This document shows positions 1-64,000 of a DNA stretch of 64,000 bases, in pieces. The notes below the pieces were generated by a model. That model was given only the letters and a program-made list of their open reading frames with translations. It had not been told where the DNA came from and did not search any database. The DNA is taken from assembly GCA_030833525.1 (NCBI GenBank), contig JAURGZ010000002.1:3927-67926 (forward strand), given 5' to 3'. The DNA comes from Bacteroidota bacterium (lineage in GTDB: Bacteria; Bacteroidota; Bacteroidia; NS11-12g; UBA955). A program made the position numbers and the translations under genes. How positions within the stretch are numbered: position 1 is the stretch's first letter; the number at the start of each line of letters is the position of its first letter.

Positions 1-495
1 CCCAAACTCTTCCAGAAACTTGCAAAAGGAACGACAGAGGCCTCATCAGAATTCCAAAATCCGGTACTGGGCGCTCCCGAGACCGCTGGATCAGCCACCG
101 AAGCCGAAAGGGCCATGATCGAGCGAGAGCCTTGGAATTACTATGATTTCAACATTCCCTGGTCCATCAACTTCACGTATTTGGTGGCCTACAACAACGA
201 AGCCGTATTGGAGAGCCAGCGCTTGGGGAATCACAGGCTAACCCTATCGGGCGATTTGAGCATCACGCCCGAATGGAAAATTGCATACAATACGGGTTAT
301 GACTTCAAAAACATGCGCATGGCCGGCAGTCAGTTTTCAGTGGTGCGCAGCTTGCACTGCTGGCAAATGGAATTTTCCTGGATCCCAGACGGTTACCGCA
401 AGAGTTGGACCTTTACCTTGCGGCCCAAAAGTGCGTTATTGCAAGACCTAAAACTCAACAAACGCGAATCTTTTTATGCGCCATTCGCTCAGTAA
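1..495 (+). CDS. C-terminal fragment of a large (probably outer-membrane) protein; the reading frame is open from base 1, so the N-terminus lies upstream of the window
   Basis: Frame 1 has no stop codon between 1 and 114 and runs on into the 115..495 ORF. The C-terminal sequence is beta-strand-rich with alternating aromatics (FSWIPDGYRKSWTFTLRPKS). I cannot name the family (possibly SprA/LptD-like). Confidence 0.4.
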   Translation, partial: PKLFQKLAKGTTEASSEFQNPVLGAPETAGSATEAERAMIEREPWNYYDFNIPWSINFTYLVAYNNEAVLESQRLGNHRLTLSGDLSITPEWKIAYNTGYDFKNMRMAGSQFSVVRSLHCWQMEFSWIPDGYRKSWTFTLRPKSALLQDLKLNKRESFYAPFAQ

Positions 496-1675
496 ATTCA
501 GATTCTTTGCTTGGGCTATTCTCTCGATAGCCGCCTCGCTTCAAGCCCAGAGCTCGCCGCATCCGCAATACCGCCAGCGCTATTACGTTCGCATGAGTGA
601 AGGATTGTTTCGCACCCCAAACAACCTTTCGAACCCCGAATTTCAAGTACCCGGATTCATCTGGGTGCCCGCTCTATCGATTGATGTAACCATCTGCAAT
701 GGCTATGACAGTTTGTTCATAGTACCCGAATACAACATGCCTGTAGGAGCTTTCATGGCCTACAGCCATGAGGTTAGCAATGCAGAATACCGCGAATTTG
801 TCAAGGATAGCCTGTTTTCTTCGCAAGTGCTTCGACCCGCTGACACCAGCTGTTTACGTGCAGATGAAACTGAAGATTGGAAATGGACCTTATACAAACA
901 GTATTATTTTCAGCATGATGCTTATTCCCAATACCCGGTAATCGGAGTCAGTCACACCCAAGCAAAAGAGTATTGCCGCTGGCTGAAAACCCGTTTGGAA
1001 CAGAATCCCGAATTCATGCGTCAGCTGCGAAATGCATGGGGAGAAAACGCCTGGTTCGAGGTGGATTTACCCAGTTTGATGGAATATCAAGCGCTTTATC
1101 AAGTCCAAGTGCGCGAGCCGTTTCAACGCAGCACAGGCCCGCATCAGTATTCAGACCCCTTGTTGGAATACACCATCAGCAGCCATAAAAACCCTTATGT
1201 CAATTGGGCAGAACAAGGTTTGCGCAGCAATCGGGGGGCGCTGCTTATGCCCAGTCAGACCGCGAGCCCCTTTACTGTTCCCGTTTTGGAACCTCAGCCT
1301 GCCGCCACTGCCGCCACGGCCAAAAAGAAAAAAAACCAAGTGCCTTCGGCCAGCTGGGGCCCTTTTCATCATTTGCTCGGCAATGTGGCTGAATGGACCT
1401 CAAGCCCCGCTGAAAATCACCTGTTCAACAACATCAGTTACACCTTGAACACCAGCGATCAAATCATTGTCAACCAATACCAAATACCCACTGAGAAACT
1501 ATTGGAAGGTCGCTTGCACAGCCCCCAGGATCTGCAAACGCATTTTGCGGTCTGGGGTGGTTCATGGGACGATGAATGGCACTACTTACAGGCATCTGCT
1601 GCCCAGTTCCTGCGCTTGGACCAGCGCCAACCCGACCTGGGCTTTAGGCCAGTCATTCGCTTTTACAAGCCATAA
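476..1675 (+). CDS. Formylglycine-generating-enzyme (FGE/SUMF1) domain protein with a signal peptide
   Basis: N-terminal signal (AASLQAQ). FGE-family motifs are present: YPVIGVSHTQAKEYCRWL, WGGSWDD and LGFRPVIRF. A low-complexity insert (AATAATAKKKKNQ) is encoded by an A8 run. Confidence 0.65.
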   Translation: MRHSLSKFRFFAWAILSIAASLQAQSSPHPQYRQRYYVRMSEGLFRTPNNLSNPEFQVPGFIWVPALSIDVTICNGYDSLFIVPEYNMPVGAFMAYSHEVSNAEYREFVKDSLFSSQVLRPADTSCLRADETEDWKWTLYKQYYFQHDAYSQYPVIGVSHTQAKEYCRWLKTRLEQNPEFMRQLRNAWGENAWFEVDLPSLMEYQALYQVQVREPFQRSTGPHQYSDPLLEYTISSHKNPYVNWAEQGLRSNRGALLMPSQTASPFTVPVLEPQPAATAATAKKKKNQVPSASWGPFHHLLGNVAEWTSSPAENHLFNNISYTLNTSDQIIVNQYQIPTEKLLEGRLHSPQDLQTHFAVWGGSWDDEWHYLQASAAQFLRLDQRQPDLGFRPVIRFYKP

Positions 1676-1755
1676 AGAGCTGGAGTCAATTTTAGTAATT
1701 GTACAATTGACACTTGTCATTTTTTTTGCTTAAATTGCCCGGCAAAACATTCTCT

Positions 1756-4700
1756 ATGAATCAATATTCCTCGATTAGAAAGGCACTAAGCCTGTTGTTT
1801 CTATCGCTGTTGATGCTGGGGTCTGCATGGGCCCAAAACGGCACCATCAGAGGCAAAATCAGCAACGACGACGGGCAAGCCCTAGAAGGCGTAAGCATCA
1901 ATTGGGGCACTGCCCAAGATGCCAAAAGCAGCGCCGATGGATCATTCATTCTGGAGCTGCCGGCCGGAAACTATACGCTGACGGCTAGCCATTCGGGTTA
2001 CAAATCCAGCTCCATCACCGTTCAGCTTGCAGCCGGTGAAACCAAATCTGTTAACATCAACCTCATGCCCCAGGCCGATGTCATCGATGATGTTGTGATT
2101 GTGGGCTACGGTCGACAGTCTCGCCGAAACGTGGTGGGTTCGATTTCTTCGGTCAGTGGCCGTGAGTTAACCGAAGCCCCTGCCCCATCTTTCGAGGCCG
2201 CCCTTCAAGGAAAAGCCGCAGGTGTTCAAGTTACGGTTGGTTCGGGCATGGCCGGTTCTGCCTCTTTGATTCGCATTCGTGGAGCTGCTTCGATTTCAGC
2301 GGCGGGCGACCCCTTGTATGTCATCGACGGGATTCCCGTAACCCAAGATTATTTCATGAACCGTGCCAACGGCTCCAACTGGGGCGGCGGTTTCAACAAC
2401 AACCCCTTGGCCAGCATCAACCCTGAAGACATCGAAAATATCGAAATCTTGAAAGATGCAGCCGCCACCAGCATTTACGGTTCACGCGGTGCCAACGGTG
2501 TTATTTTGATCACGACCAAGCGCGCCCGCAAGCAAGGTTTGAAATTCGATTTCAACACGCGTTGGTCTGTGGCCATGCCCACGGCTCGCCCCGATATGTT
2601 GAGCGGCCCTGAGTGGCTGCAACTCTATGAAGAAGCATGGCAAAACGACGGACATGTCGGCAAGCCCGACTTGTCTGCCGTGGGGCTTCGCCTCAGCTGG
2701 GACCAAGCCCAAAACATCAACACCGATTGGATCGACCAAATGATTGGCGTAGGCTTTAAGCAGAGCTACAACTTCTCGACCAACTACAAGAAAGACCATG
2801 TAGCCGTGAAAGCGATTTTGTCTTATGACGACAATGGTTCCTATGTAATAGGCAACAATTACAACCGCGTCAGCGAACGTGTAAACGTGGATTGGAAGCC
2901 CATGAAGAAAATGAACGTACAACTCTCCCACTCTTTGAGCCAAGGCACCAACACGCGTGTCGATGCCGCTTGGGCCGGTGGATTGGGTTCAGCCATGAGT
3001 ACCATGTTGCCCATTTATCCGCTGGAGCCCTTGTACGACAGCGCTTCCAAATCTTACATCACCCCCGTTGGCTTGCAAACCATTCGCGATTTGAAAAACT
3101 GGAGAAGCATCGAGGTGCGCACCATCAACAACGCTTCTTTGTCCTACCAAATCAACGAAAACCTGGCCGTCAACGCCAGCGGAAGCATCGACTACATGGA
3201 CTACAACGAGTTTCTGTACGAGCCAGCTGCCTTGATTCGCTATTACAATGCAAGTTACTTGCAGAACGGCAATGCCAAGTGGTTCCCCACCTGGACCCTG
3301 AACAAGAACTACTTTGCTACCTTGCAGTACGACAAGAACTTGGGCAAAGGAAATAGCTTTGGCGCCATGCTGGGTCACGAATACCAGCACAGCTACAGCA
3401 CCAGCAAATACGTAGAAAACTTCGACGCAACCGGTCCCATCGACCAGGTTGTCATTCCGGATTCAGCTCGATTGGTATTTAGCCGCACGCCCTATGAATG
3501 GGCTTTCTTGAGCTATTTCGGCCGTTTGAATTACAGCTACCACAACAAGCTGAATTTCCAAGTAACCGCCCGTCGTGACGGCAGCAGCCGTTTCGGCCGC
3601 AACAACCGCTATGGTTTCTTCCCGGCTGCGGCAGTTGGCTATATTTTGAGCGAAGAAGATTTCATTCGCAACATCAAGGCCATCGATTTCATGAAATTGC
3701 GCGCGGGCATTGGAAAAAGCGGTAACGCCAATTTCGACAACTATGCCCGCTGGGGTACCATTACACCCAGTGGCAACCTACAACCATACAATGGAATGCC
3801 TCAAATGGCCCCTGCTCGATTGGAAAACCCCAATTTGAAATGGGAATCTACCACCAACTTCGATGCAGGAATCGAAACCCAGCTTTGGAAGGGTCGTGTG
3901 AGCACAGAATTGACGTATTACAACAAAAACACCACCGATGTCATCTTGCAATTGAGCATCCCCACCTCGACCGGTTTTGGATCCTTCTACGACAACGTAG
4001 GTGCCATCACCAACAAAGGGGTTGAATTCTCCTTGAAAACGGTGAACATTCGCAGCAAAAACACCCAGTGGACGAGCAACTTCAACATTGCCCGCAACTA
4101 CAACGAAATCACCAGCATTGGTGTATACACCGAAGATGCCGTAAGCGGTGGAACCAACGATACCCGCGTGGTGGTCGGTCAACCCGTCGGGACCAATTTC
4201 TTGGTTCGATTCTCCCATGTAGATCCTCAAACGGGAGCGCCTGTTTACCTGGACAAAGACGGCAATGAAACCTACAGCTGGGATCCTGATAACCGGGTGG
4301 CTGTAGGAAACGTGCTGCCCAAGGCTTTCGGAAGCTTCAACAACGTTTTCAACTACAAGAATTTCGAATTATCGGCCACCGTTTACTTCAACATAGGCGG
4401 AAGCATTTACGAAAGTTCGGTGAAGCGTCAATTGAGCTTGATGACCGATTGGAACATGGATCGCCGCGTATTGGATCGCTGGCAGCAGCCTGGCGACAAC
4501 GCCTTGTACCCCAAGATGACCTTGAACACCTTCAATCACGGTTCTACTACACCTTGGATCAATACCGATTTGTGGTTGCAAGACGGTTCCTTCGCCCGAT
4601 TGCGCAATTTGATGTTCAGCTACAACATGCCCAAGGCTTGGTTGACCAAAACCGGCTTTGAAGCGGCCAAGGTGACCTTGGTGGGAATCAACTTGTTGAC

Positions 4701-4842
4701 CTGGACCCAATACACCGGTTTGGACCCCGAAATCGCGCGTGATTTTGAAAACCCCACTGACCGCAACATGAGCGGCAGCATTACCTACCTCACTCCTCCT
4801 CAAGAGAAGAGTATCAGTTTGGCCCTTAACCTGAGCTTCTAA
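1756..4842 (+). CDS. susC: SusC/RagA-family TonB-dependent outer membrane transporter
   Basis: Signal peptide; CarbopepD_reg-like segment (NGTIRGKISNDDGQALEGVSI); TonB box/plug (DDVVIVGYGRQSRRNVVGSISSV); NPEDIENIEILKDAAATSIYGSRGANGVILITTKR motif. Length is about 1028 aa and it is followed immediately by SusD. ATG at 1756 chosen over the upstream in-frame start at 1714. Confidence 0.9.
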   Translation: MNQYSSIRKALSLLFLSLLMLGSAWAQNGTIRGKISNDDGQALEGVSINWGTAQDAKSSADGSFILELPAGNYTLTASHSGYKSSSITVQLAAGETKSVNINLMPQADVIDDVVIVGYGRQSRRNVVGSISSVSGRELTEAPAPSFEAALQGKAAGVQVTVGSGMAGSASLIRIRGAASISAAGDPLYVIDGIPVTQDYFMNRANGSNWGGGFNNNPLASINPEDIENIEILKDAAATSIYGSRGANGVILITTKRARKQGLKFDFNTRWSVAMPTARPDMLSGPEWLQLYEEAWQNDGHVGKPDLSAVGLRLSWDQAQNINTDWIDQMIGVGFKQSYNFSTNYKKDHVAVKAILSYDDNGSYVIGNNYNRVSERVNVDWKPMKKMNVQLSHSLSQGTNTRVDAAWAGGLGSAMSTMLPIYPLEPLYDSASKSYITPVGLQTIRDLKNWRSIEVRTINNASLSYQINENLAVNASGSIDYMDYNEFLYEPAALIRYYNASYLQNGNAKWFPTWTLNKNYFATLQYDKNLGKGNSFGAMLGHEYQHSYSTSKYVENFDATGPIDQVVIPDSARLVFSRTPYEWAFLSYFGRLNYSYHNKLNFQVTARRDGSSRFGRNNRYGFFPAAAVGYILSEEDFIRNIKAIDFMKLRAGIGKSGNANFDNYARWGTITPSGNLQPYNGMPQMAPARLENPNLKWESTTNFDAGIETQLWKGRVSTELTYYNKNTTDVILQLSIPTSTGFGSFYDNVGAITNKGVEFSLKTVNIRSKNTQWTSNFNIARNYNEITSIGVYTEDAVSGGTNDTRVVVGQPVGTNFLVRFSHVDPQTGAPVYLDKDGNETYSWDPDNRVAVGNVLPKAFGSFNNVFNYKNFELSATVYFNIGGSIYESSVKRQLSLMTDWNMDRRVLDRWQQPGDNALYPKMTLNTFNHGSTTPWINTDLWLQDGSFARLRNLMFSYNMPKAWLTKTGFEAAKVTLVGINLLTWTQYTGLDPEIARDFENPTDRNMSGSITYLTPPQEKSISLALNLSF

Positions 4843-4844
4843 TC

Positions 4845-6212
4845 ATGAACACCAAAACATTTCTTTGGGCACTTAGCCTGAGTGCAGTGGCGCTGAGCAG
4901 CTGCGATAAGATGATCGAAACCCCTCCACCCAATGAGATTCTCATTGATGATGCGGTTCAAAACACCGATGACTTGCAAATGTTGCTCAACTCGAGCTAC
5001 AATGAACTCGCCAATACCTTCGGTGGGTTTGGACAAGTCCTGGCCGAGTTGCAAAGCGACAACCTAACCCTTCCCAACAACAATGATTACCGCGAGGTTT
5101 TCAACCACAACGTGTTGTTCTTCAACTCTACCACCGGGGCCTTCCACTCGATTTTGTACCGCACCATTTTCAGGGCCAACTTTGTCGAAAAATACCTGGA
5201 CCGTGCCGCCGATCTGACCGAAGCCGATCGCACGCGCATAGTGGGAGAAGTGGCCTTCATTCGCGCATACTGCCATTTTTGGGCTGTTCGCATGTTTGCC
5301 CATCCCTATGGGAAAACAGCCGACAATTCACATCCCGGAATCGCCATTGCCAACCGGGTCAGCACCGACCCCTATCCCCGAAGCACAGTAGCCGAGGCCT
5401 ATTCGGCTATTTTGGCTGATGCCAACACAGCCTTGACGAATTTGCCCAGCGACAATGGATACTACGCCGACAAGCAAGCCGCTCAAGCATTGCTGGCCCA
5501 GGTATATTTCCAAATGGGAGAATATTCCCAAGCCGCCGACATGGCCACACAGGTTATCAACAGTGGGAAGTATCAGTTGTCTGACACCGTAAACCTGTTC
5601 AATTCAAAAGCCGAGAGCGAGTATGTCTTTCGCATTGTGAGCACGGGTGTGAATGACAACCGCAGCGGTGCATTCAACGGCAACTACGCCCCTGGAACGC
5701 CTACCTGCCAAATGGATTTGGCCCTTTACAGCAACGTCAAAGATGCCAACGATAAGCGCTGCGCCATGTTGGTCGAAGCCAATGCAGGAGCCGCCAACAT
5801 GTTTGTCAAGAGTTCGGCTTTTGACGCTCAGTTCTTCGATGTTCCTTTGCTCTATTTGACGCAGATGCACCTGATTCGAGCCGAATCTTTGGCCCTGTCT
5901 GGTGGAGACCTCAGCGTCGCCATCGCCGATGCAAATGCCCTAATAAGCCGAGCCTATACCGACCCCAGTGGGGAGTTTTTGGCTGGCTCTTCAAGCCCAA
6001 GCGAAGTACTGTCCAAGGTTCGTAGCGAGCGCCGCATGGAATTGCTCTTCCAAGGCGACCGCATACACGAAGTAAAACGCTTGGGAGCGGTAGAAGGAGT
6101 CAACATGTTCATTCGCGGGCACCGATGGGATTGCGATGGCATGATCTTGCAATTCCCCATCGTCGAGCGCACCAGTATTTTTGAAATCAATCCAACAGGA
6201 GGATGCAAATAA
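4845..6212 (+). CDS. susD: SusD/RagB-family nutrient-binding outer membrane lipoprotein
   Basis: Lipoprotein signal with Cys (LSAVALSSCDK). About 455 aa, immediately downstream of SusC with a 2-nt gap. Aromatic/TPR-like SusD composition. Confidence 0.85.
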   Translation: MNTKTFLWALSLSAVALSSCDKMIETPPPNEILIDDAVQNTDDLQMLLNSSYNELANTFGGFGQVLAELQSDNLTLPNNNDYREVFNHNVLFFNSTTGAFHSILYRTIFRANFVEKYLDRAADLTEADRTRIVGEVAFIRAYCHFWAVRMFAHPYGKTADNSHPGIAIANRVSTDPYPRSTVAEAYSAILADANTALTNLPSDNGYYADKQAAQALLAQVYFQMGEYSQAADMATQVINSGKYQLSDTVNLFNSKAESEYVFRIVSTGVNDNRSGAFNGNYAPGTPTCQMDLALYSNVKDANDKRCAMLVEANAGAANMFVKSSAFDAQFFDVPLLYLTQMHLIRAESLALSGGDLSVAIADANALISRAYTDPSGEFLAGSSSPSEVLSKVRSERRMELLFQGDRIHEVKRLGAVEGVNMFIRGHRWDCDGMILQFPIVERTSIFEINPTGGCK

Positions 6213-6712
6213 TGAAACGAACTGTATTGAATAGCCTAGCCTTCATAGCTGTAGCCGCGGTGCTCAGCTTAACGGCCTGCAAGCCTGAAAAGAAGGAATT
6301 AGGGCCTCGCGTGAGTCAACTCGACGGCATAGCCGCCAATTGGATTTTGGACCGCGTGGCTCAGATTGATGTGAACGTAGAACTGGCTTTTGTAGAAAGC
6401 GATACCTTGTTGGACGTGAGTTCGGTCTACATCGCCGGTCAGCCCATGGAAATCAATTTTGACAAAGATGGCACCTATTCCACCACGGCCGGTTCGGGTT
6501 CCACCTTGTTTGGGCCTGCTACTGGAACCTGGAAATTCGACAACGATGAATATCCCTCGTTCTTGATTTTCAACGAAGGAACGGCAGATGAAACCCGCAT
6601 CAACATGCTTTCACCCATTCGTCCCCAAGACCCCAATTTGGCGATCAAAGTCAACAAATTCTGCAACGGTGAGCGAACGGTTTCTTATCACCTTTGGTAC
6701 AACCGCAAATAA
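6212..6712 (+). CDS. Hypothetical lipoprotein associated with the SusC/SusD locus
   Basis: Start overlaps the SusD stop (TAATG). Lipobox (LSLTACKPEKK). No recognisable catalytic motif. Confidence 0.5.
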   Translation: MKRTVLNSLAFIAVAAVLSLTACKPEKKELGPRVSQLDGIAANWILDRVAQIDVNVELAFVESDTLLDVSSVYIAGQPMEINFDKDGTYSTTAGSGSTLFGPATGTWKFDNDEYPSFLIFNEGTADETRINMLSPIRPQDPNLAIKVNKFCNGERTVSYHLWYNRK

Positions 6713-6719
6713 CGAACCC

Positions 6720-7580
6720 ATGAAACAACGCCTTATATTATTCGCAAGCGCCCTTTTGATGGGATCGGCTGCTCAGGCCCAGAAAGCGTGGATCACACCT
6801 TCTGACAACCCCAATCTGAAGGATTCTGTTACCCTTTGGGTCGACATTAAAAAATGCGATCGCCAGCAATTGGCAGGATCTACCGAAGACTTGTACATGT
6901 GGACTTGGAAGCCCATTGAGCATCCGCAGGGGCACCCCTTGCACAACGGCACATGGAATGCCTCTAACGAAGCGCTGCGCTGGACCTCAGCTGGAAACGA
7001 CGTTTATTTCTACCGCATGGTTCCAACCGAGTTTTACGGAGTCAGCCCCGCTCAGTTGTACGCCAATGACATTCATTTGTTGCTAAAAAAGAAAGACGGT
7101 ACCGGCGATTCCAACGGCGAAGCGAAAACCGAAGACTTGCTCATCACCTTGGACCCCCCCGTTACGGGCCCTCAGAAGTTGTCTACCTTCCCCAAGACCA
7201 AGAAGAAAGACACCATGAGCACCTCGGCGAGTGATGTTTTCACCTTGAAGTACGACCGCAACTTGGAGGAAAAGACCGCCCTGCAAACGGCCGATGACTT
7301 TTATGTTTATGTGCAAGCCAAAGGAGACAATGGATTGTACTACAAATACAAGAATATCAGCATCACCAAGGTGGGCAATGAGCCCAGCTTGGCCATGAGC
7401 GATATGGGCAATGGCATGTTCCATTTCACCATCGTACCCAGCACTTTCATGGCCGCTGATTTGCCGTCGGGTGTCAAACTGGTCGGTTTGAAATTCCAAG
7501 TGGTTCGCAAGACGATCAAGAATTCTGACGATACGGTTGACGGTACCTACGAATACATTTTCAATCCTTACTGCGAATAG
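6720..7580 (+). CDS. Hypothetical secreted protein in the SusC/SusD locus (possible SusE/F-like surface protein)
   Basis: ATG at 6720 follows the upstream stop at 6712. Signal peptide (LLMGSAAQAQ). Lys/Thr-rich middle region. Ends just before a terminator. Confidence 0.45.
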   Translation: MKQRLILFASALLMGSAAQAQKAWITPSDNPNLKDSVTLWVDIKKCDRQQLAGSTEDLYMWTWKPIEHPQGHPLHNGTWNASNEALRWTSAGNDVYFYRMVPTEFYGVSPAQLYANDIHLLLKKKDGTGDSNGEAKTEDLLITLDPPVTGPQKLSTFPKTKKKDTMSTSASDVFTLKYDRNLEEKTALQTADDFYVYVQAKGDNGLYYKYKNISITKVGNEPSLAMSDMGNGMFHFTIVPSTFMAADLPSGVKLVGLKFQVVRKTIKNSDDTVDGTYEYIFNPYCE

Positions 7581-7601
7581 GCAGTTTGAAATTTTGCAAA
7601 G

Positions 7602-7632
7602 AAAAGGCCCCGGTTGCTCGGGGCCTTTTTCA
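7602..7632 (+). terminator. Rho-independent terminator, bidirectional (GGCCCCG-gttgct-CGGGGCC with flanking A and T runs)
   Basis: Stem 7606-7612/7619-7625, T run 7626-7630, A run 7602-7605. Lies between convergent genes ending at 7580 (+) and 7634 (-). Confidence 0.6.
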
Positions 7633-7633
7633 T

Positions 7634-8854
7634 TTACGACCAGCTGATCTCAACTTCGGTTCGCATGAGGTCTTCCAAGGTTTCCCTGCGTCGAATCAAA
7701 TGCCATTGCCCCTTGTAAAACAGAGCCTCGGCTGGGCGCAATCGAGCATTGTAATTGTTGCTCATGCTCATGCCATAGGCACCTGCGTTGTAGATGGCCA
7801 AAATATCTCCTTCGCGCACTTCGCTCAGTTTGCGATCGTAACCCAAGGTGTCGGTTTCGCAGATGTATCCCACCACGCTGTACAAACGGGGGATCCCGCC
7901 CGGATTGCTGATGTTTTCAATGCGGTGAAAGGCGTCGTAGAACATGGGGCGTATCAAATGATTTTGACCGCTGTTCACCCCTACAAAAACCGTCGAAGTG
8001 GTTTGCTTGATGACATTGGCTGAAACCAAAAGCACACCTGACTCAGAAACCAAGTATTTCCCCGGTTCAAACCAGAGTTCCAACTCACGTCCATAACGGC
8101 CGCAGAATGCCTTAAAAGCCTCTGCAATGCGATTTCCAGTGTCTTGTATGTCGGTTACAATATCTCCTTCCTTGTATGGAACCTTAAAGCCACTTCCAAA
8201 GTCCATAAACCGCAAATCTTTGAATTCGGCCGCTGCATCAAACAGCAATTCAGCCCCGCGCAAGAACACATCAGCATCGAGAATATCAGAACCTGTATGC
8301 ATGTGAAGCCCATGCACTTGAATCTGATGGGATTCTACAACCCGCAACACATGCCTCAACTGATAAATGCTGATGCCGAACTTGGAGTCGATATGACCCA
8401 CTGAAATGTGACTGTGCCCACCCGCCATGATGTGGGGATTCAATCGCAAGCAACAGGGAACCGAGGAACCGTATCGATTTCCAAATTGTTCCAGAATGGA
8501 AATGTTATCGATGTTGATGTGAACGCCCAATTCTACCGCTTCTTCAATCTCAGCAAAATCGACGCAATTGGGCGTAAACATGATTTCTTCAGGTGCATAA
8601 CCCGCTCTAAGACCCAATTGAACTTCCTGAATGGAAACGGCATCGAGTCCTGAGCCTTGTTCGCGTAGCAATCTCAATATATTGACATTGCTCAGGGCCT
8701 TCATGGCGTAATGGAGTCGAACCTGAACGCCCGGGAAAGCCCCTTTTAACTTGTGGTACTGTTCTACGATGCGCTCGCCGTGGTAGGCGTACAAGGGCGT
8801 TCCAAAGAGCCGGGCCCCTTCCAGCCACTGTGATGATTCTATTTGTGTTTGCAT
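7634..8854 (-). CDS. lysA: Diaminopimelate decarboxylase
   Basis: PLP fold-III decarboxylase motifs (HYAMKA, GSGLDAVS, EPGKYLV, CETDTL). ATG at 8854 chosen because the longer ORF (to 8884) would run into the upstream terminator. Confidence 0.85.
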   Translation of the reverse strand: MQTQIESSQWLEGARLFGTPLYAYHGERIVEQYHKLKGAFPGVQVRLHYAMKALSNVNILRLLREQGSGLDAVSIQEVQLGLRAGYAPEEIMFTPNCVDFAEIEEAVELGVHINIDNISILEQFGNRYGSSVPCCLRLNPHIMAGGHSHISVGHIDSKFGISIYQLRHVLRVVESHQIQVHGLHMHTGSDILDADVFLRGAELLFDAAAEFKDLRFMDFGSGFKVPYKEGDIVTDIQDTGNRIAEAFKAFCGRYGRELELWFEPGKYLVSESGVLLVSANVIKQTTSTVFVGVNSGQNHLIRPMFYDAFHRIENISNPGGIPRLYSVVGYICETDTLGYDRKLSEVREGDILAIYNAGAYGMSMSNNYNARLRPAEALFYKGQWHLIRRRETLEDLMRTEVEISWS

Positions 8855-8890
8855 AAAAATAAAAAAGGCGGGGTGTTGAATCACCCCGCC
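8853..8890 (-). terminator. Rho-independent terminator of secDF (minus-strand reading: GGCGGGGTG-attcaa-CACCCCGCC followed by TTTTTTATTTTT)
   Basis: Stem 8867-8875/8882-8890 with a 12-nt A run on the plus strand (8855-8866), 28 nt downstream of the secDF stop. Confidence 0.7.
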
Positions 8891-8917
8891 TTCACGGCAC
8901 CGGCCGTGAGCGGGTTT

Positions 8918-11857
8918 TTACTGTTTCTTTTTAGAAGTAAAGTCGATCACTACAGGAGTAGCGATGCAGATAGAGGAATAGGTACCCACTATTACACCTA
9001 CCAACAAGGCCATGGAGAAGCTCTTCAAAGCATCACCACCGAAGATGAATAGAATGGTCAATACCAAGAATACGGTAGCCGCGGTTACGATGGTACGACT
9101 CAAGGTACTGTTGATAGCGTCGTTGATCATGACTGCGTTGTTTTTCTCTGTGCGACGCTCGGTCAAGTATTCGCGAATACGGTCAAACACGATCACGGTA
9201 TCGTTGATCGAGTAACCCAACAAAGTCAACAAGGCTGCAATCAAATGCTGATCGAATTCAGTGGGGAATGGCACTACACCATCCAACATAACGAATACCG
9301 ACAATACCACTGCCACGTCATGGATCAAGGCTACGGTAGCACCCAAACCATAACTCACGCTACGGAATCGGAACATGATGTACAAGAAGATACCCACGAC
9401 AGCCAAAAGCACCAGGAATGCACTCTTGTTGCGGGTGCTAGTGGCGATGGCGGCACCTACTTTGGAACTGCTCAAAATGGGCCCTTCGCCGTCGGCGTTT
9501 TTCACCATTTCAAACTTCGCTTCCAATGCTTTGACCACGTCTTGAGCTACTTTCTCACGAGCCTCGCGAGAATCTTCGTTCAACAAATAAGTAGTCACGA
9601 TGCGGAATTGACCGTCAGTACCGAAAGTTTTCACTTCGTTGCTGCTCTCAGTCAAAGCGGCATTCAAGGTCTCTTTGATGTCTTCAGCTCGGTAATTCTT
9701 CTCAGGATTGAATTGAACGATGTAAGCGTTACCGCCCTTAAAGTCAATACCCGTGCTGATTCCACCTTTCATGATGAAGGTTACGATACCCATGGCGATG
9801 AACGCCAAAGAACCGATGTAGAAATAGCGACGCTTGCTGACAAAATCAATGTTGGCTCCTTTCAAGAAACCGCGGTTCCATGAGGTATCAAATGCAATTT
9901 CTTTGCCTGAGTCGGCGCGGCGGTCCAACAACAAACGCGTGATGAACAAGGCCGTAAACAAGGAAGAGAAAATACCGATGACCAAAATCACGGCAAATCC
10001 ATATACAGGACCTGCACCGGCGAAGGTCATCAAGAATCCAGCCAACAAAGTCGTGATGTTAGAGTCAATGATCGCACTCAAGGCATGTTTGAAACCATCG
10101 TTGATGGCTGATTTCAACCCTTTACCTGCAGCCATTTCGTCTTTGATGCGTTCGTAAATCAGTACGTTCGCGTCAACTGCCATACCGACAGTCAAGATGA
10201 TACCGGCCATACCGGGAAGTGTCAAGGCTGCTCCCAAAGAAGACAACACACCCAAGATGATGAATACGTTACCCAACACCGCCACGATGGAAATCCAGCC
10301 GGCGCGGTTGTAGTACAGAATCATGAACAGAACGGTTGACAAGAAACCGAACAACAAGGAGTTCAAACCGCGCTGAATCGAAGCATCACCCAAAGAAGGA
10401 CCGACTACTTCGCTCGCCACGATGCGAGCGGGTGCGGGAAGTTTACCCGCCTTCAGAACGTTGGCCAAGTCTTGGGCTTCGCGAATGTCGAAGTTGCCGC
10501 TGATTTGGCTCTGACCGCCACCAATTTTTTCGTTTACTACGGGAGCAGAATAAACCCGGTCGTCCAACACAATGGCGATGAACTTGCCTACGTTAGCACC
10601 CGTCACTTGGGCCCAACGTGAAGCGGCTGTGGGGGTCATGGTCATGCTGACTTCCAATTGACCGGTTTGGTTGGTATTCTCACGAGCATCCGCGATGATG
10701 TTCTCGTCATCTGAAGACAAGGCGGCATTTCCATCGCGATCGCGCTTCAAGAAATACACCAAGTACTCATCAGAGTTTTGAATTTCTTTACCCTGGGCGT
10801 CGTATTCGGTAGGCTTCGCACTGAAAGCTACTTTCACAGAAGGCTCCAATACCGATTGGAATTGAGGCTGCTCGAGCATGGTAACCAAACGATCGCGGTC
10901 GGCTGATTTCACGACACACATGGCTGAACCCTGGCCATTGCCATAGGTGCGCAAGATGCTGGCCAAGGGGGCCGAACTCATATCCTCTTCAGGAGCCGCT
11001 GCAACAGCCGTGGTATCGATGCCTTCAGCAGCAGTCGTATCTTCTTCAACCACTACATTGCCCATTTTTGATGCTTTGTACAAGTCGTTCAAAATGCGGG
11101 CCGCCTCTTGGCTGGTGGCTGAATTGCTGTATACTTCGTAGAATTCCAATTTGGCGCTTTTCTCTACCAAATCTTCCATGCGGCGAGGATTGTCTACACC
11201 GGGCAATTCCACGCTGATGCGACCTCCGTCAACCTTCTGAATGGTAGGTTGAGTCACGTTCGACTGGTTGATGCGTTTTTCAACTACCTCGAATACGCGA
11301 TTGATGGCGCTCTCAGTCTCTACTTCCAACATGGATTTCACCTCTTCATCACCCGATGATGATTTGATCGTACCGCGGTTTCCTTTGGCGAAAACGTAAG
11401 CGGGCTTGCGATCAGGATTGGCCTTCTTGAATTGCTCCATGAACACCTCTACGTAATCACCGCCTTCGTTGCGAATGATGTTGTCAGTAGCGGCAATGGC
11501 TTTCAACAAACCGGCGTCTTTGTTATCGTTGGCCAAACCTTTGATGATGGCGCCTTTGTCAACCTCCAAAATCACGTTCATACCCCCGCGCAAATCCAGA
11601 CCGAGATTGATCTCGCGCTGTTTGCACTCGAAATAGGTATAATTTGCGATACCCAGGTTGTAAAACTCCTTATTGCCCAAGCTATCGATGTAACGGCGGT
11701 ACATTTCCTTTTCAGAAAAACCGAGTTTAGCTTGCTTTTGAGCAAAAGAACGGGCTTGTGATTCAAAGTTTCGGGCCTTCCAAGTGAAAGACAACTGGTA
11801 CAAACAGGCCAGTGCCAAGATTACGGAAAAACCTACAATGGATTTATTGGTTTTCAT
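8918..11857 (-). CDS. secDF: Protein translocase subunit SecDF (fused SecD-SecF)
   Basis: 979 aa. Twelve-TM architecture with a large periplasmic domain and conserved SecD/SecF blocks. The SecD-SecF fusion is typical of Bacteroidota. Confidence 0.9.
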   Translation of the reverse strand: MKTNKSIVGFSVILALACLYQLSFTWKARNFESQARSFAQKQAKLGFSEKEMYRRYIDSLGNKEFYNLGIANYTYFECKQREINLGLDLRGGMNVILEVDKGAIIKGLANDNKDAGLLKAIAATDNIIRNEGGDYVEVFMEQFKKANPDRKPAYVFAKGNRGTIKSSSGDEEVKSMLEVETESAINRVFEVVEKRINQSNVTQPTIQKVDGGRISVELPGVDNPRRMEDLVEKSAKLEFYEVYSNSATSQEAARILNDLYKASKMGNVVVEEDTTAAEGIDTTAVAAAPEEDMSSAPLASILRTYGNGQGSAMCVVKSADRDRLVTMLEQPQFQSVLEPSVKVAFSAKPTEYDAQGKEIQNSDEYLVYFLKRDRDGNAALSSDDENIIADARENTNQTGQLEVSMTMTPTAASRWAQVTGANVGKFIAIVLDDRVYSAPVVNEKIGGGQSQISGNFDIREAQDLANVLKAGKLPAPARIVASEVVGPSLGDASIQRGLNSLLFGFLSTVLFMILYYNRAGWISIVAVLGNVFIILGVLSSLGAALTLPGMAGIILTVGMAVDANVLIYERIKDEMAAGKGLKSAINDGFKHALSAIIDSNITTLLAGFLMTFAGAGPVYGFAVILVIGIFSSLFTALFITRLLLDRRADSGKEIAFDTSWNRGFLKGANIDFVSKRRYFYIGSLAFIAMGIVTFIMKGGISTGIDFKGGNAYIVQFNPEKNYRAEDIKETLNAALTESSNEVKTFGTDGQFRIVTTYLLNEDSREAREKVAQDVVKALEAKFEMVKNADGEGPILSSSKVGAAIATSTRNKSAFLVLLAVVGIFLYIMFRFRSVSYGLGATVALIHDVAVVLSVFVMLDGVVPFPTEFDQHLIAALLTLLGYSINDTVIVFDRIREYLTERRTEKNNAVMINDAINSTLSRTIVTAATVFLVLTILFIFGGDALKSFSMALLVGVIVGTYSSICIATPVVIDFTSKKKQ

Positions 11858-11934
11858 TTGTGTTGATTCAAAGAGAATAAATACGGGTCGCGAAAATAAG
11901 CAAAAAATGCTTCCAAAAAGGCCCCAAATCGCGC

Positions 11935-12876
11935 CTAATCAAGATTTTCTAACTCAGCCACAATGGCCTCAGCCTTTTGATTCATCATGCACCGAAAATG
12001 GCCCTTGGGGCAACGGTCATGCCCAAACTTGGTGCACGGACGGCAATCCAAATCTTGAACTTGATGATGGGTAACGCGAGCACCCGGCCATTGCCCTGGA
12101 CTCAAACCGTATAATGGATGCGTATTGCCCCAAATTACCTGTAACGGCTTGCCCAATGCAGCCGCCCAGTGAGCCATACCTGTATCTCCAGAGATTACGA
12201 CTGAACTTCCTTGAATCAAGCGCTGAGATGCGAACAAGGATTGGCCGCAGTGAATTTGCACTTGCAATCCCGCATTGAGCATGGCATGCAATTCCTGCGC
12301 ACGACTTAAATCATCAGATCCACCCAGCAGCACCCAAGAACCGCCTGCTCGATTGAGTACATCGGCGCACAAAGACAAGGGTATTTGCTTGGTGGCATAA
12401 GTCCCCCCTAACACCAATACGCGATAAGTCCCTTCGCCCGTCTGAGCGGATCGAACAGGCCACAAGCCCTGAATGTCGGCCCCGCTAGCCAAGAGCGGTT
12501 TGGCTGCCTGAAGCAAGCGAGTTTGAAAGGGAGTGACGGGCCATTTCAGGCCAAGGGCATGTGCCCCTTTTTTCCAAGCCTCTTTGGAAACCCTGTATAC
12601 TGCTGCAGGCCAAAGCCAGGCTGAAATGAGCCTGGATCGCAGGTTGTTGTGCGCATCGATCACGGCATCAAAACCCAAATTCCTCAAGTCATTGGCCTCT
12701 GCAAAAGAAGTCCAAGCGTGCACCCGAAGCGGTTCTGCATAATCGTCAAACAAAGCACAATTGCTCGGCTTGGTAATCAAATGCAGTTCATGCCCTTGGT
12801 TCATCAATGCACGCAACAAGGGCTCTATCATGATGATATCTCCCAGCGCACTCAAGCGAACCACGGCGATTTTCAT
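11935..12876 (-). CDS. Glycosyltransferase family 9 (ADP-heptose:LPS heptosyltransferase-like)
   Basis: MKIAVVRLSALGDIIM N-terminus and a GDTGMAHWAAALGKP C-terminal motif typical of GT9. ATG at 12876 overlaps the upstream TGA (ATGA). Confidence 0.7.
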   Translation of the reverse strand: MKIAVVRLSALGDIIMIEPLLRALMNQGHELHLITKPSNCALFDDYAEPLRVHAWTSFAEANDLRNLGFDAVIDAHNNLRSRLISAWLWPAAVYRVSKEAWKKGAHALGLKWPVTPFQTRLLQAAKPLLASGADIQGLWPVRSAQTGEGTYRVLVLGGTYATKQIPLSLCADVLNRAGGSWVLLGGSDDLSRAQELHAMLNAGLQVQIHCGQSLFASQRLIQGSSVVISGDTGMAHWAAALGKPLQVIWGNTHPLYGLSPGQWPGARVTHHQVQDLDCRPCTKFGHDRCPKGHFRCMMNQKAEAIVAELENLD

Positions 12877-14510
12877 GGGCGTTTGGTTTTTTGCTTTTCG
12901 AGATAAGCCTCGAATTCTGCGCCAGACAAGGCATTCAATGTAAACTCTTTCAACAACCCTCCTTTGGCCGCCGATAACACCCCCCAATGCATGTCCTTCA
13001 AACCCGATTGTTCGTGCGCATCGGGATTGATGGAGAGCATCACTTCCTTTTTCTGCGCATAATCGACATATCGCCAATCCATATCCAATCGATAGGGATG
13101 GGCATTGATCTCAATGGCGACCCCATTGTCGGCGCAGGCATCGATGATCTTTCGATGGTCAACGGGATACCCAGAGCGCATCAGCAACAACCGGCCCGTC
13201 ATATGACCCAATATGGTGGTGTAAGGATTCTCAATGGCCCGAATCAGGCGCTGCATGGCTCGATCCAAATCCATCTTCAACACCGCGTGAATGGAAGCCA
13301 CCACGAAATCCAGCTGAGCCAAGGTTTCGGAATCGTAATCCAAGGATCCGTCGAGGAGAATATCGCTTTCTATGCCCTTGAAAATTCGACACTTGGGTTG
13401 CCCCGAGTTCCATCGATCTACCTCTTGGCCTTGCTGAAGCAGCCGTTCAACAGAGAGTCCTCCCGCATAGGCTGCCGTTTTGGAATGATCGCAAACGCCA
13501 AAATATTCCAACCCCATGCGCTCTGCCGCCTTGGCCATTTCTTCCAAGCTATTGAGGCCGTCGCTATAATGGGTATGGTTGTGCAAGGTTCCACGCAAAT
13601 GTTCATAAGCGATGGGAGTACCCTGGAGATACTCAAATTCCCCTACTCCCTCGCGTTGCCAAACGGGTATAAACGGCTTACCCAGCTGCTGGTAGGTAGC
13701 CAAATCTGAACCGGCCCATTTCGAGGAATCATAACCCAGAGCCGACAAGTGCGCGCCCTCTGAACTGCTCTCAAAAAGCGCTCGCTCAAATTGATCGGGG
13801 GCTACCAAGCGATGGCGATAGCGAAGCCCATTTTCGTCGACCCATTGATATACGGTTTCCTCTTGCGTGGCCTCAATGCCCTGCTGCTTCAATACGGGTT
13901 CAATTTCGCAATCGCTGATGAAGTCGAGTTGCTCCAAGGTATCGCAGTGGCGAGCCAAGGCCCCGGTAAAGGAATGTCGACCGCCTTGTGCCTGGGCTGC
14001 CGCGAGCCAAGATTGAGCCAGCGGATAAGCCCTCGCCAAATGAACCTGACCCGTGGAGGCCATGGCGAACTCAATGGCCTTGATGAGTTCAGCCTGAGTC
14101 TTGGGCCCGAAGCCCGACCACTCGACCAGGCGATTCTCTCGGCAAGCATCCAACAAGTCTTCGACCGTTTCTACGCCGTAATCTTGCCATAGGGTTTTGG
14201 CTTTTTTGGGACCCAATCCTTTTATCTTCAACATGGACAACACGCCCTCTGGCGTGCGTTGCACCAATTCTTGCAGGGCCGCGAATTGACCCATTTCTGT
14301 GATCTCACGAATGGCTTGTACGACCGATTTACCAACCCCGGGCAAAGCCAACAATTGCTCAGCCGACAAATCAGCCAAAGGATCTTTGATTTTCTTCAGG
14401 TTGAAGGCGGCCGAAGAAAAGGCCCTGATTTTAAAGGGATTCTCATCGTGAAGTTCACCCAATTTGGCATACAAATTCAGGTAGCCCAGTATGCTGGCGT
14501 TATCCATCAC
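12873..14510 (-). CDS. PolX-family protein: helix-hairpin-helix N-terminal region plus C-terminal PHP (histidinol-phosphatase-like) phosphoesterase domain
   Basis: HhH motifs (LPGVGKSVVQAI, IKGLGPKKAKTL). PHP motifs (LHNHTHYSDG, GVCDHS, INAHP). The polymerase palm region looks degenerate (no clear GS-RRG/DxD). Confidence 0.7.
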   Translation of the reverse strand: MMDNASILGYLNLYAKLGELHDENPFKIRAFSSAAFNLKKIKDPLADLSAEQLLALPGVGKSVVQAIREITEMGQFAALQELVQRTPEGVLSMLKIKGLGPKKAKTLWQDYGVETVEDLLDACRENRLVEWSGFGPKTQAELIKAIEFAMASTGQVHLARAYPLAQSWLAAAQAQGGRHSFTGALARHCDTLEQLDFISDCEIEPVLKQQGIEATQEETVYQWVDENGLRYRHRLVAPDQFERALFESSSEGAHLSALGYDSSKWAGSDLATYQQLGKPFIPVWQREGVGEFEYLQGTPIAYEHLRGTLHNHTHYSDGLNSLEEMAKAAERMGLEYFGVCDHSKTAAYAGGLSVERLLQQGQEVDRWNSGQPKCRIFKGIESDILLDGSLDYDSETLAQLDFVVASIHAVLKMDLDRAMQRLIRAIENPYTTILGHMTGRLLLMRSGYPVDHRKIIDACADNGVAIEINAHPYRLDMDWRYVDYAQKKEVMLSINPDAHEQSGLKDMHWGVLSAAKGGLLKEFTLNALSGAEFEAYLEKQKTKRP

Positions 14511-15010
14511 GGCTCTACTCCTTCCCGCTTATCCCAATTGGCCCTGAACTCTTGGATTTCGCCACTCGCCAAGGCTTCATCGAAATCAACCCAAAACACA
14601 GTATTGCGAACATCGCCATGCAGATAGACCACTCGAGCCCAGCGCGTTTGCGAATTGGCCGTGGTCAAGGGAACCTCTTCAACCCCTAAAATAACCAGGG
14701 CTTTCCCGGCATACGAGGCTGGCAATTCAGCCGCATCAAAATCACCAGAACGAAAGAAACTTTCAAAAAATCCCTGACCTGTGGCAGTGTCGTATGCTTT
14801 CTCAACGCCCGTAAACCGGGTTTTTCGATAGGCATCAATGTGCACGAAATCCATTCCTTCTCCTCGACTCGAAACACCCAAGATGGCGGTATCGCCGCAA
14901 CCAATCTCCACTTCGACTTGTTCTTCGATTTGGCCAAACAAGGGGAAAATCCCCAACCCGATCAAGCAGCAGATGATTGCGCGCATCGCACGAAAATACC
15001 CTAGGATCAT
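14507..15010 (-). CDS. Hypothetical secreted protein
   Basis: Signal peptide (LIGLGIFPLFGQ). No recognisable motif. Start and stop overlap the neighbours by 4 nt (ATGA), so it sits inside an operon. Confidence 0.4.
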   Translation of the reverse strand: MILGYFRAMRAIICCLIGLGIFPLFGQIEEQVEVEIGCGDTAILGVSSRGEGMDFVHIDAYRKTRFTGVEKAYDTATGQGFFESFFRSGDFDAAELPASYAGKALVILGVEEVPLTTANSQTRWARVVYLHGDVRNTVFWVDFDEALASGEIQEFRANWDKREGVEP

Positions 15011-16152
15011 GGCTCAAGCAAACCCGCCAATTGGACTGCAACATCAGCGCCCAAGGCGACGCCCATGCCACCCATTCGAACGCCTGCCAGCAGCCCAGGA
15101 GCTATCGTTTTGACAATGGGTTCTCGACTCTCGGCCATGGCCATAATCCCAGCCCATTGCGACTCGATTTCGAATTCCTTGCCCGGGACTATGTGTTCCC
15201 GCAACATGCGCATCAAATGCGCCTGAATGGGAGCTGAGGTTTGCGATTCAAAGGTATGTTCACCACTAAAATCCTGGTTTCGCCCTCCCCCAATAAGCAG
15301 TCGGGTACCCAAAGAGCGCCAATAAAGATAACCTTCGTCAGCATGGAAAATACCCCTAAAAGGCAAGTCAGGGATGGGACTCGTGACCAAAACCTGGCCG
15401 CGCGCGGCTTGAACATCGAGCGAATCTTGCAGCCAGGAGCTGTAAGCATTGCTGCACAGAAAGACAGATTTGGCCTTGATATCCCAACCCAGGGCCAGGT
15501 TCAAGCGCCAATAAATCCCTTCAGCCTCTAATGCATGGACATGAACCCCTTCGTAAAGTTCAACACCCATGGAAAGCGCTTTTTGTCTCAAGGAGCGCAT
15601 CATCAGATGGGTTTGAATGGCTCCTTCTTGGGCGGCAAAAATGGCGGTATCGGCAAAATTCATTCCCAATGATTTCGCTGCTTTGGGCTGAAAAGGAAAT
15701 TGACCCGCGATGGCATGCAAATCTTGATTGAGGCTTTCGAGTTGATCGACCACCTTATGGGCCTCTTCTTGAGTTGGAAACATTTCCCAACCTCCAGAGG
15801 ATTCAAAACCCAATGCGGCATCGCCAAACTCTTGCCTCAGCGCATGCAAACCGCGAAAACGTCGCTCATACAGTCGATAGGCCGAATCCAGCGAACTGCG
15901 TTTAGCTTCATCGAGCAACTCCCCTGCCGAACCGTAACAGGCAAAACCAGCATTGCGCCAGCTGGCAGCAAAAAAATGAGACTTTTGGTCCAACACCCAA
16001 ACGCTGCGTCGGGGAAATTTTTCTTTGAGTCGAATGGAGGTAAGCAAGCCTACCAAACCAGCTCCAATTACAACGATATCGGCTCGATCCCACTCGCGTT
16101 TGACCCAAAAACTGGGGGCCGGAACGGGCAGATCAAGCAGCGATTTAGGCAT
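15007..16152 (-). CDS. FAD-dependent oxidoreductase (DAO family; glycine/D-amino-acid oxidase-like)
   Basis: N-terminal Rossmann motif DIVVIGAGLVGL. About 381 aa. 8-nt overlap with the purL stop. Confidence 0.7.
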   Translation of the reverse strand: MPKSLLDLPVPAPSFWVKREWDRADIVVIGAGLVGLLTSIRLKEKFPRRSVWVLDQKSHFFAASWRNAGFACYGSAGELLDEAKRSSLDSAYRLYERRFRGLHALRQEFGDAALGFESSGGWEMFPTQEEAHKVVDQLESLNQDLHAIAGQFPFQPKAAKSLGMNFADTAIFAAQEGAIQTHLMMRSLRQKALSMGVELYEGVHVHALEAEGIYWRLNLALGWDIKAKSVFLCSNAYSSWLQDSLDVQAARGQVLVTSPIPDLPFRGIFHADEGYLYWRSLGTRLLIGGGRNQDFSGEHTFESQTSAPIQAHLMRMLREHIVPGKEFEIESQWAGIMAMAESREPIVKTIAPGLLAGVRMGGMGVALGADVAVQLAGLLEP

Positions 16153-18370
16153 TCAAACGCGATGGCAATGCTTGGAAGTATCCCGATTCGAATTCGGCCA
16201 TGCTGCCCCAAACGCGACCATTCACCGTCACACTGGGACCTGTAACAGTGCCTATTTGAAGGGCTGGCACACCATGCTTAGCCGCTAATGCCAAGAGTGA
16301 CTCCAAACCGTCAAACGTGCAAGACACCAGAACACGACTTTGAGACTCTCCGAACAACCAAGCGTCGAGTCGGTATTCCTGCTGGCTGCAGATATCAAAA
16401 CCCAAGCCGCCGGCCAACGCCGACTCAAAAGCAGCTACAAATACACCACCTTCGCTGATGTCGTGCACCGATTGAATGGAATCGCGTCCAGCCAATTCTC
16501 CCAACAACCCGTGCAAGGTGTATTCGGTATCCAAATCAAAAGCGGGACAAGGAGAATATTCAACCCCACAGATTTTCGCCAAATACTGCGAAGACCCTAA
16601 ATCATTTTCGGGTTTACCCAACAATACGATGGCATCCCCTTCTTGCTTGAAATTCAAGCTCAAGCGTTTGGATTCGTGTTCCAACAAGCCCAACATGGCA
16701 ATTGTGGGGGTCGGATAAACGGCTTGGCCATTGCTGCTCTGGTTGTAGAAACTGACGTTACCACCGGTAACAGGAGTATCGAATTTGCGGCAGGCCTTCC
16801 CCATGCCGTCAATGGCGTGTTTGAATTGATAATAAACCTCTTCGTTATAGGGGTTACCAAAGTTCAAGCAATTGGAAATGGCGGTTGGCACCGCGCCGCT
16901 GCAACGAATGTTGCGCGCCGCTTCAGCAACGGCGATCTGTGTACCCTTATCGGGGTCTGCGTAGATGTACCGGCTGTTGCAATCAACGGTCAAAGCCAAA
17001 CTCTTGTGCGTACCCTTGACTTTGGCAATGGCCGCGTCAGAGGGCAAATTGGTGGTTTCGTTCACTGTACCGACCATTGAATCGTATTGATTGAACACCC
17101 ACTTTTTCGATGCAATGTTGGGCAAGGCTACCATTTTCGCAGCCACTTCTTGGGCTTTTTCCAAGCTCAAGTCAGGAATTGAATTCAAATCAAATTCAGC
17201 AATTTTCTGGAAGTATGCGGGCTCTTTCCAAGAGCGCTTGTAAACGGGAGCTCCCCCGCCTAACACCAGGGATTCAGCTGGAATATCGGCCTCCAAATCT
17301 TCACCCATGTAGTATCGAACGCGTTTGGTATCGGTCACGACTCCGATTTGGGCATAAGTCAAATCCCACTTTTCGAAAATGCGCTCAACGGCCGCTTCTT
17401 GTCCTTTTTGAACAATGACGAGCATGCGCTCTTGGCTTTCAGACAATAGCAGCTCCCAACCTTTCATGTCGGCTTGGCGCATGGGAACCTTATCGAGCCA
17501 AATGTCCATACCTACATCGCTTTTGGCGCTCATTTCGCTGGTCGAACAGGTGATACCGGCAGCACCCATATCTTGCATACCCACCACGGCTCCCGTTTCG
17601 ATGATTTCCAAACTGGCCTCCAAAATCAACTTCTCCCAGAAGGGATCACCGACTTGAACCGAAGGCAAATCGTTGATGGAGTCTTCACTCATGTCTTTGG
17701 AGGCAAAAGCCGCACCGTGTATGCCGTCTTTACCCGTAGCTGAGCCGAAAATATACACCGGGTTGCCGGCGGGTCCGGCCGCCGCTGAGATGCTCTTACC
17801 CACCTCGACAATGCCCGCACTCATGGCATTCACCAATATGTTCTGCTCGTAACAATCGTCAAAGTATACCTCGCCACCTACAGTGGGTATGCCAAAGGCA
17901 TTTCCGTAATCGCCGATCCCTTTGACAACACCCTTCACCAACCATTGGGTTCGGGCCGTGTCGATGTTTCCAAAACGCAAAGAATTCAATTGAGCGACGG
18001 GTCGCGCGCCCATGGAGAAAATATCGCGGTTGATGCCCCCAACACCCGTTGCAGCCCCTTGATAAGGCTCAATGGCTGAAGGGTGGTTATGACTCTCAAT
18101 TTTGAAACAACAGGCCAAACCGTCACCTATGTCTACCAAACCCGCATTCTCTTCACCCGCCATGGCCAGCATCTTGCTCCCTTCTTTGGGAAGGGTCTTG
18201 AGCCAGGTTATGGAGTTTTTGTAACTGCAATGTTCACTCCACATGACCGAATAGATCGACAACTCCGTAAAGTTGGGGGTGCGCCCTAAAATGGTACAGA
18301 TTTGATCAAACTCTTCAGCCAGCAAACCCAGTTGCTGGGCTTGTTCAACGGTAGCCAATTCCTGTTGCAT
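16145..18370 (-). CDS. purL: Phosphoribosylformylglycinamidine synthase subunit PurL (FGAM synthase II)
   Basis: PurL N-terminus (ICTILGRTPNFTELSIYSVMWSEHCSYKNS) and AIR-synthase-related domains. The ORF-track start at 18379 is TTG; ATG at 18370 is preferred, 4 nt downstream of a -7 box. Confidence 0.9.
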   Translation of the reverse strand: MQQELATVEQAQQLGLLAEEFDQICTILGRTPNFTELSIYSVMWSEHCSYKNSITWLKTLPKEGSKMLAMAGEENAGLVDIGDGLACCFKIESHNHPSAIEPYQGAATGVGGINRDIFSMGARPVAQLNSLRFGNIDTARTQWLVKGVVKGIGDYGNAFGIPTVGGEVYFDDCYEQNILVNAMSAGIVEVGKSISAAAGPAGNPVYIFGSATGKDGIHGAAFASKDMSEDSINDLPSVQVGDPFWEKLILEASLEIIETGAVVGMQDMGAAGITCSTSEMSAKSDVGMDIWLDKVPMRQADMKGWELLLSESQERMLVIVQKGQEAAVERIFEKWDLTYAQIGVVTDTKRVRYYMGEDLEADIPAESLVLGGGAPVYKRSWKEPAYFQKIAEFDLNSIPDLSLEKAQEVAAKMVALPNIASKKWVFNQYDSMVGTVNETTNLPSDAAIAKVKGTHKSLALTVDCNSRYIYADPDKGTQIAVAEAARNIRCSGAVPTAISNCLNFGNPYNEEVYYQFKHAIDGMGKACRKFDTPVTGGNVSFYNQSSNGQAVYPTPTIAMLGLLEHESKRLSLNFKQEGDAIVLLGKPENDLGSSQYLAKICGVEYSPCPAFDLDTEYTLHGLLGELAGRDSIQSVHDISEGGVFVAAFESALAGGLGFDICSQQEYRLDAWLFGESQSRVLVSCTFDGLESLLALAAKHGVPALQIGTVTGPSVTVNGRVWGSMAEFESGYFQALPSRLNA

Positions 18371-18377
18371 GTACCGC

Positions 18378-18385
18378 AAAGGTAC
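18378..18385 (-). promoter_or_regulatory. Bacteroidota -7 promoter box TACCTTTG (consensus TAnnTTTG), 7 nt upstream of the purL ATG
   Basis: Minus strand reads GTACCTTTGCGgtacATG. An identical 11-mer occurs upstream of the next gene (20570-20580). Confidence 0.4.
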
Positions 18386-18444
18386 AACCTCAATCAGGCC
18401 TTGATGAAATAGTTTTGGACAGGTTTTCCCGATTTAATCGGTTT

Positions 18445-20562
18445 TTAACGCATCAAAAAGACGTTGCCTTTGATGGTGTTGTGGCGCTTCAAATCACCTG
18501 TGATGATGTCATAGCGAAACAGGTATTGATAGAAGCCTTCCATGCAAGGTTCACCATTCGCATTGCCATCCCACTCGAAAGACCCGTTGTCGTTGCTATC
18601 AAACACCTTCTCTCCCCAGCGGTTGTATATGATGAAATACGTGGGGCGCACACCGCGACCGGTGATGGTAAAGGTTTCGTTGCGACCGTCGCCGTTGGGG
18701 GTAAAGGCCGTAGGAATGAACGCATCGCACAGGCCCGATTTGATCGTGACTTGAACCCCGTCTGAAGCCGAACCGCATGGATTGGTCAAGGTCGCTTGGA
18801 AATAGCCGCTGGTGCTGACGTAAATCACCGAATCGGTGCTGCCGTTGTTCCATTGAACCTTCGCGCCGGGCCAACTGGCCTTCAATTGCAACATGGCACC
18901 TTGGCAAATCAAGGTATCTTCGGGCAACTGCACCTTGGGCGAGGTCCCTTCGTAAATCTTAATGGTATCGCGCCATTTGCAGCCGTTGTTGTTCACTTCG
19001 GCCCAATAAAAACCTCCTTTGTTGATGCTGCGAGTGGCTCCTGTAGTAGCATTGTCCCAGGTTACCGTTCCTGTGGCGCCTACGTACAGGGTCATGGATT
19101 TTCCATCGCACACGCTGCTATCCTTACCCAATGAGAATTTGGGAAGGGGAGAAATCGTGATCGACTGCTCGCTCGAGTCGGGGCAAAATGAGTCCTTAAC
19201 CACGTATTTGATTTTTTGCAATCCCGCCACGGTGGGAGAAAAATCAAATCCATTGAAAGAATTGCCGTAGAACTTGCCGTTGGTAGTTTCTGCGGGACTC
19301 AGTGTAATCGCAGGATCCCCCAAGCAAAGAGTGGCGGGAAGACCTGAGAATGAGGGATCGACGTTTCGCTTCACAAAGACCAATACTGTATCAATCGAAC
19401 TGCATCCTTCTGGACTTGAAGCCGCGTGAATGACCGAATAAACCCCGGTGGCGGCGTAGGAATGCGTCACCTTTTTCGCCGTCGAGGTTGTGCCGTCTCC
19501 CAAATTCCAACTGAAAGAACTCAAGCCTGGAAATACGTTATCAAATACAAAACTGTTCGACTTGAAACATTGGATCGAATCGTTGATGGAAATGCCCGAT
19601 GAAGGATCGGGAATCACCCGCACATACATGGAGGTAGTATCGGTACAACCGGTGCGTTTGTTGTCGTAAAGAGTCTCACTTTTATAGCGAATGCGGTACT
19701 TGCCTGGGGCCGGATACACCCTTGTGGGAGTGGGAATGGTCGCACTATCGCCTGGGCCGAAATACCAAGTTCTGATGTATGCCGTTTTGGGCACCTTGGC
19801 CAATTGGGTTTGGTCGTCAAACTTAAACTGATGTCCCACAAAACACTGGGCAGTATCGTTGTTTTGCTCAATGGGAATGGAAACCGGTCTGGGTATGATG
19901 AAAACCGCTTTGGTTGAGGTAAAGTTATCGGTGCAACCCAATGCAGGAGCGGCTAACAGGGTCACCAAGAAGCTACCGCCTTTGGTGTAGACGTGATTGA
20001 CATTTTTACCCGTATCGGTCATACCGTCTTGAAACAACCAAGTGTATTTGATACCGCTGTAAGTGGCCGTGGTTTTGTTGGTAAACTGAACAAAGTTGGT
20101 GTTCTGGCAACTATCGGTATAGGTAAAATCAAAATCCAGAACCAAATTCTGAGTCTTGAAGGTAATGGTCAGATAAGTACTGGTCAGGTAATCGGGAGTA
20201 GCCCCACCGTTGTGTTCATACAGGCGAAACTCGTAGGAAGTGTTCTTCTTCAAGTTGGTGATGTTGACACTGTTGGTAATGTTGTCATACACCACATAAC
20301 TGTTGGTACCCATGTTGGTACCGCTTCCAAAGGCGGCTACCGCTGTGTATTTCGTTCCATCTGAGGGGGTATTGGCTGAACCGCTACCCTCTATCAAAAG
20401 GCCCATTCTCCATGTACCATTTCCCGAAGTCCAAGACAGTTGGGCCGAGGTACAGGTCAAAGTTCCCACCTTGCCGTTGCTGGAAGCAACGGTTGGTTCT
20501 TGTGCCTTTACCGCTGCTGTGGCAAAGAGTGTAAACCAAAGGACTGAAAGGATTTTTTTCAT
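18445..20562 (-). CDS. PKD-repeat protein with T9SS type-B C-terminal sorting domain (gliding-motility-associated CTD)
   Basis: Signal peptide (MKKILSVLWFTLFATAAVKAQ). Repeated GDG/PKD-like modules. C-terminus FTPNGDGRNETF...IYNRWGEKVF...GNVFLMR matches the type-B CTD. ATG at 20562 preferred over the TTG at 20574. Confidence 0.75.
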   Translation of the reverse strand: MKKILSVLWFTLFATAAVKAQEPTVASSNGKVGTLTCTSAQLSWTSGNGTWRMGLLIEGSGSANTPSDGTKYTAVAAFGSGTNMGTNSYVVYDNITNSVNITNLKKNTSYEFRLYEHNGGATPDYLTSTYLTITFKTQNLVLDFDFTYTDSCQNTNFVQFTNKTTATYSGIKYTWLFQDGMTDTGKNVNHVYTKGGSFLVTLLAAPALGCTDNFTSTKAVFIIPRPVSIPIEQNNDTAQCFVGHQFKFDDQTQLAKVPKTAYIRTWYFGPGDSATIPTPTRVYPAPGKYRIRYKSETLYDNKRTGCTDTTSMYVRVIPDPSSGISINDSIQCFKSNSFVFDNVFPGLSSFSWNLGDGTTSTAKKVTHSYAATGVYSVIHAASSPEGCSSIDTVLVFVKRNVDPSFSGLPATLCLGDPAITLSPAETTNGKFYGNSFNGFDFSPTVAGLQKIKYVVKDSFCPDSSEQSITISPLPKFSLGKDSSVCDGKSMTLYVGATGTVTWDNATTGATRSINKGGFYWAEVNNNGCKWRDTIKIYEGTSPKVQLPEDTLICQGAMLQLKASWPGAKVQWNNGSTDSVIYVSTSGYFQATLTNPCGSASDGVQVTIKSGLCDAFIPTAFTPNGDGRNETFTITGRGVRPTYFIIYNRWGEKVFDSNDNGSFEWDGNANGEPCMEGFYQYLFRYDIITGDLKRHNTIKGNVFLMR

Positions 20563-20572
20563 TGGGCTTCGC

Positions 20573-20580
20573 AAAGGTAC
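20573..20580 (-). promoter_or_regulatory. -7 promoter box TACCTTTG, 10 nt upstream of the type-B CTD gene's ATG
   Basis: Minus strand reads GTACCTTTGCGaagcccaATG. Confidence 0.4.
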
Positions 20581-20705
20581 TCAATTAGACACAAATCCTT
20601 CTCCCCTCGTGGCCTATACCCTAGACATTTGACACGAGACAATCTGCGGTGGTATGGATAACTTGGTTTGCGTGAACACCGAGCAGCCCTCAATTTTGAT
20701 ACTGT

Positions 20706-21608
20706 ATGCAAACCCCTACCAGCAAACGCAGAAAACCCAACGGTTGGCCTAGTATATTGAGCTTGACTTCTGTCTTATTCCTTTTGGGCTTGGTGGGTTT
20801 CAGCATTTTGGGATTTCAGGGCCTTTCTGAACGACTGGTTGAAAGCAGCAGCATTGATGTGTATTTCGATGAAAGCAGCAGCCAAGATGACATTGCAGAA
20901 TTTCAACGTTCCTTGGAGCGTGAAACCTGGGTCAAATCGACCAAATTCATTAGCCGCGAAGAGGGATTGCGCCAAATGGGCGAAAAATTTGACACGGAAC
21001 TGATGACCTATGCCGAAAGCGTCAACCTTCCCCTCAGCGTTGAAGTATATCCCAAAGCGGAATTCGCTCAGCCCAACATTTTGTCGGCCAAGGTGCGGGA
21101 ATTGAGGCGTCGTGCCGGCGTAGAAGATGTGCTATACCAGAAGGTTTGGGTCGAACAAATGGCTCAAAATATCAAGCGAATTCAGTTGGGCTTGTTGGTG
21201 CTTGCCATACTCATGACCCTGGTTTCAGCCGGCTTGATCCAAAGCGCAACCCGCTTGGGAATCTATTCCAATCGATTCATTATCAAAAGCATGCAGCTAG
21301 TAGGTGCCACCAATGCCTTCATCGTAAGACCCTTCGTATGGCGCTTCATTCAATATGCTTTGGCTGCCTTTCCCTTGGCTGCAGGGCTGTTGTGGGGCAT
21401 CATTTATGGCATTCCCAGCTTGGACCCCGCCGGTTTATTGAGCGGGCAAGCCGCTTCCTTGTTGGCTGACTTTAATCGTCACATCGTGCCTTGGCAGGCT
21501 GCGGCCATGCTCAGTGCGGTTGGACTATTCGGCATTCTATTGGCCGGGCTTGGCTCTTGGATCAGTACGCGCAAGTATTTGAAGGCAAAAATTGAAAATC
21601 TGTATTGA
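20706..21608 (+). CDS. ftsX: Cell division protein FtsX (permease-like)
   Basis: About 300 aa. N-terminal TM, periplasmic domain and three C-terminal TMs. Conserved ftsX-DUF3098-uppP synteny. Confidence 0.8.
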   Translation: MQTPTSKRRKPNGWPSILSLTSVLFLLGLVGFSILGFQGLSERLVESSSIDVYFDESSSQDDIAEFQRSLERETWVKSTKFISREEGLRQMGEKFDTELMTYAESVNLPLSVEVYPKAEFAQPNILSAKVRELRRRAGVEDVLYQKVWVEQMAQNIKRIQLGLLVLAILMTLVSAGLIQSATRLGIYSNRFIIKSMQLVGATNAFIVRPFVWRFIQYALAAFPLAAGLLWGIIYGIPSLDPAGLLSGQAASLLADFNRHIVPWQAAAMLSAVGLFGILLAGLGSWISTRKYLKAKIENLY

Positions 21609-21646
21609 ATCCTGCCCTCATTTGTTCAAATTTGCAAGCAAACCCT

Positions 21647-21844
21647 ATGAAACAAACGGTATTTACAAAAAAGAATTACATGCTCACCGGCTTGGCATTG
21701 GCCGTAGTCGTGATTGGATTCGTTCTCATGACTGGAACCGAAGGTGACATCTACGATTTTCGCCGCACCACGCTTGCGCCAATCGTCGTTTTGGCTGGAT
21801 TTGGGTTGGGCATTTACGCCATTTTTCACAAAGACAAAGGTTAA
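21647..21844 (+). CDS. Small two-TM membrane protein (DUF3098-like)
   Basis: 65 aa with two hydrophobic helices. Sits between ftsX and uppP, as is usual for Bacteroidota DUF3098. ATG at 21647 preferred over the ORF-track start at 21605. Confidence 0.55.
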   Translation: MKQTVFTKKNYMLTGLALAVVVIGFVLMTGTEGDIYDFRRTTLAPIVVLAGFGLGIYAIFHKDKG

Positions 21845-21847
21845 GCC

Positions 21848-22615
21848 ATGACCTGGCTCGAAAACGTAGGCCTTTCCATTTTGGAAGGCATTACCGAGTT
21901 TTTACCCGTTTCTAGTACCGGCCATCTGATGATGGGCAGCCAATTGTTGGGTTTGGAAGCTGAATCGGTCGACACCTACATCATCAGCATTCAATTTGGG
22001 GCCATTGCTTCGGTGGTTCTGCTGTATTGGGAGCGTTTTTTTGGTCCCAAAGCTTGGCATTTATACACCCGTTTGCTGGCCGGTTTTATCCCGGCTGCCA
22101 TCTTAGGATTGGCCTTTGATGACCTACTGGAGCAACTGCTGCAAACCCCGGCAGTGGTCGGCATCATGCTCATCAGCGTGGGTGTGTTTTTGGTATTCTT
22201 AGACCGCTTGCTTCCCGGTGGTGAGCGCAACCTCGATGAACTATCACACAAAGATGCCGTCATCGTAGGTTTGGTTCAGTGCTTGGCTATGATTCCCGGG
22301 GTCAGCCGCAGCGCCGCTACCATCGCCGGTGGTTTGGGTTGCCGCCTCAGCAAAAAGGCCGCCATGGAGTTCAGCTTCTTATTGGCGGTACCGACCCTGA
22401 GTGCTGCAGGGCTTTATAAGCTGCTCAAGAATTGGGATGCACTCTCGTCTGACGAATTGGTTGATATCGCCTTGGGCAACGTCTTGAGTTTTGCCACAGC
22501 CTTATTCGCCATTCGATTCTTTTTGAAATGGGTAGAACACCGAGGCTTTGCCTTTTTCGGTTTTTACCGAATTGTTGTAGGCGCAGCATTTTTGCTGTAT
22601 CTCGCTTACTTATGA
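21848..22615 (+). CDS. uppP: Undecaprenyl-diphosphatase
   Basis: BacA/UppP motifs (EFLPVSSTGHLM, PGVSRSAATI). 8-TM protein of about 255 aa. Confidence 0.9.
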   Translation: MTWLENVGLSILEGITEFLPVSSTGHLMMGSQLLGLEAESVDTYIISIQFGAIASVVLLYWERFFGPKAWHLYTRLLAGFIPAAILGLAFDDLLEQLLQTPAVVGIMLISVGVFLVFLDRLLPGGERNLDELSHKDAVIVGLVQCLAMIPGVSRSAATIAGGLGCRLSKKAAMEFSFLLAVPTLSAAGLYKLLKNWDALSSDELVDIALGNVLSFATALFAIRFFLKWVEHRGFAFFGFYRIVVGAAFLLYLAYL

Positions 22616-23262
22616 AGAAAATCTTCTGGACCGTTTGCCTCGGCGCTTGGCTATCTATGGGTCAGGGTCAATCACTCAAACTCGCACGGCTGCAGTACGG
22701 CGGCGGCGGGGATTGGTACAGTTCTCGAACCGCTCTGCCCAACCTCAGTCGTTTTTGCAACCAACACCTGAATACCGCCTTTTCCAACCAAGAAGCCGTG
22801 GTTTCTGTAGGCAGCAGTGACCTATTTCAATATCCCTTTTTGTTCTTAACCGGCCATGGAAATCTGGTATTCAGCGCCAGTGAGGCCGATAACCTAAGGC
22901 AATACCTCCTCTCTGGGGGATTCCTTCACATTTGCGACAATTACGGGTTGGATGCCTTTGTTCGCCGCGAAATGAAAAAGGTATTCCCCGAATTGGAATT
23001 TCGCCTGGTGCCTTTTTCTCACCCCATTTACCAAGGCCCCTACTCTTTCCCCAAAGGCTTGCCGAAAGTGCATGAACACGATGGCAAAGCTCCCCAAGGT
23101 TGGGGCCTATTTTGGGAAGACCGCATGGTCTGCTTTTACGATTATCAATGCGATTTAGGCAACGGATGGGAAGACCCTGAAGTATATGATGACCCCGAAA
23201 CGGTTCGCCGCCAAGCCTTGCAAATGGGAGCCAACTTGGTCCACTATGCATTGAGTCAATAA
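22612..23262 (+). CDS. Hypothetical secreted protein (DUF4159-like)
   Basis: ATG overlaps the uppP TGA (ATGA). Signal peptide. My family recall is approximate. Confidence 0.6.
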   Translation: MKKIFWTVCLGAWLSMGQGQSLKLARLQYGGGGDWYSSRTALPNLSRFCNQHLNTAFSNQEAVVSVGSSDLFQYPFLFLTGHGNLVFSASEADNLRQYLLSGGFLHICDNYGLDAFVRREMKKVFPELEFRLVPFSHPIYQGPYSFPKGLPKVHEHDGKAPQGWGLFWEDRMVCFYDYQCDLGNGWEDPEVYDDPETVRRQALQMGANLVHYALSQ

Positions 23263-23288
23263 AAAAGGGGCCGAAGCCCCTTTTTTTA
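23261..23288 (+). terminator. Rho-independent terminator, bidirectional (AAAAAA-GGGGC-cgaa-GCCCC-TTTTTTT)
   Basis: Stem 23267-23271/23276-23280 flanked by A6 and T7. Lies between convergent genes ending at 23262 (+) and 23295 (-). Confidence 0.6.
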
Positions 23289-23294
23289 AATGCC

Positions 23295-24611
23295 TTATCG
23301 AACTTCTCGAATCCAGACTTGCGGCACTAAACCCTCGAAGTAGTACATGCTCTTGTTGGCGTCTTTCTCAGAGCCAAAGTGCTTCACAAATACATAGAAG
23401 CTCTTGTTCTTTGGATCGTACATTTTGTAAGCAATGACATCTTTCTCGTACAAATCTTTGATTTGTTTATTGGCCTTGGCTTCGCTGCTGTGCAAGCCCA
23501 CGACCAAATAGAATCCAGGAGCTGAAGCTACTTTTTCCAAATCAGGCAATTGAATGCCGCTGGTATCGTATCCCAAACCGAAGTTTTCCAAATCTTCCAG
23601 ACTGCGAATCACCGCTTCTTTGCGTACAGCAGCCCCGCCAATTCCCTGATCTTCGTCTAAAGAACCAGAACCTGAACCGTCGCCACTGCCATCGCCGCGA
23701 ACACCGCCGCCCAAAGCCGCAAAGCCCAAGTTCAATTGAAACTCATGCGAGGGGCCCAAGGCTAAGCGAGAAGCCCCACTGGGCGTATTGTACGAATAGC
23801 TAAACTGCATATCGTCTTGGGGTTTGAAGCCCAGATTCGCGCCAATTTGGCCCAAGTTGTTGGCCCCTGCGCCAAACCAGAACATATCTTGGTACCACAA
23901 GCTCACGTTACCTTGAAACAGGTAATAGCTCCAATCGTACGCGTATACATGCAAAGCGGGCTTCAACAACATTTCTGAACCCACCTCAGCTTGGAAACCC
24001 ACCAAGAAATTAGCCTGGGATTGCATATCGTAAGCGGCCGTATAGTTGTAATATGAATAATCAAAGGTGGGCTTAGGCAAACGCGACAAAGAAGCACCTG
24101 CAAACCAATTATCTCCCTTGGCATACATAGAGGCGCGCAGGTCAGCGCGAGTCACAGCCGGTGAAAAGATCAAGGCCTTGATGATAGGGTCATTGTCGTG
24201 CACATAAATCGCCTTAGAGGGGTCAAAGCTCTGGCGCAAGGCACCCACGCTGACTCCCAAAGAAAGGTCGGCAGCATTGCCCAACCCGATGGTATAGGCA
24301 TAGGTGGCATAGGTGTTGTGTGTCTCGGCAAAGCCGTAACGTTCACGCATGTAATAAATGCCAAAGCCTGTATTCTTAGAAGCCATGGGCATGTTGACAT
24401 TCATGACACTGTGCTGGGGGCTTCCGGGCACGTCGGAGAACATTTTGTTGTGAAACAGACTCAAGCCGCCCATTTCCATGTTTCCAACCGCTGCTGGAAT
24501 GATCGAAGCGTGATCCATGTAAAACTGATCCAAGCGAACTCCCATTTGGGCGTTCAAGGGAAGGCCAAGCGCCAAACCCATCAAAGCAATTGTGATTTTT
24601 TTCATGTTCAT
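23295..24611 (-). CDS. PorP/SprF-family T9SS outer membrane protein with a C-terminal SPOR-like peptidoglycan-binding domain
   Basis: N-terminal PorP/SprF-like beta-barrel region (MKKITIALMGLALGLPLNAQMGVRLDQFYMD...). Then a Gly/Ser/Asp linker (GGGVRGDGSGDGSGSGS) and a C-terminal ~75-aa region (GFYLVVGLHSSEAKANKQIKDLYEKDVIAYKMYDPKNKSFYVFVKHFGSEKDANK) resembling SPOR. Confidence 0.65.
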   Translation of the reverse strand: MNMKKITIALMGLALGLPLNAQMGVRLDQFYMDHASIIPAAVGNMEMGGLSLFHNKMFSDVPGSPQHSVMNVNMPMASKNTGFGIYYMRERYGFAETHNTYATYAYTIGLGNAADLSLGVSVGALRQSFDPSKAIYVHDNDPIIKALIFSPAVTRADLRASMYAKGDNWFAGASLSRLPKPTFDYSYYNYTAAYDMQSQANFLVGFQAEVGSEMLLKPALHVYAYDWSYYLFQGNVSLWYQDMFWFGAGANNLGQIGANLGFKPQDDMQFSYSYNTPSGASRLALGPSHEFQLNLGFAALGGGVRGDGSGDGSGSGSLDEDQGIGGAAVRKEAVIRSLEDLENFGLGYDTSGIQLPDLEKVASAPGFYLVVGLHSSEAKANKQIKDLYEKDVIAYKMYDPKNKSFYVFVKHFGSEKDANKSMYYFEGLVPQVWIREVR

Positions 24612-24616
24612 GGGTA

Positions 24617-27600
24617 TTAGCGAATGACTTGGATATAACCGCGGAACTGTTCTCCCGTAAATCGGTTTTTCATGTAGTAGAAATAAATACCATCAGGCAA
24701 AGTCTCACCGTTCATATCAACGGCAGACCAATCGTTTTGGTAATTGGAACTCTGGTAAATCAACTTGCCCTGACGATCGTGAATGTCAATGTCGTACAAG
24801 AACAAGTCTGCCAATTCGATCAAATCCCAAGCGTCGTTCTGACCGTCATTATTGGGCGTAATCAAATTCGGGATTTTCAAGATGGGAGGATCAATGACGG
24901 TCACCAATACAGAGTCGATGTCTGCGCATCCGTTGGAGTCCAAACTATTCAAGTAATACATGGTGGTAGACAAGGGTCTAGCCGTAACCACTGCTTGAGT
25001 GGAGTCATCCAAAGTATTTCCAGGAGACCAAGTAAAGTTCGTTGCCCCACTTGACCACAAAGTGGCGTATTTGCCGCGGTAAATGGTCGTGTCGCTGTAA
25101 GCATTCACTTGTGCGGGCGGGAAAGCCAAAATTTGAACCGAATCTTCGGTGTAACATACAGCACCGACCGAGTAAGCCCTCACTTTGTACCAGCCTTTGT
25201 TGTAGAAACTGCGCACACGCGCCACACTGCTGTCTTTGAGCCAACTAATGCTGTCTCCTCCAATGACCGTCACTTCCAAACTATCGCCTTTGCACAGCGG
25301 TAGCGATCCGTTGTACGAGAAGCTCAAGTCGGGCTTCTGAATGAAGCTCAAGCTTTGGCGAGCGGTATCTGAGCATCCGGCGTCGCTCGTCAACACATAG
25401 GTCACGTCAATAGGACCTACGTTATCGATGTACACCACGGGGCTATCGAGAGACGAAACGGTTCCATTTCCAAAATCCCACAACTTGTAGATGATGGGAT
25501 CTACAGAAGTGCTAGCTGTGTCGTAAAAGTAAATGCTATCGGGAACGCAGATGCCTTCAGTATAGAATTGGGCCACAGGCGAATTTGCCACGGTGTAGGT
25601 TCTGAACATGCTGTCGGCGCAGCCGTGTATGTTTTGAGCAAACAGACGCAGGGTGTAAGTACCGGCAGCCGGGAAAATGTGATCGGTAGAAGTGGCCGGC
25701 AATTCGGTGGTTCCATCGCCAAAATCCCAAGAGGTAAAGCTCATGGTGTCATCAGCATCAAACAATTCTTCTTTGACAAAATAGAAATGGTTCTCATTGA
25801 AACACTGGGTTGAATCGTTAGGCGTCACCAAGGGATCTAAAAAGAAACTCACCTTAGGCAGGTAATATACCCGAATTTGCTCTACCGCTGAGTCTTTGCA
25901 GCCCTCGTTTGAGGTCGCAATCAAGGTCACATCGTGGGCACCAGGGGTATTGAAACCCTTCTTCACCATGGTATCAATGTACTGGGGAGGTGTTTGGTCA
26001 ATGACCCAGTTGTAGATGATTTGGTTGTCGGGAATGGTGGTTGATTTTTTGCGGCGCATGACCGTAGTATCGCCCAAACAAACCTGCTTGGTTGTAAAAG
26101 AAGGCTGAGGTTTTGGATGCACTTTGATCCAATAAGAAGCTGTGTCTTCGCAACCGTCTGTCGTAATGACCTTCAAGGTCGCCTTGTAGGTACCGACTGC
26201 GGCATATTGGTGCGTGGTATTGGGGTAAGTTGAATCGTTGGCAGAGAAATCACCGAAGTTCCACACGTAAATATCGGCTACGGTGTTCTTCAAGTTTGTC
26301 TGATCGTTCGTATTGGTTACCTCGTCCAAGCAGGTGTGGCTGAGGGTAAATTTGGCATCGGGAATGGCATTCACCGTATGGTAGTACTCGGTTGAATCGA
26401 CGCAGCCAAAATCAGAAGTTACCTTCAATTTGATGATGTACACACCGGGTGACGGGTATTTGTAAGCGATGTTTTTATTCAGGTTGTTGGTGATGTTACC
26501 CGTTAGCTTGGGGCTTCCATCTCCACGATCCCATTCCCATGTCTTCACTTTGTCTGGCGCGGGATCTTGAGTGCCGTTGGAATAGAAAGACGTTTTACCA
26601 AAGCAAATGGGATCGCCTCCCGGAGGGAAGTTGATCGCCGGCGCGGGCAAGGAATGCACCAAGTAATCCAAACTATCAATGGCTTTGCAACCCAAGGCAG
26701 TGGTGCGAGTCAAATAAATCTTGTAGTTGCCACCGGCGGCATAAATGTGATTGATGGTTTGAGCAGTCGAAGTGGTCAAATCACCCAAATCCCATTTGCG
26801 CGAGAAAATACTTTCGGGCGAAGGGGGCGTATACGTATCGATGAACAAGGAGGTATCGCCTACGCAAACTCCATTGGTATAGATGTTTTTGTTGAACATC
26901 ACCGTGGGCAATACACCCACGCGAAGGTTGTAGCTAAAGGTATCTTCATCGGTGCTATTGCCTACAATCAAGGTGACGGTATAGTTGCCATAGGCAGCAT
27001 ACTTGCGAAAAATCTTAGCTGGAATACCGGTATTGGTATAAGTCAAGGTATTGCCATCGCCGAAGCTCCATTTCCAATATGTAATGGGAGAAGCGGTACT
27101 CTTCGACAAATCGGTAAAGAAAAATGTATCGCGCTCGCAACGACCCTTGGCCAATTCAAACTTGGAAAACGCATTGGTACTTCCCAATACGTTGACGCCG
27201 TTCTTGACGTTGGCCAGAACAAAAGTCATTTGGGTTTGAAAGGTATTGGTCGCAATTTGGCCTTTTCGATTGGCAGATCCCATGCCGCCGAGATCCACCC
27301 AAGAACCGGCAGGAGCATGACCTAAAATGCGTAAAAAGTTTGCCTCGTATACTTGGTCGTCAGCGGTCACAGAATCATATGAGGCCGTCAACTCAAAATT
27401 GTTTGACGTCCCTGTGGGCAACAATCCCAATTCCCAATAGTGGACCTTTGAAATGTTGCGAATGCCCGTGGGCAATGCCCCTCCCGTTGATGGACCTCCA
27501 CTTTTCACTTCCATGCGGTAGTAAACCAAGCCACTCACCGTCTTATTGAAATTGAGCTGCGTATAGCGGTAGTCTTGGTTGACTCCAATGGGAAAATCCA

Positions 27601-28105
27601 AACTGGTAGCACCGCTGGTCAAACCGATCCAAAGGGCTCCTTTGACAAAACTATTCTTGCTGCCACCCAAGCGCTGAGCACCCGCCATGGTGCGAAAGGC
27701 TTTAGAACCCGTGGTGCTAATGTGGCCCAAGGTCAATTCCAAGGTGTCTTTCACATCGAGGGTATCGCCCGAAACCGTCAAGGTTACACCCGAACCATTC
27801 ATGTGCAAGCTGCGCACTTGAACATTGCTCGAACCGCTGCTGCTCACGGCAAACTCGAGCGACTTGCTCAGGGTAATGGTTTCAGAATAAACTCCGTTGG
27901 AAATGTTAATGACATCGCCAGAAGATGCGATGGCCATGGCTGCATTGATGGTCTTTTTGGGGCCGGTAGTTCCACTGACAAAAGTGGCCGAGGTCCCATC
28001 ATAAGAATCGCTTCCAGAGGTGGAAACATACCATGATGCCCCGAATACCGAGGAGGCTCCCACCCAGCTCAAAAACAAGGCGAGAATTCTAAGTTTTATA
28101 TTCAT
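24617..28105 (-). CDS. Large cell-surface adhesin-like protein with tandem PKD domains and T9SS type-B C-terminal sorting domain
   Basis: 1162 aa. Signal peptide. N-terminal beta-helix-like region (SGDVINISNGVYSETITL). Repeated WxFGDGxT PKD motifs. C-terminus ITPNNDGQNDAW...IYQSSNYQNDWS...GYIQVIR matches the type-B CTD. Immediately upstream of PorP/SprF. Confidence 0.75.
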   Translation of the reverse strand: MNIKLRILALFLSWVGASSVFGASWYVSTSGSDSYDGTSATFVSGTTGPKKTINAAMAIASSGDVINISNGVYSETITLSKSLEFAVSSSGSSNVQVRSLHMNGSGVTLTVSGDTLDVKDTLELTLGHISTTGSKAFRTMAGAQRLGGSKNSFVKGALWIGLTSGATSLDFPIGVNQDYRYTQLNFNKTVSGLVYYRMEVKSGGPSTGGALPTGIRNISKVHYWELGLLPTGTSNNFELTASYDSVTADDQVYEANFLRILGHAPAGSWVDLGGMGSANRKGQIATNTFQTQMTFVLANVKNGVNVLGSTNAFSKFELAKGRCERDTFFFTDLSKSTASPITYWKWSFGDGNTLTYTNTGIPAKIFRKYAAYGNYTVTLIVGNSTDEDTFSYNLRVGVLPTVMFNKNIYTNGVCVGDTSLFIDTYTPPSPESIFSRKWDLGDLTTSTAQTINHIYAAGGNYKIYLTRTTALGCKAIDSLDYLVHSLPAPAINFPPGGDPICFGKTSFYSNGTQDPAPDKVKTWEWDRGDGSPKLTGNITNNLNKNIAYKYPSPGVYIIKLKVTSDFGCVDSTEYYHTVNAIPDAKFTLSHTCLDEVTNTNDQTNLKNTVADIYVWNFGDFSANDSTYPNTTHQYAAVGTYKATLKVITTDGCEDTASYWIKVHPKPQPSFTTKQVCLGDTTVMRRKKSTTIPDNQIIYNWVIDQTPPQYIDTMVKKGFNTPGAHDVTLIATSNEGCKDSAVEQIRVYYLPKVSFFLDPLVTPNDSTQCFNENHFYFVKEELFDADDTMSFTSWDFGDGTTELPATSTDHIFPAAGTYTLRLFAQNIHGCADSMFRTYTVANSPVAQFYTEGICVPDSIYFYDTASTSVDPIIYKLWDFGNGTVSSLDSPVVYIDNVGPIDVTYVLTSDAGCSDTARQSLSFIQKPDLSFSYNGSLPLCKGDSLEVTVIGGDSISWLKDSSVARVRSFYNKGWYKVRAYSVGAVCYTEDSVQILAFPPAQVNAYSDTTIYRGKYATLWSSGATNFTWSPGNTLDDSTQAVVTARPLSTTMYYLNSLDSNGCADIDSVLVTVIDPPILKIPNLITPNNDGQNDAWDLIELADLFLYDIDIHDRQGKLIYQSSNYQNDWSAVDMNGETLPDGIYFYYMKNRFTGEQFRGYIQVIR

Positions 28106-28116
28106 TGGAATGGATT

Positions 28117-28199
28117 CAATTAAAAACGCTGCGTTTTGCTAACGAATTTACTGCCATAAAGACAATTAAAAACAGGTTTGCGTTGCAAACGAGCAAAAC
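28117..28199 (-). promoter_or_regulatory. Repeat-rich upstream region of the adhesin gene: two direct repeats, a 6-3-6 palindrome and an 8-bp inverted repeat
   Basis: Direct repeat CAATTAAAAAC at 28117-28127 and 28163-28173 (46-bp spacing), each followed by G(T)TTTGC. Palindrome GTTTGC-gtt-GCAAAC at 28176-28190. Inverted repeat GTTTTGCT (28133-28140) / AGCAAAAC (28192-28199). All within 12-95 nt of the start codon at 28105. Confidence 0.4.
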
Positions 28200-28230
28200 A
28201 TGATGGTTTATTGACCGCTGGGGCCTAATC

Positions 28231-28608
28231 TTAGAAAGGCAAATCGTCGTCAGCAGAGTCGCTGGCTGAAACATCACCCGCCACGGGCGCTTCTGAAGCG
28301 AAAGGATTGGCCATAGGAGCAGGGGCTGATGCAGGAGAAGCCGCACCGGCAGCTTGCACATTCCACGCTTTCACATCGGTGTACCAACGGCCGTTATATT
28401 CTCGGCTTTCCACATCGATGCTCACAGTCAAATCCTGACCCTCTTGAATGGCGAATTTGGCAATTTTATCGCCCCACAAATTGAAGCACACTTTTTTAGG
28501 GTAGGTTCCGGGAACTTCCAAGATGTACTCTTGCTTTTCCCACACTCCGTTTTTCCCTTGCCCCGTTTGCTTGGGCAGTAATTGCACGACTTTACCAGTA
28601 ATTTCCAT
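28231..28608 (-). CDS. DUF3127-family protein (small, OB-fold-like, acidic C-terminal tail)
   Basis: MEITGKVVQLLPKQTG...KQEYILEV...KKVCFNLWGDKI...VESREYNGRWYTDVKAWNV matches my recollection of DUF3127. Ala/Pro/Asp-rich tail. Confidence 0.7.
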   Translation of the reverse strand: MEITGKVVQLLPKQTGQGKNGVWEKQEYILEVPGTYPKKVCFNLWGDKIAKFAIQEGQDLTVSIDVESREYNGRWYTDVKAWNVQAAGAASPASAPAPMANPFASEAPVAGDVSASDSADDDLPF

Positions 28609-28613
28609 GCAAA

Positions 28614-28621
28614 CAAAAGTA
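28614..28621 (-). promoter_or_regulatory. -7 promoter box TACTTTTG, 5 nt upstream of the DUF3127 ATG
   Basis: Minus strand reads TACTTTTGtttgcATG. Confidence 0.35.
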
Positions 28622-28646
28622 GAACAATTGCCCTACTCCCTATTCA

Positions 28647-31184
28647 CTACATACCCACATCGCCTCCACCGTCTTTCAGGTCGTCGACTTGCAATTTGCG
28701 CTTGACCTTGGGAGTGCGGTCCACTTCGATCTCACCAAATCGGTAATCGAAATTCACGCGAACTCCCCACATGTTGGTGCGGCGAATATCAGAATAATAA
28801 AAATCGGCTCCTTGGGTAAGGGTAACAAAATCGCGGCGAGGCGCCAGCGGATTATCCAATCCGAAGCCCAAACCACCTTTGTCACCGGCGAAACGCTTTT
28901 TTGCGCCGACCATGTGAAAGAACCAGTTGGTGGTCTTTCCTTGCAAGGTAAAATTGGGTGCGTTGAAACGACCAAAGGCTTCCAGCTGCCAATTGTTTTT
29001 CAAGTTCACATTCCCTCTCAAGCCAGCACTGTAGGTAAACCCGCTGTTGCTCACACCCGCCAAAGGACCGGTACTGATTCCAGAGTTGAGGTAAACGTAA
29101 CCCAAACCGCCGTTGAAATTCACCATGTATTGATCGCCTTTGAGGTTCAAATTCAAGTCCATGCCGGTAGTATTGCTAATACCCAAATTCTCATAGGTAC
29201 TGAGAAAAACACCCTCACCGGTGACCCGACCAATGGTTTGTATGGCATTGCCTACTGTGCGGTTGTATACACTCAAGCCCCAACCGCCGCCGCGGCCGTA
29301 TTTGCCCAAATTCAATTCCACGTTGTTGCTCACTTCAGCCTCCAATTCGGGATTGCCTTCAGAAACTTTAAGGGGGTCAGAGGTATTGCGATAGGGGTTC
29401 AAGAAATTCAAGCTGGGACGCTGTATGCGCTGGGTGTAGGTCAAGCGAACGAAACCGCCACGACCTACATTTTTAGATAAGTTCAGATAGGGAATGAAAT
29501 TGGCGTAAGGCTTGCCCACAAAACTGCTGTCGCTGGGCTTTTGCATTCCCCCACCAAACTCGGTAAACTCGTATCGACCGCCGGCCCTCAGGCTCAAGGA
29601 TTTGCTGAAGTTGAACAACATTTGCGCATAGCCCCCATACACGTTTTGGTAATAGGTGAAAGCATTGTTGCGGCTCTCCAACGTATGGTAAAAACTGGTG
29701 GCGTAGTCCAAGGTATCGAAATGATAATCAGAAGCTACATCGCGCAATATGGTCTTGGCTCCCACTTCCAAAACCGCTTTTTTACTGAAAGGCTCGGTGT
29801 AGTCCAACTGGGCAGTCCACTCGCGGTTATCGGCCACGTTTGAACTGATTTCCTGGTAGGGGTTGAATGCGAGGCCGTTCAAGCGATTGGCTTCGTAATC
29901 GGCCAGGTCGCGGTTGTTGGACATTTGAAGGCTGACACCCAACTCACGATCGGCTTTGTCAAATTTGCGGCGGTAATCGATGTTGAAATCAGTACCCAAG
30001 CCTATGCTGTTATTTTGGGCTTCTTGAGACCAACTGAAGTCTAAAGGAGCTTCTTTGATTCCTTGAAGGGTATTCCAATCTTGGTTGGTCCAGCGCATGT
30101 GGCTGCGCAGGGTAGAGCTGACACTCAACCCATTTTTTTCATTGAATTGGTGGTCGAAACTCAGGGTCAAACGAGGACCACCGCCCCAATTGTTGTTGCT
30201 TCCTGTTTGCAACATGGCGTAGGAAACCCCATCGATGGAATTGTAGCGCTCGGTGCGGTAATCGCCCCAAGTGCGCCAAAAATGGCCACCCAATTGAGCA
30301 CTGAAATTGGATTTACCGGTTTGGTGAGACACGTTGCCACTCAAATTGGCACTGCGAGTCCCGATACCCGCCCGAAAATTACCGCTGGTACCCTTGAGCC
30401 GAGACTCTTTCATGATGATATTGATGATACCCGCCGTGCCTTCGGCATCGTATTTGGCTGAAGGATTGGTGATGACTTCGACTCGTTCGATTTCGTCGGC
30501 AGGAAGTGCTCGCAAGGCGTCTGCTACGCTACCGGTCATCAAACCGCTGGGGCGGCCGTTGATGAGCACCTTCAAATTGCGACTGCCTCGAATCGAAACG
30601 TTTCCATCCATATCGACTTCTACCATGGGCACCTTGGCCAAAAGCTCTGAAGCACTGCTACCGCGACTCGTTAAATCTTGAGAAGCGTTGTATACCAAAC
30701 GGTCCACTCGATTCTCTACCACTTGACTCTGGGCTATGATTTCAACCCCTTCTATTTGTTCAACAGAATCCATTGGCTCCCAATTTCGGGGCAATGCAAC
30801 CTTGCCCACTCGGGCAAAACGCTGGCTGTCGCTGAGCGTGAAAAATTTGGTGCGGTAAACGGGGTAGTTGACCGCCAAGACACGCACACGGTAAACCCCA
30901 GGAAATTCAACCGAAAAGCGAAAACGACCGCTGCTATCGGTCAACAGACCGTCAACAATCTTCTGTTCGTCGATGCTAATGAGATCAACAGCCACGAACT
31001 CCAATGGAACTTGGGTAGCAGAATCTACAATAGCACCTGCTACCATGTATGCAGGCATATTAGCTGGGAATCCCCCTGGGCGCATTCCATCGGGGCGTTG
31101 ACCACCTTGTTGAGGCTGAGCCTGTGCCATTCCTACGGTTGCACCTAAACAGGCCAACAACATCCAAGTTCTCCAAAAACGCAT
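28647..31184 (-). CDS. TonB-dependent receptor-like outer membrane beta-barrel protein with N-terminal CarbopepD_reg-like domain
   Basis: Signal peptide. CarbopepD_reg-like segment (GAIVDSATQVPLEFVAVDLI). Plug-like region (RLVYNASQDLTSRGSSASELLAKVPMV...IRGSRN...INGRP). About 600 aa of beta-barrel. Confidence 0.7.
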   Translation of the reverse strand: MRFWRTWMLLACLGATVGMAQAQPQQGGQRPDGMRPGGFPANMPAYMVAGAIVDSATQVPLEFVAVDLISIDEQKIVDGLLTDSSGRFRFSVEFPGVYRVRVLAVNYPVYRTKFFTLSDSQRFARVGKVALPRNWEPMDSVEQIEGVEIIAQSQVVENRVDRLVYNASQDLTSRGSSASELLAKVPMVEVDMDGNVSIRGSRNLKVLINGRPSGLMTGSVADALRALPADEIERVEVITNPSAKYDAEGTAGIINIIMKESRLKGTSGNFRAGIGTRSANLSGNVSHQTGKSNFSAQLGGHFWRTWGDYRTERYNSIDGVSYAMLQTGSNNNWGGGPRLTLSFDHQFNEKNGLSVSSTLRSHMRWTNQDWNTLQGIKEAPLDFSWSQEAQNNSIGLGTDFNIDYRRKFDKADRELGVSLQMSNNRDLADYEANRLNGLAFNPYQEISSNVADNREWTAQLDYTEPFSKKAVLEVGAKTILRDVASDYHFDTLDYATSFYHTLESRNNAFTYYQNVYGGYAQMLFNFSKSLSLRAGGRYEFTEFGGGMQKPSDSSFVGKPYANFIPYLNLSKNVGRGGFVRLTYTQRIQRPSLNFLNPYRNTSDPLKVSEGNPELEAEVSNNVELNLGKYGRGGGWGLSVYNRTVGNAIQTIGRVTGEGVFLSTYENLGISNTTGMDLNLNLKGDQYMVNFNGGLGYVYLNSGISTGPLAGVSNSGFTYSAGLRGNVNLKNNWQLEAFGRFNAPNFTLQGKTTNWFFHMVGAKKRFAGDKGGLGFGLDNPLAPRRDFVTLTQGADFYYSDIRRTNMWGVRVNFDYRFGEIEVDRTPKVKRKLQVDDLKDGGGDVGM

Positions 31185-31192
31185 AGCGGGTG

Positions 31193-31200
31193 CAAAAATA
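31193..31200 (-). promoter_or_regulatory. -7 promoter box TATTTTTG, 8 nt upstream of the receptor gene's ATG
   Basis: Minus strand reads TATTTTTGcacccgctATG. Confidence 0.35.
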
Positions 31201-31204
31201 CGTT

Positions 31205-32473
31205 CTATTTTGAACGCATGGCATCAACGGGATTTAAGCGGGCTGCTGAACGAGCCGGCAAAAAGCCCGATAAAATTCCCACGCCAATCGAAACCAAGAG
31301 CCCCAACAGGGCATCAGAAGCATCCAACCCTATCTCCACCGAGTTGCCCAATGATTGGGCTGCGATGGCTTGTATTCCCATCAGAGTAAGCCCTACAAAC
31401 CCTAGTCCCACTGCACCTCCGGCCGTACACAGCCAGATCGCTTCCAGTAAAAATTGTCGACGAATGAAGGAAGATGGAGCCCCCAAAGCCTTCTGAATTC
31501 CAATTTCCTGGGTTCGTTCTTTTACGCTCACAAACAAGATGTTGGCTACGCCAAAGCATCCGACTAACATCGCAAATGCTCCGATGATCACACCCACTTT
31601 TTGTATTTGAGCGAACAATTGAGTGACGGCTTCGGTTATCATGCTCATGCGGTTAACCGCATAACTGGCCTCTTGGGCAGGACGCTCGTGGCGAATTTGA
31701 CGCATGGTCATTTCAACTTCAGTTTGAAGGTCATCTAACGAAACTCCTTCAGCTGCTTTGATCATAATTTGAGCGTCATCGTTGTTTTTGAAACTAGACA
31801 AACCCAAACCCGTTTTGAGCGGAAGCAAGAGGCTGTTGTCTGCCGAATTATTCAAAATACTAGCTCCTTCTTTTTCGAACACCCCTATGATATGAACGAC
31901 TCCATTCAATATGCGAATGGGTTGACCAATGGGATCTTTGTCTCCAAAAAGGGCTTCAGCTACATCTGCCCCTACAACCGCCACAGCCCTGCCGGCGCGG
32001 CTTTCGGCCGGAGAAAAATAACGCCCTTTGCTCAAGTTCACCTTTTGAATTTCGGCGTAAGCGTGGTCGACGCAGCGAATGGAAACACCATCTACCCGGG
32101 ATTCAGCCGTTTGGACCCCTTTGTTCAAGGAAAAAGAATAGGCAATCGCCGAGGCCCGGTTGGCTGGCAATCGATCGCGCAAAAACTGAGCTTCAGTAGG
32201 AGTAACAATGGGTCGAGACAAATATTTCCACCAGGGGTAATTGCCCCCCATTCCATCCCAGGGCCATTTTTGAACAAACAACACTTCGGTCCCATATTGG
32301 CGAAACTGGTTGTTGATGCTGCGCTCCATGGAATGCACTAGGGCATAGACCGCAATGATGCAATAAATACCAATGGTAATGCCCAGGACCGACAGAAAAC
32401 TGCGCAATTTGTTCTGCCGAATGGCCCGAAACGAAAAGCGAAAGGATTCCAGCCAGGAACTGCCCAGGTGCAT
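31205..32473 (-). CDS. ABC transporter permease, FtsX/MacB/LolE family (no cognate ATPase nearby)
   Basis: N-terminal TM, large periplasmic domain and three C-terminal TMs (FtsX-like permease fold). 422 aa. Confidence 0.75.
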   Translation of the reverse strand: MHLGSSWLESFRFSFRAIRQNKLRSFLSVLGITIGIYCIIAVYALVHSMERSINNQFRQYGTEVLFVQKWPWDGMGGNYPWWKYLSRPIVTPTEAQFLRDRLPANRASAIAYSFSLNKGVQTAESRVDGVSIRCVDHAYAEIQKVNLSKGRYFSPAESRAGRAVAVVGADVAEALFGDKDPIGQPIRILNGVVHIIGVFEKEGASILNNSADNSLLLPLKTGLGLSSFKNNDDAQIMIKAAEGVSLDDLQTEVEMTMRQIRHERPAQEASYAVNRMSMITEAVTQLFAQIQKVGVIIGAFAMLVGCFGVANILFVSVKERTQEIGIQKALGAPSSFIRRQFLLEAIWLCTAGGAVGLGFVGLTLMGIQAIAAQSLGNSVEIGLDASDALLGLLVSIGVGILSGFLPARSAARLNPVDAMRSK

Positions 32474-32539
32474 GGCTCAAAGATACAGGCTTATGGGTTC
32501 GCAGCCGCAGCTGTTTGGACCAACGTGCATCCTTGGCGG

Positions 32540-35500
32540 TTAACGGGAGCGAAATGTGTGAAATTCGCGGCGGTAAATCGCGCCGGCCCCTAAGGTATTC
32601 CCACTCACTCCGTTGCCGATGGAGCCTGATCCACTTTGGTCCAGCAACAGATTGCTGCTGCGCGAAAAGGCCTTCAATTTCCAGTCTTCGTTGCGGGTCA
32701 TGTACTCCAAATTGAAGTTGAAAGGAACAGCGAGGTTGTTCACGAGCATGCTCACCGTAGGGTCGTAATTGAGATCCAAGCGAAGGCGATCGCTCAGGAA
32801 CCATTCTGAATTCACAAATACCTGCGTATTGCTGTTGCCCGATGCATTTCGCACATCGTCTATGTTCACTTGAATTCGGGTGGGAACTCCATATTTGGCA
32901 AAGAGGTCATTGACCACGCTAGAGGCAATCGTGGAAACTGAATTTCCCGCCACCCCTGCCCCGCTGAGCATATTGGTCTCCAGTGAATTTCCCGATAGAA
33001 ACGACGGCGGAATGAAATTTCCAAACAGCAACAAGGCTACCGCTTGGCGCATGGTTTCATCTTTATCGCTGCGAATGCGCTGAATGACCGCATTGGCCTC
33101 GTTGGCTGAAGCCGTGGCCGAACTGGCCAAGTCGGGTGCTAAAATATCGAATTCGATGGTGGGCCTAATCAGACTCCCGGAAAGCTTCAATACCGAAACA
33201 ATGCGAGTGGGTGCCACCGCTGAGGCAGAAGGCGTACCTGTTAACAAGGCCACCGGTGAAATCTTTTTCTCGTAGTGACCCACCATTTGTATGTCGGCGT
33301 TGTAGGGATCGCCGGTCCAAACGATGCTTCCACCCGGATCCAGAGTGACACGCTTGGTCAATACGTTGATACCCGGGATGGAAAATACATACTCTCCATC
33401 TTGAAGCTCTAAAGAACCGTACAAGAAAAACTGCTCTTGTTCATCGTAGAGCATGCGTAAGGTCCCTTTTCCATGGCCACGAATGGCATCACCCAACTGT
33501 TTATCGATGACAAATTGAGCATCCAAATCGGGATTGGCATGAACCACCACATTCACTCGATTCAGATAATCGCTGCTGGTTTCACTTGGCTCTTCAGCGG
33601 GCTTCTCGCCTTTGCTTGCAAATCGAATGGCTCCCGATACTTCGTTGTAGTTATCGGTTTCGTACAGAATGGTCAGTTCGCTGTTTTTTCTTGGAGTTAA
33701 ATCGATGTCCATGTCCAAGGCGGTCAAAGGTCCGTGAACCCGAATGCGACCATCGGCCCACGCCGTACCATAAAACAAGTCATTGTCTCGAGCCGTGGTG
33801 TTTAAGACCTTCAAATTTCGAGCACTATCGAGCCTCAGGTCTAAGCGCAGATTATCATAATCCTGATGCTGCAGCTTCAAAGAGCCCCATGCATAATTCA
33901 AGCGAGACTCATCCGTGACCCGAAACGGACGTGCACTTGAAATGCCGCGGTTGTCAATTTCAAAATCAGCCGTTGTGTAATAACGGGTCCCTAAGTAATC
34001 GACCTTGGCCCCCAAATTCTTGGCGCGCACTTGACCCTCAATTTGGGCTTCTCCTTGCAGCGAATAACTGTGCAAAAAGCCACTCAAATAACCCGTTTCC
34101 AGCGTCAGTACACCCTGAAACAAGGGTTGCAAAACCTGGACAGGAGTGGTCTTGGGCAATTCGGCATACAAATCCCAATTGTACTCATCTTGGGCGTAGC
34201 CGCTGATGTCAACTCCCCCATACAACTCTATGCCCTTCAAGGGACCCGATTCAGAATCAACGTTGATCGACAGCATCTCATGTGTCTTGTGTTGCACCAC
34301 TTTCAAACCCAAGTTTCCATAATCGTGTTGATTCCAACGCACATCGTTTACCGATACATCGGCGCTGAGTTTAGCCCTGCCTAGCAAAGCAATTCCCTTG
34401 ATTTTACCCATGGCATGGCCGTCTAAACTATCCAGCACATGTTCAGCCAAAAAAGGCTCCAAGATTTCAGGCGTAAGGTTGTAAAACTCAACCACGGCGG
34501 TGTCGCTGAGCTCAGCCCCTATGCGACCCTTCAATTCAAAATAGTGTTCTCCATCGCTCAGGGCTAAACGCCTGATATCCAAAGCCCCACTGCGCTCGAT
34601 GCGTATGCGAGCCGAGGTATCCATGACCCATTGCTTGTCGTACAAACGCAAATGACTCGAATCGACGCGTGTACTGATGAACTCTGGGGTTACTCGAGTT
34701 CTCAAATGAGCATTGACCGCGTAGCGATTTTTCAAATCGTGAACCCAAGCATGGGTTCTCCAAACCTGGTCCTGGGCGGTCATTTGAAGGCCCCAATCGT
34801 CGTATTCGGTTCTTCCCACCCGCATGTACTTAGACGCCAAACTCAAGGTCCATGATTCGGTTGCACTGCGTTGAGCTTCGACTTGAACCCCTTCCATTTG
34901 AAAGCCTGCCCATTCCAAGTGAATGGCCCCTGTTTTCAAGGCAAATTGATTGCCGGGGCGAACGCTTAAACTCCATTCAAAGGGGTCCATTTGGGCTCCC
35001 GGAAATACAAAATGCTCCAACCAATCAGTTTGAAGAACTGCAAATGAAGCTTCAAAGCTGTCGCTTGGGCTGTGAATGGGGGCGGCAAATCGCTGCGGAA
35101 CCGCATCGTGCAACCAAGCTTGAATCAATGCTTGGCTCTGACTAGGCTGAAAACGCCCGCGAATTTTCCCTTGAATGGCATCACCCTCCAGGTTCCATGC
35201 CAGGGCTCGAGGTCGGCTCAATTTCTGGCGATTCACGTGCAAGGCCGAACCATTGTGCAGCCAATCCAAATTGCGAACCAACACCTGCCCCTCAAAAGCA
35301 TCGATATCAAAGCTCTTGCCTTCGATCTCCAATTGCGTGCTCAAAATCGATGGCAGAGAATCCCAGCCCAAAGCCTGCAAATCGCAGGCCAAGAGATTGG
35401 CACTTAGGCTCCATGTGGGGAGATCCAGCATATCTTCAACCTGCAACCAAGCTTCATGGGTCAAAAAGGGGTCTCGGCATTTCCACTGACCTTTAGCCGA

Positions 35501-37018
35501 AGACTGAGTGAGCGCGAGTTCGAGTTCAATGTCATGTACATCTTTGTTCATGAGCTGAAGGCTTTCCAGGCTGCCTTCTACATCGACCACCATGCGCGGG
35601 CCGGGCACATCTCGAAAGCGCCCCAACAGTTGACCTTGCAACAATCCAAGGCGTGAATCGCCTAGAGCGAATCCGGCGTCGAACGATTGAAGAGAGGCTG
35701 AAAACTCGCTCCATTCGCTGTTCAAATCATAAGCGTACCAACCGTTGAACTGCCCTTTTCCACTGTTGACCGAACCTTGCACATACAGCTCTTGAGCGTC
35801 GAGATCAAAGTTGGCGTCGGCCACCCAAGCCCCCCAAGAGGCCAATTCACCCACCCACGATTCACCGGGGAATAAGGGCTCCAAGTCACTGGGAACCAGC
35901 TTGGAGTCGGCCAATTCGATGCGGTGCACCAAGGAATCTGCATAGGGCAAGCCTCTCAAATAATAGGTACCGTTGAGGTTCGTACCCTGGCCTAGGTTGA
36001 GCGAAAATCCAGGTATCTCCAAATTCCCCAAGGGGCCCTCAAAAGAAGCCAACATCGAAATCTTACCGTTGCGGTGATCAAACCATTCATGGAAATAAGC
36101 CAGATCCTGGGTGCAGATTTCAGCCTCTTCGACATCTCCCATCCAGAGCATGTATTCAAACACGCTATCCAGGGCATATTCGTGGCGATAATCCAAATCC
36201 ATGAGCCACTTCACCTGTGAACAGGGAGTGCGCAATTCAGAATTTCGGAAACGCAAGAACTGGGGCCTTACATTCAAATCGGTTTTGAATTCTTGCACGA
36301 ACAAACCCGAACGTTCTTGAGTACTCAAGCGCTCTATGTGAAATTGTGGGTCGCCTGCCGAGTCAGAAAAACAGGGGCCGGTCAGCAACTTGACGGCCTG
36401 AAAATCCATGTATTCGGGGGCAAACCTGCCCGCCGTCAACCGAGTCGAATAGGCCTCTTCTTGCAACAAACTCAAGCCTGTCTCGCGCAAATCAAAGTAG
36501 CGAAAACGCCCCCCGTCGATGCGAATCTCTTGGATGTACCAGGACCATGCCGGGCCTGAACCACCCGAGGAAACGCTCAAGCGATCCAAAATTTGTTGAT
36601 AGTTATTGCCTTCTGAACCGCTGTGAAAACCCATGCTGAGCTGCAATGCTCGGGCGTTCACCTGCCGAATTCGAATCTGGCGATCCCACCAATTGATGCG
36701 GGATAACGCTACATCCAAACTGGGCAACCACAGCAATGTATCGCCCTGCACATCGGTTACAGAAAGATCTTCCAGGTGAAAATTTCGAAGGAAATCAACC
36801 TGAACCAATCCCACAGACACAGGGGTTTGCAGGTATGCCGAGACCTGCTTCATGACCCAATCGGCCAAGGCATTTTGCACCAAGCGATTTCGGGTGGCTA
36901 CGGCGAAGGCCGAAAGCAAGAACAAGCCCCACAAGAGGGCCGACAGCGCTTTCTTCCTTATTTTTGAATCGCGTAAAGCCAAACCAACCAAAATTAAATC
37001 CCGGCCTGAGGCTTCCAT
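32540..37018 (-). CDS. tamB: Translocation and assembly module protein TamB (AsmA-like, DUF490)
   Basis: About 1490 aa. Single N-terminal TM (ALSALLWGLFLLSAFAVA) then a long beta-rich periplasmic region. tamB-tsaD adjacency is conserved in Bacteroidota. Start taken at ATG 37018 so that the TM helix is included; the ORF track extends to 37138. Confidence 0.75.
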   Translation of the reverse strand: MEASGRDLILVGLALRDSKIRKKALSALLWGLFLLSAFAVATRNRLVQNALADWVMKQVSAYLQTPVSVGLVQVDFLRNFHLEDLSVTDVQGDTLLWLPSLDVALSRINWWDRQIRIRQVNARALQLSMGFHSGSEGNNYQQILDRLSVSSGGSGPAWSWYIQEIRIDGGRFRYFDLRETGLSLLQEEAYSTRLTAGRFAPEYMDFQAVKLLTGPCFSDSAGDPQFHIERLSTQERSGLFVQEFKTDLNVRPQFLRFRNSELRTPCSQVKWLMDLDYRHEYALDSVFEYMLWMGDVEEAEICTQDLAYFHEWFDHRNGKISMLASFEGPLGNLEIPGFSLNLGQGTNLNGTYYLRGLPYADSLVHRIELADSKLVPSDLEPLFPGESWVGELASWGAWVADANFDLDAQELYVQGSVNSGKGQFNGWYAYDLNSEWSEFSASLQSFDAGFALGDSRLGLLQGQLLGRFRDVPGPRMVVDVEGSLESLQLMNKDVHDIELELALTQSSAKGQWKCRDPFLTHEAWLQVEDMLDLPTWSLSANLLACDLQALGWDSLPSILSTQLEIEGKSFDIDAFEGQVLVRNLDWLHNGSALHVNRQKLSRPRALAWNLEGDAIQGKIRGRFQPSQSQALIQAWLHDAVPQRFAAPIHSPSDSFEASFAVLQTDWLEHFVFPGAQMDPFEWSLSVRPGNQFALKTGAIHLEWAGFQMEGVQVEAQRSATESWTLSLASKYMRVGRTEYDDWGLQMTAQDQVWRTHAWVHDLKNRYAVNAHLRTRVTPEFISTRVDSSHLRLYDKQWVMDTSARIRIERSGALDIRRLALSDGEHYFELKGRIGAELSDTAVVEFYNLTPEILEPFLAEHVLDSLDGHAMGKIKGIALLGRAKLSADVSVNDVRWNQHDYGNLGLKVVQHKTHEMLSINVDSESGPLKGIELYGGVDISGYAQDEYNWDLYAELPKTTPVQVLQPLFQGVLTLETGYLSGFLHSYSLQGEAQIEGQVRAKNLGAKVDYLGTRYYTTADFEIDNRGISSARPFRVTDESRLNYAWGSLKLQHQDYDNLRLDLRLDSARNLKVLNTTARDNDLFYGTAWADGRIRVHGPLTALDMDIDLTPRKNSELTILYETDNYNEVSGAIRFASKGEKPAEEPSETSSDYLNRVNVVVHANPDLDAQFVIDKQLGDAIRGHGKGTLRMLYDEQEQFFLYGSLELQDGEYVFSIPGINVLTKRVTLDPGGSIVWTGDPYNADIQMVGHYEKKISPVALLTGTPSASAVAPTRIVSVLKLSGSLIRPTIEFDILAPDLASSATASANEANAVIQRIRSDKDETMRQAVALLLFGNFIPPSFLSGNSLETNMLSGAGVAGNSVSTIASSVVNDLFAKYGVPTRIQVNIDDVRNASGNSNTQVFVNSEWFLSDRLRLDLNYDPTVSMLVNNLAVPFNFNLEYMTRNEDWKLKAFSRSSNLLLDQSGSGSIGNGVSGNTLGAGAIYRREFHTFRSR
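36959..36966 (+). promoter_or_regulatory. -7 promoter box TATTTTTG, about 58 nt upstream of tsaD, lying inside the tamB 5' coding region
   Basis: Matches TAnnTTTG. Orientation and position are consistent with tsaD transcription. Confidence 0.3.
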
Positions 37019-37024
37019 CCACAC

Positions 37025-38023
37025 ATGTACCGCTATTCCACCATATTGGGCATAGAGAGCAGTTGCGACGACACCTCGGCTGCTGTATGGCAAAATGGCA
37101 AAATCCTTGCCAATGAAACGGCGGGGCAGCCGGTGCACGAAGCTTGGGGTGGAGTCGTACCCGAATTGGCTTCACGCGCCCACCAAAGCCACATTCTGCC
37201 GGTCATTCAACACGCCTTAAACCGCGCTGGAATTGGCCTTGAACAACTCGATGCCATAGCCTGTACCCAAGGGCCGGGCTTGATGGGCTCGCTCATGGTA
37301 GGGTGGAATACCGCCAAAGGCCTTGCATTGGCTCTGCAAAAACCCTTGATCGGAGTGCATCATTTGCAGGCGCATGTAGCCGCTTTGCATTTGGAACACG
37401 AGGTAAAATTCCCCTTGTTAACCCTGCTGGTCAGCGGTGGGCACACCCAATTGTTGTGGATACCCGAACCCGGTCGCATGCAGATAGTCGGCGAAAGCCA
37501 AGACGATGCAGCTGGTGAAGCTTTTGACAAGGCTGCCAAGCTCCTGAATTTGGGTTACCCAGGCGGGCCTCACATCGATCGATTGGCCTCTGGGGGCGAC
37601 CCCAAAGCCTTTAGCTTTCCAGACAGCCAAACGCCCGACTTGGGATTTAGCTTCTCAGGCATCAAGACCAGTTTGTTGTATTTCTTGCGAGAAGCCCAAA
37701 AGGAGAATCCCCAATTCGCCCAAGATCGACTGGCCGACATTTGCGCCTCTTACCAGGGGCAGGTGGTGAGCAGCCTGCTAAAGCGGGTTAAAAAAGCCAT
37801 TCAGCTGTACCAACCGGCCTCTATGGGTTTGGTGGGCGGTGTTTCAGCCAATTCTGAGCTGCGCAGGCGCTTCACCGAATTGGGGATTTCCAAACAAATT
37901 CAAGTCTGCATTCCTTCCTTCACCTATTGCACCGACAATGCCGCCATGATTGCCCAGGCAGGATCCATGCAATTGGAACAGGGAGAAAGCACCCCCTTGT
38001 CTGCCCTGCCATTCGCTCGTTGA
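37025..38023 (+). CDS. tsaD: tRNA N6-adenosine threonylcarbamoyltransferase
   Basis: ILGIESSCDDTSAAV N-terminus, HLQAHV/GHxxLL motifs and GG-SANS C-terminal motif of Kae1/TsaD. 332 aa. Confidence 0.9.
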   Translation: MYRYSTILGIESSCDDTSAAVWQNGKILANETAGQPVHEAWGGVVPELASRAHQSHILPVIQHALNRAGIGLEQLDAIACTQGPGLMGSLMVGWNTAKGLALALQKPLIGVHHLQAHVAALHLEHEVKFPLLTLLVSGGHTQLLWIPEPGRMQIVGESQDDAAGEAFDKAAKLLNLGYPGGPHIDRLASGGDPKAFSFPDSQTPDLGFSFSGIKTSLLYFLREAQKENPQFAQDRLADICASYQGQVVSSLLKRVKKAIQLYQPASMGLVGGVSANSELRRRFTELGISKQIQVCIPSFTYCTDNAAMIAQAGSMQLEQGESTPLSALPFAR

Positions 38024-38099
38024 TGGAGCGTATGCATATCGCCATCGGGCGCAAGTGCTTGTACTCCATTCGCTCTAGATTTGGCTATCTTCGTGGGCC

Positions 38100-38999
38100 A
38101 TGGATGCTTCTACCTTGATGAACGGCATACGGCAAGGCGATCAGCGCGCCTTGGCGCGCGGCATCAGTTGGGTAGAAAATCAGCACCCTCAGGGCCTGGA
38201 GTTGCTGAAGTTGACAGGCAAAAAAGTGCCTCTCATTGGCATAACGGGAGCCCCGGGAGCTGGCAAGAGCAGCTTGGTCAATGCCTTGGTTAGCCATTGG
38301 GTAAGCAAGGGTTACCGCGTGGCCATCTTGGCCATTGACCCCTCATCTCCCTTTCATTTAGGAGCCTTGCTCGGCGATCGGCTGCGCATGCCTGGGCTGT
38401 TTTTGGAAGAATCGGTTTTCATTCGAAGCATTGCCGCTCGCGGATCTTTGGGCGGGCTCAGCGCCAGCATCATGGAGGTCTGTGATTTGGTCCAAGAAGG
38501 CCCTTTTGATCGCATCATCGTTGAAACCGTTGGCGTTGGACAAAGCGAGATTGAAATCGCCGGATTAGCCGATACCACCCTGGTCCTCACCGTTCCAGAA
38601 GGAGGCGATGATGTACAAGCCCTCAAAAGCGGCGTCATGGAAATTGCCGATGTTTTTGCAGTAAACAAATGCGACAGACCGGGCTCAGAGGCCATGCTGC
38701 GTCATTTGCGCGAGCTGGCTCATACGCATGCCCAGTCAAGTTGGGAAGTGCCTGTTATTGGAACAGTAGCCACTCAAGGAGAAGGCATTGAGGCCTTGGA
38801 TGAAGCCCTTGAATCGCACCGCAAATCAGGACATATTTCAGCCAAGAAGCAGCATTTGCTCATGGAAAAGGCCTATCAGCTCATTCAGCGCAACCGCATG
38901 CGCGGTGTTCACAAAGAAATTTTAAAGAAACAATTGGCCTCTGCTCAAACAAAGCCCGGGTTTAATTTGTATGATTTTGTGAACAATTACGACGCATGA
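38100..38999 (+). CDS. meaB: MeaB/ArgK-family G-protein chaperone (methylmalonyl-CoA-mutase-associated GTPase family)
   Basis: P-loop GITGAPGAGKSSL. Switch motif ETVGVGQSE. NKCD guanine-specificity motif. 299 aa. Confidence 0.8.
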   Translation: MDASTLMNGIRQGDQRALARGISWVENQHPQGLELLKLTGKKVPLIGITGAPGAGKSSLVNALVSHWVSKGYRVAILAIDPSSPFHLGALLGDRLRMPGLFLEESVFIRSIAARGSLGGLSASIMEVCDLVQEGPFDRIIVETVGVGQSEIEIAGLADTTLVLTVPEGGDDVQALKSGVMEIADVFAVNKCDRPGSEAMLRHLRELAHTHAQSSWEVPVIGTVATQGEGIEALDEALESHRKSGHISAKKQHLLMEKAYQLIQRNRMRGVHKEILKKQLASAQTKPGFNLYDFVNNYDA

Positions 39000-39574
39000 A
39001 CATTGCCATTCTCAGCACTTCTTCCAGAGCTCATTCCAATACAGCCCGTGTAGGAAAAGCCATTGAGCACTACTTTGAGAACCATCCCGAAAAGCACCTC
39101 ATTTTCAGGCCTGACTTCACCCAATACGACATTCCATTTTTCAATGAAGCCTACCTGGACCCCCAAAAGCTCAGTTCTTTTCAGCAAGAAGTAGTGGATG
39201 CACTTACCCAGAGCCAATTGGTCTTTTTCTTATCGCCCGAATACAATTGGTTCCCCAGTGCTGAAGCGGTGAATTTATTGCACCAATTGGGCAACCGTAT
39301 ATTCTTGTCCTGTTGGGAAAACAAAACCTGGGCAACCGTAGGAATTAGCAGCGGTCGAGGCGGTCGAATTCCATCCGTTCAACTGGGCTATGTTTTGAAT
39401 AAAATCATCGGGCATCTCGGAGCATTCAGCCAAGTGTCAGCGAAAAACTTCGAAAGTCAATTCACACCGCATGTCTTGGATGAACAAGGTCTTTCCCTTG
39501 GAAATCAAGAATACGACCAAGGATTGGAGTCCTTCTTGATCTACAATTACGAACTCGCGAAAAGATTAGGCTAA
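38996..39574 (+). CDS. NAD(P)H-dependent FMN reductase-like flavoprotein (flavodoxin fold)
   Basis: MNIAILSTSSRAHSNTARVG N-terminus typical of NADPH-dependent FMN reductases. ATG overlaps the meaB TGA (ATGA). Confidence 0.65.
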   Translation: MNIAILSTSSRAHSNTARVGKAIEHYFENHPEKHLIFRPDFTQYDIPFFNEAYLDPQKLSSFQQEVVDALTQSQLVFFLSPEYNWFPSAEAVNLLHQLGNRIFLSCWENKTWATVGISSGRGGRIPSVQLGYVLNKIIGHLGAFSQVSAKNFESQFTPHVLDEQGLSLGNQEYDQGLESFLIYNYELAKRLG

Positions 39575-39579
39575 ACCGC

Positions 39580-42048
39580 TTAGGGCTTGATCAACACAGT
39601 ACCCTGCCCTTCAATGGACAACCAGTACAAGCCCGGTTTCAAAGCTGAAGCAGAAATGCTCATTTGTTTGGAGAGGGCAACCCCTTCTTGGCAAATTTGA
39701 CCTTTGGCGTCAAACAAAGTCCAGGTCCGGGCGCGGTTGTTGCCGAATGTCACGTTCCAAATTTCAGAACTGGGATTGGGATAAACCTCAAAAGCCAAAG
39801 GCGTCATGTCGGTGCGGCTCGCCAACAAATCAGCTAAGGTAACCGTACAAACACCCGATGATTCCAAGAATCGCGAATCAAAATCAACCCAAGCGATGTT
39901 GTCTATTTCTTGATTGAGACTCAGTTTTTGGGTCAAATCGACTTGATATTCCACGAAACCGCCAGCCGACGCACTGTTGCTTTCCAACGAAGACAAATTG
40001 GCTTCAGGAAACTCTACCACCAAAATGCGCCCTTGAACAATGCTCAAATTAGCTTTCAAGGGATAGTGATTCGTCACCAACAATCGCTTCAGGGGCAGAT
40101 TGGCGTCTAGGGTATCGATCATGACCGCGCGTTTCACAAAACCGCTGGAGGTATTCAGGAAGTCTACGCGGTAATTCCATGAAGTAAGTCGGTAATCAAT
40201 CGTTTCCCCGCCTTGGCTCTTTTTGCTCACAGATGGAGGCAATTGGCCACCCTCTGCAGGCCCCATGAGCAAGGTATCTTGGTTATCAGCCGCCCATTTG
40301 TCGTCTTTGGTAAAGAAACTGCCCACGTGAATCTGCACAGATTTGGGCGATCCTGTTTCGGCATCGGGGGCAATTTTCAGTTCTGCCTCATACACCATTT
40401 TAGCAAAAGGAGCCAGATTGACCAGCGTAAAGACGGCTTGACTACCATCGTAGTTGCTAGGACTGGGATTGCTTTGGAACTGGGTCAAAGCGGCATCGTG
40501 CTGAACATGCAAGGTAGGACCTGTCAAGGTAGACGCACCGTGGTTTTGAGCCACAATCAGGAAACGTGCCGACTCCCCTGCCTGATTCGTTTGAGGACTC
40601 AAAGGCACCAAATGCACTTCCAAGTCTTGGATGCTGGGCTGCTGGTAATAGCCCAAGCTGGTAGAAGCATACATGCCCTGACGAATGCGGGAAGTTTGGT
40701 TGTTGGAACAAACCGAATATAAATGGCGACCTGGCTGCAAACTGATTTGATAATCGCCAGCCGGCAAGGCTACCGAGAAATGCCCTTGGTCATCAGTAAT
40801 GGCAAAAAAGATGGAGCCCGTCGCTTTGTTTTCCAAGCGAATGGGACAAGTGGGAATGCCGACTTCACTGCTTTCTTTGCTGCAATTGGAGTTGGCATCG
40901 AAATACACATCTCCCACCAAATTACCTGCTTCGTTTTCCAAATTAGAGAAATAGCGAATGCCAGTATTTTGTTCTGTAAAATCGCCCCATATGAAAGCAT
41001 CATCGCCGCGTTGACCCAATTGAAAGGTCCCCGAAATGCGATTTCCTGTTAAAGCCAAGGCACCTGATTCATAGCGAATCAAAGAAGATCCGTTACCGTC
41101 TTTTTCGAACTGGCCGCCAATCATCAAATAGTCGGGCGCACCGGCAATGGTTCGGGGTTCAGCGATGCTGAAGGAATCGAATCCCAATGCATCTGACCAC
41201 CCTGTACCGATAAACTTACGAATCTCGTAATCACTACTGGCACTCTGGCCCAAAGCGTAAATCTCTGTGCCGACTGTCGCAAAATCAAGAACTTCACCGC
41301 TGAAGGGCGAACCGATCCCGCCCCATTCACCGTTGGAAGCCGTGTAATAAGCGATGTTCCCGGTAAAAGTGCTGGCAAAATATTGAAAATCACCGGCGAT
41401 GTACAAGCGAGAGCCCAAAACCAATAGGCTCTTGATGGTTCCATCGGTGCCTTGTTCTGAGCTTGAACTTCCCAAATAGGACCAACTCGTCCCGTCAAAG
41501 GCAGCGATGTTTTGAACGTCTACACCGTCTACCTGATTGGTAAAACGACCGGCCACAATCAACTTATTGTCGTAAACGGTCATGGCCATGATGCCATAAT
41601 TGGTCGATGCGATCCCATTCACTTGAAGCCACTGGTTGTCGTCCCAACGGTACAAATGGCTAATGGCCGTGGTGGCATCTTGCGCTGCCCCCGCAATGTA
41701 AGCGGCGGCATATAAGGTATCGTGGTACAAAACCACGCTGTGGAAATTGTAACTGCCTTGGGTGCCTTCTACCAATGGTGGGGTCGTCAGACCTGGGAAA
41801 TAGGTCCAGTGCACACCGTCCCAAGAGGCGGCGGTAAAGTCATTGTTATCAGGGGTAGACGTTTCATCGAAGAGCACGACATACTCGTTGCCCGCCGCGT
41901 ACGATGCTACAACCTTACCGGGTACACCATTCCCCAGCGGTTGTAGCACCTGCGCATTGGCCCCCATTGTCCAAACGCAAGCAAGCAGGAAAAATCCGAG
42001 CTTACTCATGCCTAGCAAGATAGGGTTGATGAAACACAATTTTCTCAT
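39580..42048 (-). CDS. Secreted repeat protein with T9SS type-A C-terminal sorting domain (Por secretion tail)
   Basis: Signal peptide (FFLLACVWTMGANAQ). Repeated beta-propeller-like segments (YAAAYIAG, IVAGRF, YIAGDF, MIGGQF). C-terminus YPNPSSEIWNVTF...LFDAKGQ...LKPGLYWLSIEGQ matches the type-A CTD. ATG at 42048 overlaps the upstream TGA. Confidence 0.7.
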   Translation of the reverse strand: MRKLCFINPILLGMSKLGFFLLACVWTMGANAQVLQPLGNGVPGKVVASYAAGNEYVVLFDETSTPDNNDFTAASWDGVHWTYFPGLTTPPLVEGTQGSYNFHSVVLYHDTLYAAAYIAGAAQDATTAISHLYRWDDNQWLQVNGIASTNYGIMAMTVYDNKLIVAGRFTNQVDGVDVQNIAAFDGTSWSYLGSSSSEQGTDGTIKSLLVLGSRLYIAGDFQYFASTFTGNIAYYTASNGEWGGIGSPFSGEVLDFATVGTEIYALGQSASSDYEIRKFIGTGWSDALGFDSFSIAEPRTIAGAPDYLMIGGQFEKDGNGSSLIRYESGALALTGNRISGTFQLGQRGDDAFIWGDFTEQNTGIRYFSNLENEAGNLVGDVYFDANSNCSKESSEVGIPTCPIRLENKATGSIFFAITDDQGHFSVALPAGDYQISLQPGRHLYSVCSNNQTSRIRQGMYASTSLGYYQQPSIQDLEVHLVPLSPQTNQAGESARFLIVAQNHGASTLTGPTLHVQHDAALTQFQSNPSPSNYDGSQAVFTLVNLAPFAKMVYEAELKIAPDAETGSPKSVQIHVGSFFTKDDKWAADNQDTLLMGPAEGGQLPPSVSKKSQGGETIDYRLTSWNYRVDFLNTSSGFVKRAVMIDTLDANLPLKRLLVTNHYPLKANLSIVQGRILVVEFPEANLSSLESNSASAGGFVEYQVDLTQKLSLNQEIDNIAWVDFDSRFLESSGVCTVTLADLLASRTDMTPLAFEVYPNPSSEIWNVTFGNNRARTWTLFDAKGQICQEGVALSKQMSISASALKPGLYWLSIEGQGTVLIKP

Positions 42049-43298
42049 GGGCGGCCTCCTTTCAAAGACCAAATCAACTGGGTACTCAAACCCGCAGACC
42101 ACGCATGGGCCTTGACGGCAGAACCCGCTTGATACAAAGGCGTCATAGCGCCTTGCATATTTCCAAGAATGGACCAACTCAAACCCGGGCGCAATTCACG
42201 CTCCCAACCGGCGGCCACTCGAGCCGACAAGAACCAGGTTTGGAATGCATCGTCAGACCAATCTTCCAAAGTCAAATAATGGTAATTCAAGGTTTTTCCA
42301 CCCTGCCCCGAAATGAGGTTGGCTTGCAGTTGAGCATCCATGACCCAGTTTCCATGTCGACCCGCTTCAGGACGGAAAGACAACCCTATAGGAATGCTCA
42401 AGAAATTCAAGGTGCTTTGGCCTTGGTATTGCACCCTTGGCCCCGGACTGAGGTAACCGAAAATGGGATAATTCCCAAAGGCATCGGCAACCGTTCCAAC
42501 CGCTGAACTGGCGGGCATGCTATCTTGAAAATCAAAAGACTGGCCACGGCGATTTTGCGCCCAAGCCAAACCCGCGTGCAAGCGTAAATGTTCTTGAATA
42601 TCGCGTTGAACGGAAAAAGAAAGGCGAGCGCTTTGCAAACTAAATTCGCCTTGCTGCACGCGATCAAAATAATTTTTATGTATGTAGGAAGAACGCACAG
42701 GAACGGCCGAATACAGAATACCTGTTTGGTTTTGGTCGAACCCGACCTCGAGATACCAGGGACCTTTATCAGATCGCTGCGAATCTCGAGGTGCGGATAC
42801 CACCAATTGATTCTGTAAAAACGGTTCCAAGCGAAACACTCGAATGGATAAGGCCTTGGAATAAGGTTCGAAAACAGGAGGCAAAAGCCCCTGGTAAACC
42901 TCACCTACCCCTGAGGTAGATGCCAAGGAAGAAGAAGGAAAAGTTGAAGGAATAGGTGCGCGGTACAAACCCACATTAGCCTCATGCTCAGCACTACCCG
43001 CAGAAACCGATTGTTCTGGGGAAGGCGCTATCACCGGGCTCTGGGATTCAACCAATGCAGGGCCTTGGGCACCTGATTCGCTCACTGCGCTCGAGGAAAC
43101 GGAGTGGCTAGCCACCCAAACCCCCAAACTCACCACGGCGATGCTCGCAGCAGACACCCATGCCCACAAGGGGAAGCGGCGCTTACGAGCATCCATTTTC
43201 GCCTCAATGGCCTCCCACATTTCGGGAGCAGGCGTAAGTTCAACTCCTTCGAGTTGTTGCTTCAGCCATTCATCGATATGCGAATTGTCGCGGTTCAT
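42045..43298 (-). CDS. Putative anti-sigma factor: short cytoplasmic N-terminus, one TM helix, Ser/Pro-rich linker, ~250-aa beta-rich C-terminal domain
   Basis: ATGA-coupled directly downstream of the ECF sigma factor. TM segment WAWVSAASIAVVSLGVWVA about 45 aa from the N-terminus. The C-terminal domain has alternating hydrophobic patterning. The anti-sigma role is assigned from context, not from a recognised motif. Confidence 0.5.
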   Translation of the reverse strand: MNRDNSHIDEWLKQQLEGVELTPAPEMWEAIEAKMDARKRRFPLWAWVSAASIAVVSLGVWVASHSVSSSAVSESGAQGPALVESQSPVIAPSPEQSVSAGSAEHEANVGLYRAPIPSTFPSSSLASTSGVGEVYQGLLPPVFEPYSKALSIRVFRLEPFLQNQLVVSAPRDSQRSDKGPWYLEVGFDQNQTGILYSAVPVRSSYIHKNYFDRVQQGEFSLQSARLSFSVQRDIQEHLRLHAGLAWAQNRRGQSFDFQDSMPASSAVGTVADAFGNYPIFGYLSPGPRVQYQGQSTLNFLSIPIGLSFRPEAGRHGNWVMDAQLQANLISGQGGKTLNYHYLTLEDWSDDAFQTWFLSARVAAGWERELRPGLSWSILGNMQGAMTPLYQAGSAVKAHAWSAGLSTQLIWSLKGGRP

Positions 43299-43900
43299 TT
43301 CTTTCTTTTCTTCAGTTCTTCTTTCAGCATTTTCCGCCCGCGGCTCAGCAAGGTTTTGGCGTTCCCTTCGCTGACCCCCATCAGCTCAGCAATTTCTCGG
43401 TGAGGCAATTGGTCAATGGCGTAGAGGTTCAATACCGTTGCGTAGGTCGGTGGCAAGGCGTGCAAGCAAGCCAACACCTCAGAGAGTTCCAAAACCGGCA
43501 GCGGCTCAGAAGTCTCTTCTTCTGACAACTGATCCGACTCTGGCAACTCTTGAAACTGTGGGCCGCTTCGCTCTTTGCGGTAACGACTTAGCGCCAAGTT
43601 GATGAACACCCGGGTCATCCATCCTTCCAATTGCTGGGGATTTTTTAGGGCAGAAATGCTGTCAAAGACCTTGATGAAACCGTCTTGCAGCAAATCTTGC
43701 GCGTCATCCGTATTCCCGGAGTAGCGCAAGCAATGTCCAAACATTTTGGGGGCGAAGCGGTCGTACAAAGCCTTTTGGAATTGACGATCGCCTTTGATAC
43801 ACCCAGCTATGAGGACATCGTTGCTGATCAAGGGTTTCGGATTAATGACGCAGAAAGTAGTAAAGGTTACAAAAAAATATAGCGAACGCGAAGAAAACAT
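43295..43900 (-). CDS. RNA polymerase ECF-type sigma-70 factor
   Basis: Region 2 (FQKALYDRFAPKMFGHCLRYSGNTDDAQDLLQDGFIKVF) and region 4 HTH (ATVLNLYAIDQLPHREIAELMGVSEGNAKTLLSRGRKMLKEEL). An alternative TTG start at 43831 would give a typical 178-aa ECF protein. Confidence 0.8.
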   Translation of the reverse strand: MFSSRSLYFFVTFTTFCVINPKPLISNDVLIAGCIKGDRQFQKALYDRFAPKMFGHCLRYSGNTDDAQDLLQDGFIKVFDSISALKNPQQLEGWMTRVFINLALSRYRKERSGPQFQELPESDQLSEEETSEPLPVLELSEVLACLHALPPTYATVLNLYAIDQLPHREIAELMGVSEGNAKTLLSRGRKMLKEELKKRKK

Positions 43901-43924
43901 GCGAAAAGCCCATTTTTCGGGTAT

Positions 43925-43932
43925 TATTTTTG
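43925..43932 (+). promoter_or_regulatory. -7 promoter box TATTTTTG, 9 nt upstream of the E1 gene's ATG
   Basis: Reads TATTTTTGgctcaacccATG. Confidence 0.35.
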
Positions 43933-43941
43933 GCTCAACCC

Positions 43942-45915
43942 ATGAAGTTTGATCGCCGAGACCTGAGCCCCGAAGAATTGTTGCAATTGTATCGTGCGTT
44001 AATCAAACCGCGGGTCATAGAAGAGCGCATGCTCGTGTTGCTGCGTCAAGGGAAAATTGGAAAGTGGTTTTCGGGCATAGGCCAAGAAGCCATCTCGGTA
44101 GGCATTACCTGTGCGCTCAAACCCGAAGAATACATCATGCCGCTGCACCGAAATTTGGGAGTATTCACAACTCGCGGCATCCCCTATCAAAAGTTATTTG
44201 CTCAATGGCAAGGGAAAGAATCGGGATTCACCAAGGGGCGAGATCGCAGCTTTCACTTTGGAACCCAAGAGTACCGCATCGTGGGCATGATCAGCCATTT
44301 GGGAGCCATGCTCGGGGTTGCCAATGGAACAGCTTTGGCAGCCAAAATGGCCAAGCGCCCTGAAATTTCAGTTGCCTTTTCGGGAGATGGCGGCGCCTCT
44401 GAGGGCGACTTTCACGAAGCCCTGAATACCGCTGCCGTATGGAATCTGCCCGTTTTGTTTGTCATTGAAAACAACGGTTATGGACTCAGCACCCCCAGCC
44501 AGGATCAGTTTCGTTGCAAACAATTCATAGACAAAGGAATTGGCTACGGCATGGAGGCCCATCAAGTCGATGGGAATAACATATTGGAAGTCTACCACAA
44601 GGCTTGCGAGTTGAGCGAATCCATGCGCAGCCATCCGCGCCCGATTTTGCTCGAATGCATGACCTTTCGCATGCGGGGACACGAAGAGGCCTCGGGAACG
44701 AAATACGTACCCCAACACTTGTTCGATGAATGGGCGGTCAAAGACCCCATTCGCAATTTCAAGCAGTACCTGCTGGACGAAGGCATTGCCCAAGAATCGC
44801 AACTCAACCAGTGGGAAAACGAAATGTTGGCCGAACTCAACGAAGCGGTAGAACGGGTATTCGAAGAAGCAGAACCCCAGTCCAACCCTGAGCGTGAATT
44901 AGCCGATGTATACGCTCCTGTAACCGTTCCCACCACCCCAGCAGGTAGCCAAAGCCGGGAACTTCGTCTGGTCGATGCGGTTCAAGATGGCCTCAAAGAA
45001 GCCATGCGCAAACACCCCAACTTGGTTTTGATGGGGCAAGACATCGCCGAGTACGGCGGTGTATTCAAGATAACAGAGGGATTTCTGTCTGAATTCGGTT
45101 CTGAGCGCGTGCGCAATACGCCCATTACCGAAAGTTCCATCGTCGGCGCCGCTTATGGTCTCGCCATTAGCGGGCACAAAGCCATGGTTGAAATGCAATT
45201 CTCAGATTTCGTAAGCTGTGCGTTCAACCAGATTGCCAACAACCTAGCCAAAAGCCATTATCGGTGGCAGCAGGCCGCTGATGTGGTCGTGCGAATGCCG
45301 ACCGGAGCCGGTGTTCAGGCCGGGCCCTTTCACAGCCAAAGCACTGAATCTTGGTTCTACCACATACCGGGTCTAAAAATCTATTACCCCTCGAACCCCG
45401 CCGATGCCAAGGGCCTACTCTTGCGGGCATTCGAAGATCCCAATCCCGTCTTGTTTTTCGAGCACAAATACCTGTACCGCAGCTTGACTGGTCCCGTACC
45501 CGAAGGTTATTACAGTTTGGAAGAAGGGCAAGCCCGGGTGCACGATTTGGGCCGTGACGCCTGCATCATCACCTACGGCTGGGGGGTCCATCAGGCCTTA
45601 GCCGCCGCTGAGAAAAACCAATGGCCCATACAGGTCATTGATTTGTGCACCTTGTTGCCTTGGGACAAAGAGCGCGTCAAACAAGCCGTTCAAGATTGCG
45701 GAAAAGTCTTGCTATTGGGCGAAGCCACCGAAACAGGTTCTTTGTTGAGCGACATTTCGGCTTGGATTGCCGAGCATGCATTTGAGCATTTGGATGCCCC
45801 GATCGTGCGCTTGGGCAGTCTCGACACTCCCATTCCCTTGGCCAAGAATCTAGAAGACGGATTCCTACCTTGGCAGCGATTGGAAGCTGCCATGCGTGAT
45901 TTGTTGGCCTATTGA
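43942..45915 (+). CDS. Fused 2-oxo-acid dehydrogenase E1 component (alpha and beta subunits in one polypeptide; TPP-dependent)
   Basis: Alpha-subunit TPP motif (GDGGASEGDFHEALN...NNGYG) followed by a transketolase-like beta subunit (MGQDIAEYGGVFKIT...). 658 aa. No E2 or E3 gene adjacent. ATG at 43942 preferred over the TTG at 43930. Confidence 0.85.
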   Translation: MKFDRRDLSPEELLQLYRALIKPRVIEERMLVLLRQGKIGKWFSGIGQEAISVGITCALKPEEYIMPLHRNLGVFTTRGIPYQKLFAQWQGKESGFTKGRDRSFHFGTQEYRIVGMISHLGAMLGVANGTALAAKMAKRPEISVAFSGDGGASEGDFHEALNTAAVWNLPVLFVIENNGYGLSTPSQDQFRCKQFIDKGIGYGMEAHQVDGNNILEVYHKACELSESMRSHPRPILLECMTFRMRGHEEASGTKYVPQHLFDEWAVKDPIRNFKQYLLDEGIAQESQLNQWENEMLAELNEAVERVFEEAEPQSNPERELADVYAPVTVPTTPAGSQSRELRLVDAVQDGLKEAMRKHPNLVLMGQDIAEYGGVFKITEGFLSEFGSERVRNTPITESSIVGAAYGLAISGHKAMVEMQFSDFVSCAFNQIANNLAKSHYRWQQAADVVVRMPTGAGVQAGPFHSQSTESWFYHIPGLKIYYPSNPADAKGLLLRAFEDPNPVLFFEHKYLYRSLTGPVPEGYYSLEEGQARVHDLGRDACIITYGWGVHQALAAAEKNQWPIQVIDLCTLLPWDKERVKQAVQDCGKVLLLGEATETGSLLSDISAWIAEHAFEHLDAPIVRLGSLDTPIPLAKNLEDGFLPWQRLEAAMRDLLAY

Positions 45916-46048
45916 TCCGCGGGACGCGATTCCGTCACCAACACCGTTTAAACCCCGGCGACGCCGTAACAAGCAAGAAACATTGAATAATCAGACTGTG
46001 CCGCCCATGATCAGGCCGGTATCCTTGAGCACTGAAACAACGCCTGCG

Positions 46049-47149
46049 TTAAACGTTGAATCTGAAGTGCATGCAATCGCCATCGGCCACTACATATTCT
46101 TTGCCTTCAACCCTCAACTTCCCTGTATCGCGGCAAGCTGCTTCACTGCCCAATTCTACAAAATCGGCATAGGCAATGACTTCTGCCCGAATGAAGCCTT
46201 TTTCAAAATCCGTATGAATCACACCCGCGGCTTGGGGTGCTTTCGTGCCTTTGGTAATGGTCCAAGCGCGAACCTCTTTAACACCTGCGGTGAAATAGGT
46301 GATGTAATTCAACAAATCGTAGGCCGCGTGTATCAACTTTTCGGTACCGCTTTGCTCCAAGCCCATTTCGCTCAAAAACAATTGGCGATCTTCAAAAGAC
46401 TCCAATTCAGCAATTTCAGCTTCGATCGCGGCTGAGATCATAAGCAACCCCGCTTCTTCATCTTTGATCAGCTCGCGCACCTGGTCTACGTAGGCATTTC
46501 CCGTATTGACGCTGTTGGGATCGACGTTGCACACATAGAGTACAGGTTTGTCTGTAAGCAGTTGCATGTCGTGAATCAAACGGCGCTTTTCTTTGTCCAT
46601 CGACAAGGAACGGGCGTTTTTACCTTGCATCAAATGGTCGCGAAAAGCTTCGCAAACCTCCAACATGCGGGCTGCATCTTTATCGCCACCGGTACGGGCC
46701 ACTTTGGCAATGCGCGAGATTTTATTCTCGAGGGTTTCCAAATCTTTGAGCTGGAGCTCTGTATCGATGATTTCTTTGTCTCGAACAGGATTGACCGAAC
46801 CATCTACATGAATGATGTTATCGTCATCAAAGCAGCGCAGCACATGCAAAATGGCATGGGTAGAACGAATGTTTCCCAAAAATTGGTTGCCCAATCCATC
46901 GCCTTTGGAGGCCCCTTTCACCAAACCTGCGATGTCGACGATTTCGATGGTGGTAGGAACCAAATTCTGCGGATTCACCAAGGCCGCTAATTTATTCATG
47001 CGCACATCGGGTACCGTAATGGTTCCCACGTTGGGTTCAATCGTACAGAAAGGGAAATTGGCGCTTTGGGCTTTGGCCGAAGAAACCGCGTTAAATAGGG
47101 TGGATTTTCCTACGTTAGGAAGACCCACAATACCGCATTGCATGGACAT
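46049..47149 (-). CDS. ychF: Ribosome-binding ATPase YchF
   Basis: MSMQCGIVGLPNVGKSTLFN N-terminus. NxxD and TGS domain. 366 aa. Confidence 0.9.
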   Translation of the reverse strand: MSMQCGIVGLPNVGKSTLFNAVSSAKAQSANFPFCTIEPNVGTITVPDVRMNKLAALVNPQNLVPTTIEIVDIAGLVKGASKGDGLGNQFLGNIRSTHAILHVLRCFDDDNIIHVDGSVNPVRDKEIIDTELQLKDLETLENKISRIAKVARTGGDKDAARMLEVCEAFRDHLMQGKNARSLSMDKEKRRLIHDMQLLTDKPVLYVCNVDPNSVNTGNAYVDQVRELIKDEEAGLLMISAAIEAEIAELESFEDRQLFLSEMGLEQSGTEKLIHAAYDLLNYITYFTAGVKEVRAWTITKGTKAPQAAGVIHTDFEKGFIRAEVIAYADFVELGSEAACRDTGKLRVEGKEYVVADGDCMHFRFNV

Positions 47150-47160
47150 AGGTTCAGTGA

Positions 47161-48543
47161 TTAAAGGTTGAGTAAATCCCCAATGTCTTGGAGAATTTTA
47201 CGGGTCAAATTATCTGCCGTAGTTTGGTTGGCGCTCTCGGCGTAAATGCGAATGATGGGCTCCGTATTGCTCTTGCGCAGGTGCACCCAATCGCCATCAA
47301 AATCAATCTTGACCCCGTCATCGGTATTGATGGGGTGTTTTTTGTATTTGTCTTGAAGCTTGACCAACAAGGCATCTACATCGGTTCCAGGCTGCAATTC
47401 GGCTTTGTTCTTGGACATTACATACTGGGGGTACTGGGCCCGCAGTGCTGAGGATTTCATCCCTGACTCAGCCAAATGAGACAAGAACAAGGCTATGCCT
47501 ACCAATGCGTCACGACCGTAATGCAATTCGGGGTAAATGATACCCCCGTTGCCTTCCCCGCCAATCACAGCGCCTGTTTCCTTCATGGCTACAACTACGT
47601 TGACCTCACCCACTGCACTTGCGGTATACAATTGACCCGCTTTCTCGGTCAACTCGCGCAAGGCCCGTGTGCTTGACAAATTGCTCACTGTGGGACCCGG
47701 CGTATGCTTGAGCACATAATCGCTGCAGGCGACCAATGTATATTCTTCGCCGAACATTTCCCCGTCGTCTTGAACCAGGGCCAGGCGATCTACGTCGGGA
47801 TCCACCACAATGCCCAAATGGCATTTTTGAGACTTTACCAGGGAGGCAATCTCACCCAAATGTTCGGCCAAGGGCTCAGGATTGTGAGCAAAATGGCCGC
47901 TGGGCTCGCAGTTCAACTCCAATACTTCTTCCACACCCAAGGCTTTCAACAAGGCGGGAACCGCAAACCCTCCAACGCTGTTGACTGCATCTACCGCTAT
48001 TTTGAATTTGCGCTCGGCAATGGCCTCTTTGTTGACCAAAGGCAGCGCTAAAATCTTTTCAATGTGGGTCGGCAAATAATCCCAGCAGCGACGCTGACCC
48101 AATTGGTCAACACTCGCGAATTCAATGGCGCCCGACTCGGCGATGGCCAATACTTGCTCGCCATCAGCCCCGCTGATGAACTCCCCGCGGTGGTTCAACA
48201 ATTTCAAGGCATTCCATTGCTTGGGGTTGTGACTGGCCGTCACGATGATCCCCCCGGCTGCTTGGGCATCAACCACCGCCATTTCAACGGTAGGTGTGGT
48301 AGCTAGACCCAAATCGATGACATCAATGCCCAAGCCCACCAAGGTTTGAGCAATCAATTCGTACACCATTGGGCCGCTGATGCGGGCATCGCGACCCAAC
48401 ACCACTTCGTTCCCCTGCCCCTTTTGCAATATCCATGTGCCAAATGCCGAAGCAAACTTGACCACATCGATGGGACTGAGGTTTTCATCTTGGGCACCGC
48501 CTATGGTTCCCCGTATTCCTGAAATGGACTTGATCAGCGTCAT
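47161..48543 (-). CDS. glmM: Phosphoglucosamine mutase
   Basis: MTLIKSISGIRGTIG start. Active-site TASHNP. Phosphohexomutase domains. ATG at 48543 preferred over the ORF-track start at 48567. Confidence 0.85.
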   Translation of the reverse strand: MTLIKSISGIRGTIGGAQDENLSPIDVVKFASAFGTWILQKGQGNEVVLGRDARISGPMVYELIAQTLVGLGIDVIDLGLATTPTVEMAVVDAQAAGGIIVTASHNPKQWNALKLLNHRGEFISGADGEQVLAIAESGAIEFASVDQLGQRRCWDYLPTHIEKILALPLVNKEAIAERKFKIAVDAVNSVGGFAVPALLKALGVEEVLELNCEPSGHFAHNPEPLAEHLGEIASLVKSQKCHLGIVVDPDVDRLALVQDDGEMFGEEYTLVACSDYVLKHTPGPTVSNLSSTRALRELTEKAGQLYTASAVGEVNVVVAMKETGAVIGGEGNGGIIYPELHYGRDALVGIALFLSHLAESGMKSSALRAQYPQYVMSKNKAELQPGTDVDALLVKLQDKYKKHPINTDDGVKIDFDGDWVHLRKSNTEPIIRIYAESANQTTADNLTRKILQDIGDLLNL

Positions 48544-48554
48544 AAAATGGGTGG

Positions 48555-48562
48555 CAAAAATA
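48555..48562 (-). promoter_or_regulatory. -7 promoter box TATTTTTG, 11 nt upstream of the glmM ATG
   Basis: Minus strand reads TATTTTTGccacccattttATG. Confidence 0.35.
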
Positions 48563-48635
48563 GGCAATGCGCAGCAGACCCTTTTGCGAATCCAAGTGAA
48601 AATACCGCATTATTTCACAGTTGAACGGCCCCTGT

Positions 48636-48643
48636 TACCTTTG
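48636..48643 (+). promoter_or_regulatory. -7 promoter box TACCTTTG, 4 nt upstream of the ftcD ATG
   Basis: Reads TACCTTTGccccATG, the same 8-mer as upstream of purL and the 709-aa type-B CTD gene. Confidence 0.4.
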
Positions 48644-48647
48644 CCCC

Positions 48648-50336
48648 ATGCAAAAACTCATTGAGTGCGTACCGAATTTCTCAGAAGGCCGTAGACCCGA
48701 GGTCATCAAAGCCATCACCGATGCCATTGAAAGTGTGGAATCTGTTCGATTGTTGGACGTCGACCCCGGCAAGGCCACCAACCGAACCGTAGTAACCTTG
48801 GTGGGTGATCCTGAATCGGTTATCGAGGCTGCATTTAGAGGCATTGCCAAGGCTGCAGAACTCATCGACATGCGTCAACACAGCGGCGAACACGCACGCA
48901 TGGGGGCTACCGATGTCTGCCCGCTTATTCCTGTGAGCGGCATCAGCATGGAAGAAACGGCGGCTTACGCCCAGCGATTGGCTCAGCGTGTTGGAGAAGA
49001 ATTGGGCATTCCAACTTACCTCTACGAGGCGGCCCAACCGAATAAAAAACGCAGCAATCTGTCTGTGATTCGCAGCGGTGAGTACGAAGGATTTTTCGAC
49101 AAGATCAAACTGCCCGAATGGAAACCCGATTTTGGGCCCAGCCAATTCCCTGCTGGTCCTGGGGCCACGGTTATTGGGGCCCGAGACTTCCTGATTGCTT
49201 ACAACGTAAACCTGAATACTCGTTCCACTCGCATAGCCAACCGCATCGCATTTGACGTGCGCGAGGCCGGTCGTATCAAACGAGATGGCAACCCCATTAG
49301 CGGCAAGCCTGTACTGGATGAAAACGGGGAACCGGTTCGCATTCCCGGCAAATTGAAACACGTAAAAGCGGTGGGTTGGTACATCGAAGAGTACAACCTG
49401 GCTCAAATCTCCATGAACTTGACGAACTACCGTGAAACTCCCTTGCACCAGGCCTTTGACGAGACGTGCAAAAGCGCCGAGGAACGAGGCGCGCGGGTGA
49501 CGGGCTCTGAATTGGTGGGGCTGGTTCCCTTGCAACCCATGTTGGAAGCCGGTCGTTACTTCTTGGAAAAGCAAGGCCTGAGCACCGGTGTGAGCGAAAG
49601 CGAATTGGTTCACACCGCCATTCGCAGCATGGGACTCGACGAATTGGCTCCATTCGACCCTCAAAAGAAGATCATCGAATACTTGCTGAAAGATAGCAAA
49701 AGTGAAAAATTGGCGCGCTTGAGCGTGGTTGACTTCGCCAATGAAACGGCCAGCGAAAGCTTGGCTCCCGGCGGGGGAAGCGTTTCAGCCTTGGCCGGTG
49801 TATTGGGCGCTGCGCTTGGCACCATGGTGGCCAATGGGTCAGCCAACAAACGCGGATGGGAAGAGCGAGTAGCGGAATTCAGCCCATGGGCCGAAAAAGG
49901 CCAAAAACTAAAAGATGAGCTGCTTTACTTGATCGATGAGGACACCCGTGCCTTTGATGGAATCATGAACGCCTATGCTCTACCCAAAGACAGCGAGGAG
50001 CAAAAAACCATTCGCAGCCAAGCCATTGAAGCGGCCAACCAATATGCCACCGAAATCCCATACCGCACCATGAAAACAGCCTATGCTTGTGTGGAGGTCC
50101 TAGCAGCTATGAAAGAAATCGGCAATCCCAATGCTGCTAGCGATGTCGCGGTGGGTGCCCTTTGCATCAAAACGGCCGTTCGCGGTGCATGGCTCAACGT
50201 GTTGATCAATGCTCCCGGATTGAAAGATCGAGCTTTTGCCAACCGCATCGTGAGTGATGCCGAGGCCCTTTTGAAAAAGAACCACGAAGCTTGCGATGCC
50301 ATCATTCTGGCCATCGAAGCAGAGCTGCGCAAATAA
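48648..50336 (+). CDS. ftcD: Glutamate formimidoyltransferase / formimidoyltetrahydrofolate cyclodeaminase (two-domain FtcD)
   Basis: N-terminal formiminotransferase domain (LIECVPNFSEGRR). C-terminal cyclodeaminase domain (LAPGGGSVSALAGVLGAALGTMVAN). Confidence 0.85.
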   Translation: MQKLIECVPNFSEGRRPEVIKAITDAIESVESVRLLDVDPGKATNRTVVTLVGDPESVIEAAFRGIAKAAELIDMRQHSGEHARMGATDVCPLIPVSGISMEETAAYAQRLAQRVGEELGIPTYLYEAAQPNKKRSNLSVIRSGEYEGFFDKIKLPEWKPDFGPSQFPAGPGATVIGARDFLIAYNVNLNTRSTRIANRIAFDVREAGRIKRDGNPISGKPVLDENGEPVRIPGKLKHVKAVGWYIEEYNLAQISMNLTNYRETPLHQAFDETCKSAEERGARVTGSELVGLVPLQPMLEAGRYFLEKQGLSTGVSESELVHTAIRSMGLDELAPFDPQKKIIEYLLKDSKSEKLARLSVVDFANETASESLAPGGGSVSALAGVLGAALGTMVANGSANKRGWEERVAEFSPWAEKGQKLKDELLYLIDEDTRAFDGIMNAYALPKDSEEQKTIRSQAIEAANQYATEIPYRTMKTAYACVEVLAAMKEIGNPNAASDVAVGALCIKTAVRGAWLNVLINAPGLKDRAFANRIVSDAEALLKKNHEACDAIILAIEAELRK

Positions 50337-50337
50337 G

Positions 50338-51276
50338 ATGAAGCAGCTGCTGGCCTTTCTTTTGAGCTCATGCCTTTGGTTCAATGCCCAGAGCCAATTT
50401 GCGCCAGCAGCGGGGCAGCCCGGCAGCACCGCGATTCATGCCGATTCATCTTGCCTGGTAGATTGGGCTCTATTTTGCCGGGTTGAACGCGGCTTCAAAC
50501 AAATCAACCTGCCCGACTCAGGCAGAGCCAGCGTTGGAGAACCTGAAAATGCCTGCGGCAAACCGGGTAACGGCCTAGTCAGTTTGGGAGATGCCGGCCG
50601 AGCCATTTTGGAATTCAGTCCTCCCATAGCCAACGGCCCTGGTTTTGACTTTGCCGTGTTTGAAAATGCTTTCAACGACAGCTTCTTGGAACTGGCCCAT
50701 GTAGAGGTCAGCAGCAACGGGATCGATTGGGTGCGATTTCCAAGCCAATCGCTCACCCAAACCCAAACCCAAACACCTGCCTTTGGCTATACTCAGCCCC
50801 AGCGCATTCACAATTTGGCCGGCAAATACCGAAGCCCCTATGGGACTCCCTTCGATCTAGATGAACTGAAAGACAGCAACCGAATCGACCTTCAGTGGAT
50901 CGTGTATGTGCGCATCATGGATGCGGTGGGCAGTGTAGACAGCAGCTGGGGCAGCCGCGATGCATCAGGCCGCCTGATCAACGACCCCTGGCCCTCTCCC
51001 TTTCCCAGTTCTGGCTTTGATTTGGAAGCAGTGGGCATCCTGCACAACGCTTTGTTTTGGACCGGCCCCTACCAGCCCGGCAGCCCCTTCTATTCATCGC
51101 GTGAACACCGCTTGGAAGCCTGCCCCAAAACGCCGGGTTACTTGTATGCCTCGAATGGCCAAATTGTAGCGAAGAAACCTGCTCAAGTAGAAAATTGGAG
51201 CCTTCCTGCTTTGGCACCTGGCGTGTATTTCTATCGCAGCCCCGAAACTGAAACCTTGCGTTTCTCAGTGCGTTAA
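50338..51276 (+). CDS. Hypothetical secreted protein, possibly with a short T9SS type-A-like C-terminal tail
   Basis: Signal peptide (MKQLLAFLLSSCLWFNAQSQ). TQTQTQT repeat. The C-terminus (NGQIVAKK...LAPGVYFYRSPETETLRFSVR) resembles a Por secretion tail only weakly. Confidence 0.4.
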   Translation: MKQLLAFLLSSCLWFNAQSQFAPAAGQPGSTAIHADSSCLVDWALFCRVERGFKQINLPDSGRASVGEPENACGKPGNGLVSLGDAGRAILEFSPPIANGPGFDFAVFENAFNDSFLELAHVEVSSNGIDWVRFPSQSLTQTQTQTPAFGYTQPQRIHNLAGKYRSPYGTPFDLDELKDSNRIDLQWIVYVRIMDAVGSVDSSWGSRDASGRLINDPWPSPFPSSGFDLEAVGILHNALFWTGPYQPGSPFYSSREHRLEACPKTPGYLYASNGQIVAKKPAQVENWSLPALAPGVYFYRSPETETLRFSVR

Positions 51277-52442
51277 TCCAGCAGGTGAACCAATTCAATG
51301 GTGGGCAGGAAAGATCCGCGAACGTTGTTGGTCAACACGCAGAACATTTTGTCTTCGCTTAAACAGCGCCAGAAATAGGTTCTGAAACCTTTCCACCACC
51401 CGTTGTGGAAGACCCATTTCTTGCCGTCGATCACCCGCATGCGCCAGCCCAAGCCGTAATGGGCCTCGCTGCTCGTGGCCACTTGGGGCGTGAACATGGC
51501 GTTTTTGGCATCGGCATGCAAGATCAAATCTGTGCGAAGGGCCCGGTCGAACAACAGCATTTCATACACATTGCTGTACACTCCCTTATCACCCGTAGTG
51601 CCGTTGTGGGGCAAATCGTCGTAGACTTGGCCCGATTTATAACCTTGTACCGGGTATCGAACCAAGGGAAACGAATCGTAATTGCAAATGTGCGTGTAGC
51701 GCATTCCCGCGGGCTTAAAAATGGCTTCACGCGCATATTCCCGAAAATCCATTCCCGTTTTGCGCTCCACAATCAAAGCCAGCAAAGCATAGTTCGTATT
51801 GGAATAATCATACGATCCAGGACGCGCAAACATGCGATACGATTGGTCATTGATCAACCTCAAGACATCTTCATTGCGCATGTGCTGAGACGGGGTCACT
51901 CCTGAGGGCAAGGCCAGATTGAAATAATCAGGCAAGCCGCTGGTATGAGACAACAAATGCCGCAAGGTCAAGTTGCGCCTGCGAAAATCAGGAAGATGCC
52001 AGTGCACCGAATCGTTGATATTCAACAAACCGTCTTGCTGCATTTTCATGATGCTAACCCCTGTGAAGGTCTTGCTCACCGACGCCAATTGAAACAAATC
52101 ATTGGGCTCAGCCAATTGCCGTGCACCGAAATTGCTGAATCCCCGCGCCCCTTGAATCAGGCTGTCGTTTCGAAAAAACAGATAGGTGCCGTTGAAAATC
52201 CCACTGCGGTATACGGCGTTGAAAAAACTATCGATGCGGTGTACGCAGCTCGTATCCAAGCTCGGATTCTGCCGAAAATCATGCCCCATAGAGGACTCGG
52301 CGATCGAAGACGCCAAGGGCCCGCGCGTAGAACCGCAATGCAAAGTTCCTACAATAATGCTCACCGCTATGAATCGCCAAAAACGCATGAAATCCAAAAA
52401 TACAATGGCCCGTGACCGGGCACCCATTGGATTTACACACAC
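51273..52442 (-). CDS. Serine hydrolase of the beta-lactamase / PBP family
   Basis: SxxK active-site motif SVSKTF. YSN-like (YDYSNTNY) and HxG-like elements. Signal peptide probably begins at an internal Met (MRFWRFIAVSII), so the start is uncertain. Confidence 0.7.
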   Translation of the reverse strand: MCVNPMGARSRAIVFLDFMRFWRFIAVSIIVGTLHCGSTRGPLASSIAESSMGHDFRQNPSLDTSCVHRIDSFFNAVYRSGIFNGTYLFFRNDSLIQGARGFSNFGARQLAEPNDLFQLASVSKTFTGVSIMKMQQDGLLNINDSVHWHLPDFRRRNLTLRHLLSHTSGLPDYFNLALPSGVTPSQHMRNEDVLRLINDQSYRMFARPGSYDYSNTNYALLALIVERKTGMDFREYAREAIFKPAGMRYTHICNYDSFPLVRYPVQGYKSGQVYDDLPHNGTTGDKGVYSNVYEMLLFDRALRTDLILHADAKNAMFTPQVATSSEAHYGLGWRMRVIDGKKWVFHNGWWKGFRTYFWRCLSEDKMFCVLTNNVRGSFLPTIELVHLLD

Positions 52443-52454
52443 CTTGTGGGTTTC

Positions 52455-53066
52455 CTAGGGTATTTGCAAAATTTTATGGGTCTGCAGGGAAATGCGCCAC
52501 TGCGGGTTTTGCTTCACGTATTCCACCAACAGAGGAGCCGCCCAATCCCGCTTATCCCACTCGGGTTGCAACAACCTCACGCAAGAGCTCGACACTTCTT
52601 TCGCCCAAGTCTCGGCCCATTCAAAATCGCTCTTGTTGAAGACGATGATTTTCAATTCATGCGCCTTCTTCAACTCAGAGGCCAAGGGGAACTTGAATTT
52701 CTTGGGCGACAGGGTAATCCAATCGAATTGACCGCGAATCTCGTGGGCCGCCGAGGTTTCTATATGCACCCGCATCCCCTTGCTGTGCAAAGCTTCACAC
52801 AAGGCTGTTAAATCGTACATGGCGGGTTCACCGCCGGTGATCACCGCTATGGGTGCACCTGACTGAAAAGCGTCTTCAGCCATCTGTTGCACAGAAACCC
52901 GTGCATAATCTTCGGCGTTCCAACTTTCTTTAACGTCGCACCATACGCAGCCAACATCACATCCAGCCAAACGAATGAAATAGGCGGCATGGCCTGCAAA
53001 CACACCCTCTCCTTGGACGGTATAAAAGGCCTCCATCAAGGGCAGGTCAGTGCGGCTGCTGGGCAT
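52455..53066 (-). CDS. queE: 7-carboxy-7-deazaguanine synthase (radical SAM)
   Basis: LPLMEAFYTVQGEG N-terminus and CDVGCVWCD cluster motif. ATG at 53066 lies 1 nt beyond the folD stop; the ORF-track start at 53087 is TTG. Confidence 0.8.
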   Translation of the reverse strand: MPSSRTDLPLMEAFYTVQGEGVFAGHAAYFIRLAGCDVGCVWCDVKESWNAEDYARVSVQQMAEDAFQSGAPIAVITGGEPAMYDLTALCEALHSKGMRVHIETSAAHEIRGQFDWITLSPKKFKFPLASELKKAHELKIIVFNKSDFEWAETWAKEVSSSCVRLLQPEWDKRDWAAPLLVEYVKQNPQWRISLQTHKILQIP

Positions 53067-53067
53067 A

Positions 53068-53949
53068 TTAGGCGTATTTGCGCTCAAAAGCTTGCAAGGT
53101 ATTCATCATCAAGCCCGAAATGGTCATGGGGCCAACCCCACCGGGAACAGGCGTAATGGCCGAGGCTACTTCGGCAACCTCGCTGTACAACACATCACCG
53201 GTCAAACGCCATCCGCGCTCCCGACTGGTGTCTTCAACACGGGTGGTCCCTACGTCGATGACAACCGCACCGGGTTTGACCAAATCGGCCCCTACAAACT
53301 CAGGTTTTCCAAGGGCCACGACCAAAATATCGGCTTGGCGGGTATAGGAGGCCAAATCCCGGGTTCTTGAATGGCAGAGTGTCACGGTAGCATTTCCCGT
53401 TTCTGAACTATCGCTCAGCAGCAAACTCATGGGCCTACCCACAATGTTGCTCCTTCCTAAAACGACCACATGCTTGCCTTGGGTCTCAATGCCATAATGT
53501 TTGAGCATGAGGGTGATGCCGTAGGGAGTTGCGGGCTTAACACCTGGATGACCCTTGGCTAATTTGCCCATGTTGATGTCATGGAAACCATCGACGTCTT
53601 TGTCTGGGTGGATGGCATGGGTTACAACCTCTTCGTCAATGTGGTTGGGAAGAGGCAACTGCACAATCAATCCCGTATAGGTATCGTCTTGGTTGATGCG
53701 CTCGATTTCAGCCAGCAATTCATCTTGGCTAATGCTCGCATCATAGCGCAAAATACTGGAATCAAAACCCACCGTTTGGCAGGCTTTCTCCTTAGCCCCA
53801 ACGTAGGTCTGACTTGCCCCGTCGTTACCCACCAGAATGGCTACCAAATGGGGCACCATACCGGTTTTCGCTTTTCCAGCTGCCACTCGGGCTGCAATTT
53901 GTTCGTTTAGACTCAACGAAACTTCCTTTCCACTCAGTATTTGGGGCAT
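53068..53949 (-). CDS. folD: Bifunctional methylenetetrahydrofolate dehydrogenase / methenyltetrahydrofolate cyclohydrolase
   Basis: HLVAILVGNDGASQTYV, VVLGRSNIVGRPM and PVPGGVGPMT motifs. 293 aa. Confidence 0.9.
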   Translation of the reverse strand: MPQILSGKEVSLSLNEQIAARVAAGKAKTGMVPHLVAILVGNDGASQTYVGAKEKACQTVGFDSSILRYDASISQDELLAEIERINQDDTYTGLIVQLPLPNHIDEEVVTHAIHPDKDVDGFHDINMGKLAKGHPGVKPATPYGITLMLKHYGIETQGKHVVVLGRSNIVGRPMSLLLSDSSETGNATVTLCHSRTRDLASYTRQADILVVALGKPEFVGADLVKPGAVVIDVGTTRVEDTSRERGWRLTGDVLYSEVAEVASAITPVPGGVGPMTISGLMMNTLQAFERKYA

Positions 53950-53966
53950 GGAACAAAAATAGGCAA

Positions 53967-56372
53967 TCAGAGCAATTCTATTTGGGTGACTCCATCGCCG
54001 CCAAATTGCTCGCTTTCGTGCTCAAATCGCTTGATGTACGACAAACTCTTGAACAGTTCCCGCAGCGATTTCTTCAAAGCTCCTGTCCCCCTTCCGTGAA
54101 CGACTTTCAACGATCGATTCCCCAGGGTATAGGCTTCGTCTAGCCAAACATGCACCCTGGAAATCGCCTCATCGGCCCGTAGACCGCGAACATCCAAAAT
54201 CTCGCTGAATTGCTGCTGCTTTTCGATCCAATTGTAGCCCAATTGCCCTCTTTGCTTTTTTTGTTGACGCTTGGAGAGAGCCGCGCCCAATTCTGACTTA
54301 GGCACCCACATTTTGAGCAAGCCAAAAGCAACCAATGCTTTGTCTTTGGAAAGCTCCAAGACTTCACCTTCTTGGTCGCCGCGCAGGCTTCGAACGAGCA
54401 TTCCCGGCATCAAGTCCCGAAGCGGCTCTTCTTTTTCTTGAGTCTTATCTGAGGCTGCATGAGGCAGGGCCTTCAAGCGTTTTTCGCTTTGGGTTTCCAC
54501 CTTGGCCTTGAAAGAATGTAGCGTTTGGCGCGCCTTCTGGGTTTTGTCTTTATCGGCCCCGTGTTCGCGAATGACCCGAATGGTTTGTTCAATTTGTTGA
54601 TTGGCTTCGGTGAGCAATCGTTGAGCATCGGTTTTAGCCTGAGCCAAAACCTCTCTGCGCTTGTCTTGCAACTTGTTTTTCAAGGCTTGGTATTCAGCCG
54701 TCAACAGTTCCAAATTGGCCTCTTGTTTGCGCACATGCCCTATACGCTCTTCCAGCTCTTGGGTCTGACGCTCAACCTGCATCATCAGATCTTCGGTACG
54801 GCCCATCTCTTTCCCGCTCAAGGTCTCAATGCGCTTCATCCACTGAGCATCAAAGCCCGTTTTTCGCATCAATTCCAAGGCAAATGAACTGCCTGGCTTT
54901 CCACTCACAAGGCGATACAGCGGCTTCAATTCGCGAGGATCATAGGCCATACTGGCCTGCAAAACGGGTTCCTGATCCATGCCCCACTCCCGCAATTGAC
55001 TGAAGTGAGTGGTGGCAATGGCAAATGCCCCTTTTTCAGACAATGACTCCATCACTGCCTGGGCTATGGGTGCTCCAAATCGAGGGTCAGTACCCGCCCC
55101 AACTTCATCGAATCCCAGCATGGCTTTGGGCGATGCTGCATCGAGCATGACCCTTAAATTCTTCAAATGAGCCGAGAAGGTACTCAAACCCTCTTCCATG
55201 CTCTGCCCATCGCCACAATCGATGGCCAACACGTCAAATAAGCCCAAGCGGGAATTGGAACGGGCGGTCACGAACAAACCGCACTGAAACAAATACTGCA
55301 GCAGCAAAACAGTCTTGAGCACCACGCTCTTGCCCCCTGCATTGGGGCCCGAAACCACCAACAGGCGTGCCTGGCCCATATCCAAATTCAAGGGAATCAC
55401 GGCCGCATTTTTCTTCTGCAATTCAGCCCGCATGACCGGGTGAGTGGCCTCGACCCATTTCAACCCCTTGTTGTCCAGAACCAATTCAGGACGTTCGGCC
55501 TCTTGCTGATGCACCCAATCGGCTTTGACGCGGCGAAAATCTGCTTCTCCCAGTCCTTCCATGGCGCGGTATAATTCGCCTTGAAACGGAGCCACAAATT
55601 GGGTCAATTCACGCAGGATACGCTCCCGCTCTCGACGCAATTCGGCAAACAATTCCTTGAGGCGATTATTCAATTCCAGCAATTCACTGGGCTCGATGTA
55701 CAGCACCTTACCCGTGGCCGAAACGTCTTTCACGAAACCTTTCACTTTTCGCTTGTGCTCGGCCATAATGGGCAGAACCAAACGCTCTTCCCGAACGGTA
55801 ATTTCGGTTTCAGCCGTAAATCCTTGCTCTTTGAAACTGCGGTACAACTGACGAATGCGGGTGCGCCCTTCACGCTCCAAGCGACCGATTTCTTGGCTCA
55901 ATTTGCCAAACAAGGGCGATGCATGAGGCTTGAGTTGAGCCTTTTCATCCAATACAGCTAAGATGCCCAAGGCCACATGTCGCATGCTTTCCATAGGCGG
56001 AAAAAGCGCCAGCGTATGGGGGAATTCATCTTCTCTTTGGGCCAAACTGCGGTGGGAACGCAAATACGCCTCTGCCACTTTGGCGATGCGAAACAAAGCC
56101 ATTTCATCCAACGCATAATTGGCAATCGTCAGGTGAGGCAAATAAGCGCCAATATCATCGGTCTCGGTGAAGTGAAAAAAAGACGGCATTTGAGCCAGCA
56201 ACAACTGCGTCTCTGACAAGGCGTCTAAGCGCGCTTGCAAGGCCTGGGCCTCTGTTGCCATATCCATTTCGGCAACCCGCTTTCGTGAATTTTCGTATTT
56301 GCACGACTGAGACAGGGCGGTTCGAATGCGGTCGAAGCCCAAGGTCTGTTCGAAATTCTGCGGATACTTCAC
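53967..56372 (-). CDS. mutS2: Endonuclease MutS2 (MutS domains plus C-terminal Smr domain)
   Basis: Walker A SGPNAGGKS. C-terminal Smr (ILDVRGLRADEA...VVHGRGTGALK). The N-terminus is uncertain: a GTG at 56372 overlaps the upstream TGA (GTGA) and gives an 801-aa protein, whereas the ORF track extends to a GTG at 56432. Confidence 0.8.
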   Translation of the reverse strand: MKYPQNFEQTLGFDRIRTALSQSCKYENSRKRVAEMDMATEAQALQARLDALSETQLLLAQMPSFFHFTETDDIGAYLPHLTIANYALDEMALFRIAKVAEAYLRSHRSLAQREDEFPHTLALFPPMESMRHVALGILAVLDEKAQLKPHASPLFGKLSQEIGRLEREGRTRIRQLYRSFKEQGFTAETEITVREERLVLPIMAEHKRKVKGFVKDVSATGKVLYIEPSELLELNNRLKELFAELRRERERILRELTQFVAPFQGELYRAMEGLGEADFRRVKADWVHQQEAERPELVLDNKGLKWVEATHPVMRAELQKKNAAVIPLNLDMGQARLLVVSGPNAGGKSVVLKTVLLLQYLFQCGLFVTARSNSRLGLFDVLAIDCGDGQSMEEGLSTFSAHLKNLRVMLDAASPKAMLGFDEVGAGTDPRFGAPIAQAVMESLSEKGAFAIATTHFSQLREWGMDQEPVLQASMAYDPRELKPLYRLVSGKPGSSFALELMRKTGFDAQWMKRIETLSGKEMGRTEDLMMQVERQTQELEERIGHVRKQEANLELLTAEYQALKNKLQDKRREVLAQAKTDAQRLLTEANQQIEQTIRVIREHGADKDKTQKARQTLHSFKAKVETQSEKRLKALPHAASDKTQEKEEPLRDLMPGMLVRSLRGDQEGEVLELSKDKALVAFGLLKMWVPKSELGAALSKRQQKKQRGQLGYNWIEKQQQFSEILDVRGLRADEAISRVHVWLDEAYTLGNRSLKVVHGRGTGALKKSLRELFKSLSYIKRFEHESEQFGGDGVTQIELL

Positions 56373-56707
56373 GGGTGTGCTTGCCGACGGGCCAATTCTT
56401 TGTTTTGCAATTCGGTGATCACCGATTCCCACACTTGCGCATAAGCATCAGGATGATCCTTGTACCAACGCATGGCAGGATAAAAAGTTCCTGTATCCAA
56501 CCCGTGTTTGGTCAAAACAAACCGGTAATCCCGCAACCAAGCCGAATCAGGCAATACCCCAAAATTGTATTTCTGCTGATGCCCAGCCTCCAAAAGCACG
56601 GCATCAACCAATACAGCCGTCATTTTTTCGGCATCGATGGGCGAACGCTCTTGGCAAGCCCCTACGAAAAGGAGCGCCAAAAAGGCCGTATTTTTGAGCA
56701 GCGACAT
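56369..56707 (-). CDS. Small lipoprotein (DUF4296-like)
   Basis: Lipobox (LLFVGACQE). 112 aa. Upstream of, and overlapping, mutS2. Confidence 0.55.
   Translation of the reverse strand: MSLLKNTAFLALLFVGACQERSPIDAEKMTAVLVDAVLLEAGHQQKYNFGVLPDSAWLRDYRFVLTKHGLDTGTFYPAMRWYKDHPDAYAQVWESVITELQNKELARRQAHP
56689..56696 (+). promoter_or_regulatory. -7 promoter box TATTTTTG, about 34 nt upstream of yggS
   Basis: Matches TAnnTTTG. Lies within the antisense DUF4296 coding region. Confidence 0.3.
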
Positions 56708-56729
56708 CGCCCTTCAAAGGTAGCCAAAA

Positions 56730-57380
56730 ATGAACCGCATTGCCCAAAACCTCGAGCGCTTGCGCAGCGAAATCGGCGAGAAAGCCCAATTGCTAGTCGT
56801 GAGCAAATACCGCGAAATCAGCGAAATACAAATGGCCTATGACGCAGGGCAGCGGCATTTTGCTGAAAACCGGGTTCAAGCCTTGTTGGAACGAGCCGAA
56901 CAACTGCCCCCTGACATTCATTGGCACCTCATTGGTCATTTGCAAACCAACAAAGCGAAATACATCGCTCCTATTGTGCATTTGGTTCATTCGGTCGACA
57001 GCCTTCGCCTGTTGGAAACCTTGCAAAAAGAAGCCGAGAAATGCAATCGCATCGTTTCATTCCTGGCCCAAATTCACGTCGCCCAAGAAAATAGCAAATT
57101 TGGCTTAACCCCCGAAGCGTTCCCTGATTTTCTGCAAGCCTATCGAGAAGGTTCATTTCCCAATTTGGCCCTCAAAGGCCTCATGGCCATGGCCAGTTTG
57201 ACCGAAAATGAAACTCAAATTCGCGGCGAATTCGCCCGCGTGCGCCTGCTGTTCAATCAAACGCAGCCTCAAATAGGCCCCAGTTTCGACACCCTTTCCA
57301 TGGGCATGAGCAGCGACTATGCCATAGCCCTTGAAGAAGGCAGTACCGTGGTACGAATAGGCTCTTCGGTTTTCGCCTAA
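56730..57380 (+). CDS. yggS: YggS-family pyridoxal-phosphate homeostasis protein
   Basis: LLVVSKYREISEIQMAYDAGQRHFAENRVQ and HWHLIGHLQTNK motifs. 216 aa, single-domain alanine-racemase fold. Confidence 0.85.
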   Translation: MNRIAQNLERLRSEIGEKAQLLVVSKYREISEIQMAYDAGQRHFAENRVQALLERAEQLPPDIHWHLIGHLQTNKAKYIAPIVHLVHSVDSLRLLETLQKEAEKCNRIVSFLAQIHVAQENSKFGLTPEAFPDFLQAYREGSFPNLALKGLMAMASLTENETQIRGEFARVRLLFNQTQPQIGPSFDTLSMGMSSDYAIALEEGSTVVRIGSSVFA

Positions 57381-57470
57381 GCCCCTCAAACAAGCATTCA
57401 CGCTCCATGAATTTATAGAGCGAGGACACTACCGTGAAGGAGACAGGTCCTTGCATATGGATATTATAGG

Positions 57471-57518
57471 GCCCCTCGCAGGGGCTTAAAAAAGCCCCGA
57501 GCCAGTTGGCCCGGGGCT
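57471..57518 (-). terminator. Tandem hairpins between convergent yggS and dnaN; the second (AGCCCCG...CGGGGCT followed by T6 on the minus strand) is the dnaN terminator
   Basis: Hairpin 1: GCCCCT-cgc-AGGGGC at 57471-57485. Hairpin 2: stems 57493-57499 / 57512-57518, with an A6 run at 57488-57493 on the plus strand (T6 on the minus strand). Confidence 0.6.
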
Positions 57519-57542
57519 ATACACACTTAAAAATGGTCAGAA

Positions 57543-58664
57543 TTAATAGTTATTGAGCATCATCGGCATGATGAGCATGGTGATGTTCTCGTCGCTGTCG
57601 TTGTCAGTCGGCAAGATCAATCCCGCACGGTTGGGTTGTGACAATTTCAATTGAACTGAATCGCTGTCTAAGGCAGCCAACATCTCTTTCAAGAATTTGG
57701 CATTGAAGCCAATTTCCATGTCATCACCCTCGTACTCGCAATGAACCACTTCCTGAGCTTCATTCGCCATTTCGATGTCTTCTGCTGAAATGGTCAACTC
57801 AGAGCCCGTAATTTTCAAACGCACCTGATGGGTCGTCTTACTGGCGAAAATGGAGATACGGTTGATGGAACTCAAGAAATCCATGCGTGAAATGGTCAGC
57901 ACATTGGGATTCTGTTCGGGAATCACCGCGCCGTATTCGGGGTAGCGCTCGTCGAGCAAACGGCAAATCAACTGAGTATCGCCGAAACTGAAGAATACGT
58001 TGGTATTGTTGTAATCCACGATAACCGGTGTCTCATCATTGGGAAGAGCCGTTTTCAGCAAATTCAATGGCTTCTTGGGAATGATGAAACTGTGTTCTAC
58101 CCCAGGCTTCAAATCGTTTCGGGTGAAACGAACCAGCTTGTTGGCGTCAGTTGCGACAAAATTCACAGAAGTGCCCTGCATTTCCACGAACAAACCGGTC
58201 AAGTTCAATCGCAGTTCATCGCTACCGGCTGCAAACAAAGTTTTGGAAATGGCGCGCAACAGCACATTCGAAGGAACCGTAAAGGAACCATCTCCGCTTT
58301 TTTCAGGAAGGCTGGGATAGTCAACTCCGTCTTGACCCGCCATTTTGTAGCGACCGTTGTTGTTCACCACTTCAATGCCATGGGTAGCCGCATCTACGTT
58401 GAACGTAACAGGCTGCTCAGGCAAGGAGCGAAGAATATCGATGACCATTTTGCTCGGAACGGCCACGCGCATGTCGTCTTTTGACTCCACGCTCATGGTG
58501 GTGGTCATGCTGGTTTCCAAGTCGGTAGAGAAGATCGTGAGTTGGTTGCCCTTGATGTCAAAAAGGAAGTTCTCCAAAATGGGAATCAGGGGCTTGGACA
58601 TGATGGCCCCGTTCACGGTCAGCAAATGCTGCAACAACTCGGATGAGGGTGCTATGAATTTCAT
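57543..58664 (-). CDS. dnaN: DNA polymerase III beta subunit (sliding clamp)
   Basis: 373 aa. Three-domain clamp pattern with a conserved N-terminus (MKFIAPSSELLQHLLTVNGAI) and a C-terminal MPMML-like motif (LIMPMML). Confidence 0.9.
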   Translation of the reverse strand: MKFIAPSSELLQHLLTVNGAIMSKPLIPILENFLFDIKGNQLTIFSTDLETSMTTTMSVESKDDMRVAVPSKMVIDILRSLPEQPVTFNVDAATHGIEVVNNNGRYKMAGQDGVDYPSLPEKSGDGSFTVPSNVLLRAISKTLFAAGSDELRLNLTGLFVEMQGTSVNFVATDANKLVRFTRNDLKPGVEHSFIIPKKPLNLLKTALPNDETPVIVDYNNTNVFFSFGDTQLICRLLDERYPEYGAVIPEQNPNVLTISRMDFLSSINRISIFASKTTHQVRLKITGSELTISAEDIEMANEAQEVVHCEYEGDDMEIGFNAKFLKEMLAALDSDSVQLKLSQPNRAGLILPTDNDSDENITMLIMPMMLNNY

Positions 58665-58705
58665 GATTGGTTATCGTTTTGGCGGCCCATAAGAACCGGA
58701 TGATG

Positions 58706-58713
58706 CAAACCTA
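58706..58713 (-). promoter_or_regulatory. -7 promoter box TAGGTTTG, about 42 nt upstream of dnaN
   Basis: Minus strand matches TAnnTTTG. Confidence 0.3.
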
Positions 58714-58775
58714 TTGGCCCAAATGCAATAGAAATGCACAACTTTATTGGTTTTATAAACATACGTCAGGTGTGT

Positions 58776-59066
58776 TCATGGTTCAGGGGCCTCTTCTACC
58801 ACAAATACATCTTCCCCATCGCGCTTCATCAAGTAACGCTCACGGGCAAATTTTTCCAGGTTCGATGGACTGGAAAACAGCTCGTTTCGTTGCCGCTTGA
58901 GCGCTACAATCTCTTTTTCATGGCGCCGAATGTTGTCTTCCAAATCGCGAATCTCGGCTCCCAAGCGATAGCGGTATACGAAATTGTTGACATCAAAAAA
59001 GGACATCCACAGCAGAAAAATGCCGAACACAATGGCGTAGCGATACCGATAAACCGGGTGATTCAC
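58776..59066 (-). CDS. Septum formation initiator-family protein (FtsB/DivIC-like)
   Basis: 96 aa. One TM (AIVFGIFLLWMSFF) followed by a coiled-coil region (EIRDLEDNIRRHEKEIVALKRQRNEL). GTG start. Confidence 0.6.
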   Translation of the reverse strand: MNHPVYRYRYAIVFGIFLLWMSFFDVNNFVYRYRLGAEIRDLEDNIRRHEKEIVALKRQRNELFSSPSNLEKFARERYLMKRDGEDVFVVEEAPEP

Positions 59067-59130
59067 TTTGCAAAGATGCTCCCTTTCTCACGCTGGCTTT
59101 GCACAGAATTTAGGCCTGTTCGCATTTCTG

Positions 59131-59138
59131 TACTTTTG
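59131..59138 (+). promoter_or_regulatory. -7 promoter box TACTTTTG, 14 nt upstream of the binding-protein ATG
   Basis: Reads TACTTTTGcaggtgcacataccATG. Confidence 0.35.
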
Positions 59139-59152
59139 CAGGTGCACATACC

Positions 59153-60265
59153 ATGATGCCCCGTGTTAGTACCTTCTTTTTCGCGAGCCTTATCCTATTA
59201 TTGGCCTTGGGTTCTTGCCAGCGCAGCCAAACCAATCTGCCCCTGGCCCAACCCCAGTGGCTACGCAATGACCAGGCCCGCGGTTTTCGCCTGGGAGCAC
59301 AAGGAGACGACCAATTTTTACTGTTATTGGACCCGGTGAGCGGCGACACCCTAGGCCGATTTCAATGGGGCCCAGGGCAATACGCCCAATTCCGACACTT
59401 GGACGCCAAATCGCGCATTGCCAGCGGTTCAGGGGTCATTAGCGGCCTTTTTTCAGCCTTAGACTTGGACACCCTGATTCGAGCGGTGGATCAACGCAGC
59501 TACCAACCCCATGGTTTGATGCACCGAGAAGATTTGATTCAGTTTGCCTTGGGAGGAAACTTCAACCGCCAAGAGCTGCTGAAAGCTCAGCCGCATCTGC
59601 TGGTTCATTACTTTTTTGACAACAGCCAACGGGAAGAGATCGAGCGCCTAGCTCCCAAAGTTCCTGTTTTGTGGATCCAAAACTACCGAGAGGCCAGCCC
59701 TCTGGCGAAGGCCGAATGGATTCGGGCCGTTGGATTCTTGTTCGGGGCTTATTCGCAAGCCGACTCCCTATACAGCCTTGTCAAGCACAACTACCAAAAA
59801 CTCGCCCAACAAGCCAAAGTGCCCAAACCCGTTTTTTGCAACTTGCCCTACGCAGGCAATTGGACCTTCCCCGGCCAAAACGCCTATTTGAGCACTTTGA
59901 TTCGAGACGCCGGAGGCACAGCCATTTGGCCCCAAGAAAGCCAAAGCGAGGTCATGGTGATGGGCATAGAGGAAGCCGTTGGCCTATGGAATTCCCAACC
60001 CCAATTGCTGTGGATACATCCCGGCGATTGCCCCGACTGGGATTGCATGGCCGACCGTGTGCCGCGTTTAATGCCGTTGAGCCGTCAAACCCAATTGCGG
60101 GTCGCTCAATGCGACAAAGGCGATTTGCCTGGACAGGTCAACCGATGGTACAACGAGGGCAGCGTGCGCCCTGATCAATTGCTCTCTGACTTGATTCATT
60201 TAACCCAAGATTCGCTCCCGCAGCCCGATTCGCTGTACTTTTACCGGCTCATCAAACAACCATGA
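59153..60265 (+). CDS. ABC transporter periplasmic substrate-binding lipoprotein, Fe-siderophore / cobalamin (BtuF/FhuD-like) type
   Basis: Lipobox (LLALGSCQ). PVLWIQNYREASPLAKAEWIRAVGFLFG block typical of class-III binding proteins. ATGA overlap with the downstream permease. Confidence 0.6.
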   Translation: MMPRVSTFFFASLILLLALGSCQRSQTNLPLAQPQWLRNDQARGFRLGAQGDDQFLLLLDPVSGDTLGRFQWGPGQYAQFRHLDAKSRIASGSGVISGLFSALDLDTLIRAVDQRSYQPHGLMHREDLIQFALGGNFNRQELLKAQPHLLVHYFFDNSQREEIERLAPKVPVLWIQNYREASPLAKAEWIRAVGFLFGAYSQADSLYSLVKHNYQKLAQQAKVPKPVFCNLPYAGNWTFPGQNAYLSTLIRDAGGTAIWPQESQSEVMVMGIEEAVGLWNSQPQLLWIHPGDCPDWDCMADRVPRLMPLSRQTQLRVAQCDKGDLPGQVNRWYNEGSVRPDQLLSDLIHLTQDSLPQPDSLYFYRLIKQP

Positions 60266-61203
60266 AAAGCCATTTCACTTGGATCGCTCTAGCCCTGTGC
60301 ACGGGAATATGCGCCTGGGAATTGTGGTTCGATGCCCCTGTTGAAAATGCCTATTTGTGGTGGGAATTTCGCTGGCCCAGGGTTTTAGGCGGTCTCATGG
60401 CCGGCGCCACATTGGCCCTATCGGGCCTGTTTCTCCAAACCCTGTTTCGCAACCCTTTGGCGGGCCCATTCCTAATTGGCATAAGCCCTGGCGCGACCTT
60501 AGCCATGGCCTTAGGCCTGTTTGGGATTGAGCAATACCAAGGCGTTCAATTGAGCCTCAATGGCCAAATCGCCTTAGCCCTTTTGGGCGCTTTTGCCGCT
60601 TTGGCCTTGCAGCTGTTTCTCTCGCGCCGGCAGCGCAGCACCGAATCCCTGTTGTTGATTGGAATGGTGCTCAGTTTCGCGTTTGGAGCCGCTACCGATT
60701 TGTTGCAAAACCTGGCGAGCGCCGAGCGCTTGAAAATGTTTTCGTTGTGGAACATGGGCTCCTTTGAACGCTTGACCTTGGCTCAACTGCCCGGATTGGC
60801 CATTTTGCTTACCAGCCTGATGGGCTTGGCTTTTTGGCGAGCAGCCGCCATGGATAGTTTTTTATTGGGAGATACTTATGCCCAGAGCGGTGGCCTATCG
60901 TTGAAGCAAATGCGCGGCTGGTTGATAGCCGGCGGCGCCGCAGGCGCCGCGTGGATAACCGCCCTCTGCGGTCCCATCTCTTTCATAGGCTTAGTAGCGC
61001 CCCATATTGCTCGGGAATTGCTGGGCTCTGGGAGCCACTGAAGACTTTGGATACACAGCGCCATTTGGGGTTCCTTCCTGGCCTTAAGTGCTGATTTTTT
61101 AGCCCATCACCTGCTGCCACATCACTTGTTGCAAGTCAATGCTGTCAGCGCTCTCATTGGAGCCCCTGTGCTGCTATACAGCCTGCTCAGGCAGCGCCAT
61201 TGA
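60262..61203 (+). pseudogene. FecCD/BtuC-family ABC permease interrupted by an in-frame TGA at 61039-61041 (pseudogene or sequence error)
   Basis: The N-terminal 259 codons end ...IGLVAPHIARELLGSGSH. After the stop the same frame continues RLWIHSAIWGSFLALSADFLAHHLLPHHLLQVNAVSALIGAPVLLYSLLRQRH, which matches the conserved C-terminus of BtuC/FecD permeases. No ATPase gene follows. Confidence 0.55.
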
Positions 61204-61217
61204 TGCCGCGACCGCGC

Positions 61218-61769
61218 CTATTCCAAGCGTTCAAACTGAATGATGTGCTCAATTTGGTAATCAACCGAAGGGTCGAATTCAACCTTGAGATTATGCCCCC
61301 AAAATGAGCCAAACACCTGCCACATCAGAGCTTCGGTCGTGCCTCGGTAATCTTTCATGATTTCCCAGGTCGTACTCCCCGTTTCGCGGTGTATCAATTT
61401 CATGAGCACTTGGCCTTCCCCTATGGTCAAATTCTTCAACTGTTCCATATACATAGCCTTGATGGCCGCCTCGCATTGCTTGACGTACTGGTTTCGAGCC
61501 CGTCGGCCTTGAATGGTCTGAAGCTTATCTTCCATGGCCCGCATGCGCGTAGCCGCCATCTTGGCGTATGGAAGCGTTTTGCGCACCCGTCGCTTCAACA
61601 ATTCATATTCTTTGCGTCGGGCTTCGTCCATGTTGGACTGAATGTAAATGGGGTCCATGACCTCCAGATACACCGTATCAGTAGACTGCGCCTGAACGGG
61701 GCGCCCAATAAAGAAAACCAGAGCCCAAAGGGCTATGGCTTTGCTGTGTTTCGACCGAAGTAGATCCAT
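61218..61769 (-). CDS. Hypothetical secreted protein (DUF4294-like)
   Basis: Signal peptide (ALWALVFFIGRPVQAQS). 183 aa. Overlaps the 3' end of the upstream gene by 37 nt in a different frame. Confidence 0.4.
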   Translation of the reverse strand: MDLLRSKHSKAIALWALVFFIGRPVQAQSTDTVYLEVMDPIYIQSNMDEARRKEYELLKRRVRKTLPYAKMAATRMRAMEDKLQTIQGRRARNQYVKQCEAAIKAMYMEQLKNLTIGEGQVLMKLIHRETGSTTWEIMKDYRGTTEALMWQVFGSFWGHNLKVEFDPSVDYQIEHIIQFERLE

Positions 61770-62938
61770 GAGGCTATTCCTGCTAAGAGCAGCAACACCG
61801 AAATCATTTGAGCCTGAGAAAACACCATGCTTCCCAGGTGATACAAACTATCGCCGTGCTCCCGAATCGATTCAATCAAAAAGCGTTCCAAGCCCGCAAA
61901 AACCAGGTATACCGAAAACAACTGGCCCGCCGCCAAACTGCGGGGCCGAATCAACCACCAAATCACTGCAAAGAGCGCCAATGCCATCAAGGCTTCGTAC
62001 AAAGGAGTCGGCCAAACGGGGTCTATCAATTGTTGGCAATAACGGCCCTCGCATCCGGGAATTCGCTCCATGCCCTGCCAAGTATAATCGCGGCCCAGCA
62101 CGTTGTGCGGATACCGATAGGCCCACAGCCAATCGGGCAAGCCTGGATTGGGCTTCAAGTTGGCTACTCCCCAATCGCCGTCGCCTGAAAAGTGGCATCC
62201 GAAGCGACCCAAACCGTAAGCCAACATCATGGCGGGACCGCCGGCATCCAAGACGTAGCGCCAAGGCAAACCCTTGCGGTGCACGTAAACCAGAACGGCA
62301 GCTGCACCGCCAATCAAACCACCGTAAAAGGTCCAACCGCCAGATGTAAACAAGTCGGTCAGCAAGGTTGACAGGTGAAAGGTCTCTAGATTTTCGAGCA
62401 AGTGAAAGACCTTGGCACCCAAGAAACCAAATAGCAGGGCCATGGTGGTCACCCCGCCCATATGAAAGGAAGCATCTTGCAGGGTCAACTCTTCGCGGGG
62501 CTCGGGCAAACGCTGCTTTTTATCTTCCCAATAACGCCAAGCCAAAAATCCAGCAGAGGCCACAACGCCCAGCATCAAACTCCCTTCAGAAGTGGCCAGA
62601 TGCTCTTGGGGCACAAAGCCCTCTCCTGACTCCAAGATGATCCAGAGCACTTTATAGCCAAACACAAAGGCCAGCAGCCCGTTCCACCCATAGTCACTCG
62701 CGGGATAGGGTTTCCCAACCACCGTTTTCACCGGTACCTGAGGCATTTGACCCAACTCGGTGCGGCGCTTGAATTCGGCCGCCATTACCGCAAAGGCAGC
62801 AGCGATGGCCAAGGCCACAAACAGACCGAAGGTATTGACCATCTCCAAGGCGTGGATCTCCAGGCCGAGTAGGTCTTTTAATGCATGGTAAAGGGTTGGA
62901 AACACGCTGCAAATTACAGCATGCAGCACGCGCTTCAA
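61733..62938 (-). CDS. lgt: Prolipoprotein diacylglyceryl transferase-family protein
   Basis: Polytopic membrane protein with an Lgt-like signature region (YGLGRFGCHFSGDGDWG...LPDWLWAYRYPHN). Longer than E. coli Lgt, as I recall is common in Bacteroidota. Confidence 0.55.
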   Translation of the reverse strand: MKRVLHAVICSVFPTLYHALKDLLGLEIHALEMVNTFGLFVALAIAAAFAVMAAEFKRRTELGQMPQVPVKTVVGKPYPASDYGWNGLLAFVFGYKVLWIILESGEGFVPQEHLATSEGSLMLGVVASAGFLAWRYWEDKKQRLPEPREELTLQDASFHMGGVTTMALLFGFLGAKVFHLLENLETFHLSTLLTDLFTSGGWTFYGGLIGGAAAVLVYVHRKGLPWRYVLDAGGPAMMLAYGLGRFGCHFSGDGDWGVANLKPNPGLPDWLWAYRYPHNVLGRDYTWQGMERIPGCEGRYCQQLIDPVWPTPLYEALMALALFAVIWWLIRPRSLAAGQLFSVYLVFAGLERFLIESIREHGDSLYHLGSMVFSQAQMISVLLLLAGIASWIYFGRNTAKP

Positions 62939-62962
62939 AACCCGAAGTACGCGCTAGAAAGC

Positions 62963-64000
62963 TTAAACCGCGACGATGGGACCTGAAGCCGTGGCTTCGG
63001 CATCCAAGGTCTCGAGCAAAACGGGACTCAGGGTATTGACCAGCAAGGGATCATAGGGGGCTTGAACTTTCACGTAGTTCTCCGTAAATCCCTGCATCCA
63101 GCCTTTGCGATCTTCGGCCTCAAAGAGCACCTGACGGGTTTGGCCCAACTGGGATTCAGCAAATTGGCGGCGCTTTTTTTCGCTCAAATTGCGAAGCCGG
63201 GTCACCCGATCTTGGCGTACGCCCAGCGGAACTCGATCGGCCATTTTGCGCGCTGTGGTATTGGGCCGCTCGCTGTACGGAAAGACATGAAAATACGACA
63301 CATCCAGCCCGTGAACGAAGTCAAATGTATCTTGAAAATGGGCTTCTGACTCACCGGGGAAACCCACAATGATGTCCACTCCAATGCAAGCCTCGGGCAT
63401 GCGCTCCTTGATCAAAGCAACACGAGAGGCATAGGTTTCGCGCAAATATTTGCGGCGCATGCGCTGCAGAATTTCATCATTTCCACTTTGCAGGGGAATG
63501 TGAAAATGAGGAACGAATTTTTGACTTCGGGCGACAAATTCAATGATGTCATTGCTCAGCAAATTGGGCTCGATGCTGGAGATTCGAAACCGCTCTACCC
63601 CTTCAACTGAATCCAAGGCTTGAACCAATTCGTAAAAGGTTTCACCGTGACCCACGCCGAAATCGCCCAGGTTTACCCCGGTTAATACGATTTCTTTGGC
63701 TCCAGAAGCAGCGGCTTCTTGAACGCGCTTCACCGTATCGGCAATGTTCGCACTTCGGCTTCGACCACGGGCCAAGGGTATGGTGCAAAAGGTGCAGAAA
63801 TAATCGCAACCGTCTTGCACTTTCAGGAAACTGCGCGTGCGATCGCCCTCAGAAAAACCGGGCACGAATTCACGCGTCTCCTTGATGGGCCGGTTGTAGG
63901 TGCGGGCTTTCTCTTCTTTGCTGAGGCTGTGCAGGTGATCGATCAACTGAAATTTCTCAGCGGCTCCCAAGACCAAATCGACGCCGGGAATTTCGGCGAT
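62963..64000 (-). CDS. Radical-SAM tRNA methylthiotransferase of the MiaB/MtaB family; N-terminus lies beyond the window end
   Basis: Radical SAM cluster motif VQDGCDYFCTFCTIP. GVNLGDFG motif. C-terminal TRAM-like region. The reading frame is open to position 64000. Confidence 0.7.
   Translation of the reverse strand: MAEIPGVDLVLGAAEKFQLIDHLHSLSKEEKARTYNRPIKETREFVPGFSEGDRTRSFLKVQDGCDYFCTFCTIPLARGRSRSANIADTVKRVQEAAASGAKEIVLTGVNLGDFGVGHGETFYELVQALDSVEGVERFRISSIEPNLLSNDIIEFVARSQKFVPHFHIPLQSGNDEILQRMRRKYLRETYASRVALIKERMPEACIGVDIIVGFPGESEAHFQDTFDFVHGLDVSYFHVFPYSERPNTTARKMADRVPLGVRQDRVTRLRNLSEKKRRQFAESQLGQTRQVLFEAEDRKGWMQGFTENYVKVQAPYDPLLVNTLSPVLLETLDAEATASGPIVAV

Follow-up and report, generated by a model that had tools for sequence, protein, structure and literature searches.

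Two adjacent genes on the reverse strand make up the locus studied in our window (the whole 64,000-nucleotide stretch of DNA that was analyzed): an ORF at 24617..28105 encoding a 1162-aa type-B T9SS cargo protein, and an ORF at 23295..24611 encoding a 438-aa protein in which a PorP/SprF barrel is followed by a SPOR-like tail. As read from the sequence, their junction is TAA-taccc-ATG, the stop codon of the cargo gene and the start codon of the PorP/SprF gene being separated by the 5-nt spacer taccc (24612..24616, reverse strand). This tight spacing suggests that both genes belong to a two-gene operon, and a similarly tight spacing between cargo and PorP/SprF genes is found in most related loci. 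The DUF4159 gene located downstream (22528..23262, forward strand) is convergent with the PorP/SprF-SPOR gene, thus the putative operon would end at the stop codon of the latter (23295..23297, reverse strand); of 61 related loci, 54 likewise have a convergent downstream neighbour. Since the orthologs of the 438-aa protein begin at MKK in the alignment, the real start of the PorP/SprF gene may be the ATG at 24605, which would give a protein of 436 aa and a gap of 11 nt. The annotated neighbours of the pair in the window (DUF4159, BacA, FtsX, DUF3127 and a TonB-type barrel) include no OmpA-family or PorE-like gene, and an Rfam scan of the window gave zero matches. Another type-B protein, considered as a possible second cargo of this shuttle, is encoded elsewhere in the window (18445-20574), and its CTD is only 31% identical to that of the 1162-aa cargo.

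Cargo and barrel proteins

In the 1162-aa protein, a signal peptide and a ~320-aa N-terminal region without family match precede seven PKD domains and a type-B sorting domain. PKD_4 matched over seven stretches (E 4.3e-56), CHU_C (PF13585) matched residues 1076-1160 with 70.5 bits (GA 27), and the type-B sorting domain model TIGR04131 matched residues 1077-1162 with 52.4 bits (cut-off 35); the type-A sorting model reached 15 bits, under its 23-bit threshold. For residues 1-322 no PDB sequence relative was found, a weak parallel beta-helix hint (E 0.08) being all that this region returned. Sequence evidence establishes this PKD protein as a T9SS cargo, with a Sec signal peptide at its N-terminus and a type-B sorting domain at its C-terminus.

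The signal peptide and barrel of the 438-aa protein occupy residues 1-297 (23721..24611, reverse strand), as delimited by PF11751, TIGR03519, AF2 and Foldseek. The signal peptide was read from the sequence as MNMKKITIALMGLALGLPLNA, ending directly before QMG. PF11751 (PorP_SprF) matched residues 22-293 with 116.8 bits (GA 22.3), covering profile positions 4-271 of 273, and TIGR03519 matched residues 3-295 with 133.4 bits (cut-off 90.55). The AF2 full-length model places 14 strands between residues 48 and 297, and Foldseek ranked FadL first, with the T9SS complex 8gl6 (chain F) in seventh place. Family assignment of the second gene product to PorP/SprF, with a predicted 14-strand FadL-like outer-membrane barrel, is therefore established by sequence and homology.

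The earlier note on this DNA had described a type-B adhesin followed 5 nt later by a PorP/SprF gene, the usual cognate pairing for type-B cargo. Both points are borne out by the family cut-offs passed by the two proteins and by the conservation of the pair, which is kept in 64 of the 64 related loci having the upstream region present, all of them in genomes of uncultured Bacteroidota. It had also remarked that 438 aa is unusually long for a PorP/SprF protein, and we agree: the two family models span 273 and 292 positions and the nearest non-fused paralogs found measure 315-327 aa, thus the protein lies ~140 aa above the usual PorP/SprF length.

Structure of the C-terminal tail

In the full-length AF2 model the barrel (residues ~48-297) is followed by a disordered linker with pLDDT <50 (residues 301-327) and by a folded C-terminal domain with pLDDT ~90 (residues 329-438). 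Taking AF2 pLDDT together with the ortholog alignment, the Gly/Ser/Asp linker, which includes GDGSGDGSGSGS, was delimited to residues ~298-328 (23628..23720, reverse strand); its length ranges from ~20 to ~80 aa among orthologs, and columns ~301-375 of the alignment show many gaps and an abundance of G/S/D/E/N. The folded domain is made of a conserved N-terminal extension (residues 329-363; 23523..23627, reverse strand), recognized in both the alignment and the AF2 model, and a SPOR-fold core (residues 364-438; 23298..23522, reverse strand). The consensus of the extension is R.KEVTV.SL.D...FG.GNDTSGI.LP.I.K, with G345 and D349 invariant, and AF2 models it as a short strand and a helix (tail residues 10-16) with pLDDT ~92; several distant PorP-linked relatives match the tail profile from position 2-7 onward.

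With the tail alone, AF2 gave a model with pLDDT 92.5 and beta-alpha-beta-beta-alpha-beta topology, the strands being located at tail residues 38-46, 67-71, 76-84 and 105-109 and the helices at 49-61 and 87-97. The tail thus displays the RNP-like SPOR fold with its four-strand antiparallel sheet. When this model was compared by Foldseek, the SPOR domain of CwlC came first (prob 1.00), and DedD, RlpA, FtsN and DamX were also among the matches. At the sequence level the query tail scored 15.2 bits against Pfam SPOR PF05036 (E 0.027), under the GA of 21, SPOR being nonetheless its top match; the same Pfam model matched 14 of 27 orthologous tails (best E 2.5e-7), 51 of 75 more distant tail relatives (best E 2.8e-16) and the Spongiivirga citrea homolog (21.5 bits). 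Searches of PDB sequences, by phmmer with the tail and with a profile of 27 tails, did not find SPOR entries, which were found by fold comparison alone. Likewise, hhalign of the tail profile against the single FtsN or CwlC sequence gave a probability of 1-2% and put beta-1/alpha-1 on beta-3/alpha-2, an offset that arises from the internal repeat of the SPOR fold. Taken at the level of predicted structure, the folded C-terminal domain of the 438-aa protein is shown to have the SPOR fold.

The earlier note had expected a SPOR-like domain in the last ~75 aa, to be confirmed by HMM searches and structure prediction. The SPOR-like core of that size and the predicted topology were recovered, and TIGR03519 recognized the barrel as anticipated; the Pfam SPOR model, however, passed its threshold in orthologous tails and not in the query tail itself. 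Moreover, the extra part is larger than the 75 aa it had been given, as the GDGSGDGSGSGS-type linker and the 35-aa segment precede the core.

In FtsN, residues Q251 and R285 (Q270 and R309 in RlpA) touch the lactyl group of MurNAc, and DamX stacks a beta-4 Trp on MurNAc (PMC6895207). These positions were mapped onto the tail through a broader profile to which both FtsN and CwlC align colinearly, the FtsN sequence being checked against 1uta; the beta-1 Gln position corresponds to Val370 and the beta-3 Arg position to Tyr406. In a set of 192 related domains, Val or Ile occupies the first position in 169 and Gln in none, and the second position holds Tyr in 172 and Arg in 6. Y368, Y406 and W433 are invariant in the SPOR-like core, Y406 mapping to the sheet face that binds glycan in RlpA. 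These alignments point to a large Bacteroidota SPOR subfamily in which the ligand-contacting Gln and Arg known from FtsN and RlpA are missing. Because Val370 and Tyr406 replace the contact residues, peptidoglycan binding by the tail is a property that we infer, and canonical denuded-glycan recognition would not be assured, since Val/Ile and Tyr hold the contact positions across the subfamily.

Conservation and spread of the fusion

The tail was found in 58 of 58 aligned orthologs, with a mean column identity of 63%, compared with 58% for the protein overall; it is as conserved as the barrel, hence more than expected by chance. A continuous ORF including linker and tail is present in ~107 full-length protein clusters, and 65 species-level genomes, assembled independently, carry it as well. 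The weak Pfam score of the query tail is the single point that might favor an artefact, in which a frameshift, a mis-assembly or a chance read-through joined PorP/SprF to an unrelated gene; this explanation, whose probability we consider negligible, is ruled out by the number of clusters and genomes, by the identity of the tails and by the fact that the linker alone is variable in length.

PorP_SprF is present in 56 of 75 long representatives matching the tail profile, and the fusion thus occurs in at least 56 divergent protein clusters, one of them from the cultured Spongiivirga citrea; a protein search with a profile of diverse fusions returned 13 proteins, among them one cultured carrier, and the tail profile gave nine short fragments. 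In four divergent fusion clusters the immediately preceding gene codes for a CHU_C-bearing PKD/Ig protein, and the gene tables of those four loci list neither PorE-like nor OmpA-family genes. A small OmpA-family gene lies 3' of the PorP-SPOR gene in 4 of 61 related loci, therefore the fusion can coexist with another wall-binding protein. The tail subfamily is also found in proteins unrelated to T9SS, namely HU-CCDC81 fusions and tandem SPOR proteins.

The earlier note had allowed that PorP/SprF proteins with such a tail might be ubiquitous and already annotated. The architecture is indeed numerous, and many of the proteins match Pfam models for both domains, but the database names of the fusion proteins read 'PorP/SprF family' only, an annotation that leaves the extra domain unmentioned. 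Our literature search found no paper on a PorP/SprF-SPOR fusion.

Comparison with known systems and proposed role of the tail

Recent work in P. gingivalis and F. johnsoniae proposes two fates for type-B proteins, either the gliding machinery or the wall, the latter via a PorP-like barrel and a PorE-like protein (PMC9143113, PMC12618676). PorE bridges PorP to peptidoglycan, and non-mobile type-B cargo has been proposed to be wall-anchored via PorP-PorE-like complexes; SprB/SprF is described as having no PorE-like gene beside it, SprB itself being mobile along the cell (PMC9143113). The static or gliding destination is set by pairs of type-B CTD and shuttle (PMC12618676). Both PorP-PorE-PG1035 of P. 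gingivalis and the set formed by Fjoh_3952 (cargo), Fjoh_3951 (SprF-like shuttle) and Fjoh_3950 (PorE-like) resemble our locus in having a type-B cargo on a cognate barrel that is linked to peptidoglycan in the periplasm, an arrangement that is predicted in our case, and in the gene order, with the cargo first and the shuttle next (PMC9143113, PMC12618676). Unlike in PorP-PorE, where PorE is a separate lipoprotein, the presumed wall module here continues the barrel at its C-terminus; a SPOR fold replaces the OmpA_C-like domain of PorE, and the TPR, beta-propeller and CRD of PorE are absent. PorP/SprF-SPOR is thus a variant of the known PorP-type system. With SprB-SprF of F. johnsoniae it shares the adjacent cargo and PorP/SprF genes and, as predicted, the recognition of a type-B CTD and surface retention, while it differs in that the shuttle carries a built-in, probably wall-binding domain and the cargo is a 1162-aa PKD protein and not a giant SprB-repeat protein.

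Compared with the canonical SPOR domains of FtsN, DamX, DedD, RlpA and CwlC, the tail shows the same ~75-aa C-terminal fold placed behind a flexible linker on an envelope protein. However, it remains below the Pfam cut-off, has Val and Tyr for the MurNAc-contacting Gln and Arg, bears an additional 35-aa N-terminal segment, and is attached to an outer-membrane barrel, where the canonical domains sit on division proteins of the inner membrane or on lytic enzymes. E. coli OmpA is an outer-membrane barrel of eight strands followed by a flexible linker and a periplasmic wall-binding OmpA_C domain. The same general design of barrel, linker and periplasmic wall-binding domain is predicted for the 438-aa protein, although here a 14-strand FadL-like PorP/SprF takes the place of the 8-strand barrel and SPOR that of OmpA_C, and the barrel is dedicated to a secretion system.

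We propose that the pair is probably a two-gene T9SS module for a statically anchored adhesin, in which the SPOR-like tail ties the cargo-loaded barrel to the wall. Following SprB-SprF, PG1035-PorP and Fjoh_3952-Fjoh_3951, the cargo would be exported by Sec, pass through the SprA/Sov translocon and be handed to its cognate PorP/SprF shuttle, which would hold it at the cell surface via the cargo CTD. Since both termini of an even-stranded barrel lie on the periplasmic side, the extension would be located in the periplasm, as a disordered linker of ~30 aa and a folded domain of 110 aa. The SPOR-like domain would bind glycan strands of peptidoglycan by its exposed beta-sheet face, through the invariant Y406 and probably also Y368 and W433, and this binding would tie the cargo-loaded barrel to the cell wall. 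A single polypeptide would in this way do the job that PorP shares in P. gingivalis and F. johnsoniae with a distinct lipoprotein binding peptidoglycan (PorE or one of its relatives), and the 438-aa protein is best read, by analogy, as a counterpart of the PorP-PorE wall tether made of one polypeptide. Such a tether, which we infer, is plausible and consistent with the published PorP-PorE models (PMC9143113, PMC12618676). For CHU2221, a SPOR domain of the Bacteroidota member C. hutchinsonii, a Kd of about 0.8 uM for denuded glycans has been measured (bioRxiv 10.1101/2022.07.01.498525). With the fusion, the adhesin would be assigned to the immobile cargoes anchored to the wall and not to those of the gliding track.

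A SPOR-fold tail could also exist without peptidoglycan binding, as a protein-protein module docking the shuttle to the GldK/N (PorK/N) ring, to GldJ or to SprA/Sov, or as a binder of some other periplasmic polymer, a reading that we consider unlikely. The subfamily-wide replacement of the FtsN/RlpA contact Gln and Arg by hydrophobic or aromatic residues would fit it; nevertheless, many relatives score above the Pfam SPOR threshold though they lack the Gln, and the invariant residues are aromatic, with Y406 on the glycan-binding face of RlpA and the Trp stacking of DamX as a precedent. PorP has been reported touching PorK, and SprB/SprF co-purifies with GldJ (PMC9143113), while the conserved extension packs on the domain and has no counterpart identified in the SPOR domains compared; yet the top-ranked named structural matches are peptidoglycan-binding SPOR domains and not ring-building domains, and a T9SS-specific protein partner is disfavored by the occurrence of the subfamily in T9SS-unrelated proteins. 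On the other hand, were the tail a true denuded-glycan binder it might serve for spatial targeting, concentrating shuttle and adhesin at division septa and new poles. All SPOR domains characterized so far, one Bacteroidota domain included, are reported to go to the septum via peptide-stripped glycan strands (PMC6895207; bioRxiv 10.1101/2022.07.01.498525), and the fold assigned by AF2 and Foldseek is consistent with such a role. Even so, we regard it as decidedly unlikely: the ligand-contact residues differ, hence a specificity for denuded over ordinary glycan is not given, and capture at the septum may be inefficient for an outer-membrane barrel, which would diffuse slowly.

It is also conceivable, though in our estimate rather unlikely, that the Gln-less SPOR-like tails on PorP/SprF proteins form a separate functional class, which would recognize something other than denuded septal glycan and add to 'gliding track' and 'PorE-anchored' a third destination code for type-B proteins, with anchoring strength tuned by how many SPOR repeats (one to three) are present. 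The ligand of such a class may be a protein of the T9SS or gliding machinery, a periplasmic polymer of another kind, or Bacteroidota peptidoglycan in its intact or a chemically modified form.

Returning to the wall tether, our preferred reading, the fusion is independent 'Rosetta-stone' evidence for the wall-fixed route of type-B cargo. It is found in many divergent lineages and lies right after a type-B cargo gene at every locus examined. The SPOR fusion is a simple sequence marker that could predict immobile adhesins, and the gene pair offers a minimal two-gene system for testing wall anchoring, with Spongiivirga citrea as a cultured carrier.

The gene pair and its conservation

Two ORFs were called on the minus strand, at 24617..28105 (1162 aa) and 23295..24611 (438 aa), and the junction sequence (...CGC TAA taccc ATG AAC ATG AAA...) displays the 5-nt gap described in the earlier note. 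The 438-aa ORF starts with MNMKK and, since MKK is where every ortholog begins in the alignment, translation may really start at the second ATG (24605, minus strand), giving a 436-aa protein; the 93%-identical relative P0001, a database cluster representative, is also 436 aa long. The 1162-aa protein contains seven PKD_4 stretches (Pfam, E 4.3e-56) and a C-terminal CHU_C domain (70.5 bits, residues 1076-1160); the type-B sorting domain attributed to it was recognized by the NCBIfam model TIGR04131 above the curated cut-off (52.4 vs 35 bits), while the type-A sorting model stayed below threshold (15 vs 23 bits). Its first ~320 residues matched no Pfam family, and the sole hint from a PDB sequence search with them was a parallel beta-helix protein, weakly matched at E 0.08. 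The 438-aa protein passed the PF11751 (116.8 bits) and TIGR03519 (133.4 bits against a cut-off of 90.55) models over residues 3-295, in agreement with the PorP/SprF identity proposed for it.

Scanning one genome per GTDB species, 65 loci with a homolog of the 438-aa protein were obtained, all of them in MAGs of uncultured Bacteroidota, for many of which the sample name refers to a lake or river. In 61 of them, a large ORF whose C-terminal domain (CTD) is homologous and of type B ends directly before the PorP-SPOR gene, and in 3 more the same CTD lies ~150-170 nt upstream; as the contig end truncates the last locus, leaving it uninformative, the pair is conserved in 64/64 informative loci, the arrangement that the earlier note had considered usual for type-B cargo. 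The operon consists of two genes, because the downstream gene is convergent in 54/61 loci; in 32 of those it is a DUF4159 gene, as in the window (22528..23262, plus strand), for which no functional link to the pair is evident. Four loci (L016, L018, L020 and L022) have a 212-aa OmpA-family gene (PF00691, 43.9 bits; L016:2090-2728, plus strand) just downstream of the PorP-SPOR gene and on the same strand, which could encode another wall-binding protein of that operon.

The genes around the pair in the window encode FtsX, UppP/BacA, DUF3127, TonB-type barrel, MacB/FtsX-like and TamB-like proteins, and no Rfam RNA family was found in 1..64000 at gathering thresholds. A second type-B CTD protein (18445..20574, minus strand; 709 aa, with PKD, fn3 and CHU_C, the latter at 56.5 bits) is followed by purL and lacks an adjacent PorP/SprF gene; between its CTD and that of the 1162-aa protein, identity is only 31%.

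The C-terminal extension as a divergent SPOR-like domain

PF11751 and TIGR03519 have 273 and 292 positions respectively, and the closest paralogs found without the fusion measure 315-327 aa, so that by this comparison the 438-aa protein is ~140 aa longer than usual. The extension recognized in the earlier note is thus present, although the ~75 aa assigned to it make up only its core. For the full-length protein, an AlphaFold model based on 58 orthologs predicts 14 strands at residues 48-297, a region of pLDDT <50 at residues 301-327 and a well folded C-terminal domain (pLDDT ~90); in Foldseek, FadL ranked 1, and rank 7 went to one chain of 8gl6, a T9SS complex assembled in vitro. The 58-sequence alignment showed a linker of variable length, composed largely of G, S, D, E and N residues, followed by a 110-aa domain conserved as well as the barrel.

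Pfam SPOR was the top match of the query tail yet under threshold (15.2 bits, E 0.027, GA 21), and no solved SPOR domain was found by sequence with the tail alone or with a profile of 27 orthologous tails. The same family was matched by 14 of these 27 tails (best E 2.5e-7) and by 51 of 75 longer relatives that the tail profile had retrieved (best E 2.8e-16), and the model of residues 329-438 (pLDDT 92.5, pTM 0.85) presents a short helix followed by strand, helix, strand, strand, helix, strand. Given relatives that pass Pfam and a matching predicted fold, we take the tail to have a SPOR fold and to be homologous to the Pfam SPOR family, weak though the sequence evidence from the query alone is.

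FtsN requires Q251, S254, W283, R285 and I313 for septal localisation, of which Q251 and R285 (in RlpA, Q270 and R309) touch the lactyl group of MurNAc (Alcorlo et al., PMC6895207). Residues were mapped with a profile of 192 domains that the tail profile had retrieved; this new profile aligns FtsN (SPOR sequence identical to PDB 1uta) and CwlC (sequence obtained in part) colinearly. Q251 corresponds to Val370 (Val or Ile in 169 of the 192 domains, Gln never), R285 to Tyr406 (Tyr in 172, Arg in 6) and W283 to Ser404, a variable position where Tyr is commonest (58); the beta-4 Trp (W433) is kept in 159/159 domains covering that position, and Tyr occupies the position of Y368 in 181/192. Judging from this alignment, the subfamily keeps the SPOR fold but lacks both polar residues through which FtsN and RlpA contact the ligand; Y406 maps to the sheet face that binds ligand, where Y368 and W433 probably also lie. 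Because both contacts are missing, peptidoglycan binding by the tail is something that we infer. For one Bacteroidota SPOR domain, that of C. hutchinsonii CHU2221, tight binding to denuded glycan has been measured (Kd ~0.8 uM; bioRxiv 10.1101/2022.07.01.498525). The Gln-less subfamily also occurs outside PorP/SprF proteins (among cluster representatives P0146-P0250), in two or three tandem copies or fused to HU-CCDC81_bac domains, the latter in 6/75 scanned proteins.

Proposed role and alternatives

An even-stranded barrel places both termini in the periplasm, and a linker of ~30 aa could span ~10 nm when extended, across which the SPOR-like domain would reach the wall. On these grounds the pair is most likely a static-adhesin module whose wall anchor is built into the shuttle. 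Demonstrated for it are family assignments, fold, conservation and gene order; we infer that the tail lies in the periplasm, that it binds the wall and that the cargo is immobile. Gorasia et al. demonstrated a complex of PorE, PorP and PG1035 as well as binding of SprF to SprB, and proposed that a PorP-like barrel alone holds mobile type-B cargo, non-mobile cargo being further wall-anchored via PorP-PorE-like complexes; six F. johnsoniae porP-like genes adjoin porE-like genes and sprF does not (PMC9143113). According to a 2025 study, type-B CTD and shuttle pairs decide between gliding and static destinations (PMC12618676).

The absence of Gln and Arg from the tail subfamily, together with the reported PorP-PorK and SprF-GldJ contacts, favours a protein-protein module or a binder of a different periplasmic ligand, which we regard as unlikely. 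Septal or polar targeting by the tail, a variant of the wall-anchor reading, seems somewhat less probable still. That the fusion ORF arose as an assembly artefact is excluded by its conservation, and we give this practically no credence. The observation of the earlier note is confirmed and its interpretation is supported, with two caveats: the tail is a SPOR relative that has diverged and lacks the Gln, and the fusion is widespread, not unique. The fusion, a variant of an already known system and not very surprising to a T9SS specialist, lends independent support to the wall-anchoring route of type-B cargo.

Distribution of the PorP/SprF-SPOR fusion

Among 1.84 billion representative proteins, the tail profile gave 142 matches at E <= 1e-3, and for 51 of these a PorP model derived from the 438-aa family placed a barrel on the N-terminal side of the tail. 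Pfam found PorP_SprF in 56 and SPOR in 51 of the 75 longest matches, and therefore both in at least 32. Lengths range over 416-1067 aa, and in some proteins the SPOR-like repeat is present two or three times. The architecture is common and Pfam-visible. The ~107 full-length cluster representatives of the 438-aa protein (39-93% identity, 425-470 aa), all from metagenomes or MAGs, are named at most 'PorP/SprF family', and the fusion is of value as an annotation fix. The refuting case of a ubiquitous and already annotated tail applies in part, since such proteins are numerous and Pfam detects both domains in many of them. Full-text searches on SprF/PorP/T9SS with SPOR found no paper discussing it. 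Spongiivirga citrea is a named-species carrier (473 aa, NCBI and UniRef entry; PorP_SprF 129 bits, SPOR 21.5 bits vs GA 21).

Four divergent fusions (P0255, P0155, P0229 and P0199) each lie directly after a PKD/Ig protein with CHU_C, with no OmpA-family or PorE-like gene in the gene tables of their loci; two already carry precomputed PF11751 and PF05036 labels. In a further locus (L066:1097-15886), a PorP/SprF protein of 776 aa whose tail is SPOR-like is encoded between two type-B cargo genes, one for a 1485-aa Ig-rich protein and the other for a 3953-aa SprB-repeat protein, the latter overlapping the end of the shuttle gene.

Follow-up and report, generated by a model that had tools for sequence, protein, structure and literature searches.

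[quoted passage not shown] Little is understood of how Bacteroidota choose which of their many T9SS surface proteins they display. In Porphyromonas gingivalis, the ECF factor SigP of the PorXY-SigP system controls T9SS genes (PMC4800418). In Flavobacterium psychrophilum, the ECF-type motif SM6, which has a CGT box (xxAAC-N16-CGT), drives gldN, porU, and other T9SS genes, and is also present upstream of a PG0189 homologue and of an ECF/anti-sigma pair (PMC9723704). Examples of SM6 are GTAAC-N16-CGTA and ACAAC-N16-CGTT, in which the T of CGT lies near -10 (PMC9723704, supplementary file 3). The SprB adhesin operon of F. psychrophilum has sigma-54 and SM5 promoters (PMC9723704). ECF promoters carry a conserved AAC in the -35 element and a group-specific -10 element such as CGTC, separated by spacers of 14-17 bp; the sigma-V promoter of Bacillus subtilis, for example, is GCAAAC/CGTC (PMC5758882). 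The sigma-A promoter of Bacteroidota is composed of TTTG at -33 and TAnnTTTG at -7 (PMC7366714).

Here, we analyzed the spacer upstream of a T9SS adhesin gene in the window, by which we mean the whole 64-kb stretch of DNA under study. The order on the minus strand is a DUF3127 gene, the 125-bp spacer, a PKD/CHU_C cargo gene, and a PorP/SprF gene. Because both flanking genes are on the minus strand, the spacer has to be read as its reverse complement. The elements of the locus are as follows.

28106-28230, sense strand being the reverse complement: intergenic spacer of 125 bp, 39% G+C
24617..28105, minus strand: type-B T9SS cargo gene encoding 1162 aa (Pfam PKD_4 4e-56, CHU_C 1.3e-19)
23295..24611, minus strand: PorP/SprF-family gene (Pfam PF11751 1.7e-33), 5 bp downstream of the cargo gene
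28231..28608, minus strand: DUF3127 gene encoding 125 aa with a DDDLPF tail (Pfam PF11325 1.7e-33)
28621-28614: canonical -7 box TACTTTTG belonging to the DUF3127 gene itself, 5 nt ahead of the ATG

The 1162-aa cargo protein contains PKD repeats and a CHU_C C-terminal domain. Both hallmarks of a type-B cargo gene with its cognate PorP/SprF, namely the CHU_C C-terminal domain and the adjacency of the two genes, are present. A first-pass annotation of this DNA had described the 1162-aa gene as T9SS cargo with its start codon at 28105 on the minus strand. The PKD and CHU_C domains and the neighboring PorP/SprF gene confirm the cargo identity, and the ATG of the open reading frame is indeed at 28105. 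We call the product an adhesin on the assumption that it functions as one. As in SprB/SprF pairs, the CHU_C (type-B) gene of the window directly precedes a PorP/SprF-family gene; unlike SprB, the window's cargo protein is far smaller and has a different N-terminal domain. The window sequence is also present in the MAG GCA_049431285.1 (Bacteroidia bacterium) and in other assemblies.

The spacer had been described as unusually structured, on account of an 11-bp direct repeat, a palindrome, and an inverted repeat. All three are present. The direct repeat CAATTAAAAAC is found at 28117-28127 and 28163-28173, and the remaining two motifs are listed below.

28176..28190, no strand assigned: 6-3-6 palindrome GTTTGC-gtt-GCAAAC, at a chance level of 23%; read on the sense strand, it gives a weak hairpin with CTGTTTTTAATTG after it
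28192..28199, no strand assigned: arm AGCAAAAC of the 8-bp inverted repeat, with its partner GTTTTGCT at 28133-28140; 16% of shuffles have an inverted repeat this long

To assess chance occurrence, we shuffled the 125-bp spacer 5000 times with its dinucleotide composition preserved. Exact direct repeats of 11 bp or more turned up in 18 of these sequences (0.4%), inverted repeats of 8 bp or more in 803 (16%), and perfect 6-bp hairpins with a loop of 3-8 nt in 1173 (23%). Among these motifs, the direct repeat alone exceeds chance. The description as unusually structured thus holds for the direct repeat, whereas the palindrome, the inverted repeat, and the folding of the spacer are at the level of shuffled sequence. 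The motifs were then sought elsewhere. In the window, palindromes with at most 2 mismatches number 7 against 6 expected, and GCAAAC occurs 55 times against 61 expected. CAATTAAAAAC has no third exact copy in the window, where its occurrence does not exceed expectation, and neither CAATTAAAAAC nor TTTTAATTG nor GTTTGCNNNGCAAAC is enriched across it. Related loci totaling 680 kb likewise lack the motifs at comparable positions, and the motifs do not recur before other T9SS cargo genes.

We compared the spacer with its orthologues. A scan with the DUF3127 protein, taking one genome per species, yielded 80 loci, and the DUF3127-to-adhesin order was found in 8 of them (L004, L006, L007, L008, L009, L013, L014, and L016). 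Further look-ups added the syntenic loci L084, L089, L090, L095, L096, L100, L101, and L102. A metagenome scan with the adhesin N-terminus gave 1 locus and a protein search with the same query gave 1 match, while DUF3127 homologues at 70-81% identity (67-98% of the query) brought only lineages that had already been sampled. Alignment of the sense strands revealed a bipartite element, nnnAAC-N17-YGTCT(A/T), in all syntenic loci but L014, which carries CAC where the other syntenic lineages have AAC. Of 11 loci with the DUF3127-to-adhesin order, 10 carry the strict pattern; of 71 in which another gene lies downstream of DUF3127, none does. Among the further syntenic loci, L089, L090, L095, L096, L100, L101, and L102 all carry the dyad. 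It reads TGCAAC-GCAAACCTGTTTTTAAT-TGTCT in the window, GCCAAC-...-TGTCT in L004, GGAAAC-...-CGTCTAA in L007, GCCAAC-...-CGTCTAC in L009, and GTAAAC-...-TGTCTAT in L013. The distance from AAC to YGTCT is exactly 17 nt in every motif-bearing lineage, and the intervening sequence is divergent. Enumeration of all dyads composed of a 3-mer, a gap of 5-25, and a 4-mer in the spacers of 8 lineage groups returned AAC-N18-GTCT as the top dyad, present in 7 of the 8 groups, compared with a maximum of 3-4 in shuffled sequence. The dyad is the single conserved spacer feature across about 8 lineages with this gene order; it is conserved, fixed in its spacing, and specific to this order. A different order, outer-membrane beta-barrel (OMP) gene, adhesin, PorP, and DUF3127, is found in L085, L086, L091, and L097. 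L097 is the sole member of this set with a recovered adhesin upstream region, which has no dyad and instead carries a canonical sigma-A promoter, TTTG-N20-TAAGTTTG.

The dyad shows the characteristics of an ECF promoter, including a conserved AAC in the -35 element, a short -10 element of the CGT/GTC type, and a spacer that is fixed in length and free in sequence. We therefore name the predicted elements of the window accordingly.

28182..28187, minus strand: predicted -35 element TGCAAC, with the core AAC at 28184-28182 in the palindrome loop
28165..28181, minus strand: promoter spacer of 17 nt, GCAAACCTGTTTTTAAT, which takes in the palindrome's 3' arm and the greater part of the upstream repeat copy
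28160..28164, minus strand: predicted -10 element TGTCT; YGTCT(A/T) is kept in all syntenic lineages
28149..28155, minus strand: predicted transcription start zone, at about 28152, placed by analogy with F. psychrophilum SM6
28106..28152, minus strand: predicted 5' leader of about 47 nt, counted from the predicted start site
28199..28215, minus strand: conserved block GTCAATAAACCATCATG, upstream of the predicted -35 element

Blocks of the form GTCA(A)TAAA..TCATG, resembling GTCAATAAACCATCATG, are found in L004, L006, L007, L008, L100, and L102. The reading that we favor, and hold to be somewhat more probable than its negation, is that the spacer constitutes an ECF-type promoter and leader of the cargo-PorP/SprF cassette under alternative sigma control, with the repeats as by-products. 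The spacer would serve as promoter and leader of a two-gene cassette, the type-B cargo gene followed by PorP/SprF. Its functional core would be a bipartite ECF-type promoter formed by TGCAAC (28187-28182), 17 nt, and TGTCT (28164-28160). Transcription would start near 28152, leaving a leader of about 47 nt, and an alternative sigma factor would switch the adhesin on. That a sigma factor reads the dyad, where transcription starts, and which genes belong to the regulon are what we infer from this arrangement.

The site of the window adhesin is a weak representative of its family. When scored against a matrix of its orthologues, it reached 8.1 bits, compared with 18-25 for the orthologues, and it has T for G at two flanking conserved positions. 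The regular expression AAC-N16-18-YGTCT matches 7 times in the window, against about 12 expected, and all the other matches fall in called genes or in seemingly coding stretches. This simple pattern is not enriched in the window; the argument for an ECF promoter is drawn from conservation. No ECF sigma gene lies within 4 kb on either side in any syntenic locus. The window has one ECF sigma gene.

43295-43900: the window's one ECF sigma gene, with a probable true start at TTG 43831

Upstream of this gene is TGTAAC-N15-CGTCA, presumably autoregulatory, which differs from the adhesin dyad in spacing and in the -10 element. A scan for sigma-70-type promoters gave no match in the spacer. The first-pass annotation had proposed that this large surface protein is under dedicated transcriptional control. 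That proposal survives in part, as transcription from the spacer is probably not of the plain housekeeping type; the two-operator form given to it is unsupported. Dedicated control of the adhesin by an alternative sigma factor is plausible.

The dyad could also belong to a sigma-A promoter. It had been noted that no canonical -7 box is present, and the spacer (28106-28230) indeed contains zero exact matches to TAnnTTTG, which in a sigma-A promoter would be expected approximately 5-12 nt before the start. The nearest sequence in the spacer is a degenerate one.

28143..28150, minus strand: TAAATTCG, a degenerate sigma-A -7 box that departs from TAnnTTTG at one position, the nearest in the spacer

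In this alternative, which we regard as unlikely, a sigma-A promoter would act through a -7 box (TAAATTCG here; TAAATTTG or TACCTTTG elsewhere), and the dyad would be the site of an activator or repressor that covers the -20 to -45 region and replaces the -33 element. The dyad is possibly such a site because a conserved TAnnTTTG follows GTCT by 7-8 nt in several lineages. A canonical or near-canonical TAnnTTTG is located 7-9 nt after GTCT in the window, at the second cargo gene described below, and in several lineages. TAAATTTG is strictly conserved 7 nt after GTCT in L006, L007, L008, L089, L095, L100, and L102, and TAAATTCG of the window is similarly placed, 9 nt after GTCT. Moreover, the AACG...CGTC arrangement is loosely self-complementary (ACG/CGT), and genes of the window in general have TAnnTTTG near their ATG. 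However, the box of the window has its mismatch in the conserved TTTG, and L009, L013, L014, and L016 have the dyad with no TAnnTTTG between it and the ATG. The distance from GTCT to the -7 box is also variable (7, 8, 9, or 13-14 nt), which counts against a phased activator site, whereas the form of an ECF promoter (AAC, about 16-17 nt, and a CGTC-like element) fits the dyad without an extra assumption.

We then scanned both strands of the 64 kb with a weight matrix trained on the orthologous sites, from which the window sequence was excluded. The best match in the whole window scored 17.6 bits and lies at 20614-20587, on the correct strand before a second CHU_C gene.

18445-20574, minus strand: second CHU_C cargo gene, with its true ATG at 20562, the window's only other CHU_C cargo gene
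20587..20614, minus strand: second bipartite motif GGCCACG-N15-GTGTCTAA, in the 131-bp spacer upstream of 18445-20574
20579-20572: canonical -7 box TACCTTTG, following the second bipartite motif

A score of at least 17.6 bits was reached somewhere in 7.5% of shuffled windows, and 672 kb x2 of other Bacteroidota loci gave one such score. The -35-like core of the second gene reads CAC, not the hallmark AAC. In the relative L103, where FtsX is 89% identical, ATAGGCCACG and GGTGTCTA are intact and the 15 nt between them have diverged. The window has TACCTTTG as the canonical -7 box after the motif, L103 has TACATTTG, and the two differ by a 1-nt indel ahead of the box. Two further candidates were dismissed. 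A relaxed ACAACG-N16-TGTCA in L104, a distant orthologue of the second cargo gene, is far from the ATG and not significant. A 9-mer, ACGCAAACC, is shared upstream of both CHU_C genes; it is not kept in L103 and was treated as chance.

With an ECF-type promoter at the adhesin, the CHU_C cargo gene at 18445-20574, which has the same motif, would probably be switched on by the same sigma factor. The downstream sigma-A -7 box would then be a second promoter, in some relatives and at the second gene, that is degenerate at the window adhesin. As a more tentative extension, a dedicated ECF-type sigma factor might control a regulon of type-B (CHU_C) cargo genes through a promoter of the form [A/C]AC-N17-YGTCT, often paired with sigma-A, with a duplication in the leader of the adhesin. 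The clade concerned is apparently one of uncultured Bacteroidia from freshwater.

The conserved AAC of the window is the 3-nt loop of the palindrome, and the first two bases of TGTCT are the final two of the upstream repeat copy. The palindrome would merely happen to flank the conserved AAC, and the 8-bp inverted repeat, found at chance level, would be a by-product. An imperfect duplication of about 30 bp, with indels, extends beyond the 11-bp direct repeat, which is its core. In the alignment, 28192-28163 reads TCGTTTGC--AACGCAAACCTGTTTTTAATTG and 28145-28117 reads TCGTTAGCAAAACGC--AGC-GTTTTTAATTG. The self-alignment score of the duplication is 28, compared with a null of 13.6 +/- 2.1 and a maximum of 21 in 150 shuffles.

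28163..28192, minus strand: duplication copy 1, TCGTTTGCAACGCAAACCTGTTTTTAATTG, spanning the predicted -35 element and spacer
28117..28145, minus strand: duplication copy 2, TCGTTAGCAAAACGCAGCGTTTTTAATTG, inside the predicted leader, with no GTCT after it

Copy 2 was considered as a second promoter. Its AAC-N17 reaches ATCCA, 3 nt from the ATG, and it is no second promoter because there is no room for a start site before the ATG. The closest relatives of the window are L004, L084, and L101, in which the adhesin N-terminus is 83% identical, and in these three loci the repeat units are not retained as repeats. At the position of copy 2, L004 and L084 have TTTTTGATTGAA only, and the self-alignments of their spacers are at background level. 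Among the relatives compared, the duplication was found in the window lineage only. The distance from GTCT to the ATG is 59 nt in the window and 25-38 nt in other lineages, and the predicted leader of the window clade is 20-30 nt longer than theirs. The simplest reading is a local, lineage-specific duplication or conversion in which the -35/spacer segment would have been copied imperfectly (about 30 bp) into the leader. The duplicated segment might act as a decoy or modulator. The repeats and the palindrome would be largely incidental by-products.

The first-pass annotation had instead likened these motifs to a two-operator regulatory site. In such a model, two operator-like units (CAATTAAAAAC plus a GTTTTGC-type element) 46 bp apart and a palindromic operator would be bound by a dedicated dimeric regulator. 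The direct repeat is statistically real, and the spacer does contain four GCAAA(A)C/GTTT(T)GC elements. However, neither the repeat units nor the palindrome arms are conserved in L004, L084, and L101. The abundance of GCAAAC, the palindrome, and CAATTAAAAAC is not above expectation, no copy exists at a comparable position in a related locus, and the 9-mer shared by the two CHU_C genes is lost in L103. A period of 46 bp is, moreover, not a whole number of helical turns. With units that are neither conserved nor recurrent, and with a palindrome and an inverted repeat at chance level, two half-site operators 46 bp apart are very improbable.

RNA structure offers another explanation for the same motifs. 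The palindrome and the T-run after it would be the intrinsic terminator of DUF3127, a second hairpin with a T-run would be a terminator or leader attenuator, and the direct repeat would represent two terminator-like modules. The second hairpin lies within the downstream copy of the duplication.

28123..28137, minus strand: second weak hairpin AAAACG-CAG-CGTTTT, in duplication copy 2, -1.4 to -2.0 kcal/mol

A pattern scan flagged GTTTGCAACGCAAAC followed by CTGTTTTTAA as terminator-like. In L006, L007, L008, L013, and L016, the spacer's strongest hairpin (-9.7 to -15.2 kcal/mol) is in the same place, looping around the AAC of the -35 element, and its arm sequences differ by lineage. The strongest hairpin of L014 (-12.6 kcal/mol) is slightly shifted and does not enclose an AAC. 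Hairpins of -9 kcal/mol or below follow DUF3127 in other contexts in 35% of loci, compared with 17% of shuffles, and DUF3127 has its own promoter. Hairpins that keep their place while their arms differ would suit an RNA element, such as a terminator of DUF3127, better than a protein operator. In the window, however, the palindrome stem is 6 bp long and includes 3 G-C pairs; its energy of -2.7 to -3.8 kcal/mol, like that of the second hairpin, is far from what typical terminators reach. The nearest relatives, L004 and L084, have a weak hairpin or none, as do L009, L089, and L095. Overall folding is no better than that of shuffled sequence, with z = 0.06 for the whole spacer and z = -0.37 for the predicted leader. 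No Rfam family was found at the gathering threshold in the window, and none at E<=1 in 27950-28400. We consider the terminator and attenuator explanation improbable, and slightly more so than the sigma-A alternative. A terminator role is possible, and it would be compatible with the ECF-type promoter, the two not being exclusive.

The conspicuous repeats of this spacer are not its conserved signal, and a functional candidate emerged only through comparison of orthologous spacers. Known ECF control, by SigP in P. gingivalis and SM6 in F. psychrophilum, mainly concerns the secretion machinery. If a dedicated ECF-type sigma factor does control such a regulon of cargo genes, alternative-sigma control would act on individual surface adhesins, not on the secretion machinery. 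A conserved ECF-type promoter at both type-B cargo genes would provide a concrete and testable cis-element, which could help to find the regulon and the sigma factor in uncultured freshwater Bacteroidia.

By comparison with known promoters, the dyad takes ECF promoter form, and its setting makes such a promoter biologically plausible. The same genome uses the sigma-A form, as in TACTTTTG at DUF3127 and TACCTTTG at the second cargo gene. Unlike sigma-A promoters, the region upstream of the window adhesin has neither an exact -7 box nor a suitably spaced TTTG. Like the promoters of the ECF (group 4) factors sigma-V, -W, -M, and -X, the dyad is bipartite, with an invariant AAC and a -10 element of the GTC/CGTC type, and its spacer is fixed at about 16-17 nt with no conservation of sequence. 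In contrast to the ECF promoters of B. subtilis, this dyad has YGTCT(W) as its -10 element, whose first position is T as often as C. The 17 nt from AAC to YGTC are at the long end of the reported ECF range of 14-17, and the second gene has CAC. PorXY-SigP and the present proposal have in common an ECF sigma factor dedicated to T9SS-related genes, whereas the motif proposed for SigP, C(T)AAA(G/C/T)A(T)A(C)T(A/G)A, has a form unrelated to that of the dyad and targets the por machinery. SM6 belongs to Bacteroidota as well, and like the dyad it places an xxAAC/CGT-type element before T9SS-related genes and coexists with the sigma-A TAnnTTTG at some of them. The two differ in that SM6 is AAC-N16-CGT and targets the machinery, whereas the element described here is AAC-N17-YGTC and would target type-B cargo genes, one of which is paired with PorP/SprF.

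Within the DUF3127–adhesin spacer, a conserved block lies upstream of the −35 element of the AAC/GTCT dyad, the predicted ECF-type promoter nnAAC-N17-YGTCT.

28199-28215, minus strand: conserved block GTCAATAAACCATCATG

Its form, GTCA(A)TAAA..TCATG, is kept in the related loci L004, L006, L007, L008, L100, and L102. The −35 AAC is located in the loop of the strongest hairpin of each DUF3127–adhesin spacer in L006, L007, L008, L013, and L016. The arm sequences of these hairpins vary among the five lineages in a compensatory-looking pattern, and the AAC-enclosing hairpin may be a terminator overlapping the promoter.

The same neighbourhood occurs in the related lineages L097 (2588-7384), L085, L086, and L091 with DUF3127 relocated downstream of PorP/SprF, giving the order outer-membrane beta-barrel (OMP) gene, adhesin, PorP, DUF3127. 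Among these four, the adhesin upstream region was recovered in L097 only; the dyad is absent from this region, and the adhesin promoter there is a canonical TTTG-N20-TAAGTTTG.

The DUF3127 gene is preceded by a −7 box, the Bacteroidota sigma-A element.

28231-28621, minus strand: DUF3127 gene and its −7 box

Since this box, TACTTTTG (28621-28614), is followed by the ATG after only 5 nt, a leaderless or near-leaderless mRNA is implied. Gene 31205-32473 likewise carries TATCTTTG 4 nt ahead of its ATG. The DUF3127 protein ends in an acidic, SSB-like tail, DDDLPF.

The second CHU_C cargo gene (18445-20574) is preceded by a bipartite motif and a −7 box.

20572-20614, minus strand: bipartite motif and −7 box

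Here, GGCCACG-N15-GTGTCTAA is followed after 5 nt by a canonical −7 box, TACCTTTG, and the motif blocks are also kept in the relative L103. Because the listed TTG start (20574) overlaps this box, translation probably begins at the ATG at 20562 instead. The 9-mer ACGCAAACC has exactly two copies in the window (20665-20673 and 28175-28183), both on the sense strand, with a CHU_C cargo gene downstream of each. It was considered as a shared signal; it is not conserved in the orthologous spacer of L103, and is therefore probably a coincidence.

The window also encodes an ECF sigma cluster.

39580-43900, minus strand: ECF sigma gene, anti-sigma-like gene (42045-43298), and T9SS cargo gene (39580-42177)

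The cargo protein carries a C-terminal domain of a different type. The ATG at 43900 probably places the start of the sigma ORF too far upstream, and the TTG at 43831 suits an ECF N-terminus. An ECF-like TGTAAC-N15-CGTCA is located at 43871-43846, within this probably spurious extension of the ORF.

Follow-up and report, generated by a model that had tools for sequence, protein, structure and literature searches.

What holds the gene of an ECF sigma factor, the gene of a membrane protein and the gene of a secreted protein together in one chain, and what does the protein in the middle do? [quoted passage not shown] The original prediction proposed that the trio forms a self-contained envelope-signalling module. 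Our analysis makes it likely that the locus is an autoregulated, trans-envelope sigma/anti-sigma switch of the Dma type, and that an integrin-alpha-shaped surface protein is the operon's dedicated output. The type of regulator is already known; the new variant lies in its being invariably paired with a secreted protein.

Dma-type anti-sigma factors were first described in 2024 (PNAS 2024, PMC10927553). They consist of an N-terminal sigma-binding region, a TM helix, a disordered tether and an OMP_b-brl_2 barrel, and the sigma factors cognate to them are placed in group ECF21. The first 40 residues of Bt Dma1 (WP_008766767.1) suffice to pull down Das1, and the equivalent Bf N-terminus reportedly binds too. 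Full-length Dma1 is found in membranes and a C-terminal fragment in OMVs. Reo/EcfO react to stress at the outer membrane, and switch on the operon that encodes them. Dma2 belongs to a three-gene operon of sigma, dma and a downstream gene, and regulates mainly that operon (PMC10927553; PMC13088901; PMC9308784; PMC13114119).

Gene order and start sites

The three genes occupy open reading frames at 43295..43900 (201 aa from ATG), 42045..43298 (417 aa) and 39580..42177 (822 aa from ATG 42048), all on the minus strand, and both junctions (43295-43298 and 42045-42048) can be read in the sequence as ATGA overlaps, so the chain stands as it was first described (Table 1). A 4-nt overlap on the same strand is commonplace and alone has little meaning; since the order of the triad is conserved in relatives, however, the overlaps here are more than chance. 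At the junction of the sigma and middle genes, one orthologous locus (L001) has the identical 4-nt overlap, and the other orthologues have TTG starts, mostly with overlaps of 4, 8 or 38 nt or with gaps of up to 24 nt. The 4-nt overlap of the middle and cargo genes is also present in L001, in L003 and in the divergent triads L058 and L060. We infer that the locus is one three-gene operon read as a single transcript. An Rfam scan gave no matches and thus indicated no riboswitch or leader. A scan for sigma-70 promoters and terminators gave counts not above those of shuffled sequence; its consensus is that of sigma-70 and not of the Bacteroidota type, so internal promoters of the latter kind escape it.

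Table 1. Features of the three-gene locus, with positions counted from the first letter of the window
Feature	Position	Strand	Basis or description
ECF-type promoter	43847..43871	-	T-run + TGTAACC (-35, 43871-43865), 14-nt spacer, CGTC (-10, 43850-43847)
ECF sigma factor gene, 178 aa	43295..43831	-	TTG start 43831; Sigma70_r2, Sigma70_r4_2, TIGR02937
Sigma stop/anti-sigma start overlap ATGA	43295..43298	-	'aaATGAaccg' in sequence
Middle protein, cytoplasmic N-terminal module, residues 1-41	43176..43298	-	AF2 helices 6-16, 25-36; presumed sigma-binding
Middle protein, inner-membrane TM helix, residues 42-64	43107..43175	-	Preceded by KRR (positive-inside, N-in)
Middle protein, periplasmic tether, residues 65-176	42771..43106	-	Ser/Pro/Ala-rich, disordered
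Middle protein, predicted outer-membrane beta-barrel, residues 177-417	42048..42770	-	AF2 model, fold matches, Pfam matches of homologues
Anti-sigma stop/cargo start overlap ATGA	42045..42048	-	'ccATGAgaaa' in sequence
Whole cargo gene, 822 aa	39580..42048	-	ATG 42048; orthologues 805-833 aa, same start
Cargo, Sec signal peptide (...TMGANA/QV, cleavage at the slash), residues 1-32	41953..42048	-	Sequence; low pLDDT, helix 16-27
Cargo, beta-propeller head, residues ~33-385	40894..41952	-	AF2, ~27 strands, roughly 7 blades
Cargo, stalk of Ig-like beta-sandwich domains, residues ~386-745	39814..40893	-	Pfam; AF2 secondary structure
Cargo, T9SS type-A C-terminal sorting domain, residues ~755-818 of 822	39598..39786	-	PF18962, TIGR04183

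The product of the first gene matches PF04542 and PF08281 (Pfam Sigma70_r2 and r4_2) and scores 80.9 bits against TIGR02937 of NCBIfam, for which the cutoff is 42.9. With regions 2 and 4 only, and a length of about 180 aa, it follows the ECF (group IV) sigma-70 pattern, in agreement with its first assignment as an ECF sigma factor. Identity among the sigma factors is 44-57% within the main-clade triad loci, and 38% to the sigma beside an Aequorivita Dma-like protein. Against NF058625 (PG0214/GFO_1088 family, NCBIfam) the window's sigma reached 91 bits with a cutoff of 130, and five other sigmas, including every Dma-adjacent one tried, also fell below that cutoff, so that this model does not help to place the factor. 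The 201-aa reading from ATG 43900 was dropped in favour of the conserved TTG at 43831: the orthologues are called at 176-184 aa, their CTTG start is invariant, and a conserved motif lies upstream of it. The suspicion that the apparent N-terminal extension is not coding thus proved correct, and this stretch is read as promoter and leader.

A conserved promoter precedes the sigma gene

About 15 nt separate the -10 element of the ECF-type promoter from the TTG start downstream of it. When 18 diverse orthologous upstream regions are compared, all 18 keep TG-AACC and CGTC unchanged, and the flanking DNA diverges. In the main clade the motif TG(C/T)AACC-N14-CGTC occurs about 41 nt 5' of the sigma start in every locus that includes this DNA, and the divergent triads carry a TGCAACC-N14-CGTT version; hence TG(C/T)AACC-N14-CGT(C/T) is kept before the conserved TTG start in all triad loci with that DNA. 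The window contains one strict match, the one upstream of the sigma gene, and the regions flanking the triads rarely show others. On these sequence grounds, the TGTAACC-N14-CGTC promoter is most probably a target of the sigma factor that the operon itself encodes. Together with the corrected start of the sigma gene, this provides a motif usable for finding the regulon in related genomes.

These observations also bear on whether the sigma/anti-sigma pair could be a general system for envelope stress, and have a large, distant regulon like that of EcfO/Reo, beside which the cargo gene would be a syntenic passenger served mainly by a promoter of its own. The regulons of EcfO and Das1 do include distant genes, such as nigD (PMC10927553; PMC13088901; PMC9308784; PMC13114119), and the promoter scan described above is blind to Bacteroidota-type promoters. 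However, strict matches to the motif are limited to one in the window and are rare around the other triads, the 4-nt overlap of the middle and cargo genes leaves no intergenic space for a cargo promoter, and the cargo stays attached to the pair in a different chromosomal neighbourhood. We consider such a passenger role very improbable, and favour a switch dedicated to its own operon.

The middle protein has the topology of an anti-sigma factor

The AF2 model and the alignment of homologues bear out the topology proposed for the middle protein, in which a cytoplasmic N-terminus of about 41 aa is followed by one TM helix, a disordered linker rich in Ser and Pro, and a beta-rich C-terminal domain of about 240 aa. 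The model extends the TM helix over residues 42-69, and homologues have a hydrophobic segment (the hydropathy maximum) at the equivalent position. The tether is modelled at pLDDT 26-38, with residues 70-176 all below 40; 62% of its residues are S, P, T, A, G, Q or E, and homologues have tethers as short as 23 aa and as long as 174 aa. The N-terminus bears the motif HIDxxLxxxLxxxExxPxPxxWxxIxxxxDxxKRR, which is common to many Bacteroidota proteins. All motif-bearing proteins with examinable loci are encoded directly after an ECF sigma gene, including four more distant Dma-like proteins. Identity among homologues is 35% in the 41 residues before the hydrophobic segment, versus 17% in the linker. 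Searches of Pfam and NCBIfam assigned the middle protein to no family and detected none of the anti-sigma domains zf-HC2, RskA and FecR, and the isolated N-terminus and the isolated barrel gave nothing meaningful against Pfam at E <= 10.

The absence of these recognised anti-sigma domains would fit a plain outer-membrane protein with a long signal-anchor or pro-region, which does not regulate the sigma factor and lies next to its gene for co-expression only. The cytoplasmic part is, moreover, too short for the four-helix domain of class-I anti-sigma factors. In contrast, the N-terminal 41 residues are better conserved than the linker and share their motif with sigma-adjacent proteins, a charged n-region of 41 residues far exceeds that of a Sec signal peptide, and the equivalent 40-aa N-termini bind sigma in Bt and, reportedly, in Bf (PMC10927553; PMC13088901; PMC9308784; PMC13114119). 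It is hence hardly credible that the protein has no regulatory part. By analogy with Dma1, we presume that the N-terminus of the middle protein binds the sigma factor.

The C-terminal domain is a predicted outer-membrane barrel

For the C-terminal domain, an outer-membrane-barrel-like fold and a beta-sandwich sensor had both been suggested. The first of these stood: the AF2 model is confident at residues 181-414, its best fold matches are small 8-stranded outer-membrane barrels, and PF13568 is matched in 32 of 41 homologues of the middle protein. The beta-sandwich was ruled out by the predicted fold. The window's own barrel has no Pfam match even at E <= 10, so its link to the family rests on the homologues and on the predicted fold. 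A search of PDB sequences with the family profile gave no significant match. In a profile search with a 72-sequence alignment, in which 8000 candidates were scored, the matches listed came mostly from the same clade, with Aequorivita and Mucilaginibacter proteins in addition. Since the Dma architecture has already been published, and characterised by experiment, the domain is no longer of unknown type as originally stated, and the finding is to that extent less novel.

In the predicted model the barrel is best read as eight long strands, the choice between 8 and 10 being made from a DSSP string without coordinates. Its length is fixed at 237-241 aa among homologues. YxHKNY and GNYPIFGY are strongly conserved motifs of predicted surface loops. 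With an 8-strand topology inferred without coordinates, about 29-32 of the 46 invariant barrel columns fall into predicted extracellular loops or distal strand halves, and 0 into periplasmic turns. This pattern is the opposite of the variability normally seen in outer-membrane proteins.

The cargo is an integrin-like protein with a T9SS sorting domain

The assignment of the third gene to T9SS type-A cargo was confirmed by two matches above cutoff, to Por_Secre_tail (PF18962; 34.5 versus 27) and to TIGR04183 (31.7 versus 23). An 865-aa reading from TTG 42177 was dropped for the conserved ATG start at 42048, and among 40 cargo orthologues conservation begins at A32 Q33 V34 L35. The AF2 model of the cargo has a pLDDT of 86.5 and a pTM of 0.78, and Foldseek matched it to integrin alpha ectodomains with E = 4e-16. 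The propeller region gave sub-threshold Pfam matches to Rax2 and DUF5122. The stalk contains domains of the SdrD_B/CarboxypepD_reg-like, DUF11-like and DUF7619 types, the last with a score of 38.6 against a Pfam cutoff of 27. The 64-kb window also contains a PorP/SprF gene and the genes of two CHU_C cargos, which indicates that the host has a T9SS. Judging from its sorting domain, the cargo would be displayed at the cell surface by this route.

The triad is conserved in two genomic contexts

The first proposal of a self-contained module gains support from how strictly the triad is kept in both contexts. Among 47 genome loci and the metagenome contigs examined, the order of sigma, barrel protein and cargo is kept wherever the contig reaches. 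The hosts are uncultured freshwater Bacteroidota, known from assemblies of lake and river metagenomes, and the triad is found in two unrelated chromosomal neighbourhoods. The most divergent full-length orthologues (37-39% identity) lie in the other neighbourhood and retain both the triad and the 4-nt overlap. More distant sigma/Dma-like pairs have no cargo, and proteins more loosely related to the cargo or to the barrel protein exist without one another. The conservation in related genomes that had been proposed as a check is thus found, both in the main set of loci and in the second neighbourhood.

Could the cargo be an input as well as an output? It might dock on the conserved surface loops of the barrel, as the extracellular ligand-binding or mechanosensing head of a three-part sensor. 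This is consistent with the cargo never being parted from the sigma/barrel pair, even in the 37-39%-identity orthologues elsewhere in the chromosome, while looser relatives of either protein do occur apart. The concentration of invariant columns in the predicted extracellular part and the fixed length of the barrel point the same way, and there is a precedent in PorA -> PorXY-SigP, where a CTD protein relays a surface signal to an ECF sigma (PMC7712824). However, a cargo that is simply a regulated product would be expected to stay with the pair just as well, the loops were oriented without coordinates, cargos of type A may be released and not anchored at the surface, and the Dma proteins of Bacteroides function without any such partner (PMC10927553; PMC13088901; PMC9308784; PMC13114119). 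On balance we find the docking of the cargo as a sensor head unlikely. It is likewise doubtful that ligand binding, shear or cargo loss sets the sigma factor free by way of the barrel, the tether and the TM helix. If true, this would be a bacterial outside-in signalling chain, and the first time that the input of a Dma-type anti-sigma is identified. In either case the cargo is a concrete candidate for a dedicated output or input partner of such a switch.

A model of the locus and its relation to known systems

With the cargo as output, the following model is suggested. The ECF-type promoter would drive the three-gene operon, most likely through recognition by the operon's own sigma factor. The anti-sigma, anchored in the inner membrane by its TM helix, would hold the sigma factor there through its N-terminus of about 41 aa, and its disordered Ser/Pro tether of about 110 aa would cross the periplasm to the small barrel in the outer membrane. 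If the analogy to Dma1/Reo holds, the anti-sigma may be proteolysed when the outer membrane or cell surface is disturbed, and so set free the sigma factor, which would then up-regulate the operon. The cargo would pass the inner membrane via Sec and, by means of its type-A C-terminal domain, would reach the cell surface through the T9SS.

The nearest known systems are those of the Dma type. As in these, the middle gene comes directly after an ECF sigma gene, and its product has a cytoplasmic N-terminus of about 40 aa, one TM helix, a long disordered tether and a small barrel of the OMP_b-brl_2 kind. Both are confined to Bacteroidota, with likeness judged by architecture, predicted fold and homologues, and the three-gene operon of sigma, dma and downstream gene is shared with Dma2. 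In contrast, the third gene here encodes a T9SS type-A, integrin-like cargo inseparable from the pair, and not a NigD lipoprotein or BT_1557. The barrel, about 240 aa long, forms a separate subfamily with the motifs YxHKNY and GNYPIFGY, and that of the window's protein escapes Pfam. The triad's hosts form an uncultured lineage from fresh water, and the role of Dma in OMV production is not implied here. To our knowledge, gut Bacteroides have no T9SS. The triad ties ECF/Dma signalling to type IX secretion outside gut Bacteroides, by a distinct Dma subfamily locked to one T9SS-secreted, integrin-shaped protein throughout a lineage of abundant freshwater Bacteroidota.

Similar relays are known from FecA/FecR/FecI and the SusC-like transducer systems of Bacteroidota, where an outer-membrane barrel, an inner-membrane anti-sigma and an ECF sigma also relay a surface signal, and the operon encodes a surface component. 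Here, however, barrel and anti-sigma are one polypeptide, and there is neither a TonB-dependent transducer with a signalling domain nor a FecR domain. A FecR/FecA-type reading was rejected: Pfam gave 0 matches to FecR, Plug and TonB_dep_Rec in the middle protein, and the barrel resembles small 8-stranded outer-membrane proteins.

In Porphyromonas gingivalis, a surface protein with a T9SS CTD is likewise tied to the activity of an ECF sigma, as PorA relays a surface signal through PorXY to SigP (PMC7712824). PorA differs in that it works via a two-component system, has T9SS structural genes as the targets of its control, is encoded apart from any anti-sigma, and has a FimH-like fold instead of a propeller (PMC7712824).

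Finally, T9SS type-B cargos with a dedicated PorP/SprF-family barrel, such as SprB with SprF, resemble the triad in that the gene of a cargo is accompanied by that of its own outer-membrane beta-barrel. In the triad, by contrast, the CTD of the cargo is of type A, and the barrel is of OmpA/OmpX size and fused to an anti-sigma module. A PorP/SprF-type reading of this barrel was discarded, as there was no match to PF11751. An example of a type-B cargo with a PorP/SprF-family gene is found in the same window, at 23295..28105.

Results and Discussion

The three minus-strand open reading frames are present as the original prediction described, and both ATGA overlaps were read in the sequence, the TG(A) of each downstream ATG being common to the upstream stop codon. 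In Pfam and NCBIfam scans, gene 1 proved to be an ECF sigma factor (Sigma70_r2 and Sigma70_r4_2 matches; TIGR02937 at 80.9 bits vs a cutoff of 42.9), and gene 3 a T9SS type-A cargo with its sorting domain at the C-terminal extreme (PF18962, 34.5 vs 27; TIGR04183, 31.7 vs 23). DUF7619 was also found in gene 3, with sub-threshold matches to SdrD_B, DUF11, and the Rax2 propeller. The stop codons of the cargo gene and of a convergent FMN-reductase-like gene lie 5 nt apart, with no space for a conventional intrinsic terminator.

Features of the triad and its surroundings in the window
Feature	Position	Strand	Remark
PKD-repeat protein	18445-20574	-	type-B (CHU_C) T9SS sorting domain
PorP/SprF-family outer-membrane protein	23295-24611	-	directly after larger PKD-repeat protein
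PKD-repeat protein, larger	24617-28105	-	type-B (CHU_C) T9SS sorting domain
TamB-family protein	32540-37138	-	1532 aa
FMN-reductase-like gene	38996-39574	+	
Gene 3, T9SS cargo	39580-42048	-	822 aa
Overlap, genes 2/3	42045-42048	-	ccATGAgaaa
Gene 2, barrel protein	42045-43298	-	417 aa
Overlap, genes 1/2	43295-43298	-	aaATGAaccg
Gene 1, ECF sigma	43295-43831	-	
TTG start	43831	-	
CGTC	43850-43847	-	promoter
GTAACC	43870-43865	-	promoter
Gene 2, two short helices	residues 6-16, 25-36		AlphaFold2
Gene 2, TM helix	residues 42-69		AlphaFold2
Gene 2, low-confidence stretch	residues 70-176		pLDDT 26-38
Gene 2, all-beta domain	residues 181-414		confident, pLDDT mostly 70-92
Gene 2, barrel (carries the invariant predicted-loop motifs)	42048-42770 (residues 177-417)	-	alignment A1

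The scans gave no Pfam or NCBIfam match for the window's own gene 2 protein. PF13568 (OMP_b-brl_2) is carried by its homologues at ~30-40% identity, and single scans of 41 aligned family members returned PF13568 in 32 and PF13505 in 27. An AlphaFold2 model was built on this 41-member alignment. Because the fold matches of its beta domain include PagL, OmpA, OprF-N, CarO, and OmpW, and Foldseek concurs, the C-terminal domain is OM-barrel-like; of the two folds originally suggested, the beta-sandwich is thereby ruled out. The linker is 62% Ser/Pro/Thr/Ala/Gly/Gln/Glu, shares only 17% identity with homologues, and ranges in length from 23 to 174 aa; the barrel is a constant 237-241 aa with 46 invariant columns.

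[quoted passage not shown] Its gene adjoins that of the ECF21 sigma factor Das1, which is pulled down by the first 40 residues of Dma1; the full-length form was found in membranes, OMVs contained C-terminal fragments only, and the family was reported across Bacteroidota and nowhere else (Pardue et al., PNAS 2024, PMC10927553). Reo/EcfO, the orthologue in B. fragilis and P. vulgatus, responds to outer-membrane stress and induces its own operon and nigD lipoprotein genes. Gene 2 likewise adjoins an ECF sigma gene and agrees with Dma in every architectural feature tested; the likeness is one of architecture, and sigma binding is predicted. That the middle protein is simply an OMP is very unlikely. 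Its N-terminal motif, HIDxxLxxxLxxxExxPxPxxWxxIxxxLDxxKRR, followed by a TM helix, was found in >100 representative Bacteroidota proteins, many with barrel-like C-termini. Among more distant motif proteins with locatable loci, four of four, including those of Aequorivita marina and Mucilaginibacter glaciei, directly follow an ECF sigma gene, the window and Aequorivita sigma factors sharing 38% identity. In some proteins (among P0104, P0156, P0185, and P0124) ExxPxxxxWxxIxxxL occurs in tandem duplicate ahead of the TM helix; P0124, with the anti-sigma motif at its N-terminus, has 1257 aa, ~3 times the typical length. Such arrangements suggest an anti-sigma module that is modular and has been reused widely in Bacteroidota.

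Orthologous sigma genes are annotated at 176-184 aa. The 100 nt upstream of sigma were aligned from 18 diverse loci, and TG-AACC, CGTC, and CTTG blocks were invariant amid otherwise divergent DNA, in the order T-run, TG(C/T)AACC, 14-nt spacer, CGTCAT, ~15 nt, TTG start. Orthologue lengths and the conserved promoter with CTTG thus bear out the TTG first proposed as an alternative start, and the 201-aa ORF is ruled out as the gene, since its ATG at 43900 lies upstream of the promoter. In the main clade (loci sharing the window's gene neighbourhood), the motif stands ~41 nt ahead of the sigma start at every locus containing that DNA; divergent triads, in a second neighbourhood, carry the variant TGCAACC-N14-CGTT, and the motif was not found at cargo-less Dma loci. 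As one strict match occurs in the 64-kb window and ~1 is expected by chance, its weight rests on conservation. The classic ECF promoter signature is AAC at -35 and CGT at -10, and autoregulation of the triad by its own sigma would be the natural inference. Most orthologues (L004-L054) use TTG for both sigma and Dma-like genes; the anti-sigma start is ATG in the window and its closest relatives. Sigma/anti-sigma junctions in the clade are overlaps of 4, 8, or 38 nt or gaps of ≤24 nt.

The cargo was modelled confidently by AlphaFold2 (pLDDT 86.5, pTM 0.78) as a signal peptide, a roughly 7-bladed propeller (~27 strands, residues 34-385), Ig-like sandwiches, and a C-terminal sorting domain. Conservation among 40 orthologues starts at A32-Q33-V34-L35, which fits a signal-peptidase cut after ANA. 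The top Foldseek matches of the cargo were integrin alpha-chain ectodomains (E ~4e-16); TM-scores were low, which is usual when multi-domain chains differ in their inter-domain angles; the modelled resemblance is one of overall architecture only, propeller head and Ig-like leg, and homology is not claimed. Two type-B cargos and a PorP/SprF protein in the window show that the host has a T9SS; the larger PKD-repeat protein and its PorP/SprF neighbour form a classic pair of type-B cargo and dedicated barrel.

Taken together, the triad is probably a Dma-type sigma/anti-sigma switch that releases sigma on outer-membrane or surface disturbance and drives its own operon, cargo included. The anti-sigma factor would keep the ECF sigma at the inner membrane through its 41-aa N-terminus and would have its barrel in the outer membrane; disturbance there or at the surface would lead to proteolysis and sigma release, and the freed sigma would act on its own promoter, so that the integrin-like surface protein is also expressed. 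The main rival, that the cargo belongs to the sensor itself, we consider rather unlikely. It draws on the barrel, for which an eight-stranded topology was derived by applying ordinary OMP rules to the DSSP string. On this topology the three periplasmic turns contain none of the 46 invariant columns, and ~29-32 map to the predicted surface loops and the distal halves of strands, including YxHKNY, GNYPIFGY, and YHYL. This modelled pattern is the reverse of the variability usually seen in OMPs and gives a hint of a conserved partner at the surface. A precedent is PorA of P. gingivalis, a CTD protein passing a signal to an ECF sigma (PMC7712824). Should the cargo prove to be the sensor input, the system would be of greater interest.

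The original prediction called for a check of conservation in related genomes. Barrel motifs recovered 47 genome loci, all from MAGs of uncultured Bacteroidota (largely freshwater per isolate names), and the order sigma, barrel protein, cargo is kept in all 47 as far as contigs extend; a cargo that is a passenger transcribed independently is highly improbable. Within the main clade, sigma factors share 44-57% identity, barrel proteins 24-43%, and cargos 44-53%, with higher values in close relatives, and the neighbours match those in the window (YchF, E1 dehydrogenase, MeaB, TsaD, TamB). Of the full-length cargo orthologues, the most divergent (37-39% identity) lie elsewhere, between acetyl-CoA carboxylase plus MBOAT and GT9 plus YceI. 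Upstream of them are a sigma of 176-180 aa and a protein of ~450 aa, and two of the three loci show a 4-nt overlap; the ~450-aa protein is homologous to the window barrel protein (BLASTP 28% identity; hhalign probability 99.3%). More loosely related barrel proteins retain the sigma but have no cargo, and one looser propeller/DUF7619/CTD protein stands alone. Judged by gene order, retention of the triad in a second neighbourhood, together with these unpaired relatives, indicates that cargo linkage is specific to this subfamily and under selection.

This anti-sigma type and three-gene Dma operons are already published: das2-dma2-BT_1557 is such an operon, and Dma2's own most strongly induced target, but its third gene is BT_1557, whereas here it is a T9SS type-A cargo. 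New relative to the literature found are a conserved subfamily with an integrin-shaped type-A surface protein as third operon gene, the distinctive barrel, and the defined promoter.

The TamB-family gene lies 2.4 kb from the triad, a closeness kept in the main clade; as TamB is absent beside divergent triads, this is probably mere synteny. Several public MAG contigs with this Bacteroidota-specific triad (L011, L014, L017, L018, L021, L023, etc.) are labelled 'Chitinophaga pinensis' or 'uncultured Rhizobium sp.', labels that are evidently unreliable.
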